Shown: positions 1 through 64,000 of the stretch, in pieces | Layout: every line of letters begins with the position of its first letter | How positions within the stretch are numbered: position 1 is the stretch's first letter | From: Escherichia coli O127:H6 str. E2348/69 | GTDB taxonomy: Bacteria; Pseudomonadota; Gammaproteobacteria; Enterobacterales; Enterobacteriaceae | Reading direction: 5' to 3' (one strand) | DNA length: 64,000 nucleotides | Assembly: GCF_000026545.1 (NCBI RefSeq) | Contig: NC_011601.1 | Made by a program: the position numbers and the translations under genes | The notes under the pieces: model-generated | Seen by the model: the letters and a program-made list of their open reading frames with translations, nothing else | What the model was told of the DNA's origin: nothing | Databases searched by the model: none

Positions 1-2
1 AT

Positions 3-140
3 CAGTTCGGTGAGCGCGATCAGGTTGCGCCGGGCATTTTCACCGATTACCCGGTACGTGAGCTGCTGGGTATCAGCCAGGCAGATGAGCGCCTGATTTA
101 TAACACGGTGCTGGGCCGGATTGCGGAGGCTGTACGGTGA
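3..140 (+). CDS. tail completion protein (P2 gpS-like), C-terminal fragment; 5' end outside window
   Basis: Open frame running into window start, stop TGA overlapping GTG start of next gene (GTGA), position immediately upstream of gpV homolog. Confidence 0.45.
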   Translation, partial: QFGERDQVAPGIFTDYPVRELLGISQADERLIYNTVLGRIAEAVR

Positions 141-718
141 GCGCAGAACTCATGCGACTGCTGAGCAACATCATTCGCACCGGGATCATCTCTGAAGTTG
201 ATGAGAAGTCCTGGCGCGTGCGCGTTCGCAGCGGCGAACTGGAAACAGGCTGGCTGCGCTGGAACACCACGCGCGCGGGAGCCTTCAATGTGTGGCTGCC
301 GCCATCACCAGGCGAACAGGTGGTAATTGCCTGCATTGGCGGCAACCCGGAAACCGCCATGATAATTGGCAGCCTGTGGAGTGATGCTATTCCGGCCCCC
401 GGCAAAAGCCTGAAAGAAATCGTGGTCAGCGCGCCGGATGGCGCGGTGTTCCGCTACGACGCGGACGCAGGCGCACTGAGCGCCAGCGGCATGAAAACAG
501 CCACCCTGCAGGCATCCGTCAGCGTGACACTGGATACGCCCGTCGTGGAATGCACAGACCTTCTGAGAACGGCGACGCTTGACGTCACAAAAGGGGGAAA
601 GATGAGCGGCAATATCACGCACAGCGGCGGCAATTTCACCTCAAACGGCATCACAGTGCATACGCATAAACACGGTGGCGTTAAAGGTGGCAGCTATTCG
701 ACAGGAGGCCCGCAGTGA
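137..718 (+). CDS. baseplate assembly/spike protein, P2 gpV-like
   Basis: 193 aa ORF, GTG start, position and size match P2 V; followed by W-J-I. Confidence 0.8.
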   Translation: MSAELMRLLSNIIRTGIISEVDEKSWRVRVRSGELETGWLRWNTTRAGAFNVWLPPSPGEQVVIACIGGNPETAMIIGSLWSDAIPAPGKSLKEIVVSAPDGAVFRYDADAGALSASGMKTATLQASVSVTLDTPVVECTDLLRTATLDVTKGGKMSGNITHSGGNFTSNGITVHTHKHGGVKGGSYSTGGPQ

Positions 719-1065
719 CAACCCGCTACACAGGAATGAACCCGGACGGAACGGGAAACCTGAACGATATGGAGCACCTGAAACAGTCAGTCAGGGACAT
801 CCTGACCACCCCGCTGGCAAGCCGGGTTATGCGACGGGAATATGGCAGCCTTGTGCCTGATTTGATTGACGAACCCATGAATAACACCACGCGTCTGCAA
901 TGCATGAGTGCTGCCGTGATTGCGCTGACACGATGGGAACCCCGCATTGCCCTGGACGCTATCGACGTTGTCTGGAAGGCAGGAGGCCGCGCCGGGGTGA
1001 CGCTGTCGGGCACTGTCATGCAGACCATGCAGAATGTTGAATTAACCATCACGCTGAGAGAGTAA
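715..1065 (+). CDS. baseplate protein, P2 gpW-like (GPW/gp25 family)
   Basis: 116 aa ORF overlapping V stop; size and order typical of P2 W. Confidence 0.8.
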   Translation: MTTRYTGMNPDGTGNLNDMEHLKQSVRDILTTPLASRVMRREYGSLVPDLIDEPMNNTTRLQCMSAAVIALTRWEPRIALDAIDVVWKAGGRAGVTLSGTVMQTMQNVELTITLRE

Positions 1066-1068
1066 ATC

Positions 1069-1965
1069 ATGCCTGCTGTTGACCTTTCCCAGTTACCGGA
1101 ACCCGCCATCATCGCGGAGCCTGATTTTGAGGCAATTCTGGCTGACACAAAGGCCATGATGATTGCGTCCTATCCTGCCGAACAGCGTGAAGCCGTCTCC
1201 GCCGCGCTGGAGCTGGAATCGGAACCCCTGAACGTTATCGCTCAAACCATGTCTTTTCGTGAAATGCTGTTACGCCAGCGGGTTAACGAGGGCGCTCGCG
1301 CCTGCATGTTAAGCCACGGTTCAGGGACAAACCTGGACAACCTCGCGGGCAATATGAACACAAAGCGCCTGGTTATCACTCCGGCAACGGATACCACCGA
1401 CGCGGTGATGGAGAGTGACACCTCGCTGAGATTGCGGGCGCAACGGGCGTATGACGGCCTGAGTGTTGCTGGTCCGTCAGGTGCATACGAGTATTTTGCA
1501 CGCAGCGCCAGCGGTCTGGTGCGTGATGCGCGGGCCATCAGCCCGTCTCCGGCCTGTGTGACGGTTTCCATCCTGTCCACTGAAGGCGACGGCACAGCAA
1601 CGGAGGCGTTGCTTAATACCGTTCGCGCCGTTCTGAATGCAGAGGATACCCGCCCGGTGGCCGACCGCCTGACCGTACAGAGCGCCAGAATCGTGACATG
1701 GCGGCTGAATGCAAAACTGTACTTTTACCCCGGCCCGGAATCCGAACCTATTCTGGCCGCGGCTGAATCGTCGTTCAGGAAGTGGCTGGCTGAGCAGGGG
1801 CTTATCGGTCAGGACGTGGCGTTGTCCGCCATTGCTGCCGCACTGCATGTGCACGGTGTGCAACGCGTGGAGATAATCGAACCCACACAGAATATGGCCA
1901 TCAGCGACATACAGGCGGCGCGCTGTGAGTCATTCACCATCAGCGAAGGTGGACGCAATGAGTAA
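1069..1965 (+). CDS. baseplate assembly protein, P2 gpJ-like
   Basis: 298 aa ORF (P2 J about 300 aa), in V-W-J-I-H order. Confidence 0.8.
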   Translation: MPAVDLSQLPEPAIIAEPDFEAILADTKAMMIASYPAEQREAVSAALELESEPLNVIAQTMSFREMLLRQRVNEGARACMLSHGSGTNLDNLAGNMNTKRLVITPATDTTDAVMESDTSLRLRAQRAYDGLSVAGPSGAYEYFARSASGLVRDARAISPSPACVTVSILSTEGDGTATEALLNTVRAVLNAEDTRPVADRLTVQSARIVTWRLNAKLYFYPGPESEPILAAAESSFRKWLAEQGLIGQDVALSAIAAALHVHGVQRVEIIEPTQNMAISDIQAARCESFTISEGGRNE

Positions 1966-2566
1966 TTCGTTGTTACCACCATCAGCCAGCAATTTCATGC
2001 GTTGTGCCGAAGCCGTCGGAACACGCATTACAGACATTCCGGTAGACCTCAACACGCTGTGGTCGCCGGACACCTGCCCGGTGCATCTGCTGCCTTATCT
2101 CGCCTGGGCATTTTCCGTTGACCGCTGGGATCGCAACTGGCCGGAAGAGACAAAGCGACAGGTGATTCGTGATGCATGGCTGATACACCGACACAAAGGG
2201 ACCATCAGCGCACTGCGAAGAGCCGTGGAGCCTCTCGGCTACCTGATTGAAGTAAAGGAGTGGTGGCAACTCAACGAGGAACCGGGAACATTTCGCATTG
2301 TTGTCGGAGTACTTGATCAGGGCATCACCGATGAAATGTATCAGGAACTTGAGCGCCTTATTGCGGATGCAAAACCAGTAAGTCGCCATCTGACGGGGCT
2401 GGCGATCAGCCTGAGTGTGAACGGAAAGATTTTCGTTGGTACGGGATGCTATCACGGCGATGCCCTGACGGTTTATCCCTACACCCCGGAGTCCATTATT
2501 GTCGAAGGGGATTATTTCCCTGCCCCAGCCATTCATTTAATTGATAATCTGAGAGTAAACGCATGA
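1958..2566 (+). CDS. tail protein, P2 gpI-like
   Basis: ORF 1925..2566; in-frame ATG at 1958 overlaps J stop; size and position match P2 I. Confidence 0.75.
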   Translation: MSNSLLPPSASNFMRCAEAVGTRITDIPVDLNTLWSPDTCPVHLLPYLAWAFSVDRWDRNWPEETKRQVIRDAWLIHRHKGTISALRRAVEPLGYLIEVKEWWQLNEEPGTFRIVVGVLDQGITDEMYQELERLIADAKPVSRHLTGLAISLSVNGKIFVGTGCYHGDALTVYPYTPESIIVEGDYFPAPAIHLIDNLRVNA

Positions 2567-4128
2567 CAGTGAAATACTACGCCATTCTGACTAATCAGGG
2601 CGCGGCACGACTGGCTAACGCGACGATGCTCGGCAGTAAGCTGAATCTGACGCAAATGGCCGTTGGTGATGCAAATGGTGTGTTACCAACACCAGACCCT
2701 GCACAAACAAAACTGATTAACCAGAAACGCATTGCACCGCTGAATCTTCTGAGTGTTGACCCTAACAATCAGAGCCAGATTATTGCGGAGCAAATCATCC
2801 CTGAAAACGAGGGAGGATTCTGGATCCGTGAGATTGGTCTTTATGATGATGAAGGTGTACTCATTGCGGTGGCAAACTGCCCGGAAACGTACAAACCGCA
2901 GTTGCAGGAAGGCAGTGGACGCACCCAGACTATCCGCATGATTCTGGTTGTCACGAACACCGAAGCCATCACGCTGAAAATCGACCCGTCTGTGGTTCTG
3001 GCAACCCGCAAATATGTGGATGATAAAATCTCAGAGCACGAACAGTCACGACGTCACCCGGACGCCTCGCTGACCGTAAAAGGTTTTACTCAGTTAAGCA
3101 GTGCAATTAACAGTGAATCAGAAACACTGGCCGCAACACCGAAAGCGGTTAAGGCTGCATATGACCTGGCTAACGGGAAATATACCGCCCAGAACGCCAC
3201 CACTACACAAAAAGGAATTGTTCAGCTCAGTAGCGCCACGAACAGCACGTCTGAAACGCTGGCAGCGACACCAAAAGCTGTTAAGGCGGTAATGGATGAA
3301 ACGAACAAGAAAGCACCATTAAACAGCCCGGCACTGACCGGAACGCCAACAACACCAACAGCGCCACAGGGGACTAATAGTACCCAGATCGCAAGCACGG
3401 CTTTCGTTATGGCCGCGATTGCCGCACTTGTAGATTCGTCACCTGATGCACTGAACACGCTGAACGAACTGGCTGCGGCGCTGGGCAATGACCCGAATTT
3501 TGCGACCACCATGACTAACGCGCTTGCGGGTAAGCAACCGAAGGATGCCACCCTGACGGCGCTGGCAGAGCTTGCTACATCAGCAGATAAACTCCCATAT
3601 TTTACAGGGGCAGATCGTGCCGCGTTAACCGCGTTGACAAGTGTTGGACGTGCCATTCTTGGTAAAACCAGCACTCAGGGAGTTCTTGATTACCTTGGTT
3701 TGGGGGAAGGCTCTGCACTGCCCGTTGGTGTGCCCGTTCCGTGGTCCTCAGCAACACCACCAACGGGCTGGCTGAAATGTAACGGTGCAGCATTTTCTTC
3801 TGAAATGTATCCCAGACTGGCAAGGGCTTATCCCACCAATAAATTACCGGATTTACGCGGTGAATTTATCCGTGGCTGGGATGATGGGCGCGGGATTGAT
3901 GCGGGACGTACCCTGCTTTCAGGGCAGGATGGTACAAGTTTTTCTCATTACGGAGGTAATTTCGACATTGGGTCTGGTCATTCAATCAATAACTATGACC
4001 AAATTGTTTCTAACCAACCAGGCTTTTCCCGTTTTTCATTTGCAGGGCCTTCACGAGGTGATGGGGTTAATTATGTAACCATTCGTCCTCGTAATATTAC
4101 GTTTAATTACATCGTAAGGGCAGCATGA
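2563..4128 (+). CDS. tail fiber protein, P2 gpH-like (constant N-terminal part fused to C-terminal cassette A)
   Basis: 521 aa ORF; internal duplicated SETLAATPKAVKA motif typical of tail fibers; C-terminal 140 aa begin with the GLGEGSALPVGVPVPW repeat shared with two other cassettes. Confidence 0.85.
   Translation: MTVKYYAILTNQGAARLANATMLGSKLNLTQMAVGDANGVLPTPDPAQTKLINQKRIAPLNLLSVDPNNQSQIIAEQIIPENEGGFWIREIGLYDDEGVLIAVANCPETYKPQLQEGSGRTQTIRMILVVTNTEAITLKIDPSVVLATRKYVDDKISEHEQSRRHPDASLTVKGFTQLSSAINSESETLAATPKAVKAAYDLANGKYTAQNATTTQKGIVQLSSATNSTSETLAATPKAVKAVMDETNKKAPLNSPALTGTPTTPTAPQGTNSTQIASTAFVMAAIAALVDSSPDALNTLNELAAALGNDPNFATTMTNALAGKQPKDATLTALAELATSADKLPYFTGADRAALTALTSVGRAILGKTSTQGVLDYLGLGEGSALPVGVPVPWSSATPPTGWLKCNGAAFSSEMYPRLARAYPTNKLPDLRGEFIRGWDDGRGIDAGRTLLSGQDGTSFSHYGGNFDIGSGHSINNYDQIVSNQPGFSRFSFAGPSRGDGVNYVTIRPRNITFNYIVRAA
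3685..3710 (+). promoter_or_regulatory. putative invertase crossover site A (hix/gix-like) at start of cassette A
   Basis: Sequence ...ccttggtttgggggaagg... marks start of ~225 bp repeat; weaker dyad than site B. Confidence 0.4.
3695..3920 (+). repeat. repeat copy A (~225 bp, direct) encoding conserved N-terminal 75 aa of tail-fiber C-terminal cassette
   Basis: Near-identical to 4134..4360 (direct) and reverse complement of 5475..5696. Confidence 0.85.
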
Positions 4129-4149
4129 AAACGTTGGTTTGGGGGAAGG
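4124..4149 (+). promoter_or_regulatory. putative invertase crossover site B (hix/gix-like)
   Basis: catGAAAACgtTGGTTTggggg resembles the AAACC..GGTTT dyad of Hin/Gin sites as recalled; sits exactly at repeat boundary. Confidence 0.45.
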
Positions 4150-4360
4150 CTCTGCACTGCCCGTTGGTGTGCCCGTTCCATGGCCCTCAGCCACGCCGCC
4201 AACGGGATGGCTGAAATGTAACGGCGCAGCATTTTCTTCTGAAAAGTACCCAAAACTGGCAAGGGCTTACCCCACCAATAAATTACCAGACTTACGCGGT
4301 GAATTTATCCGTGGCTGGGATGATGGGCGAGGAATTGATGCGGCACGCGCTTTATTGAGC
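4134..4360 (+). repeat. repeat copy B (direct relative to A)
   Basis: Sequence identity with copy A visible by eye over about 225 bp. Confidence 0.85.
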
Positions 4361-4615
4361 ATTCAAAACGGGATGTTGGAAAAACACCGCCATATTGTTG
4401 TAGCTAACGATGGATATGACACAAAGGATGAATGGGAGTTGGCCACGATTTTCAAAAAAACATATACGCAAGGCAGGGGGCTTGATGCCACAAATACAGG
4501 AGGGAGTTTGATTCCATCACCAACGCTTCATTCACGAGGAAGTATTGGTAACACAGGTGGTAGTGAAACCCGCCCCCGCAATATTGCATTTAACTATATC
4601 GTGAGGGCGGCTTAG
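4139..4615 (+). CDS. alternative tail-fiber C-terminal cassette B (promoterless, lacks fiber N-terminus)
   Basis: 158 aa ORF begins MGEGSALPVGVPVPW and ends PRNIAFNYIVRAA, same architecture as C-terminus of gpH. Confidence 0.6.
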   Translation: MGEGSALPVGVPVPWPSATPPTGWLKCNGAAFSSEKYPKLARAYPTNKLPDLRGEFIRGWDDGRGIDAARALLSIQNGMLEKHRHIVVANDGYDTKDEWELATIFKKTYTQGRGLDATNTGGSLIPSPTLHSRGSIGNTGGSETRPRNIAFNYIVRAA

Positions 4616-4621
4616 TTATAT

Positions 4622-5233
4622 TCAACTGGCTGCTGCCAGTGGTATTTCCGGCAAGTTGATATCTGGTGCCATGTTTATATCCATTGCGTTCAGCGCGTCT
4701 ATATAATCCAGCACGGCATTAAGCCGGGTGGTTTCTGCCTGCGTCAACTTCCGCCCGGCCTGCAACTTCAACTGAATCAGACTTATGGAAGCCATTGCCG
4801 CATCAGCCAGTGACTGGCGCTTGGTTTCTGCCGCTTCTACTGCAGCACGATGTTGTGCCTCAGTATCTGTCACCCATTTTTCACCATCCCATTTATCGTA
4901 TGGTGTTAACGGGGCGATAGTGGTTGTATTTTTCGGGTAGTCACCCAGCGCCGTGATTTCTTCGGTGTTTCCCGTGTCAGTGCTATAGACGGTTTCACCA
5001 CGATGGTCTGGCGCATACTCCCATGAGCTTAAATTCTCCGAACGGCGGATAGCATAGCCCGCTTTATGTGCGCCCGGGGCATCTAAACAGGAATTTGCCG
5101 GAATACCGACACCCACAGCAAGATATTCAGTTGATTCGGAAATATATTCCCGTGTCTCACCATCATAGTTATAAACGACGATGTTTCCTGCCTGTACGGC
5201 AATAAGGTCATCATTTAATATCGCGTTATTCAT
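4622..5233 (-). CDS. tail fiber assembly protein (Tfa/gpG-like chaperone)
   Basis: 203 aa ORF immediately downstream of cassette C on minus strand; size and position typical of Tfa. Confidence 0.65.
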   Translation of the reverse strand: MNNAILNDDLIAVQAGNIVVYNYDGETREYISESTEYLAVGVGIPANSCLDAPGAHKAGYAIRRSENLSSWEYAPDHRGETVYSTDTGNTEEITALGDYPKNTTTIAPLTPYDKWDGEKWVTDTEAQHRAAVEAAETKRQSLADAAMASISLIQLKLQAGRKLTQAETTRLNAVLDYIDALNAMDINMAPDINLPEIPLAAAS

Positions 5234-5700
5234 TATGCGGTTCTCACAATATAATTGAAGGCAATATTGCGTGGGTGGGTTTCATTCCCCTCTGAGGATT
5301 CCGTTCTGTATTGACTGGTAAATCTACCGTTAATTGCACCTTGCCGGACGGCGTTATCTGTCGACAACAGACTATCCCCTCCTTTGTCATTTGGCACCAA
5401 CACCGTGTTATCCCACGCATCCCATGACCGAATATTATGATAATGACTTCCTGTTAACCACCCCTGCATGCTTAAGATGCCCCTTCCGGCATCCACCCCG
5501 CGCCCATCATCCCAGCCACGGATAAATTCACCGCGTAAATCCGGTAATTTATTGGTGGGGTAGGCCTTTGCCAGTTTTGGGTACATTTCAGAAGAAAATG
5601 CTGCACCGTTACATTTCAGCCACCCTGCTGGCGGTGTGGCTGAGGGCCACGGAACAGGTACACCAACGGGCAGTGCAGAGCCTTCCCCCAAACCAACGTT
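5233..5700 (-). CDS. alternative tail-fiber C-terminal cassette C (inverted orientation)
   Basis: Minus-strand frame encodes GLGEGSALPVGVPVPW...PRNIAFNYIVRTA; the annotated Met upstream is probably not a real start. Confidence 0.6.
   Translation of the reverse strand, partial: NVGLGEGSALPVGVPVPWPSATPPAGWLKCNGAAFSSEMYPKLAKAYPTNKLPDLRGEFIRGWDDGRGVDAGRGILSMQGWLTGSHYHNIRSWDAWDNTVLVPNDKGGDSLLSTDNAVRQGAINGRFTSQYRTESSEGNETHPRNIAFNYIVRTA
5475..5696 (-). repeat. repeat copy C (inverted relative to A and B)
   Basis: Reverse complement of copies A/B. Confidence 0.85.
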
Positions 5701-5706
5701 TTCGTT
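5681..5706 (-). promoter_or_regulatory. putative invertase crossover site C (hix/gix-like), inverted, about 60 bp upstream of invertase gene
   Basis: Reverse complement reads cgAAAACgtTGGTTTgggggaagg; position next to invertase as gixR is to gin in Mu. Confidence 0.45.
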
Positions 5707-5762
5707 TTTATCCCTACCTATACCAACTCTGTATTTTTCACGAAACAAAGAGGATGTTTTTT

Positions 5763-6362
5763 ATGCAAATTGGCTATATTCGTGTGTCAACAAATGACCA
5801 GAACACGGATTTACAACGCAATGCACTGAACTGCGCAGGATGTGAACTGATTTTTGAAGATAAAATCAGCGGAACGAAATCAGCCAGACCGGGATTGAAA
5901 AAACTGCTCAGAACGCTATCAGAAGGAGATACGCTGGTTGTCTGGAAGCTGGACAGACTGGGCAGAAGTATGAAACACCTGATCACGCTTATTGAGGAAT
6001 TGCGGGAAAAAGGTGTTAATTTCCGTAGTCTGACGGACAGCATTGACACATCAACACCCATGGGGCGTTTCTTTTTTCACGTCATGGGGGCTTTAGCCGA
6101 AATGGAACGTGAATTAATTGTAGAGCGTACACTGGCCGGGCTGGCAGCAGCACGCGCACAAGGACGCATTGGCGGACGTCGCCCGAAGTTGACAAAAGAA
6201 CAACACGAGCAAATAGCGAGGCTGATTAAAAACGGTCATGACAGGAAACAACTGGCGATCATTTACGACATCGGCATATCGACGATTTATCGTTATCACC
6301 CTGTAGGCGATATACAGGCTGAAGAAACAACCAGGCAGACTCAGGAAAATAAAAACCGCTAA
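5763..6362 (+). CDS. serine DNA invertase, Gin/Pin/Cin/Hin family
   Basis: N-terminus MQIGYIRVSTNDQNTDLQRNAL and internal VVWKLDRLGRSMKHLI, SLTDSIDTSTPMGRFFFHVMGALAEMERELI match Gin/Hin as recalled; C-terminal HTH region. Confidence 0.9.
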   Translation: MQIGYIRVSTNDQNTDLQRNALNCAGCELIFEDKISGTKSARPGLKKLLRTLSEGDTLVVWKLDRLGRSMKHLITLIEELREKGVNFRSLTDSIDTSTPMGRFFFHVMGALAEMERELIVERTLAGLAAARAQGRIGGRRPKLTKEQHEQIARLIKNGHDRKQLAIIYDIGISTIYRYHPVGDIQAEETTRQTQENKNR

Positions 6363-6384
6363 TCTGACCATTAGCGGTTTTGCG
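6349..6384. terminator. bidirectional hairpin between convergent invertase and gpU genes
   Basis: Inverted repeat accgctaat/attagcggt flanked by A-run on one side and T-rich on other. Confidence 0.45.
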
Positions 6385-6388
6385 TTAA

Positions 6389-6883
6389 TCAAAACAGCCC
6401 TTTAACGGAGCTGGCCGCGCTGTTAAGGGATGATGTGACCTTATCTTTGAAGCCGGACAGCATATCACTGAACGATGAGGATTGCAGGCGCTCCCGCAAA
6501 TCCTCATCACAGCGTTCAAGAGTCAGTGAAAATTCTATCTTTTTCGCCTTACCGTAGCGATCAAACTCGGAACGGGTCGTATTCGTTTCAGTCAGTACAT
6601 ACATGCCGTAAATCTGCCCGACACCATCAATCAGAGGCCAGGGGCGTCCTGTATATGCCTGCGTGGTCAGCAACGAAAGCGACACTTCGCCACCTGTAAT
6701 TTCAGGATAAAGCACGCCGGAAAGCACGATGCGATCATCACCTGCGCCGATATACTGCCAGCTTGCTGAACGGTTAACGCGTTCATTTTTCACATGCCGC
6801 CAGCTTTTGTTTTGCTGTAACTGCTGATGCGGCAATGTGCGCAGCTCAAAAACAAACATGCCGTAGATCATCATCATGGCCAT
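6389..6883 (-). CDS. tail protein, P2 gpU-like
   Basis: 164 aa ORF directly downstream of tape measure gene; size and order match P2 U. Confidence 0.75.
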   Translation of the reverse strand: MAMMMIYGMFVFELRTLPHQQLQQNKSWRHVKNERVNRSASWQYIGAGDDRIVLSGVLYPEITGGEVSLSLLTTQAYTGRPWPLIDGVGQIYGMYVLTETNTTRSEFDRYGKAKKIEFSLTLERCDEDLRERLQSSSFSDMLSGFKDKVTSSLNSAASSVKGLF

Positions 6884-6889
6884 GACTCC

Positions 6890-9733
6890 TCAATCTTTAT
6901 CGTAAAAACTGCCACGTCCGGCACGGTCGCGTCGTTCCAATTCTGCCCTGACCATTTCACCGACCAGTTTCGCCAGTTTGCGGGGATTCTGCGTAACAAC
7001 GTTATGCAGATGAACATGAATTTCACCGCCAAATCCGGAGACAACAGGCTCCCGGTTACGGGAAGTTGCAGGAACTGATGCCACTGGCGATCGTATGGCC
7101 TCCGCCACCGGGCGGGAGCTGGCCGCAACAACAGGGACCAGCGCCGGAGGCAGAGGAGTCGGGACCACGGGTGTGATGTTGATTGCGGAAGCAGGCTTAC
7201 TGACCTGCGCAATCTTCCGCTCCTGCCACTCCCCACGAACAGCAAGTGCGCGGGGCAGATTCTTAAAGACAATATCGCCGGGGCCAATGCGTTTTTTCGT
7301 CTCATCAACCAGCTTACCTGTGTTATCAGCAATTTTGCTGAGTCTGCGTAGCGTACCGGTATTGCTGTCTGTGAGCGGTTTGTTGTCTTTGGGTTTATCA
7401 CCTCCGGTGCCATTGCCATTTTCCACAGGCTTCGGCGGATTGATTTTCGCCAGGTCCCCCTGAAGCAAGGCAACCTTGTCCTGAAGAATGGCCGCACGCT
7501 GTGCGTCTTCGATTTTCTTGCGCGCCCTTTCCGCTTCATCCGGAAGGACGCCAAGTTTTTCAAGTATCCACGCCAGCGTATCCAGTAGCATTTTTGCAGG
7601 CGTCAGAACAAGTTGTAACGCACCGCCAAGAACGTTACCGAATATCTCGCCAGCACTGGTACATTTATCCAGCGTTTCCTTGCTGGACTCCATCGGTGAC
7701 AGCAGCGATTTAAACCAGTTAAACACCTGGCTGATCCCGCTTCCGATTGCGTCAAAAACAGGACCAAACCGTTCAAAGGTTTCGCGCAACGGGGCCAGCC
7801 TTTCCATAATCCCGCTGAACACCCCGGCAAAAAATGCCCTGATGGGATCCCAGTATTTCCAGATAAGAACGGCAGCTCCGGCAAGTGCAGCCACGATAAG
7901 ACCAACCGGACTGAACAGCGCCCCGATAGCGCCTCCCAGTAAAGAAACGGAACCCGTCACCATTCCCCATAGTGCTGGCAGGACCCTGACAGCATTCATT
8001 GATCCGGTCAGGAGAGAAAAACCAAGACGCAGTTTTGCCAGCGGACCAGCAAGCACACCAATAGCCAGCGACAACGAGCCAACCGTTGCAGTCATTGCCA
8101 GCAACGCACCGCCTGCTATCAGTAGCTGGCGCGTCAGTGCCGGATGGGCCTGCGCCAGCGCCGTCACCCTTGATACCACCCGCGTGAGCCACTGCGTGAC
8201 AGAACGCAGCGGACCGTCAATCAGATCTGCAATGCGGATGCGCAACCCTTCCCATGCACTGCCGAGTGATTTCAGATCGCCGTCAAGGTTGTTGGCCATA
8301 ACCTTTGCTGTGCGTTCAGCCTCACCGCGCGCGCCTTCAAGTTCTTTTCTCAGTTTGGGTAAGGAACCGTCACCCGCTGCATCAACGAGCGCCATAAACG
8401 ATGTGAAAGCCTCTTCTCCGGCAATGTCCTTAAAGAACGATACCCGGTCAACTTCCCCGTATTTGCGGGTGGCTTTATAAAGGTCGGCCAGCACATCCTC
8501 CATCGGGCGCATTTTGCCCCCGGCATCCGAGACGGACACGCCCAGCTCTTTCAGAGCTTCTGCCGCCGCCTTTGGCGGTGATGCCAGACGAGCCAGGCTG
8601 GCACGCATTGCCGTCCCGGCATCACTCCCTCTGATGCCCATATTCGCCAGCACGCCAGCCATCGCTGCGGCCTGCTCCAGCGATATTCCCAGCTTACCCG
8701 CCACCGGACCTGCATATTTCATGGTTTCGCCCAGTGCGCGAAGGTCAGTGTTGGTACGGGTAAACGCTGCGGTGAGTGTGTCACCGACCCGGTCCATCTG
8801 GTCAGCAGAAAGGCCGAACTGCGTCAGGATATTTGAGCCAATATCTGCCGTCTCGCCGAGATCCATACCGCCAGCCGTTGCCATGCTCAGCACTCCGGGA
8901 AGCGCAGCCTGAATGGCCTGCGGTGTGAAGCCAGCCATTGCAAGAAATGCCTGCCCACTGGCGGCATCGCCTGCGGTGAACTGCGTTTCAGAGCCAAGTT
9001 TTAACGCCTGCTCACGCAGCGCCTTAAACTGCGGGCTGTTCTGGTCGATTCGCGTCAGCGCCTGAACGCGGGACATCTCTTTGCCGAACCCGATCGCGGG
9101 CTGCAAAAAACGCCCGGCAGCATAGCCGCCCGCCGCTGCCGCACCAATTGCCAGCGCACCACCTGTTTTCAGTTTTCCCGCGGTTTCCTGCGCGCGCGAA
9201 TACCGCTCACGCGCCCGCGTTACACGCGCAAGCGCCTGCCGTTCGCGTTCAAGCTGGTTGTTGTACTGTTCGGTGCGTCTGATGGCCTGCTGGATGGTGT
9301 TATCGCTGCCTGTCAGGGAAATGCCGTGGCGTTTCAGCTCTCCGCCAAGTTCCCGCATTTTCTGAATTTCCCGTGTGCGCGATTCATTCAGGCGTTCAAG
9401 CCGGGTGCTTAACTGCTGCATCAGCTTTTGTTGTTTTTCGCTGAGCACTGTACCCGTGCGTTGTAACTGATTAAGAGCGTTAAGCTGGCGTCGTGCTTTC
9501 AATATGCCAGCATCCGCTTTACTGACAGCGTCACGGGCGCGCTCAAATGAACGCGCCTGACGCTCGAGATTTTTGATCGCCCCCTGCGTTCGCTGGATGG
9601 AGTCACCAAACTGCCCCATCAGGCGGCGGGCGTTTTCGGCAGGCCGGGTCAGCCTGTCAACGGCGCTGAAAGCGACCCGGATATCAAGAGTCTTCATTGT
9701 CTGTATTCCCGCTGCGAAGTGCCGCCCGCTCAC
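6890..9733 (-). CDS. tail tape measure protein, P2 gpT-like (start uncertain: GTG 9733 or ATG 9697)
   Basis: 947 aa ORF, Ala/Gly-rich with hydrophobic segments, follows E/E' as in P2. Confidence 0.8.
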   Translation of the reverse strand: MSGRHFAAGIQTMKTLDIRVAFSAVDRLTRPAENARRLMGQFGDSIQRTQGAIKNLERQARSFERARDAVSKADAGILKARRQLNALNQLQRTGTVLSEKQQKLMQQLSTRLERLNESRTREIQKMRELGGELKRHGISLTGSDNTIQQAIRRTEQYNNQLERERQALARVTRARERYSRAQETAGKLKTGGALAIGAAAAGGYAAGRFLQPAIGFGKEMSRVQALTRIDQNSPQFKALREQALKLGSETQFTAGDAASGQAFLAMAGFTPQAIQAALPGVLSMATAGGMDLGETADIGSNILTQFGLSADQMDRVGDTLTAAFTRTNTDLRALGETMKYAGPVAGKLGISLEQAAAMAGVLANMGIRGSDAGTAMRASLARLASPPKAAAEALKELGVSVSDAGGKMRPMEDVLADLYKATRKYGEVDRVSFFKDIAGEEAFTSFMALVDAAGDGSLPKLRKELEGARGEAERTAKVMANNLDGDLKSLGSAWEGLRIRIADLIDGPLRSVTQWLTRVVSRVTALAQAHPALTRQLLIAGGALLAMTATVGSLSLAIGVLAGPLAKLRLGFSLLTGSMNAVRVLPALWGMVTGSVSLLGGAIGALFSPVGLIVAALAGAAVLIWKYWDPIRAFFAGVFSGIMERLAPLRETFERFGPVFDAIGSGISQVFNWFKSLLSPMESSKETLDKCTSAGEIFGNVLGGALQLVLTPAKMLLDTLAWILEKLGVLPDEAERARKKIEDAQRAAILQDKVALLQGDLAKINPPKPVENGNGTGGDKPKDNKPLTDSNTGTLRRLSKIADNTGKLVDETKKRIGPGDIVFKNLPRALAVRGEWQERKIAQVSKPASAINITPVVPTPLPPALVPVVAASSRPVAEAIRSPVASVPATSRNREPVVSGFGGEIHVHLHNVVTQNPRKLAKLVGEMVRAELERRDRAGRGSFYDKD

Positions 9734-9947
9734 GCCAGCTAACCACTTCGCCGGGAGTCATCATGAAGATTTCGGCGGGCGACCAGTTAAAAATGGTGGC
9801 AATATCCGCCACCAGATCTTCGATGTGCTCAAAGCACACCAGGGTGATTACGCTGCCGTCTCCTGCACGCTCTTCGCGCCAGAGTCTGGCTCGCTCATAA
9901 AATTTACAGCCACAGCGCACAACTGAATAAAATCGCGTGACGACATT
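9684..9947 (-). CDS. gpE' extension, expressed as E+E' fusion by programmed -1 frameshift
   Basis: Overlapping frame downstream of an A-run (ttaaaaaaatg) inside E; C-terminus ...NTDNEDS typical of E+E'. Confidence 0.5.
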   Translation of the reverse strand, partial: NVVTRFYSVVRCGCKFYERARLWREERAGDGSVITLVCFEHIEDLVADIATIFNWSPAEIFMMTPGEVVSWRERAALRSGNTDNEDS

Positions 9948-10222
9948 TTTTTAATCATCACTTCATCCAGTTGTGGCGAGGTCACGCGAGGCAACAGCGT
10001 GAACATGGTATCCGCTTTCAGATTCAGCACATCAGACAGCGACAGACCACGCAGGGATCCCGCCTGCTCAATAGCCCCGGTGATCTCCACATATGTGATT
10101 TTTTCGGCACCACGCTCAATTGGCCGGGAAAGTTTTACACCACGTTCGACAGCCATATCCTCACCTGCCGTCACATCATCCGCTACGGTGTTATTCCGGG
10201 TTTCAGTATCGATATTTTTCAT
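9848..10222 (-). CDS. tail assembly chaperone, P2 gpE-like
   Basis: ORF between FII and T; N-terminus MKNIDTETRNN; paired with overlapping E' frame. Confidence 0.7.
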   Translation of the reverse strand: MKNIDTETRNNTVADDVTAGEDMAVERGVKLSRPIERGAEKITYVEITGAIEQAGSLRGLSLSDVLNLKADTMFTLLPRVTSPQLDEVMIKKMSSRDFIQLCAVAVNFMSEPDSGAKSVQETAA

Positions 10223-10277
10223 CAGTTGTCTCCTTTTCAGTCAGAGGCGACGCACTGCGCCGCCTGCATATTACTTA

Positions 10278-10790
10278 TCAGCCAAGCCCGAGCGCGGAAC
10301 GGATGCGATCGGGCACAATGTCCTTGCCGTCCTTCCGGTAAATGAAGTTCAGCAGGTCAATCTCCCACAACGGACGATCGTTAACACTCAGCTTGTAGTA
10401 GGTGTTTTTAATGGCGTAAGTGTGTGATGTGGCTTCGCCCTGTTTGGCTTCCCCCATATCAATTTCCGTCACACGTCCGCGCATTTCGACTTCATACAGG
10501 TCGCTTTCTGCATCGGTGTAATATTCACCCGCAAAACGCAGCAGCGTGCCGTCAATCGTGCCGCCATACTTAAGGAACAGCTCACGAACTGCGCCCCCCA
10601 TGACAAAGCTCGCATCAAGCGCGGAGTCGTCCAGACCGAGATCAATACTTACCGCCCCCATCATGCCACCACCCCGGTAGCTGTCGGTTTTGCGCGTCAG
10701 CTTAGGCAGGGTGACGGACGTCACCTTACCCACTTCGTTTTCACCATCCACAAACAGCGTAAAAAAGCGAAGATGTTTTGGCACAGCCAT
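10278..10790 (-). CDS. tail tube protein, P2 gpFII-like
   Basis: 170 aa ORF directly downstream of sheath gene. Confidence 0.8.
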   Translation of the reverse strand: MAVPKHLRFFTLFVDGENEVGKVTSVTLPKLTRKTDSYRGGGMMGAVSIDLGLDDSALDASFVMGGAVRELFLKYGGTIDGTLLRFAGEYYTDAESDLYEVEMRGRVTEIDMGEAKQGEATSHTYAIKNTYYKLSVNDRPLWEIDLLNFIYRKDGKDIVPDRIRSALGLG

Positions 10791-11974
10791 CAGGCACCTC
10801 CCAGCACCGCAAATGCGGGTTCAAAGTATTCATCAGTAAACGTCTGGTAAAGCTCCATGTCTTCCAGTGGCGGAACGGGCGTATATTTGTAGCGAATACG
10901 CACACGCCCCTGACGTAAATCCGTGGTGCTGTTATCCACCACGTCATACCAGCACTCCGCGCCAATCAGTTTCCCGGCAGTCACCAGTGAATCCAGTTTT
11001 GCCCTGATGGCACTGATAACATCCTTCACGTTCGCAGGCGTCAGTGGACTGTCGATGGTTTCAAACTGCGCTTCCGCAATTGAATCAGCCAGCACCTGTG
11101 CGGTTCGGGTATACACCTCAAAGATGTAGGCGTTCGTTTCCGGTGTGCGGTTGCCCCAGAAGCGGAACCCGTTGCGACGAATAATGGTCGTGATTTCTTT
11201 GTTGTTGAGGCTGTTGGCATCGCTGTCTTCGGCCTGCAACGACCAGAACACATGCCTCGACATCCCCAGCACATTTTTAACCGGAACGTTGGACAGTGAT
11301 TTGTGCCAGCCCTGCTCATGGTCAATGTACGCACGAAGGCCGCACGCATAGGCAGGCGCGGGGAACGTTTCGTTTTTGCCACTTTTCGGGTTGTAGGCGA
11401 TGAAGTCCGGCCATAAGAGCATCACCTCACGTTCGTTGAATTTCTGGCGGTAGGTAATCGCATCAGCCATCGTGTCACAGCCATGACATGAGGCATACAC
11501 AAACGCGCGCAGTTTACCCGCAATCACGCACAGGGATTTTGTCACCGCCTCCGTGTCCAGCTCCGGCGCGGCCAGAATACGCGGACGGTATCCGATGCTT
11601 TCATCCTGCTCTGCAACAAGCAGCGCATACATCCCCGTATAGCTGCCGTCAGATTCAGAACCACCGATAACCAGTTGATCCTGCGTCTTTCCGTCTTCTT
11701 CTTTGTGTTCAGCCACGCGAACGACGATCACCTTTGTGCTCACCTGGTCTGCGATAGCCTTAAGCGCACGATAAAGCGTCCCCGTTGTCCCGCATTTTCC
11801 CAGCACGTCATTGACGCGGGTCAGCAGTGTGGGCTTGTTCAGCGGGAACAGCTTCGCGTCCGCATCATCCGCCGTTGCCACGATACCGATAACACTGGAA
11901 TCAACATCATTAATCGCTGTTACCAGGTCGGTATTTTCCGTAACACGGGCACCATGAAAACGAGTTTCACTCAT
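10790..11974 (-). CDS. contractile tail sheath protein, P2 gpFI-like
   Basis: About 394 aa from internal Met MSETRFHG of 452 aa ORF; position before FII. Confidence 0.8.
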   Translation of the reverse strand: MSETRFHGARVTENTDLVTAINDVDSSVIGIVATADDADAKLFPLNKPTLLTRVNDVLGKCGTTGTLYRALKAIADQVSTKVIVVRVAEHKEEDGKTQDQLVIGGSESDGSYTGMYALLVAEQDESIGYRPRILAAPELDTEAVTKSLCVIAGKLRAFVYASCHGCDTMADAITYRQKFNEREVMLLWPDFIAYNPKSGKNETFPAPAYACGLRAYIDHEQGWHKSLSNVPVKNVLGMSRHVFWSLQAEDSDANSLNNKEITTIIRRNGFRFWGNRTPETNAYIFEVYTRTAQVLADSIAEAQFETIDSPLTPANVKDVISAIRAKLDSLVTAGKLIGAECWYDVVDNSTTDLRQGRVRIRYKYTPVPPLEDMELYQTFTDEYFEPAFAVLGGA

Positions 11975-12131
11975 AGCTTCAGCCCCTTGTATCCGTAAAA
12001 TGATTCGGCAACAATCATCACCCACCACGCGCGTAATCTCACCCCTGCGCCGTTCTCCCGACCCGGCGACAACAAAAAGCAGTAACCCCCTCCGCACGCA
12101 CATGCGACCATGCCGCACAGGGAGGGAACAG

Positions 12132-13232
12132 ATGACCGATACCACCATGCAATTGCTCAGTCAGGGCACAGACCCCGTGAAAATGCCGGATTTTGATATT
12201 CTCGCGGAGGGTAAAACGCTGTCAGGCGTGGCAGAGCGCCTGATGAGCCTGTCACTGACCGACAACCGGGGATTTGAGGCGGACCAGCTCACCATCACGC
12301 TGGATGATGCGGATGGTCAGTTGCAGCTACCGCCACGGGGCGCGCGCCTGACGGTTCTCATTGGCTGGAAAGGAGAACCGCTGACAGAAAAAGGCACTTA
12401 CATTGTTGATGAAATCGCTCACGAAGGACCGCCGGACAGGCTGACTGTTTCAGCCAGAAGCGCAGATTTTCGGGATGAATTTAACGTTAAACGTGAGGTG
12501 TCCTGGCATGATGTGACCGTTGAGCGCGTGGTATCTGCCATCGCTCATCGGTACGGTCTGAAACCGCAAATCAGCGAAATACTGATGGATATCGAAATCG
12601 ACCACGCCGACCAGACCGAAGAAAGCGACATGTCCTTCCTTACGCGCATGGCGGAAATGCTGGGCGCAATCACCACGGTAAAAAGCGGTAATCTGTTATT
12701 CATCATGCCAGGCGGTCGCGTGAACGCACTGGGCCAGCCGTTGCCATCGTTCGCCATCACACGCAGCAGCGGCGATCGCCATCAGTTCCGCATTGCTGAC
12801 CGCGAGGCGTATACGGGTGTACGCGCCTACTGGCTTGATCTTAATTACGGGAAAAAGAAAAAAGTCAGCGTGAAACGCCGCAAACCGAAAAAAGAGAAAA
12901 GCAGCAGCCGTGAAGGTGACTATATGGAAGGTGCGGAAGGCAACGTGTTTGTGTTACGCAAAACTTATCAGAACGAGCAGGCAGCAAGACGCGCAGCGGC
13001 GGCAAAATGGCAGCAGCTACAACGCGGAGCCGCATCATTTTCCATCACGCTGGCACGTGGACGAGCAGAACTCTACCCCGAAATGCATGGCACGGTAACA
13101 GGATTTAAAAGCGAGATTGATAATCAGGACTGGATCATTGCAAAAGCCGAGCACACCATTGATAACAGTGGCTTTACCACGCAGCTTGAGCTTGAAGCCA
13201 AAATCCCGGAATGGATAGCAGAAACAGAGTAA
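12132..13232 (+). CDS. tail protein, P2 gpD-like
   Basis: About 366 aa from MTDTTMQLL; lysine-rich linker; precedes ogr as in P2. Confidence 0.75.
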   Translation: MTDTTMQLLSQGTDPVKMPDFDILAEGKTLSGVAERLMSLSLTDNRGFEADQLTITLDDADGQLQLPPRGARLTVLIGWKGEPLTEKGTYIVDEIAHEGPPDRLTVSARSADFRDEFNVKREVSWHDVTVERVVSAIAHRYGLKPQISEILMDIEIDHADQTEESDMSFLTRMAEMLGAITTVKSGNLLFIMPGGRVNALGQPLPSFAITRSSGDRHQFRIADREAYTGVRAYWLDLNYGKKKKVSVKRRKPKKEKSSSREGDYMEGAEGNVFVLRKTYQNEQAARRAAAAKWQQLQRGAASFSITLARGRAELYPEMHGTVTGFKSEIDNQDWIIAKAEHTIDNSGFTTQLELEAKIPEWIAETE

Positions 13233-13426
13233 ACAACTTAGATGCATTAGCCCTGACATTTGCTAACGCGCTTACAGCAAGAATCATAACCAATCTGACA
13301 GCCTACCCGGTGTCAAAATCAGAAGAGCCTTACATTAGAATATGTTAATTTGTAGCAAACAAATTTACACACAAATGATTACTGCTGAAATAGCCCCCAT
13401 AAATGCCATGTCAAAGGATCCATGTT

Positions 13427-14092
13427 ATGAATATGCAAATTTTTATCGCACCAGCAGCCACAGTTGCTGCAGTCTGCCTTGCTGCATATTTTGCTTTACG
13501 AAATGAACGTAAAAAGAAAGCACTTGAGATTAGAACAACTCAACTAGATCGAATATCTGAGCTAGTAAACCGAGCATCTACCAATTTGATGCAATATACA
13601 GGTACTCTTGCCTCTATACTGGAAGCGCACGCCAAAGATAATTATCTACCGAACAAAAAATTTGACATTAATGTAATTAGCAAATGGAAAGATTGCCTCG
13701 ATGAGAGTGAGGTCTGGGCGATTGATATACAGCAACTAAGAACATGTCAGCACAGTCTGGAGTTTCATCGTGAAAAAGAATGGGCTGAATGGAAAAAAAT
13801 AATTCCACCATTACTTGATAAAATTAACCAATTTTTTCTCATATCTAAGCCAGGGCAACCTGTTACGTTTATAAATGGCCAAAACAAAACAGCTGATGAA
13901 CTACTTGTTTTCTCAAGATATTTGAGAAAACAAACAGCAGAAATTGAATCAGTACGTCAGCTGTTACTTTCTCAAATGAGAGAGGAATTCATCGAGTTAA
14001 CTAGCTTTGAACCTGTCACAATGTTTAGCTTATTTAAATCAATAAAGAAAAATGTCATGCAATTTTTCTGTATCAGTGCTCTTAAAAATTGA
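13427..14092 (+). CDS. hypothetical membrane-anchored protein (N-terminal TM helix), AT-rich insert between D and ogr
   Basis: 229 aa ORF (13403..14092; likely start 13427 or 13433); hydrophobic N-terminus IFIAPAATVAAVCLAAYFAL then charged helical region; markedly lower GC than flanking phage genes. Confidence 0.55.
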   Translation: MNMQIFIAPAATVAAVCLAAYFALRNERKKKALEIRTTQLDRISELVNRASTNLMQYTGTLASILEAHAKDNYLPNKKFDINVISKWKDCLDESEVWAIDIQQLRTCQHSLEFHREKEWAEWKKIIPPLLDKINQFFLISKPGQPVTFINGQNKTADELLVFSRYLRKQTAEIESVRQLLLSQMREEFIELTSFEPVTMFSLFKSIKKNVMQFFCISALKN

Positions 14093-14241
14093 CGCTCTGT
14101 TGCAAGCAACCCCAGTGTTAAACTGGGGTTATTCTTGCTAAGAGACCTTTCTACGGCATCAGTAAACAAAACGAACTATCAGTTGGAGTCTGAGCAAGTT
14201 CAGCCTAAACTAGCGACAGCACTACGTTAAGGGAGGTCGCT

Positions 14242-14502
14242 ATGTTCCGTTGTCCGCTTTGTGGCGCATCTGCCCGTATCCGCACCAGTCGTCCGGAAAA
14301 TGATTCAAACACCGTGCGGCAAAAGTATTACCAGTGTAACAACCTGGAATGCGGCGTATGCTTCTCAACACTGGAAGCTTTCCATAAATTCACATCGAAA
14401 CACGCCTCCGGCATCCACTCTTCAGAAGGTATCCCGTGGCATGAGCTGCCAGCTTCACACAGGGGAAACAATCAGATGAGCTTGCCTTTACCTCAGAATT
14501 AA
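14242..14502 (+). CDS. ogr: late gene transcriptional activator, Ogr/Delta zinc-finger family
   Basis: N-terminus MFRCPLCGASARIRTSR...YYQCNNLECG with Cys-x2-Cys...Cys-x4-Cys pattern as in P2 Ogr; 86 aa, longer than the ~72 aa recalled for P2. Confidence 0.8.
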   Translation: MFRCPLCGASARIRTSRPENDSNTVRQKYYQCNNLECGVCFSTLEAFHKFTSKHASGIHSSEGIPWHELPASHRGNNQMSLPLPQN

Positions 14503-14562
14503 CAGGCAGAATTGCCGGAGTAACAAAAACGCGATAGATTACGCGCGGGTGCCTTTCGGCTG

Positions 14563-14775
14563 ATGGTCGGAGGGAATACCCGAAGGCCAGATGTGGAAAG
14601 GCCCCGGAAAACATCTCTGTTTAACCGAGGCCCTAACCGCATTACCTTGACAAGTGAAAGGTTAGCGCCTCTCCGGAAAAGGAGCAAGTGCTATGTCGCA
14701 AAAATCGCTTACGGCCATCACGTTCTGCGTGACGGCAATCCTCATCATCTGGATGTTGCACGGTTCGCTGTGTGA
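14563..14775 (+). CDS. mok-like overlapping reading frame of hok-family locus
   Basis: 70 aa ORF in different frame overlapping the hok-like ORF, as mok overlaps hok in plasmid R1. Confidence 0.4.
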   Translation: MVGGNTRRPDVERPRKTSLFNRGPNRITLTSERLAPLRKRSKCYVAKIAYGHHVLRDGNPHHLDVARFAV

Positions 14776-14833
14776 AATACGGATGAGCTTCTGGGGAGCG
14801 GAGTTTGCGGCGTTCTTACAGTGTAAGCAGTAA
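14693..14833 (+). CDS. Hok/Gef-family type I toxin (small membrane peptide)
   Basis: 46 aa: MSQKSLTAITFCVTAILIIWMLHGSLCEIRMSFWGAEFAAFLQCKQ; TM segment followed by SLCEIR and E(V/F)AAF motifs of Hok; good SD (aaaaggag) upstream. Confidence 0.75.
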   Translation: MSQKSLTAITFCVTAILIIWMLHGSLCEIRMSFWGAEFAAFLQCKQ

Positions 14834-14917
14834 GGAAACCGCGACGGGGGAGCAATCCCCCGTCAATCGGTTGCCAGGGTAAGGTCGATAAGGCACCCTA
14901 TCTCACAGACATGAACA

Positions 14918-14952
14918 ACAAACCCGCAGCATAAAAACTGCGGGTTTTCTTT
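14918..14952 (+). terminator. rho-independent terminator downstream of hok-like gene
   Basis: aaacccgcagcataaaaactgcgggttttcttttt hairpin plus T-tract. Confidence 0.6.
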
Positions 14953-15099
14953 TTGGTGTCCTCACCGACTTGAAACAGTGATCAGACTATAAGACAAAGC
15001 CCACAATGTAGCGGGCTTACTCCCCTCCCCCCACTAAATGTGGACGCATCGTGGAACGAAGAGATATAAAACATTATAAATCAATTAGTTATTGAAAGA

Positions 15100-15132
15100 A
15101 AAAAGGCCGCAGAGCGGCCTTTTTAGTTAGAT
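15100..15132 (-). terminator. rho-independent terminator of pheST-ihfA operon
   Basis: aaaaaggccgctctgcggccttttttc on minus strand just after ihfA stop. Confidence 0.7.
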
Positions 15133-15136
15133 CAGA

Positions 15137-15436
15137 TTACTCGTCTTTGGGCGAAGCGTTTTCGACCCGGCTTTTTAACTTCTGCCCGGGTCTGAAGGTC
15201 ACCACGCGCCGTGCTGTAATGGGAATATCCTCGCCCGTTTTCGGGTTACGTCCCGGGCGTTGATTCTTATCACGCAGATCGAAGTTACCAAAACCAGAGA
15301 GTTTCACCTGTTCGCCGTTTTCCAGAGCGCGACGGATCTCTTCGAAAAACAGTTCAACCAGTTCTTTGGCATCCCGCTTGCTAAGCCCAAGCTTATCAAA
15401 CAGATATTCTGACATTTCAGCTTTTGTAAGCGCCAT
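15137..15436 (-). CDS. ihfA: integration host factor alpha subunit
   Basis: 99 aa [33 protein letters not shown]... matches IHF-alpha. Confidence 0.95.
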
Positions 15437-15440
15437 AGGT

Positions 15441-17831
<2,391 letters not shown>

Positions 17832-17842
17832 CTATTCCTGCC

Positions 17843-19109
<1,267 letters not shown>

Positions 19110-19154
19110 TCAGGTGCTAAAGTAAAAAAAGAAGCGGAAAATAGCAGCATTCAT
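19110..19154 (-). CDS. pheM: pheST operon leader peptide
   Basis: Minus-strand ATG AAT GCT GCT ATT TTC CGC TTC TTT TTT TAC TTT AGC ACC TGA = [14 protein letters not shown] (5 Phe in 14 aa). Confidence 0.9.
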
Positions 19155-31817: not shown

Positions 31818-34079
31818 ATGTCGCAACATAACGAAAAGAACCCACATCAGCACCAGTCACCACTACACGATTCCAGCGAAGCGAAACCGGGGATGGACTC
31901 ACTGGCACCTGAAGACGGATCTCATCGTCCAGCGGCTGAACCAACACCGCCTGGTGCACAACCTACCGCCCCAGGGAGCCTGAAAGCCCCTGATACGCGT
32001 AACGAAAAACTTAATTCTCTGGAAGACGTACGCAAAGGCAGTGAAAATTATGCGCTGACCACTAATCAGGGCGTGCGCATCGCCGACGATCAAAACTCAC
32101 TGCGTGCCGGTAGCCGTGGTCCAACTCTGCTGGAAGATTTTATTCTGCGCGAGAAAATCACTCACTTTGACCATGAGCGCATCCCGGAACGTATTGTTCA
32201 TGCACGCGGATCAGCAGCTCACGGTTATTTCCAGCCATATAAAAGCTTAAGCGATATCACCAAAGCGGATTTCCTCTCAGATACGAACAAAATCACCCCA
32301 GTATTTGTTAGGTTCTCTACCGTTCAGGGCGGCGCTGGCTCTGCCGATACCGTACGTGATATCCGTGGCTTTGCCACCAAGTTCTATACTGAAGAGGGTA
32401 TTTTTGACCTCGTTGGCAATAACACGCCAATCTTCTTTATCCAGGATGCGCATAAATTCCCCGATTTTGTTCATGCGGTAAAACCAGAACCGCACTGGGC
32501 AATTCCACAAGGGCAAAGCGCCCACGATACTTTCTGGGATTATGTTTCTCTGCAACCTGAAACTCTGCACAACGTGATGTGGGCAATGTCGGATCGCGGT
32601 ATCCCGCGCAGTTACCGCACTATGGAAGGCTTCGGTATTCATACCTTCCGCCTGATTAATGCCGAAGGGAAGGCAACGTTCGTACGTTTCCACTGGAAAC
32701 CACTGGCAGGTAAAGCCTCACTCGTTTGGGATGAAGCACAAAAACTAACCGGACGTGACCCGGACTTCCACCGCCGCGAGTTGTGGGAAGCGATTGAAGC
32801 AGGCGATTTTCCTGAATACGAACTGGGCTTCCAGTTGATTCCTGAAGAAGACGAATTCAAGTTCGACTTCGATCTTCTCGATCCAACCAAACTTATCCCG
32901 GAAGAATTGGTGCCTGTTCAGCGTGTCGGCAAAATGGTGCTCAATCGTAATCCGGATAACTTCTTTGCTGAAAACGAACAGGTGGCTTTCCATCCAGGGC
33001 ATATTGTCCCCGGTCTGGATTTCACCAACGACCCGTTATTGCAGGGGCGTTTGTTCTCTTATACCGATACACAAATCAGTCGTCTTGGTGGGCCGAATTT
33101 CCATGAAATTCCGATTAACCGCCCGACCTGCCCTTACCATAATTTCCAGCGTGACGGCATGCATCGTATGGGGATCGACACTAACCCGGCGAATTACGAA
33201 CCGAACTCGATCAACGATAACTGGCCGCGCGAAACACCGCCGGGGCCGAAACGCGGCGGTTTTGAATCATACCAGGAACGCGTGGAAGGAAATAAAGTTC
33301 GCGAGCGCAGTCCATCGTTTGGCGAATATTATTCCCATCCGCGTCTGTTCTGGCTAAGTCAGACGCCATTCGAGCAGCGCCATATTGTCGATGGTTTCAG
33401 TTTTGAGTTAAGCAAAGTAGTTCGTCCGTATATTCGTGAGCGCGTTGTTGACCAGCTGGCGCATATTGATCTCACTCTGGCCCAGGCGGTGGCGAAAAAT
33501 CTCGGTATCGAACTGACTGATGACCAGCTGAATATCACCCCACCTCCGGACGTCAACGGTCTGAAAAAGGATCCATCCTTAAGTCTGTACTCCATTCCTG
33601 ACGGTGATGTGAAAGGTCGCGTGGTAGCAATTTTGCTTAATGATGAAGTGAGATCGGCAGACCTTCTGGCCATTCTCAAGGCGCTGAAGGCCAAAGGCGT
33701 TCATGCCAAACTGCTCTACTCCCGAATGGGGGAAGTGACTGCGGATGACGGTACGGTGTTGCCTATAGCTGCTACCTTTGCCGGTGCGCCTTCGCTGACG
33801 GTCGATGCAGTCATTGTCCCTTGCGGCAATATTGCGGATATCGCTGACAACGGCGATGCCAACTACTATCTGATGGAAGCCTACAAACACCTTAAACCGA
33901 TTGCGCTGGCAGGAGACGCGCGCAAGTTTAAAGCAACAATCAAGGTCGCTGACCAGGGTGAAGAAGGGATTGCGGAAGCTGACAGCGCCGATGGTAGTTT
34001 TATGGATGAACTGTTAACGCTGATGACAGCACACCGCGTGTGGTCACGCATTCCTAAGATTGACAAAATCCCGGCGTAA
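31818..34079 (+). CDS. katE: catalase HPII
   Basis: 753 aa [38 protein letters not shown]...; catalase core then C-terminal flavodoxin-like domain. Confidence 0.95.
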
Positions 34080-34124
34080 ATATGGATAAGGTCACGCCCC
34101 TGGGGAGTGACCTTACCACCTTAC

Positions 34125-34895
<771 letters not shown>

Positions 34896-36248
34896 TTAAT
34901 GTGCTTTTTTAAGCTCTGCGATGCAGTCGGCAAAATTTGGCAGCCATTTCTCGTGCGCCAGAATCATCTCGCGTGCCAGCAGCTCAGCATCGCGATCGGA
35001 ATGCACCAACGGACTAAGGTTTAGCGCCAGTAAGACATCGTTAAATTCTCCACTAAGTGCGGCGTTGCTGGCAGCAATCTCGAAGCCTTTGATGGTGTGA
35101 ATCAGCCCCATCACTTTATCATCGAAATGCGTAATGCGCGGATGTGGCGTCGCGCCATCGCGCCCCAGCGTACAGGTCATTTCTACCGCCCAGTCTGCCG
35201 GAATATTATCAATATGCCCATGATGCGGGATATTAACGTAATGTTCTGCTTGCTTGTCGTTATAGATAGCGTTGATCACTTCGCACGCAGCATCAGAATA
35301 ATAAGCCCCACCGCGCTGTTCCAGTTCTTTCGGCTTAACGTTCAACTCCGGGTTTTTATATAGCTCAAAAAGTTGTTTCTCGACTTTCTGTACTACCTGC
35401 GCTCGTGCGCCGCCTTTGTAGTATTCGCCCATTTCAATAGCCAGCATCTCTTTTTGCTTGAAGTAATAAAGCAAATAAGAACACGGCAACAGATTCATAG
35501 AACGAATTAAGCCTTCGCTAAATGGCAGATCGAAAATATTTTTAACGCCAGATGCTTTTAACTGCCCGGATGCCACACCATCAAGCAATTCGGCAAAGCG
35601 TGATTTGCCATTTACCAGCACATCCTTAATGAACACCATATGGTTGAGGCCGAACAGATCGATAGATAAATCATCGCTGTCTTTCAGCATCAGAACATCG
35701 CGAATAAACATCTTCATGCCGATCGGAATATTACACACGCCGATAAAGCGTTTAAATCCGGTATGACGATAAACGGCTTCAGTGACCATTCCCGCCGGGT
35801 TAGTGAAGTTAATCACCCATGCATTCGGACATAGTTCTTCGACATCTTTTACGATGTCAAAAATCACCGGAATGGTACGCAGACCTTTAAACAGACCGCC
35901 CGCGCCGTTAGTTTCCTGACCAAGATAACCATGACTTAATGGAATACGTTCATCCAGTTCCCGCGCCGGTAATTGGCCAACGCGCAGTTGGGTAGTAACG
36001 AAATCAGCATCTTTCAATGCTTCGCGGCGATCCAGCGTTTTATAAAGCTTCATCGGGACGCCAGCGTTATCAATCATCCGTTGGCAGAGATCAAAAATAA
36101 TATCCAGTTTCGCTTTACCACCTTCGACATCCACCAGCCATAATTCGCTGACCGGCAATTCGTGATAACGCTTAATAAATCCTTCCAGTAACTCCGGGGT
36201 ATAGCTGCTCCCGCCACCAATAGTGACGACTTTTAATTTCTGGCTCAT
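34896..36248 (-). CDS. chbF: 6-phospho-beta-glucosidase (family 4 glycosidase)
   Basis: 450 aa from MSQKLKVVTIGGGSSYTPEL. Confidence 0.9.
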   Translation of the reverse strand: MSQKLKVVTIGGGSSYTPELLEGFIKRYHELPVSELWLVDVEGGKAKLDIIFDLCQRMIDNAGVPMKLYKTLDRREALKDADFVTTQLRVGQLPARELDERIPLSHGYLGQETNGAGGLFKGLRTIPVIFDIVKDVEELCPNAWVINFTNPAGMVTEAVYRHTGFKRFIGVCNIPIGMKMFIRDVLMLKDSDDLSIDLFGLNHMVFIKDVLVNGKSRFAELLDGVASGQLKASGVKNIFDLPFSEGLIRSMNLLPCSYLLYYFKQKEMLAIEMGEYYKGGARAQVVQKVEKQLFELYKNPELNVKPKELEQRGGAYYSDAACEVINAIYNDKQAEHYVNIPHHGHIDNIPADWAVEMTCTLGRDGATPHPRITHFDDKVMGLIHTIKGFEIAASNAALSGEFNDVLLALNLSPLVHSDRDAELLAREMILAHEKWLPNFADCIAELKKAH

Positions 36249-36351
36249 AATTTCTCCCTTCAGTACAGAATACTGATATCTGGCATATCTGCCCCCCGGA
36301 CACAAATAATCCAGCAACAGGACAGATATGTGAATTGTCAGGTATAACGAC

Positions 36352-37194
36352 TTACTGATTAAATTCAGTCAATTTCTTACGATAGCTCTTAGGCGTAAAG
36401 GATGTTAATTTCTTAAACGTTTTAATAAACAAGCTCGGGCTACTATAACCGGCCTCAAACGCAATATCCGTCACTGAATAGTTGGTCATTTCCAGTTGTT
36501 TTTTGGCAAAATTAATACGGATTTCATTAATAATCTGCATTGGCGTTTTACCATAGTATCGTTGAGTCGCTCGCGTCAAATATTCCTGTGATTTGGCTGA
36601 CAACGTCACCATATTCTCCAGCGCCGACTCACTGAACTGCTCTTTATCATGCATCTTTTCTACCGTACTTTTCAGCCACTGCGGTATATCATCAATCACC
36701 TGTTCTTCGCGGTAATAACGTAAACGGTTAATGACATAAAAAGTAACCATCTCAACAAACTCTTCCAGCCCTGTTTCGCGGAAATTCAATGAAGAAATCA
36801 CTGTTTCCACATAGGTGAGAAAAGCGTTATTGGTCCGGTATACCTGCGAAGCTACAAAGCAATAAGGCAACAACGGCAGGTAATGCTGCTCAAAAAAGCG
36901 TTTACTGATCCCAACGTTCAATATACGCGTGGCACCAAATTCATAAAAACTTTGATGGTGCGAACCTAACGGAATAAAAACAAAATCGCCCCGTTCCAGT
37001 AACACGCGCTTACCGTTAATCTCCTGGAAATAACGCCCGGTTAATACCAGAGTAAATTCATAATAGTCGTGCTGATGCAGTCCGCTGATACTCTCAGTTT
37101 TATTGTAGATAAACACATGGAAGTTTTTGCCATTAAACAACTGCTGTTCCCGGGCAGTGGCAATTTCCGGCGCGTTAATCACTGGCTGCATCAT
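36352..37194 (-). CDS. chbR: AraC-family dual regulator of chb operon
   Basis: 280 aa with C-terminal AraC HTH. Confidence 0.9.
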
Positions 37195-37201
37195 CGACTC
37201 C

Positions 37202-37552
37202 TTATGCCTTCAGTTTTTCATGAAGCTCAATTAATTCAGTAATCAGTTCACGCGCAAGCATGGACGTCATTAAATGATCCTGAGCGTGGACCAGCACCAG
37301 ACTCACTTTCATCTTACCTTCGCCAGCATCGCCTTCAATCAGTTTCGTCTGTACCAGATGCGCTTCATTCAATGCCATCCGTGACTGATCCATCATCGCT
37401 TTTGCTGCGGCAAAATCGCCCTGCTTCGCCTGTTTCAGTGCCGCATACGCCAGGCTACGCGCTTGTCCGGAGTTGATGATAAGCCCCATCACCACTTCTT
37501 CCAGCTCTTCAGCTTCCGTTTGCGTATCGGGAATATTATCGAGATCCATCAT
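37202..37552 (-). CDS. chbA: PTS N,N'-diacetylchitobiose-specific EIIA
   Basis: 116 aa lactose/cellobiose-family IIA. Confidence 0.9.
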
Positions 37553-37602
37553 ACATCGTTCCTCTCTATTCTTACCGGCACGATTACCCGTACCGGCATC
37601 AA

Positions 37603-38961
37603 TTAAAATTTCAGGGCGTTGGCGATATCTTCTTCGCTCTCTTCTTTATCAATCGCGTTTTGTGCTTTGTTAGCGACCACAACAAAGGGCAGATAAATTA
37701 ACGTTGCGATACCAAGGTTGAAGAGTGCGACCAGCAATGCGGCGACGCTACCGTTGGTGTTAAAGAAGGCTCCCAGACCGGTTGGCATGGTCCACGGTGC
37801 AATATTGGTCACCGGTGGAATAATGCCCATGTAGTACGCTGCCAGGGTGATTGCCGCCAGAATCGGTTGTACCAGTACAAACGGGATAAACATCACCGGG
37901 TTCATGATAATTGGCAGACCAAACAGAATCGGTTCGTTAATCTGGAAGATGCCGGACGGCAGCGCCAATTTTGCCACCTGACGATAATCAGCACGGCGAG
38001 AAGCGATTAAGATAGCCAGGATCAGGCCTAAAGTCACGCCACTGCCACCAAGGAAAATAAAGGAGTCCAGCATCGGTTTGGCCCAGATATGGAAGGTCTT
38101 ACCGGCTGCCAGCGCCGCTTCGACGGAACCATATTGCTGATAGGTCGCGATATTTTCCAGCGCCCACGGCGTCATAATGCCGTTGTCCAGTGCGGTCAGC
38201 GCCAGCGCGCCATGAATACCGAAGAACCAGAGCAGTGGAACAAAGATCACATAGGCCCAGCCTACCACGCTACCCAACGATGCCAGTGGGGTTGAGATGG
38301 TATCCATAATGATCTGATGGAAGTTAGTGCCCCAGGTATTCAACGCCCAGGCAATAATCCCCATCACGGAAAGAATAATAAAACCGGGAATTAATGCTGA
38401 GAAAGAGCGCGAAACCGATGTCGGAACGCTATCAGGTAACTTAATGACCCAGTTACGATGAACAATAAAGGTAAATATTTCTGCCACCACCAGGCCAATA
38501 ATAATCCCGGAGATGATATTCGCCCCACCTAACCAGTTTGCGCCAACCGCATAGGCCTCACCGACACTATATGGGGTGACGGTCATAAATGCTGCAACGG
38601 ATAACAACCCGGCCGCCAGCGCATCGACTTTACGCTCTTCTGCCAGCGCCATGCCAATAAAGAACGGGGCCATTAAAGACATTATCCCTAATGTTCCGTT
38701 ATATACGTTGCCGCCAATACCTTTCAGACCATTAAGTGTTTCAATGGTTGAGGCATCCAGGCGAATACCTAAGGAATAAAAAAACGACCCCTCCCCAAAG
38801 CTTAGAAAAACGTTGTTAATTAATACAAACATGGCCCCCGCAAGGGTTAACGGCATTAAGCGAATAAAGCCATTTTTGATTGCATTAACGTGTGGCTGCT
38901 TTCCTATTTTAACTGCAAAAGGGAGGAGTACCTTTTCAAGCGATGCAATAACATTACTCAT
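37603..38961 (-). CDS. chbC: PTS N,N'-diacetylchitobiose-specific EIIC
   Basis: 452 aa multi-TM IIC. Confidence 0.9.
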
Positions 38962-39045
38962 AGAAAAATACCCTTAAAAACCGCAATTTAAATATTGCGG
39001 TATTGATTTATGAAATAACTCTTTGACGGGAAAATTTAAAATAAA

Positions 39046-39366
39046 TTAATTTGCTGCGGCTTTTTTAATCGCTGCAACCGCAGCCTTAAGCACGCCTAAA
39101 CCATCGACTTTGCCATAAAGCAGCGAGTCAATTACTTCAACCGGTTTGTTGGGTAACAAACGCTGGATTTCGGGCAACATATAAGCAATCTGCGGCCCTA
39201 ATAACACGACATCGGCATTCTGACCTTTTTCACCAGCCAGTGTTTCCGGAAATGCTTCAATAATGACCGGAACTTCATATTTTTCTGCCTGTGCGCGCAT
39301 TTTTGATACCAGTAAAGAGGTAGACATGCCCGCAGAACAAAACAGATAAATGTGTTTCTTTTCCAT
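39046..39366 (-). CDS. chbB: PTS N,N'-diacetylchitobiose-specific EIIB
   Basis: 106 aa, [20 protein letters not shown] with active-site Cys. Confidence 0.9.
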
Positions 39367-39604
39367 AAAACTGCCCTCATCGACGATTATCTGTCAGCCA
39401 GACACTCCGCAAGCCTTAACCTGCTTCCATGCTCTGGGTAACTTGCGAAACCAACATGACTTTTTTTGTGGCTGAAAGGAGTATACGGTATAGGCCTGAG
39501 CAATAGTATTTCTTTGACCTTAAAAATTGTCTCTCCTTGACCTGTGGTTATGACCCTCTTCACATTTCGGGCAAATAATTCGCGAAGATAATTAAGAACA
39601 CAGG

Positions 39605-39640
39605 CCAAAAAAAAACCGGCGCAATGGCCGGTTTCCGTTG
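39605..39640 (-). terminator. terminator after osmE
   Basis: aaccggccattgcgccggtt hairpin followed by T9 on minus strand. Confidence 0.65.
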
Positions 39641-39665
39641 TTACTCAAGCTTTCAGGCGAAGTGA

Positions 39666-40004
39666 TTACTTCGGAGCCTGTGGATCAGTGTCGTATTCAG
39701 CACAGGTCTGATAACCGGAGTTGATGACATGTCCGGTATCATCTAACGCGACAAAGTAGGTTTCTGCTTTACCATCACGTTGACCCAGGATGTAGGTCTG
39801 GCAAGTACCACGAGCATGGATCATGCTCACTTCAGACGAAGGTTTACCCGCAATTTGTGCAACCTGCGCCCGGCTCATGCCTTTTTTGACGTCTTTCACC
39901 ACAGGCTGTACAAACTGGTCTTTGGTACGATCATAAGCCGTACAACCCGCCAGCATGGTTAATACCGCCGCTGCACTCAGAATTCCTGCCATATTCTTGT
40001 TCAT
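39666..40004 (-). CDS. osmE: osmotically inducible lipoprotein E
   Basis: 112 aa with lipobox LAGC. Confidence 0.9.
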
Positions 40005-40205
40005 ATTCCGTCCTCTTGTTTATCAGCGTGTTAGATAAGCCTGGAATACATTGGGCGCTTTTTCAAGCCCGTGAACGAAACGGCTCCGCTTTCAGAGGAT
40101 TCCTGTATGACGTTTTAACCACCATTCAGCCCGCTGTCGCTTGTCGTTTCAGTAGCAACGGGTTAGCTTTAAGGAAGTTTTGTCTTTTCTGTCTGGAGGG
40201 GTTCA

Positions 40206-41033
40206 ATGACATTGCAACAACAAATAATAAAGGCGCTGGGCGCAAAACCGCAGATTAATGCTGAAGAGGAAATTCGTCGTAGTATCGATTTTCTGAAAAG
40301 CTACCTGCAAACTTATCCGTTCATTAAATCACTGGTGCTCGGGATCAGCGGCGGTCAGGACTCCACGCTTGCCGGTAAGCTGTGCCAGATGGCGATTAAT
40401 GAGCTGCGCCAGAAAACCGGCAACGAATCACTGCAATTTATTGCCGTACGCCTGCCCTATGGTGTCCAGGCCGACGAACAAGATTGCCAGGATGCCATCG
40501 CCTTTATTCAACCGGATCGCGTATTAACCGTTAATATCAAGGGCGCGGTACTCGCCAGCGAGCAGGCATTGCGGGAAGCAGGCATTGAACTGAGCGATTT
40601 TGTCCGTGGCAATGAAAAAGCGCGTGAGCGGATGAAAGCACAATATAGCATTGCGGGTATGACCAGCGGTGTCGTGGTAGGCACCGATCATGCAGCAGAA
40701 GCCATTACCGGATTCTTCACTAAATATGGTGACGGCGGTACGGACATTAATCCGCTGTATCGTCTCAACAAACGTCAGGGTAAGCAGTTACTGGCGGCAT
40801 TAGGTTGCCCGGAACACCTTTATAAGAAAGCGCCAACGGCCGATCTTGAAGATGATCGCCCTTCTCTGCCGGATGAAGTGGCACTCGGCGTGACCTATGA
40901 CAATATCGACGACTATCTGGAAGGGAAAAACGTACCTGAACAGGTCGCCAGAACAATAGAGAACTGGTATCTGAAAACCGAACATAAACGCCGTCCGCCA
41001 ATTACCGTTTTCGATGATTTCTGGAAAAAGTAA
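40206..41033 (+). CDS. nadE: NH3-dependent NAD+ synthetase
   Basis: 275 aa, SGGQDS PP-loop motif. Confidence 0.95.
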
Positions 41034-41230
41034 TAATTTGCACATATTGGTTTGTACGAAAAAGAGTACTTTGTTCACGCCGGATGCGGCGTGAACGCCT
41101 TACTCGACCTACAAAACTATGCAAATTCAATACATTGCAGGAGTCGAATAGGCCTGACAGGCGTAGCACGTCAAACGGTGTAACCTTTGTCATCGACCCG
41201 CCTCTTTTTTAATCGCTCTCCGCCTGTTAC

Positions 41231-41249
41231 ACTGGATAGATAACCAGCA
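41231..41249 (+). promoter_or_regulatory. LexA (SOS) box upstream of cho
   Basis: aCTGgatagataacCAGca fits CTG-N10-CAG, 14 bp upstream of cho start. Confidence 0.6.
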
Positions 41250-41262
41250 TTCGGAGTCAACA

Positions 41263-42763
<1,501 letters not shown>

Positions 42764-42789
42764 TTAGTGGCGATCAGGCTTTTTTTGCA

Positions 42790-42870
42790 TCTGTTTGAGA
42801 ACAAAAAAGAAAACCGCCGATCCTGTCCACCGCATTACTGCAAGGTAGTGGACAAGACCGGCGGTCTTAA
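42790..42870 (-). terminator. terminator after spy
   Basis: ggacaggatcggcggttttctttttt on minus strand. Confidence 0.6.
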
Positions 42871-42887
42871 GTTTTTTGGCTGAAAGA

Positions 42888-43373
42888 TTATTCAGCAGTT
42901 GCAGGCATTTTACCTTTTGCCGCTGGACGTTCTGTCAGACGCTTCTCAAAATTAGCATTAAATTGCTTTTTCTGTTCCGGCGTCAGGATGTTGTAAATCT
43001 TGTTCTGGGTTTCCATGTGCGCCAGCATGTTAGCTTTGCGCTGTTCTTCCATTTTTGCGATCTGCGCTTCAGCTTTTGCTTTATCGAAGGTATCGCTGGC
43101 AATGATGTCATGCATTGCGCGGCGTTCTTCCAGCGGCGGACGTTTCATCTGGTCACGCTGGCCTTTCATGATTTCGCGGATCTGCTGTTTCTGCGCGTCG
43201 GTCAGGTTCAGGTCTTTGAACATCATGTCCTCATGCGGACCGAACTTGCCTTTGTGGTGCATCATCGGCTTCGCGTCAGCCGGTGCTGCGGTAGTGGTGT
43301 CTGCGGCATGGGCCAGGTTAGCCGCGCCAAGAGCCAGGGTAGAGGCAACAAACAGTGCAGTTAATTTACGCAT
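42888..43373 (-). CDS. spy: periplasmic chaperone Spy
   Basis: 161 aa with signal peptide, LTDAQKQQIREIMK. Confidence 0.95.
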   Translation of the reverse strand: MRKLTALFVASTLALGAANLAHAADTTTAAPADAKPMMHHKGKFGPHEDMMFKDLNLTDAQKQQIREIMKGQRDQMKRPPLEERRAMHDIIASDTFDKAKAEAQIAKMEEQRKANMLAHMETQNKIYNILTPEQKKQFNANFEKRLTERPAAKGKMPATAE

Positions 43374-43702
43374 ATTCTATATCCTTCCTTTCAGTTATTT
43401 ATTACGGCTTTCTTAAGTAGCGTGCCGTGTTGACGAGATTAACTTTACTGACTTTAGCGTCAATTAATCAGAGCAACGGTAAAACAATGAAAGTGTAAAA
43501 AACACTTTTTCGCCAATTATGGAGAAAAAAAGAAAATTTGATGGAGAGTAATGAGAGAATATTACAACACGATGATTTTGCAGAGATTATGAAGAACTAT
43601 ACCGGATGACTGATGATAAATAAAGCAAATAACCAGGATTAATCTGTATTAATTTATAAGAAAGTAACTTAATACCCGCAGAATGATTTCTGCGGGTAAG
43701 TA

Positions 43703-49766
<6,064 letters not shown>

Positions 49767-49802
49767 TTAATAATAAGTAATGTTTGCGCTGTAAATGTAG
49801 AT

Positions 49803-49819
49803 TGCAGGGTTCGTGCCAG
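49803..49819 (-). promoter_or_regulatory. sigma-54 promoter of astCADBE
   Basis: Minus strand reads CTGGCACGAACCCTGCA (GG-N10-GC), about 70 bp upstream of astC start. Confidence 0.7.
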
Positions 49820-50175
49820 CCAGTGATAAAAGTGCATAAACGGCGGAGGCTAACTGGAAATCAAGCAGTTATAACCACATCATATGCATTTAAAGTGCAT
49901 ATAAAGTGAATACGTTTGCGATGTGGGTGAATAAAAAGAATAAAAAACGCAATGTTATGCAGAAGTAAAATATAATTCTGGAATTGTGATCATTGACGAA
50001 ATTTACTGGAAATTACTGCGCCATTCTGACGCAACGCGCACCAAAAGCGGGCATTTTTTGCGCCATCGTTGACATCATTAACAACCATCGATCAAATCAC
50101 TTAACAACAGGCGGTAAGCAAAGCGAAATTCTGCTACCATCCACGCACTCTTTATCTGAATAAATGGCAGCGACT

Positions 50176-50982
50176 ATGAAATTTGTCTCTTTTAATATCA
50201 ACGGCCTGCGCGCCAGACCTCACCAGCTTGAAGCCATCGTCGAAAAGCACCAACCGGATGTGATTGGCCTGCAGGAGACAAAAGTTCATGACGATATGTT
50301 TCCGCTCGAAGAGGTGGCGAAGCTCGGCTACAACGTGTTTTATCACGGGCAGAAAGGCCATTATGGCGTGGCGCTGCTGACCAAAGAGACGCCGATTGCC
50401 GTGCGTCGCGGCTTTCCCGGTGACGACGAAGAGGCGCAACGGCGGATTATTATGGCGGAAATCCCCTCGCCGCTGGGCAATGTCACCGTGATCAACGGTT
50501 ACTTCCCGCAGGGTGAAAGCCGCGACCATCCGATAAAATTCCCGGCAAAGGCGCAGTTTTATCAGAATCTGCAAAACTACCTGGAAACCGAACTCAAGCG
50601 TGAAAATCCGGTGCTGATTATGGGCGATATGAATATCAGTCCTGGCGACCTGGATATTGGCATTGGCGAAGAGAACCGTAAGCGCTGGCTGCGTACCGGA
50701 AAATGTTCTTTCCTTCCGGAGGAACGCGAATGGATGGAGAGGCTGATGAGCTGGGGGTTGGTCGATACCTTCCGCCATGCGAATCCGCAAACAGCAGATC
50801 GTTTCTCATGGTTTGATTACCGCTCAAAAGGTTTTGACGATAATCGCGGTCTGCGCATCGACCTGCTGCTCGCCAGCCAACCGCTGGCAGAATGTTGCGT
50901 AGAAACCGGCATCGACTATGAAATTCGCAGCATGGAAAAACCGTCCGATCACGCCCCCGTCTGGGCGACCTTCCGCCGCTAA
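50176..50982 (+). CDS. xthA: exodeoxyribonuclease III
   Basis: 268 aa from [14 protein letters not shown]. Confidence 0.95.
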
Positions 50983-51148
50983 TTTAGCTGATCTCCTGGC
51001 TCAAACTGGGTCAGGAGAATTAACCTTGAGAAAAATCAACAAACTGTCAGTAATGATTTGTTGCCTGCCGTCCTTTGTTATACCGTCACTGCGTTTTTAG
51101 TTGTCTGACCACTTCTCTATTATCAAGTTTGATATAGGAAACTCCACG

Positions 51149-51859
51149 ATGAACGCTGAGCGTAAATTTCTTTTTGCCTGTCTTATTTTTGCGCTGGTCA
51201 TTTACGCTATCCACGCTTTCGGTTTATTCGATCTGCTCACCGATTTACCCCACTTACAGACACTCATTCGCCAGAGCGGATTGTTCGGCTATAGCCTCTA
51301 TATTCTGTTATTCATCATTGCCGCCCTCTTTCTGTTACCAGGAAGCATACTGGTGATCGCGGGAGGAATAGTTTTTGGCCCGCTCTTAGGGACACTACTC
51401 TCATTAATTGCCGCCACGCTGGCCTCCTCGTGCTCATTCCTGCTGGCGCGCTGGCTGGGACGTGATTTACTGCTGAAATACGTTGGCCATAGCCATACCT
51501 TCCAGGCCATTGAAAAAGGCATTGCGCGTAACGGTATTGATTTTCTTATTCTGACCCGCTTAATCCCGTTGTTTCCTTACAATATTCAAAATTACGCTTA
51601 CGGATTAACCACAATCGCCTTCTGGCCTTATACCCTTATTTCGGCACTCACGACCCTACCCGGTATTGTTATTTATACCGTGATGGCAAGCGATCTCGCC
51701 AATGAAGGCATTACGCTGCGCTTTATTTTACAACTCTGTCTGGCGGGCCTGGCACTGTTTATTCTCGTCCAGCTCGCAAAACTCTACGCCCGACACAAAC
51801 ATGTGGATCTGTCTGCTTCTCGCCGCTGCCCACTTTCTCACCCAAAAAATGAAGGATAG
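51149..51859 (+). CDS. ydjX: DedA/TVP38-family inner membrane protein YdjX
   Basis: 236 aa from MNAERKFLF. Confidence 0.85.
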   Translation: MNAERKFLFACLIFALVIYAIHAFGLFDLLTDLPHLQTLIRQSGLFGYSLYILLFIIAALFLLPGSILVIAGGIVFGPLLGTLLSLIAATLASSCSFLLARWLGRDLLLKYVGHSHTFQAIEKGIARNGIDFLILTRLIPLFPYNIQNYAYGLTTIAFWPYTLISALTTLPGIVIYTVMASDLANEGITLRFILQLCLAGLALFILVQLAKLYARHKHVDLSASRRCPLSHPKNEG

Positions 51860-51863
51860 AACG

Positions 51864-52541
51864 ATGTTGCAACATTATTCAGTGTCATGGAAAAAAGGAC
51901 TGGCTGCACTCTGCTTACTGGCTGTTGCTGGGCTTAGCGGCTGCGATCAAAAAGAGAATGCGGCTGCAAAAGTGGAATACGACGGACTTTCGAACAGCCA
52001 ACCGCTGCGTGTCGATGCCAATAACCATACGGTAACCATGCTGGTGCAAATTAATGGTCGTTTCCTCACCGACGACACTCGTCACGGTATTGTGTTTAAA
52101 GATGGCTCCAACGGACATAAATCGCTGTTTATGGGTTATGCGACTCCGAAAGCATTTTATGAAGCCCTGAAAGAGGCAGGTGGTACGCCGGGCGAAAACA
52201 TGACGATGGATAATAAAGAAACGACTCATGTCACAGGCAGCAAACTGGATATTTCGGTCAACTGGCAAGGGGCGGCAAAAGCGTATTCCTTCGATGAAGT
52301 GATTGTTGACAGTAATGGCAAGAAACTGGACATGCGCTTTGGCGGTAATTTAACGGCAGCAGAAGAGAAGAAAACGGGTTGCCTGGTGTGTCTGGATAGC
52401 TGCCCGGTCGGCATCGTCAGCAATGCAACATACACTTATGGTGCGGTGGAAAAACGCGGCGAAGTGAAATTCAAAGGCAATGCCTCAGTTCTCCCGGCGG
52501 ATAACACGCTGGCAACGGTTACCTTTAAAATCACCGAATAA
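51864..52541 (+). CDS. ydjY: uncharacterized protein YdjY
   Basis: 225 aa from MLQHYSVSWKKGL; signal/lipoprotein-like N-terminus (LSGC). Confidence 0.8.
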   Translation: MLQHYSVSWKKGLAALCLLAVAGLSGCDQKENAAAKVEYDGLSNSQPLRVDANNHTVTMLVQINGRFLTDDTRHGIVFKDGSNGHKSLFMGYATPKAFYEALKEAGGTPGENMTMDNKETTHVTGSKLDISVNWQGAAKAYSFDEVIVDSNGKKLDMRFGGNLTAAEEKKTGCLVCLDSCPVGIVSNATYTYGAVEKRGEVKFKGNASVLPADNTLATVTFKITE

Positions 52542-52554
52542 AGCAGGATAACGG

Positions 52555-53262
52555 ATGATGAAGATGCAATCGCGTAAAATCTGGTACTACCGTATAACCC
52601 TCATCATCCTGTTGTTCGCTGTGCTGCTGGCATGGGCGCTGCTTCCCGGCGTCCATGAGTTTATCAATCGCAGCGTTGCGGCGTTTGCCGCCGTGGACCA
52701 ACAGGGTATAGAACGCTTTATTCAGTCTTACGGCGCACTGGCGGCAGTTGTCTCGTTCTTGTTGATGATTTTACAGGCCATTGCTGCACCGCTACCTGCG
52801 TTTTTGATCACCTTTGCCAATGCGTCGCTGTTTGGCGCGCTCTGGGGCGGCTTGCTGTCGTGGACCAGTTCGATGGCCGGCGCGGCGCTGTGCTTTTTTA
52901 TCGCCAGAGTGATGGGCCGCGAAGTGGTGGAAAAGTTAACGGGAAAAACGGTACTCAATAGTATGGACGGCTTTTTTACCCGCTATGGTAAACACACCAT
53001 TCTGGTATGCCGATTATTGCCTTTTGTGCCTTTTGATCCCGTAAGCTATGCTGCCGGTTTGACTTCAATACGTTTTCGCTCGTTTTTTATCGCCACCGGG
53101 CTTGGTCAGTTACCAGCGACTATTGTTTATTCCTGGGCGGGCAGCATGTTAACAGGCGGTACTTTCTGGTTTGTCACCGGACTGTTTATTCTGTTTGCCC
53201 TGACCGTGGTGATTTTTATGGCGAAGAAAATATGGCTTGAGCGCCAGAAGAGGAATGCCTGA
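52555..53262 (+). CDS. ydjZ: DedA/TVP38-family inner membrane protein YdjZ
   Basis: 235 aa. Confidence 0.85.
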   Translation: MMKMQSRKIWYYRITLIILLFAVLLAWALLPGVHEFINRSVAAFAAVDQQGIERFIQSYGALAAVVSFLLMILQAIAAPLPAFLITFANASLFGALWGGLLSWTSSMAGAALCFFIARVMGREVVEKLTGKTVLNSMDGFFTRYGKHTILVCRLLPFVPFDPVSYAAGLTSIRFRSFFIATGLGQLPATIVYSWAGSMLTGGTFWFVTGLFILFALTVVIFMAKKIWLERQKRNA

Positions 53263-53810
53263 TGGGTTTACCGCCGCTTAGCAAAATTCCTTTCATTTTA
53301 CGTCCGCAGGCGTGGCTGCATCGTCGCCATTACGGCGAGGTGCTAAGCCCGATTCGCTGGTGGGGGCGGATCCCGTTTATCTTTTATCTGGTGTCGATGT
53401 TTGTCGGCTGGCTGGAGCGCAAACGCTCACCGCTGGATCCGGTAGTACGATCGCTTGTCAGCGCGCGCATTGCGCAAATGTGCCTGTGTGAGTTTTGCGT
53501 GGATATCACCAGTATGAAAGTCGCCGAGCGCACTGGCAGCACCGATAAACTGCTGGCAGTGGCTGACTGGCGGCAAAGCCCGCTCTTTAGCGATGAAGAA
53601 CGGCTGGCGCTGGAGTACGCCGAAGCCGCAAGCGTAACGCCGCCAACGGTCGATGATGCCCTGCGCGCCCGACTGGTTACGCATTTTGACGCTCAGGCGC
53701 TCACCGAACTGACGGCATTGATAGGCCTGCAAAATCTGTCAGCCCGTTTTAATTCTGCCATGGACATTCCCGCTCAGGGGCTGTGCCGTATTCCTGAAAA
53801 ACGTTCTTAA
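53262..53810 (+). CDS. ynjA: carboxymuconolactone decarboxylase-family protein YnjA
   Basis: 182 aa. Confidence 0.85.
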   Translation: MGLPPLSKIPFILRPQAWLHRRHYGEVLSPIRWWGRIPFIFYLVSMFVGWLERKRSPLDPVVRSLVSARIAQMCLCEFCVDITSMKVAERTGSTDKLLAVADWRQSPLFSDEERLALEYAEAASVTPPTVDDALRARLVTHFDAQALTELTALIGLQNLSARFNSAMDIPAQGLCRIPEKRS

Positions 53811-53819
53811 GGAGAGAAG

Positions 53820-54986
53820 ATGCGCCATTGTGGGTGGTTGCTGGGATTGTTATCGCTGTTTTCTTTGGCAACACATGCCAGTGACTGGCAGGAAATAAAA
53901 AATGAGGCCAAAGGACAAACCGTCTGGTTTAACGCCTGGGGCGGCGATACCGCAATTAACCGCTATCTCGACTGGGTTAGCGGCGAGATGAAAACCCATT
54001 ACGCTATAAACCTGAAGATTGTTCGTCTCGCGGATGCCGCAGACGCGGTGAAGCGCATTCAGACCGAAGCTGCTGCCGGACGCAAAACAGGCGGCTCGGT
54101 GGATCTGCTCTGGGTGAACGGCGAAAACTTCCGCACCTTAAAAGAGGCCAATTTATTACAAACGGGCTGGGCGGAGACTCTGCCCAACTGGCGCTATGTC
54201 GACACACAGCTGCCGGTGCGGGAAGATTTTTCAGTGCCTACAGAAGGGGCTGAATCGCCCTGGGGTGGCGCACAACTGACGTTTATCGCCCGCCGCGATG
54301 TTACGCCACAGCCACCACAAACGCCGCAAGCGTTGCTGGAGTTTGCTAAAGCCAATCCTGGCACGGTTACCTATCCGCGCCCACCGGACTTTACCGGCAC
54401 GGCGTTTCTTGAACAGTTGCTGATTATGCTGACGCCCGATCCCGCCGCATTAAAAGAAGCGCCGGACGATGCGACTTTCGCCCGTGTCACTGCTCCCTTG
54501 TGGCAATATCTTGATGCGCTGCATCCGTATTTGTGGCGCGAAGGAAAGGATTTCCCGCCTTCGCCCGCGCGGATGGATGCTCTGCTGAAAGCCGGCACAT
54601 TGCGCCTGTCGCTGACCTTTAATCCCGCGCATGCGCAGCAAAAAATCGCCAGCGGCGATTTACCCGCCAGCAGTTACAGCTTTGGCTTTAGCGAGGGAAT
54701 GATTGGCAACGTGCATTTCGTCACCATTCCCGCCAACGCGAATGCCAGTGCTGCGGCGAAGGTAGTTGCCAATTTCCTGCTCTCACCCGATGCACAACTG
54801 CGTAAAGCAGACCCTGCTGTCTGGGGCGATCCTTCGGTTCTCGATCCGCAAAAACTGCCTGACGGGCAGCGCGAAATATTGCAATCAAGAATGCCGCAGG
54901 ATCTGCCGCCGGTACTGGCTGAACCGCACGCAGGTTGGGTAAATGCGCTGGAACAAGAATGGCTACACCGTTACGGTACGCATTAA
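53820..54986 (+). CDS. ynjB: ABC transporter periplasmic binding protein YnjB
   Basis: 388 aa with signal peptide. Confidence 0.85.
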   Translation: MRHCGWLLGLLSLFSLATHASDWQEIKNEAKGQTVWFNAWGGDTAINRYLDWVSGEMKTHYAINLKIVRLADAADAVKRIQTEAAAGRKTGGSVDLLWVNGENFRTLKEANLLQTGWAETLPNWRYVDTQLPVREDFSVPTEGAESPWGGAQLTFIARRDVTPQPPQTPQALLEFAKANPGTVTYPRPPDFTGTAFLEQLLIMLTPDPAALKEAPDDATFARVTAPLWQYLDALHPYLWREGKDFPPSPARMDALLKAGTLRLSLTFNPAHAQQKIASGDLPASSYSFGFSEGMIGNVHFVTIPANANASAAAKVVANFLLSPDAQLRKADPAVWGDPSVLDPQKLPDGQREILQSRMPQDLPPVLAEPHAGWVNALEQEWLHRYGTH

Positions 54987-56494
54987 TCTTTTTGCTGTGG
55001 GCGATGGTGGCGGTGATTTATGCACCGCTGATCCCGGCAGCTCTCACGCTGATATCGCCTGCTTTGTCGTTGACACACTGGCAGACGTTATTTGCCGATC
55101 CACAGTTACCGCAGGCATTACTGGCAACGCTGGTGTCGACAACCATCGCGGCGGTCGGGGCGTTGTTGATTGCCCTGCTGGTGATTGTGGCGCTGTGGCC
55201 TGGGCCGAAATGGCAGCGTATGTGCGCCCGTCTGCCGTGGCTGCTCGCCATTCCCCATGTGGCTTTTGCCACCAGCGCCCTTCTGCTCTTTGCTGACGGA
55301 GGGCTGCTTTATGACTATTTCCCGTATTTCACTCCGCCAATGGACCGATTTGGCATCGGTCTGGGCCTCACCCTTGCAGTGAAAGAAAGCGCATTTCTGC
55401 TGTGGATCTTAGCGGCAGTATTGAGCGAAAAACGGCTGTTGCAGCAAGTTATTGTACTGGATTCGCTGGGCTACAGCCGCTGGCAATGCCTGAACTGGCT
55501 GTTGTTGCCCTCCGTCGCACCTGCACTGGCAATGGCGATGCTGGCGATTGTCGCCTGGTCGCTGTCGGTCGTGGATGTGGCGATTATCCTTGGGCCAGGT
55601 AATCCCCCGACGCTGGCAGTAATTAGCTGGCAGTGGTTAACTCAGGGCGACGCCGATCAACAAACGAAAGGCGCACTCGCCAGCCTGCTGCTGATGCTGT
55701 TACTCGCCGCCTACGTTTTGCTGGGCTATCTGCTATGGCGTAGCTGGCGGCGTACTATTCCCCGCGTAGATGGCGTTCGTAAGCCTGCCACGCCTTTATT
55801 GCCCGGCATTACGCTGGCGAGTTTTTTACCCTTGACCGGTGTGCTGTGTGTGGTTCTGTTGGCGATCCTCGCGGATCAGTCGACGATCAATAGTGAAGCG
55901 CTCATCAATAGCCTGACGATGGGACTTACCGCGACGTTTATCGCTTTAATCCTGATACTGGCGTGGCTGGAATGGGGATCGTCACGTCGGCACTTCTGGC
56001 TATGGTTGCCCATTTTATTACCCGCTCTGCCACTGGTGGCGGGCCAGTACACGCTGGCGCTCTGGCTGAACCTGGATGGGAGCTGGACGGCGGTGGTCTG
56101 GGGGCATCTGCTGTGGGTAATGCCGTGGATACTGTTTATCCTGCAACCCGCCTGGCAGCGCATTGATTTACGGTTAATTTTGATTGCGCAAACACTGGGC
56201 TGGTCGCGGGCCAAAATCTTCTTTTACGTGAAATGCCCACTCATGTTGCGCCCTGCTCTGATTGCCTTCGCGGTGGGATTTTCAGTCAGTATTGCGCAGT
56301 ATATGCCGACGCTGTGGCTGGGCGCGGGGCGTTTTCCGACGCTCACCACTGAGGCGGTGGCATTAAGCAGCGGCGGCAGCAACGGTATTCTCGCCGCCCA
56401 GGCTTTATGGCAACTGCTATTACCGCTTATTATTTTTGCCCTGACCGCGTTAGTCGCAAAATGGGTAGGTTATGTCAGACAAGGACTCCGCTAA
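54959..56494 (+). CDS. ynjC: ABC transporter permease YnjC
   Basis: About 511 aa multi-TM; start chosen to give K-12 length. Confidence 0.8.
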   Translation: MATPLRYALIFLLWAMVAVIYAPLIPAALTLISPALSLTHWQTLFADPQLPQALLATLVSTTIAAVGALLIALLVIVALWPGPKWQRMCARLPWLLAIPHVAFATSALLLFADGGLLYDYFPYFTPPMDRFGIGLGLTLAVKESAFLLWILAAVLSEKRLLQQVIVLDSLGYSRWQCLNWLLLPSVAPALAMAMLAIVAWSLSVVDVAIILGPGNPPTLAVISWQWLTQGDADQQTKGALASLLLMLLLAAYVLLGYLLWRSWRRTIPRVDGVRKPATPLLPGITLASFLPLTGVLCVVLLAILADQSTINSEALINSLTMGLTATFIALILILAWLEWGSSRRHFWLWLPILLPALPLVAGQYTLALWLNLDGSWTAVVWGHLLWVMPWILFILQPAWQRIDLRLILIAQTLGWSRAKIFFYVKCPLMLRPALIAFAVGFSVSIAQYMPTLWLGAGRFPTLTTEAVALSSGGSNGILAAQALWQLLLPLIIFALTALVAKWVGYVRQGLR

Positions 56495-57147
56495 TGCTCT
56501 GCGTGAAAAATGTTTCGCTACGTTTACCAGAAAGCCGCTTGCTGAAAAACGTTAACTTTACGGTGAGTAAAGGTGACATTGTCACGTTAATGGGGCCGTC
56601 TGGCTGTGGAAAATCCACTCTGTTTTCATGGATGATTGGTGCGCTGGCCGGACAGTTTTCTTGTACAGGTGAGCTATGGCTCAATGAGCAACGGATTGAC
56701 ATGCTACCCACCGCACAGCGTCAGATTGGCATTCTTTTCCAGGATGCACTGTTATTTGACCAGTTCAGCGTCGGGCAAAATTTACTGCTGGCTCTGCCAG
56801 CGGCACTCAAAGGTGTTGCAAGGCGCGATGCGGTAAATGATGCGCTGGAGCGTGCGGGGCTTGGCGGTATGTTCCATCAGGATCCTGCCACTTTGTCTGG
56901 CGGTCAGCGAGCGCGCGTTGCTCTGCTTCGCGCCCTTCTCGCTCAGCCAAAAGCGTTGCTACTGGATGAGCCATTCAGCCGTCTTGATGTGGCTCTGCGC
57001 GATAATTTTCGCCAGTGGGTGTTCAGCGAAGTTCGCGCCCAGGCGATCCCAGTCGTTCAGGTAACGCACGATCTCCAGGATGTTCCTGCTGATAGTTCTG
57101 TTCTGGATATGGCGCAGTGGTCAGAAAATTACAACAAACTGCGATAA
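56494..57147 (+). CDS. ynjD: ABC transporter ATP-binding protein YnjD
   Basis: 217 aa from MLCVKNVSL; Walker A GPSGCGKST. Confidence 0.85.
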   Translation: MLCVKNVSLRLPESRLLKNVNFTVSKGDIVTLMGPSGCGKSTLFSWMIGALAGQFSCTGELWLNEQRIDMLPTAQRQIGILFQDALLFDQFSVGQNLLLALPAALKGVARRDAVNDALERAGLGGMFHQDPATLSGGQRARVALLRALLAQPKALLLDEPFSRLDVALRDNFRQWVFSEVRAQAIPVVQVTHDLQDVPADSSVLDMAQWSENYNKLR

Positions 57148-57213
57148 CGCAAAGTTTTTCCCAATGCGTCAGTTCAGAATGGCGCACTCAAAACTACAAT
57201 GTCGGGATTTTCG

Positions 57214-58521
57214 ATGAAACGTGTTTCTCAAATGACCGCGCTGGCAATGGCTTTAGGGCTGGCTTGCGCTTCTTCGTGGGCCGCTGAACTGGCGAAGCCT
57301 CTTACACTTGACCAGCTTCAACAACAAAATGGCAAAGCGATAGATACTCGCCCCAGCGCGTTTTATAACGGCTGGCCACAAACCTTAAATGGCCCTTCTG
57401 GTCATGAACCTGCAGCCTTAAACCTCTCTGCTAGCTGGCTCGACAAAATGAGCACCGAACAGCTTAACGCGTGGATCAAGCAACATAACCTGAAAGCCGA
57501 TGCCCCGGTGGCGCTATACGGTAATGGCAAAGATGTCGACGCCGTCAAAACGCGACTGCAAAAAGCAGGTTTTACGCATATCTCCATTCTGAGTGACGCG
57601 CTAAGCGAACCTTCCCGTCTGCAAAAACTGCCGCATTTTGAGCAGCTGGTTTATCCGCAATGGCTGCACGACCTGCAACAAGGTAAAGAGGTTATGGCGA
57701 AACCTGCCGGTGACTGGAAAGTCATTGAAGCGGCCTGGGGCGCTCCTAAGCTTTACCTTATCAGCCATATTCCCGGCGCTGACTACATCGATACCAACGA
57801 AGTGGAAAGCGAACCGCTGTGGAACAAAGTTTCTGATGAACAACTAAAAGCGATGCTGGCAAAACACGGCATTCGCCATGACACCACGGTCATTCTGTAC
57901 GGGCGTGACGTATACGCTGCAGCGCGTGTGGCGCAAATTATGCTTTATGCCGGCGTGAAAGATGTGCGCCTGCTGGACGGAGGCTGGCAAACCTGGTCCG
58001 ACGCGGGTCTGCCCGTTGAGCGCGGAACGCCACCGAAAGTGAAAGCGGAACCGGATTTCGGCGTGAAGATCCCGGCACAACCGCAACTGATGCTTGATAT
58101 GGAACAGGCGCGTGGACTGCTGCATCGCCAGGATGCATCGCTGGTGAGCATTCGTTCGTGGCCAGAATTTATCGGTACGACCAGCGGTTACAGCTATATT
58201 AAACCAAAAGGTGAAATAGCCGGAGCACGTTGGGGACACGCTGGTAGCGACTCGACGCATATGGAAGATTTCCATAACCCGGATGGCACCATGCGCAGCG
58301 CCGATGATATTACCGCCATGTGGAAAGCATGGAATATCAAACCAGATCAGCAAGTTTCATTCTACTGCGGCACCGGCTGGCGCGCGTCCGAAACCTTTAT
58401 GTACGCACGAGCAATGGGCTGGAATAACGTCTCCGTTTACGACGGCGGCTGGTACGAATGGAGCAGCGATCCAAAAAATCCGGTAGCAACCGGTGAACGC
58501 GGCCCGGACAGCAGCAAATAA
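57214..58521 (+). CDS. ynjE: rhodanese-domain sulfurtransferase YnjE
   Basis: 435 aa from MKRVSQMTAL with signal peptide; CGTGWR active-site loop. Confidence 0.85.
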   Translation: MKRVSQMTALAMALGLACASSWAAELAKPLTLDQLQQQNGKAIDTRPSAFYNGWPQTLNGPSGHEPAALNLSASWLDKMSTEQLNAWIKQHNLKADAPVALYGNGKDVDAVKTRLQKAGFTHISILSDALSEPSRLQKLPHFEQLVYPQWLHDLQQGKEVMAKPAGDWKVIEAAWGAPKLYLISHIPGADYIDTNEVESEPLWNKVSDEQLKAMLAKHGIRHDTTVILYGRDVYAAARVAQIMLYAGVKDVRLLDGGWQTWSDAGLPVERGTPPKVKAEPDFGVKIPAQPQLMLDMEQARGLLHRQDASLVSIRSWPEFIGTTSGYSYIKPKGEIAGARWGHAGSDSTHMEDFHNPDGTMRSADDITAMWKAWNIKPDQQVSFYCGTGWRASETFMYARAMGWNNVSVYDGGWYEWSSDPKNPVATGERGPDSSK

Positions 58522-58529
58522 CATTGCAA

Positions 58530-59156
58530 TTACTGACGCTGGAGTGACTTCAGCGTCAGATACCCACTCCACACCCGCGTAAAGGTCGTCATCCAGCACA
58601 ACGCACCAAATACCCACGCAAACCACGGAAAACAGGCCGGAAAGAGGCAACTCAGAACAAACAGCAAAATCGTCTCGCTGCCTTCGGTTAAGCCGCCCAG
58701 ATAATAAAACGATTTATGCGCATAACCGGGATTATCAATCTGATGTTTCGCCGCCAGCGCAGCAAAAGCGAGAAAACTGCTGCCCGTGCCGATAAACGCA
58801 AACAGCAGCCAGCCGCCTGCCAGGGCGTTTTGCTCCGGTGCGGCGAGGATAAACCCAAAAGGCACCAGCGCGTAAAAAAGAAAATCGAGAGAAATATCGA
58901 GAAAGCCGCCCGCGTCGGTAAGCCCCCTGCGCCGCGCCAGCGCACCGTCCAGACCATCAAGCAGCCTGTTCAACAAAATGACGATTAGCGCCGCCAGATA
59001 CCAGCCCAGCGCCAGAAACGGCAGTGCCAGCACGCCGATGGCAAATCCCACTAATGTTAAACCATCTGGCGTGATGCCGGGTTTATCCAGCACCTTCACA
59101 CACTGATGCAACAAAGGTTTAATTCGGGGATGAAGATGGCGGTCTAGCACAGGCAC
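58530..59156 (-). CDS. ynjF: CDP-alcohol phosphatidyltransferase-family membrane protein YnjF
   Basis: 208 aa ORF, DG(x2)AR motif. Confidence 0.85.
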   Translation of the reverse strand: MPVLDRHLHPRIKPLLHQCVKVLDKPGITPDGLTLVGFAIGVLALPFLALGWYLAALIVILLNRLLDGLDGALARRRGLTDAGGFLDISLDFLFYALVPFGFILAAPEQNALAGGWLLFAFIGTGSSFLAFAALAAKHQIDNPGYAHKSFYYLGGLTEGSETILLFVLSCLFPACFPWFAWVFGALCWMTTFTRVWSGYLTLKSLQRQ

Positions 59157-59236
59157 TCCTTAAATATAAAGCCTTTCTGATTGAGCAACAGTGCGGATAT
59201 TATGGCATTTTTCGCTTATCTGCCCGTGTGTAATTT

Positions 59237-59644
59237 ATGAAAATGATTGAAGTTGTTGCCGCCATCATCGAACGTGATGGCAAAATTTTACTCGCGCAAC
59301 GCCCTGCCCAGAGCGATCAGGCGGGATTATGGGAGTTTGCCGGTGGTAAAGTCGAGCCGGATGAAAGCCAGCGGCAGGCGCTGGTGCGTGAGTTAAACGA
59401 AGAACTGGGCATCGAAGCAACTGTTGGTGACTATGTTGCCAGCCATCAGCGAGAAGTTTCGGGGCGGATTATCCATCTTCATGCCTGGCACGTACCCGAC
59501 TTCCACGGGACGTTACAGGCACATGAACATCAGGCGCTGGTCTGGTGCTCACCTGAAGAGGCGCTGCGATATCCGCTGGCCCCTGCTGACATTCCATTAT
59601 TAGAGGCGTTTATGGCTTTACGCGCCGCCAGACCAGCGGATTAG
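59237..59644 (+). CDS. nudG: Nudix CTP pyrophosphohydrolase
   Basis: 135 aa, Nudix box GGKVEPDESQRQALVRELNEELGI. Confidence 0.9.
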   Translation: MKMIEVVAAIIERDGKILLAQRPAQSDQAGLWEFAGGKVEPDESQRQALVRELNEELGIEATVGDYVASHQREVSGRIIHLHAWHVPDFHGTLQAHEHQALVWCSPEEALRYPLAPADIPLLEAFMALRAARPAD

Positions 59645-59882
59645 TGCTAAGGGTTTTGTCATCCCGCTGGCATTGCAGCAGTATTCCTTCGGCTTTAATT
59701 ACCGCCCCTTCAGAATAATTTTGATCCTGATAAACGCAGCACTGAGTACAGGGCTGCGCTGACTGCCCGCCTGAACTGAACACTTCTGGCGGTACGTTTA
59801 CCTCCACGTCCGGACGATAATGCGGGTTAGCCAGTGCAATTATTGGAAATGCTAATACTACGGCGAACAATGCTCGACTCAC
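59610..59882 (-). CDS. ynjH: DUF1496 secreted protein YnjH
   Basis: 90 aa with signal peptide. Confidence 0.8.
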   Translation of the reverse strand: MSRALFAVVLAFPIIALANPHYRPDVEVNVPPEVFSSGGQSAQPCTQCCVYQDQNYSEGAVIKAEGILLQCQRDDKTLSTNPLVWRRVKP

Positions 59883-60117
59883 AGGGAACTCCTTAACGTT
59901 ATTGTCTCTGCTACTGATAACGGTAGCCGGGTGGCAAAACTTTAGCGTCTGAGTTATCGCATTTGGTTATGAGATTACTCTCGTTATTAATTTGCTTTCC
60001 TGGGTCATTTTTTTCTTGCTTACCGTCACATTCTTGATGGTATAGTCGAAAACTGCAAAAGCACATGACATAAACAACATAAGCACAATCGTATTAATAT
60101 ATAAGGGTTTTATATCT

Positions 60118-61461
60118 ATGGATCAGACATATTCTCTGGAGTCATTCCTCAACCATGTCCAAAAGCGCGACCCGAATCAAACCGAGTTCGCGCAAGCCGT
60201 TCGTGAAGTAATGACCACACTCTGGCCTTTTCTTGAACAAAATCCAAAATATCGCCAGATGTCATTACTGGAGCGTCTGGTTGAACCGGAGCGCGTGATC
60301 CAGTTTCGCGTGGTATGGGTTGATGATCGCAACCAGGTGCAGGTCAACCGTGCATGGCGTGTGCAGTTCAGCTCTGCCATCGGCCCGTACAAAGGCGGTA
60401 TGCGCTTCCATCCGTCAGTTAACCTCTCCATTCTCAAATTCCTCGGCTTCGAACAAACCTTCAAAAATGCCCTGACTACTCTACCGATGGGCGGTGGTAA
60501 AGGCGGCAGCGATTTCGACCCGAAAGGAAAAAGCGAAGGCGAAGTTATGCGTTTCTGCCAGGCGCTGATGACTGAACTGTATCGCCACCTGGGCGCGGAT
60601 ACTGACGTTCCGGCAGGTGATATCGGCGTTGGTGGTCGTGAAGTCGGCTTTATGGCGGGGATGATGAAAAAGCTCTCCAACAATACCGCCTGCGTCTTCA
60701 CCGGTAAGGGCCTTTCATTTGGCGGCAGTCTTATTCGCCCGGAAGCTACCGGCTACGGTCTGGTTTATTTCACAGAAGCAATGCTAAAACGCCACGGTAT
60801 GGGTTTTGAAGGAATGCGCGTTTCCGTTTCTGGCTCCGGCAACGTCGCCCAGTACGCTATCGAAAAAGCGATGGAATTTGGTGCTCGAGTGATCACTGCG
60901 TCAGACTCCAGCGGCACTGTAGTTGATGAAAGCGGATTCACGAAAGAGAAACTGGCGCGCCTTATCGAAATCAAAGCCAGCCGCGATGGTCGAGTGGCAG
61001 ATTACGCCAAAGAATTTGGTCTGGTCTATCTCGAAGGCCAACAACCGTGGTCTGTACCGGTTGATATCGCCCTGCCTTGCGCCACCCAGAACGAACTGGA
61101 TGTTGACGCCGCGCATCAGCTTATCGCCAATGGCGTTAAAGCCGTCGCCGAAGGGGCAAATATGCCGACCACCATCGAAGCGACTGAACTGTTCCAGCAG
61201 GCAGGCGTACTGTTTGCACCGGGTAAAGCGGCTAATGCTGGCGGTGTAGCAACATCGGGCCTGGAAATGGCGCAAAACGCTGCGCGCCTGGGCTGGAAAG
61301 CCGAGAAAGTTGACGCACGTTTGCATCACATCATGCTGGATATCCACCATGCCTGTGTTGAGCATGGTGGTGAAGGTGAGCAAACCAACTACGTGCAGGG
61401 CGCGAACATTGCCGGTTTTGTGAAGGTTGCGGATGCGATGTTAAGCCAGGGCGTGATTTAA
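60118..61461 (+). CDS. gdhA: NADP-specific glutamate dehydrogenase
   Basis: 447 aa MDQTYSLESFLNHVQKRDPNQTEFAQAVREV. Confidence 0.95.
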   Translation: MDQTYSLESFLNHVQKRDPNQTEFAQAVREVMTTLWPFLEQNPKYRQMSLLERLVEPERVIQFRVVWVDDRNQVQVNRAWRVQFSSAIGPYKGGMRFHPSVNLSILKFLGFEQTFKNALTTLPMGGGKGGSDFDPKGKSEGEVMRFCQALMTELYRHLGADTDVPAGDIGVGGREVGFMAGMMKKLSNNTACVFTGKGLSFGGSLIRPEATGYGLVYFTEAMLKRHGMGFEGMRVSVSGSGNVAQYAIEKAMEFGARVITASDSSGTVVDESGFTKEKLARLIEIKASRDGRVADYAKEFGLVYLEGQQPWSVPVDIALPCATQNELDVDAAHQLIANGVKAVAEGANMPTTIEATELFQQAGVLFAPGKAANAGGVATSGLEMAQNAARLGWKAEKVDARLHHIMLDIHHACVEHGGEGEQTNYVQGANIAGFVKVADAMLSQGVI

Positions 61462-61467
61462 GACAAT

Positions 61468-61502
61468 TGTGCCGGATACAGCGCAAACGCCTTATCCGGC
61501 CA
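61468..61502. repeat. REP-like palindromic element between gdhA and topB
   Basis: gccggatacagcgcaaacgccttatccggcc dyad typical of E. coli REP. Confidence 0.6.
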
Positions 61503-61537
61503 TAAAAATCTTCAGTATCAGATGGTTGAAAGAACCT

Positions 61538-63493
61538 TTATGTTATCACTCCATTGCCCGCCTCTTCTGATGGCGGGCTTTTTTTCGGCGCTCTCTTGCG
61601 TGGCGAATCCTTTATCTTCCCCTCTCCACCGCCGGGAGCCATTATTCCCCGAAACTGCCTTACCGACGTGCGCTTTGCCTGATCAATCAACTGGTACAAT
61701 GTCCCCACCAGCGGCTGCATAAAGTCCTGATAGCGACACTGCTTTTCGCTGATTTGCGTCAGCACCGATTCCCAGTGCGCGGTCATGTCCGGTCGCGTCG
61801 CCATTTCTGGCAGCGAATGGAATAGCGCTTTTCCGGCGTCGGTGGAGTGGATATAGCGCCCTTTTTTGGTCAGGAAACCCCGCTTGAACAACAGTTCAAT
61901 AATCCCGGCACGCGTTGCTTCTGTCCCCAGACCATCGGTCGCACGAAGGATCTTTTTCAGATCTTTGTCCTGCACAAAGCGCGCGATCCCGGTCATCGCC
62001 GAAAGCAGTGTTGCATCGGTAAAATGGCGCGGCGGTTGGGTTTGCCGCTCTACCACTTCGCCTTTTTCGCACAACAATTCATCGCCTTTCGCCACCACAG
62101 GCAGCGGCGTGCCGTCGTTTTCTTCATCGCGCTCTTTGCTGCCTAACAGCGTGCGCCAGCCTGCTTCAACAAGAAAACGGGCTTTAGCGACAAATTTGCC
62201 TTTGGCAATGTCCAGTTCGATAACACACTTGCGGAACACCGCATCCGGGCAGAACTGCATCAAGTACTGACGGGCAATCAGGTTATAGACCTTCGCTTCG
62301 TTCTCCGTCAGGTTGATCGCAGAACTCCGTGCGGTCGGAATGATGGCGTGGTGCGCATCGACCTTTTTGTCATCCCAACAGCGGTTGCGTATATCTGGAT
62401 CTACCACTGGCTGCGGCAACAGATCCGGTGCATGAACGCTGATAGCATTCATCACCGCGTGGCGTCCGGCAAAATGTTCTTCTGGCAAATAGCGGCAATC
62501 GGAACGCGGATAAGTGATTAGCTTGTGCGTTTCGTACAGCTTCTGGCAGATATCAAGCACGTTCTGCGCGCTCAGACCAAAACGTTTAGCCGCTTCAATC
62601 TGCAACGCCGAAAGAGAAAACGGTAGCGGCGCGGATTCTGATTCCCGTTTATCGTTATAGCTGGTGACAATAGCTGGTTGACCACTAATGCGGTTAACCA
62701 CATGCTCCGCCAGTGGACGATGTAACAAGCGCCCTTCTTCATCCTGGTACGGTTCACACGCTTCGCTCGGTTGCCAGATAGCGGTGAACCGCTCATCGGC
62801 AGGTGTCACGATATGTGCTTTGACTTCAAAGAAATCTTTCGCCACGAAGTTTTCAATCTCTTCGTCGCGGCGCACCACCAGTCCGAGTACGGGCGTCTGC
62901 ACGCGTCCCACGGAAAGTACGCCCTGATAACCGGCATTGCGACCGAGAATGGTGTAAGCGCGGGTCATATTGATGCCGTACAGCCAGTCAGCTCGGGCTC
63001 GCGCCAGTGCAGAAACGCACAGCGGTACAAACTCGCTATTGGAGCGAAGACGATCGATCGCCCGCTCAACCGCCTGCGGGTTCAGGTCGTTTATCAAACA
63101 ACGCTGTACCTGCTGGCGCTTTTCCGGTGCCAGTTGCAGGTAGTCCAGCACTTCATCCACCAGCAGTTGCCCTTCGCGATCCGGGTCTCCGGCGTGAACG
63201 ATTTCGCTGGCTTCATGCAGGAAGCGTTTGATGACATTAAGTTGTTTAGTCACGGAGGGTCGGGGCTGTAATTGCCACTTTTCCGGGACAATTGGCAAAT
63301 CCGCAAGATTCCAGCGCGCATAGCGGCTGTCGTAGGCGTCTGGCTGCGCCTGCTCAAGCAGGTGACCGATACACCAGGTCACCACCTGACCATTACCGCA
63401 CTCGATAAAGCCATCGCCTTTCCGGTGCGGTTTAGGCAGGACATCAGCAATGGCGCGCGCCAGACTCGGTTTTTCGGCAATAAACAACCGCAT
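61538..63493 (-). CDS. topB: DNA topoisomerase III
   Basis: About 651 aa from [19 protein letters not shown] (Toprim N-terminus). Confidence 0.9.
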
Positions 63494-63497
63494 TGAA

Positions 63498-64000: not shown

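Follow-up and report, generated by a model that had tools for sequence, protein, structure and literature searches.

The ogr-proximal end of a P2-like prophage at the ihfA terminator of Escherichia coli E2348/69

Where, between ogr and ihfA, does the phage DNA end in the chromosome of Escherichia coli O127:H6 str. E2348/69, and at which sequence was it integrated? The question concerns positions 14503-15136 of a 64,000-nucleotide stretch of contig NC_011601.1, referred to below as the window. The initial annotation of the window recognised a prophage-host junction here and placed the insertion between ihfA and btuC, while the attachment site was considered not identifiable by eye.

Bases 14200-15500 are 100% identical to the E2348/69 chromosome, in which, according to the RefSeq annotation, a 36.5-kb P2-like prophage splits ihfA from btuC. 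The region 14503-15136 is almost certainly the ogr-proximal junction (attR) of this prophage, formed by tyrosine-integrase recombination at a 25-bp core that is itself the ihfA terminator.

In the orientation of the window the prophage genes run from tail and baseplate through gpD and a hypothetical ORF to ogr and hok, and are followed by the host genes ihfA, pheT and pheS. The remaining prophage genes are found outside the window, on its left side: capsid, terminase, an IetAS-like pair, ParM-like, replication, Cox-like, C repressor and int genes and a 131-aa ORF, with the far end adjoining btuC. Coordinates marked L001 refer to these outside parts and those marked L002 to the K-12 locus. The gene ogr (14242-14502, plus strand; Pfam Ogr_Delta, E=5e-14; Ogr/Delta-like zinc finger protein in RefSeq) is the late-gene activator and the last conserved gene of the P2 late region, and ihfA, which encodes integration host factor alpha, is the first host gene (15137-15436, minus strand).

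The breakpoint and the attachment core

In K-12 the genes ihfA and btuC are adjacent, with a spacer of 100 bp, in line with the initial annotation. Alignment to prophage-free genomes, which had been proposed as a check, gives a clear break in colinearity: such genomes, including K-12, match the window from 15095 rightwards only, that is from 42 bp before the ihfA stop codon. This breakpoint corresponds to query position 896 in one genome comparison and to position 134 in the junction search. Colinearity running on through hok to ogr, which would have made hok host DNA, is not seen, and hok falls on the prophage side.

The view that the late region ends with ogr and that host sequence resumes at ihfA thus holds for the genes, as ogr ends at 14502 and ihfA is the first host gene, but not for the prophage, which ends at 15119. 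It extends 617 bp past ogr and includes hok/sok, a terminator, an attP arm and the core. The prophage boundary is now exact: 15119, or 15094, according to which copy of the core is credited to the phage.

The core was found inside the very interval where no attachment site had been discerned. At 15095-15119 lies the attR copy of AAAGAAAAAAGGCCGCAGAGCGGCC, an exact direct repeat of 25 bp with its partner at the other breakpoint. An exact search places this second copy at L001 40060-40084, outside the window, 36,459 bp to the left and 58 bp upstream of btuC; K-12 contains a single copy (L002 3001-3025). When the empty K-12 site is aligned to both prophage ends of E2348/69, AAAGAAAAAAGGCCGCAGAGCGGCC is the sole sequence that all have in common. 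The two prophage ends and the empty site, which has it once, therefore carry an identical core (25 of 25 positions), and the same is true in SE11. As the copies are identical at all 25 positions and lie exactly at both breakpoints, a chance repeat can be excluded. The junction at 15095, the empty site of K-12 and the repeat beside btuC all bear out the placement of the prophage in the ihfA-btuC interval.

Directly to the left of the core the bases are of the phage version (TTATTG) at the ihfA-side junction and of the host version (CAGTGA) at the btuC side. From this we infer that the exact point of strand exchange lies inside the 25 bp.

The core falls in the intrinsic terminator of ihfA (15095-15124, minus strand), which on the ihfA strand consists of GGCCGC-UCU-GCGGCC followed by UUUUUUCUUU and folds with -17.7 kcal/mol (z=-4.95). 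On this strand the core reads GGCCGCUCUGCGGCC-UUUUUUCUUU, i.e. the hairpin and the U-run, starting 17 nt past the ihfA stop codon. The terminator scan did not list it, while folding showed the hairpin clearly; probably the scan missed it as the extension of the stem consumed the flanking A and T runs. No tRNA or tmRNA gene is found in 13000-16000 (ARAGORN), in agreement with the initial annotation, and the site does not follow the 186-type pattern of tRNA targeting: the core is the ihfA terminator.

The same strand also matches the Rfam model STnc540, an enterobacterial sRNA candidate at the ihfA 3' end, over 15051-15195 (minus strand), scoring 41.3 bits, above the gathering score of 38. The hairpin of the att core is the terminator of this match; in the lysogen, phage DNA stands in place of the portion of the model past the terminator.

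Integration almost certainly took the following course. The attP core of the phage (25 bp) recombined, by means of a tyrosine integrase, with the identical host sequence in the ihfA-btuC spacer, the host target being the hairpin and T-run of the rho-independent terminator of ihfA. Duplication of the core restored the ihfA terminator and left the second copy downstream of int-orf131, before the unchanged 58 bp that precede btuC. Between ogr and the host sequence, in this order, the phage DNA comprises the hok/sok module with its terminator, a hairpin, two predicted arm-type Int sites, a predicted IHF site and the core.

What does such an insertion mean for the neighbouring genes? The whole hairpin and U-run are within the duplicated core, so ihfA retains a complete terminator. 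On the other side, the core copy follows int-orf131, and the btuC leader after it (58 bp) is unaltered. With the terminator complete and the leader unaltered, integration presumably does little harm to either flanking gene. The locus is a further case of P2-type integrases that use intergenic intrinsic terminators and leave the flanking genes intact. A highly speculative extension, to which we give very little weight, is that targeting of the ihfA terminator ties the expression of IHF alpha, the 3'UTR-derived sRNA or btuCED to the state of the prophage, and that the int/att module is an uncharacterised specificity of possible use as an orthogonal integration tool. The link to IHF alpha, the sRNA and btuCED is proposed because the core overlaps the STnc540 terminator and IHF consensus sites are present on both arms.

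Cargo and attP arm between ogr and ihfA

The first part of the region past ogr is a putative hok/sok locus on the plus strand. A hok mRNA leader with the sok antisense region is predicted at 14547-14706, where the Rfam sok model RF01794 scores 48.4 bits (E=1.8e-9), below its gathering score of 59. It is followed by a hok-family toxin gene of 46 aa (14693-14833), with a match above the cut-off to Pfam HOK_GEF (E=4e-7) and a match to PHROG 251, 'MokW-like host killing' (E=1e-22). A mok-like ORF taken from the ORF list (14563-14775) overlaps hok. The ogr-hok module is closed by an intrinsic terminator at 14920-14957, found by the terminator scan and folding with -22.5 kcal/mol (z=-5.2).

Several hok loci are located outside prophages in E. 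coli chromosomes, and the initial annotation left it possible that this one, too, is resident host DNA. In that case the prophage would end at ogr and the core would lie between ogr and hok. Several observations speak against this. In none of the 5,118 genomes with an empty site does the 100-bp spacer from ihfA to btuC hold a hok locus; colinearity with prophage-free genomes starts only at 15095; and the direct repeat is situated to the right of hok. Further, bases 14503-14961 recur with 94-98% identity in isolated P2-like phages, namely Chuche, P88, PhiR44_2, P884B11, 500465-2 and Shae_phiSM; in the first five hok is a neighbour of ogr, and in Chuche it is flanked by ogr on one side and the attP/int region on the other. 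The ogr-hok pair is also found at other chromosomal positions in other E. coli genomes. A resident origin is thus scarcely conceivable, and hok/sok (14503-14961) is phage cargo and not host DNA.

The similarity to P2-like phages and prophages with other att sites stops at 14898-14965, at or just past the terminator at 14920-14957. This strong terminator separates the late/cargo module from the att-int module.

In its general build the locus resembles the hok/sok loci of plasmid R1 and the MokW-like loci of phages: a Hok-family ORF overlapped by a mok-like ORF, and a leader with a match to the sok model. It differs from them in its setting, a P2-like phage that carries it between ogr and attP, and it is to be regarded as putative, the sok score being under the gathering threshold. 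In addition, many Stx2a-converting lambdoid phages and a 212-kb EDL933 record contain hok loci that share about 82% identity with the one at 14524-14898, which indicates that the same toxin-antitoxin cassette circulates among unrelated phage types.

The second part of the region (14962-15094) is the attP arm. Upstream of the arm sites it contains a hairpin, AAGCCCAC-AATGTA-GCGGGCTT (14997-15018), which folds weakly (z=-2.6) and occupies the place that the ogr terminator has in P2 and WPhi. The P arm itself (15037-15057, plus strand) consists of two predicted arm-type integrase repeats, AATGTGGACG at about 15037 and ATCGTGGAAC at about 15048, which are 11 bp apart and were identified by the arm-site consensus of P2-type integrases, tgTGGaCa (PMC3448106). 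Next, 3 bp from the core, follows a predicted IHF site, AATCAATTAGTTA (15079-15091, plus strand), by match to the consensus WATCAANNNNTTR, which occurs only twice in the 64-kb window.

Past the btuC-side core, outside the window, the IHF consensus is matched at +16 and +35, and the P' arm repeats TGTGGTC (+90) and TGTGGAT (+101) are again 11 bp apart. Paired arm repeats are thus present on both sides of the core, at 15039 and 15050 on the ihfA side in the spacing comparison, and an IHF site, by sequence match, separates the P arm from the core. The SE11 copy, which has diverged, keeps the GTGGA of each repeat and, of the IHF site, the positions ATCAA....TTA, while the N positions and other neighbouring bases vary. 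By analogy with P2-type att sites, Int and IHF would be expected to bind these motifs.

A contiguous attP of the ihfA type is absent from the phage collection, where the reconstructed attP finds a match in its hok part only. Nor is one seen, as a tandem lysogen or an excised form, among the 307 arm-carrying genomes of the complete E. coli set. The attP was therefore reconstructed from attL and attR.

In the curated record of P2 (NC_001895) the order is ogr terminator, Int P arm, IHF site, core, Cox region, Int P' arm and int. The E2348/69 prophage shares with it the order ogr, attP, int, and within attP the terminator or hairpin, an arm pair 11 bp apart with the TGTGG motif, IHF, core and a second arm pair. 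Even the distances are similar: from P arm to core 59 bp in P2 against 56 bp here, and from core to P' arm +89 against +90. Both have a Cox-like excisionase and a C-type repressor, and both integrate at an intergenic position and not in a tRNA gene. However, the core of P2 is AAAAAATAAGCCCGTGTAAGGGAGATT, at MG1655 position 2,165,238, whereas the E2348/69 prophage uses the ihfA terminator. It further differs from P2 by extra cargo flanking attP, hok/sok at the ogr side and orf131 at the int side, and by IHF consensus sites on both sides of the core.

WPhi, which has the closest characterised integrase, likewise has in its attP a G+C hairpin and then a T-run between arm pairs, with the 11-bp spacing. 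Its core and its attB (MG1655 position 4,104,392) are different, and it is without hok cargo.

The integrase and the state of the prophage

The integrase gene is outside the window, at the far end of the prophage and about 500 bp from attL. It encodes 324 aa with the Pfam domains Int_N and Phage_integrase, so that a P2-type tyrosine integrase adjoins the att site. Over its full length the protein is 49% identical to the Int of WPhi, with box I, box II and the tyrosine (RHR-Y) motifs conserved; the identity to P2 Int is about 48%, and the best integrase match in the phage collection reaches 56%. Since the identity to this collection is at most 56%, and the attP is absent from both phages and genomes, the integrase represents a distinct specificity type that is known from prophages only. 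The far end also contains a Cox-like gene (phrog_575, E=1e-7). An experimental study of the integrase of the ihfA site was not found in the literature searched.

Between int and attL lies an ORF of 131 aa (L001 39558-39953; phrog_14142), and SE11 has two different ORFs there. The position of this ORF fits the int-att cargo hotspot of a 2026 preprint on P2/P4 defence hotspots.

Could the prophage nevertheless have used another core? The initial annotation saw no convincing match to the P2 attP core, rightly, as AAAGAAAAAAGGCCGCAGAGCGGCC is unlike that core, and named gcgggcttactcccc near 15010 as the nearest resemblance. If this were the core, an integrase of P2 specificity would have acted at a secondary site. 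In favour of this, the reverse complement of the P2 core and gcgggcttactcccc have the 8-mer CGGGCTTA in common, but an 8-mer is shared with the P2 core at 36 positions of the window, which is about chance level. Moreover, gcgggcttactcccc, which had been suggested as a search string for the other prophage end, is absent from there and from the empty site, and an Int that is only 48-49% identical to those of P2 and WPhi does not suggest P2 specificity. We regard a secondary P2 site as extremely improbable. The true core is located about 85 bp further to the right, in the ihfA terminator.

More credible, though still unlikely, is that the prophage is a fixed, defective remnant which has lost excision, with the junction being a fossil and not a working attR. 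An ash-family pseudogene is present in the early region, so that the prophage may not be fully viable, there is no attP form or tandem lysogen in 5,426 genomes, and the int-att module occurs in no isolated phage of the collection. Against this stand the two cores, still identical at 25 of 25 positions, and the annotation, in which all late genes and the replication genes, along with int, the C repressor and the Cox-like gene, are intact. The invertible tail-fibre segment is still switching between two assemblies of one strain. Last, the same type of element is found in 297 genomes of diverse lineages with arms of 94-100% identity, which suggests repeated acquisition.

As for gcgggcttactcccc itself (15011), it is the 3' half of the hairpin at 14997-15018 together with a C-rich run; its resemblance to the P2 core is at chance level, and the hairpin that contains it is not the core.

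Occupancy of the site and variable segments

How common is this insertion? Among 5,426 complete E. coli genomes the ihfA-btuC site is empty in 5,118, where the K-12 query across the empty site matches throughout, and 297 have the same junction of phage arm, core and ihfA as the window. In occupied genomes the K-12 query splits into 1-126 and 103-221, and the 24-bp overlap (103-126) is within the core. About 5% of complete E. coli genomes thus have a P2-like prophage here, including E2348/69, SE11, O26:H11 11368 and O55:H7 CB9615. The 297 occupied genomes belong to diverse lineages and their arms have diverged (94-100% identity); this suggests that prophages of the ihfA site have been acquired repeatedly.

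The site is not new. The SE11 genome paper (Oshima et al. 2008; PMC2608844) lists a 35.8-kb P2-like prophage, PP_SE11-4, located 'between btuC and ihfA', for which a duplication of 25 nt is given; its published boundaries coincide with the identical 25-bp core. PP_SE11-4 has the same site, an identical core and an identical Hok protein as the E2348/69 prophage; it differs in arms that are about 94% identical and in other cargo in the int-att, D-ogr and tin/old slots.

Besides the SE11 genome paper, no paper naming the ihfA-btuC site was found in the literature searched. Four E. coli sites have been characterised experimentally (P2, WPhi, PhiD145/D160 and 186), all of them at other coordinates. 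The 2026 preprint, which also describes the int-att cargo hotspot, delimited att sites for thousands of P2-like prophages at 30 genomic spots in E. coli. The ihfA-btuC site and its 25-nt duplication have accordingly been known since 2008; the feature is an ordinary one and current understanding is unchanged. What is added here are the exact coordinates, the recognition that core and ihfA terminator coincide, the attribution of hok to the phage, the P2-like layout of the arms and the occupancy figures.

Several other segments of the prophage vary or carry cargo. A tail-fibre segment of 1,928 bp (3732-5659) is exactly inverted in the window relative to another E2348/69 assembly, NZ_CP059840.2, and the remainder of the 18.7-kb overlap with this assembly is identical. 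The inverted segment adjoins a gene for a 'recombinase family protein' (invertase) at about 5763-6362. One strain thus shows both orientations, one in each assembly, and an active host-range switch of the Cin/Gin type seems to be at work.

The slot between gpD and ogr (13233-14241) is AT-rich, with 38% G+C against 54% in the late genes. It contains an ORF of 221 aa (13427-14092, plus strand) that has no match in Pfam, PHROG or PADLOC. In SE11 the same slot is taken by a different gene, of 384 aa and on the opposite strand. The slot thus takes variable cargo, in this prophage an orphan gene.

Between the replication and portal genes, at the tin/old position of P2, lies a pair of genes for an S8 peptidase and an AAA ATPase (L001 27943-31226). 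The pair matches IetS (E = 7e-41) and IetA (4e-89) in PADLOC, and is on these matches a predicted prophage-borne anti-phage defence system of the IetAS type. Further, ParM-like and 'plasmid partitioning/stability' genes adjoin the replication gene (L001 31605-32880), which is unusual in an integrating P2-like phage.

Follow-up and report, generated by a model that had tools for sequence, protein, structure and literature searches.

An ynjI-less gdhA-topB junction in Escherichia coli E2348/69 and its alleles across Enterobacteriaceae

We analyzed a 64-kb stretch of Escherichia coli DNA (hereafter, the window) and in particular the junction between two genes near its end. The gene gdhA, which encodes an NADP-specific glutamate dehydrogenase of 447 aa, occupies 60118..61461 on the plus strand, with a TAA stop codon at 61459-61461, and scores 777 bits against NCBIfam NF006929 (cut-off 536). 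On the minus strand, topB encodes a DNA topoisomerase III of 651 aa at 61538..63493 (the 3’ limit, 61538, counts the stop codon in) and scores 1019.9 bits against NCBIfam TIGR01056 (cut-off 515.75). The two genes converge tail-to-tail on a spacer of 76 bp (61462..61537, unstranded), delimited by the ORF limits and by blastn, in which there is no ynjI. The RefSeq annotation places gdhA and topB within the same limits in the identical stretch of the enteropathogenic strain E. coli E2348/69 (EPEC O127:H6, NZ_CP059840.2), whose sequence is the same as that of the window over the 5.6 kb compared (5601/5601 bases around the junction, including 100% identity over 60900-62100).

An earlier interpretation of this DNA, made from its letters only (the sequence-only reading), had described a gdhA-topB gap of 76 bp with a REP-like palindrome as its sole content, and had called ynjI absent. 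The ORF list and the RefSeq limits agree with the size of the gap, while pattern matching and folding recover the palindrome and nothing else. We found no YnjI similarity in the window by tblastn: queries with YnjI and YdjO against the whole 64 kb returned only noise (best E = 2.6), and no ORF with a DUF1266 domain was found between gdhA and topB. Such a junction is an ordinary and common strain polymorphism, already known from sequenced and annotated genomes.

The palindrome is a single Y-type REP at 61471..61501 (plus strand), supported by pattern match, fold and alignment with orthologues. It reads GCCGGATACAGCGCAAACGCCTTATCCGGCC and matches the REP consensus pattern GCCGGATNNNGCGNNAACGCCTTATCCGGCC with 0 mismatches (0.00 matches expected in shuffles); it has the GCCGGATG...CATCCGGC arms of the ~35-bp imperfect palindrome by which REPs are recognized, and lies in extragenic position, between the stop codons of gdhA and topB. 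Its stem folds at -18.7 kcal/mol (z = -4.8), and its match to the REP-derived Rfam family naRNA4 (32.8 bits, E = 9.5e-4) falls below the gathering score of 59.5. The conserved GTAG/CTAC tetranucleotide is missing beside the palindrome, where CATA replaces CTAC (3’ end ...TATCCGGCCATAAA in the window versus ...TATCCGGCCTACGAAA in orthologues), and the window copy, probably an old one, is slightly decayed at this motif. It otherwise resembles enterobacterial REP/BIME elements in being an imperfect palindrome of ~31-35 bp with GCCGGAT...ATCCGGC arms, extragenic, and located in the 3’ UTR between convergent genes, but it is a single copy with no BIME pair. The window REP aligns with the REPs of E1V33, SCPM-O-B-8794, E200086 and E. 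albertii and, on this alignment, is orthologous to the same-site REP of other Escherichia in which gdhA and topB are adjacent. The window contains one other REP-like match (41079-41109), with 3 mismatches to the Y-type pattern.

According to the older literature, REPs stabilise gdhA mRNA. REPs downstream of gdhA are reportedly classical examples of the element, in work said to go back to Becerril and colleagues in 1985 and Merino and colleagues in 1987. Among the papers searched, none was relevant to what REPs do at gdhA. By analogy, the REP of the window would be expected to serve as a 3’-UTR stem that shields the mRNA from exonucleases. Downstream of topB on the minus strand, folding identifies only this REP stem, with no U-tract.

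The sequence-only reading had also stated that K-12 carries ynjI between gdhA and topB, and had proposed an alignment with MG1655. The MG1655 annotation confirms the statement: ynjI lies there as a minus-strand gene (b1762, 346 aa, DUF1266) whose product matches PF06889 (DUF1266) and NCBIfam NF008480. The flanking genes of this K-12 locus (b1761-b1763), their order and their convergence are as in the window, with 97.6% identity in gdhA and 96.2% in the core of topB. The distance between the two stop codons, however, is 1284 bp in MG1655, ynjI included, versus 76 bp in the window: in place of one REP, K-12 has a BIME, an ynjI insertion of ~1.17 kb and a 127-bp ynjI-topB spacer. By blastn, homology to K-12 ends 1 base past the gdhA stop and restarts 25 nt within topB, so that the non-homologous block measures 100 bp in the window (61463-61562) and 1308 bp in K-12.

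The difference described by the sequence-only reading is therefore real in the spacer, but its extent is larger and takes in the last ~100-200 nt of topB. Counted from the topB stop codon, identity to K-12 is 66% over the initial 100 nt and 82% over the following 100, versus 96-98% in the remainder of the gene. We thus delimited an allele-specific topB 3’ end, encoding a basic C-terminal tail, at 61538..61640 (minus strand; 66-82% identical to K-12). The K-12 TopB tail ends in ...KKSPPADEVGSGAIA and the tail of the window differs from it; a third tail type, ...KKAAKPKTDNTDSAN, is found in TopB of strain 536. Judging from these alignments, the window REP and the last ~30 topB codons together represent an allele class other than that of K-12. 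Since each allele comes with its own last ~30 topB codons, the differences point to replacement of the whole block, and not to a clean excision of ynjI. Such a replacement would presumably proceed via homologous recombination in the flanking genes.

We counted the alleles over 5426 complete E. coli genomes. A ynjI-type interval was present in 3457 of them, while gdhA and topB were adjacent in 1515, nearly all of which (1494) had the spacer of the window at an identity of at least 98.7%; about 348 further genomes had the cassette of Hsp70 and J-domain/Sel1 genes found in strain 536. Any match to ynjI was seen in 3506 genomes, with a median of one copy per ynjI-bearing genome. These counts are those expected of three alleles that, with few exceptions, exclude one another. 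Present in about 64% of the complete genomes, ynjI is an accessory gene and not a core one. The genomes with ynjI include K-12 derivatives, O157:H7 and O103:H2, and those with the spacer of the window include the type strain ATCC 11775, O25b:H4-ST131 strains and an APEC O2:K1:H4 strain. The latter three are strains of phylogroup B2, and it is from such named strains that we assign the allele to B2. By its junction, the window can be identified as B2-type E. coli resembling E2348/69.

This is in line with the suggestion of the sequence-only reading that the DNA comes from a non-K-12 lineage with several small indels: the window is identical to E2348/69 at the junction, it shares its spacer with ATCC 11775, ST131 and APEC O2:K1:H4, and it differs from MG1655 by four indels of >200 bp, plus a P2-like prophage. 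The differences that had been noted at arpB and ydjO are genuine, K-12 having 863 bp more in arpB and 1109 bp at ydjO versus 60 bp in the window. Another difference is found in the katE-chbG spacer, which spans 49 bp in the window (34070-34118) and 261 bp in MG1655.

The third allele, as found in strain 536 (L005, 15808-21847), consists of an Hsp70-family gene and two paralogous J-domain/Sel1-repeat genes, over 6 kb with 42% GC; most of the about 348 genomes with this allele have only one J-domain gene. The gdhA-topB insertion point, the AT-rich DNA and the allele-specific topB tail are points of likeness with the alleles described above, but this three-gene cassette is unrelated to ynjI and missing from the window. 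We considered the possibility that ynjI is a remnant of the 536 island and rejected it, as YnjI has no similarity to the proteins of the cassette. A PADLOC scan for defence systems returned nothing for YnjI and, for the 536 cassette, only weak, repeat-driven matches of the Sel1 proteins. A related Hsp70 gene lies downstream of topB in Klebsiella spallanzanii. We also observed in strain 536 a dispersed repeat of ~127 bp just past topB, which is probably ERIC-like.

To place these alleles in a wider context, we scanned GTDB species representatives for TopB, which returned 80 loci (E. fergusonii, E. marmotae and E. ruysiae are not among them), and in these we mapped GdhA, YnjI and the proteins of the 536 cassette. 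We found gdhA next to topB, at 0-315 bp, in E. albertii, in two further Escherichia lineages (E1V33 is among the adjacent cases), in Salmonella, Citrobacter, Enterobacter, Kluyvera and Kosakonia, and in many others. In a few genera, other insertions of 0.4-5.6 kb separate the two genes. Among the 80 loci, ynjI was present only in Escherichia sp. MOD1-EC7003. Since nearly all outgroups have adjacent gdhA and topB, the empty site is the likely ancestral state for the family and ynjI an insertion. Across the loci compared, the empty site thus appears as the ancestral layout of Enterobacteriaceae, and the site itself as a recurrent insertion point with at least three alleles. At this locus, K-12 does not represent the ancestral state.

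In Pseudocitrobacter (L022) and Citrobacter sp. NCU1 (L025), a BIME after gdhA and a topB tail, both of the K-12 type, follow each other with nothing in between; the K-12 state can thus be reconstructed as this haplotype plus about 1.17 kb. In the K-12 allele, an AT-rich ynjI segment of ~1.17 kb would have been inserted between the paired REPs of the BIME and the end of topB. The segment has 40.6% GC, versus 53-55% in the flanking genes, and in K-12 H-NS/StpA repress ynjI while BglJ-RcsB activates it (PMC3950696); low GC and H-NS repression are typical of acquired DNA. A target-site duplication flanking the insertion was looked for by eye; only a 7-bp ATTTCAG repeat was seen, which is unconvincing. 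The spacer and REP of the window, on the other hand, align with those of other empty-site Escherichia genomes, and the window thus does not equal K-12-type DNA minus ynjI. We consider it highly probable that the window carries the common phylogroup-B2 allele of a multi-allelic site, at which adjacent genes are the ancestral layout, K-12 and most non-B2 strains have an ynjI insertion, and alleles are exchanged as whole blocks.

The main alternative is that this strain descends from a K-12-like ancestor and that its lineage lost ynjI by a clean deletion, in which case the state of the window would be derived. MOD1-EC7003 lends it some support: ynjI is at the same site in this genome, and its divergence from K-12 (91.9% nucleotide identity) is similar to that of the topB core (92.6%), which suggests that the insertion is old, possibly predating E. 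coli, so that B2 could have lost it secondarily. After a clean deletion, however, the BIME of the K-12 type and the ADEVGSGAIA tail of topB should still be present, as seen in Pseudocitrobacter, whereas the window has a single Y-type REP and a tail of its own, which align with those of empty-site Escherichia; moreover, neither blastn nor tblastn detected any remnant of ynjI in the window, and the two genes are adjacent in nearly all outgroup genera. We therefore regard a clean deletion as unlikely. The term “absent”, used by the sequence-only reading for ynjI, is correct as a description, but would be misleading if taken as a deletion here, given that adjacency is ancestral and ynjI the inserted element. 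As an alternative to plain retention, B2 may have regained the empty allele by recombination.

Two other explanations are much less probable still. That ynjI was relocated elsewhere in the genome of this strain is conceivable in that our view covers 64 kb of it, but YnjI similarity is lacking in the window and, across E. coli, the genomes with any ynjI (3506), with adjacent genes (1515) and with the cassette (about 348) together do not exceed 5426, with the median of one copy given above; we consider relocation very improbable. An assembly or sequencing artefact, for instance a collapsed region, has nothing in its favour and is refuted for practical purposes, as the same junction is seen in 1494-1515 independently assembled complete genomes and in other species. 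We thus favour the reading of the window as a common B2 allele with the ancestral gene layout.

The block that distinguishes the alleles also contains a GC-rich hairpin, GCCCGCC-N9-GGCGGGC followed by T7, at 61556..61586 (plus strand), which on the basis of folding and conservation is a probable intrinsic terminator of gdhA. It lies 95-125 nt past the gdhA stop and within the last 16 codons of topB. The stem comprises 7 GC base pairs and 2 inner pairs, with a fold of -17.5 kcal/mol, and the U-tract directly follows it on the strand transcribed from gdhA, as in intrinsic terminators. A scan of 61300-61800 for consensus promoters and terminators found nothing; the hairpin loop exceeds the length limit of that scan. 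We found the topB-embedded hairpin in about 20 Enterobacteriaceae species with adjacent gdhA and topB, and 96.8% of cells are paired in an alignment of 21 taxa. Covariation analysis of these 21 taxa detected no compensatory pairs, all ten changes being one-sided and wobble-preserving; consequently, the conservation of the hairpin is not separable from that of the encoded peptide, KKSPP..EAG. In ynjI-bearing haplotypes the stem is weaker (-7.2 kcal/mol in K-12 and -7.9 in MOD1-EC7003).

In the empty allele, gdhA transcription would most likely end at this hairpin and its U-tract, within the sequence encoding the TopB tail. We tentatively propose, as a possibility that falls somewhat short of an even case, that the topB-embedded hairpin with T7 is a working gdhA terminator across Escherichia, Salmonella, Citrobacter and Kosakonia. 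In that case, the TopB tail peptide and the RNA structure would both constrain these ~30 nt, with the constraint relaxed and the stem decayed where ynjI separates the two genes (K-12 and MOD1-EC7003), and the terminator would have been overlooked because K-12, used for transcript mapping, has the insertion allele. K-12 transcript maps cannot reveal where gdhA transcription terminates in B2 strains or in Salmonella. This putative embedded terminator is only a mildly new angle on the locus.

Several observations concern the junction in other genomes of the survey. In E. albertii NBRC 107761 (L008, 4279-6440), the topB ORF stops early, at 624 aa, and the remaining tail-coding sequence, including the hairpin, is kept as non-coding DNA; its spacer is 260 bp long and contains three REPs. 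The topB and gdhA genes of SCPM-O-B-8794 (L006) are only 91.6-93.5% identical to both the window and K-12, and this genome, labelled E. coli, is probably not E. coli sensu stricto but a cryptic lineage of Escherichia. Finally, in the Pseudocitrobacter MAG (L022, 11900-12110), the terminal ~60 nt of topB, like the BIME after gdhA, are much closer to K-12 (L001, 6990-7060) than the distance between the genera predicts, with 32/34 nt matching in the hairpin region, which hints at an exchange of the junction between genera.

At its other end, the window begins with part of a P2-like prophage (1-15094), which has no counterpart in MG1655 1776000-1795210. This prophage end encodes the tail sheath and tube, tape measure, baseplate and Ogr/Delta proteins, contains a Hok/Gef gene at ~14693-14833, and adjoins ihfA (15137-15436). 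A tail-fibre segment of about 1.6-2 kb (~3692-5696) is inverted with respect to the E2348/69 assembly NZ_CP059840.2. It is bordered by inverted repeats of ~210 bp (3692-3908 and 5501-5703) and adjoins a recombinase gene (~5763-6362), and looks like a Gin/Cin-type invertible host-range switch in the other orientation.
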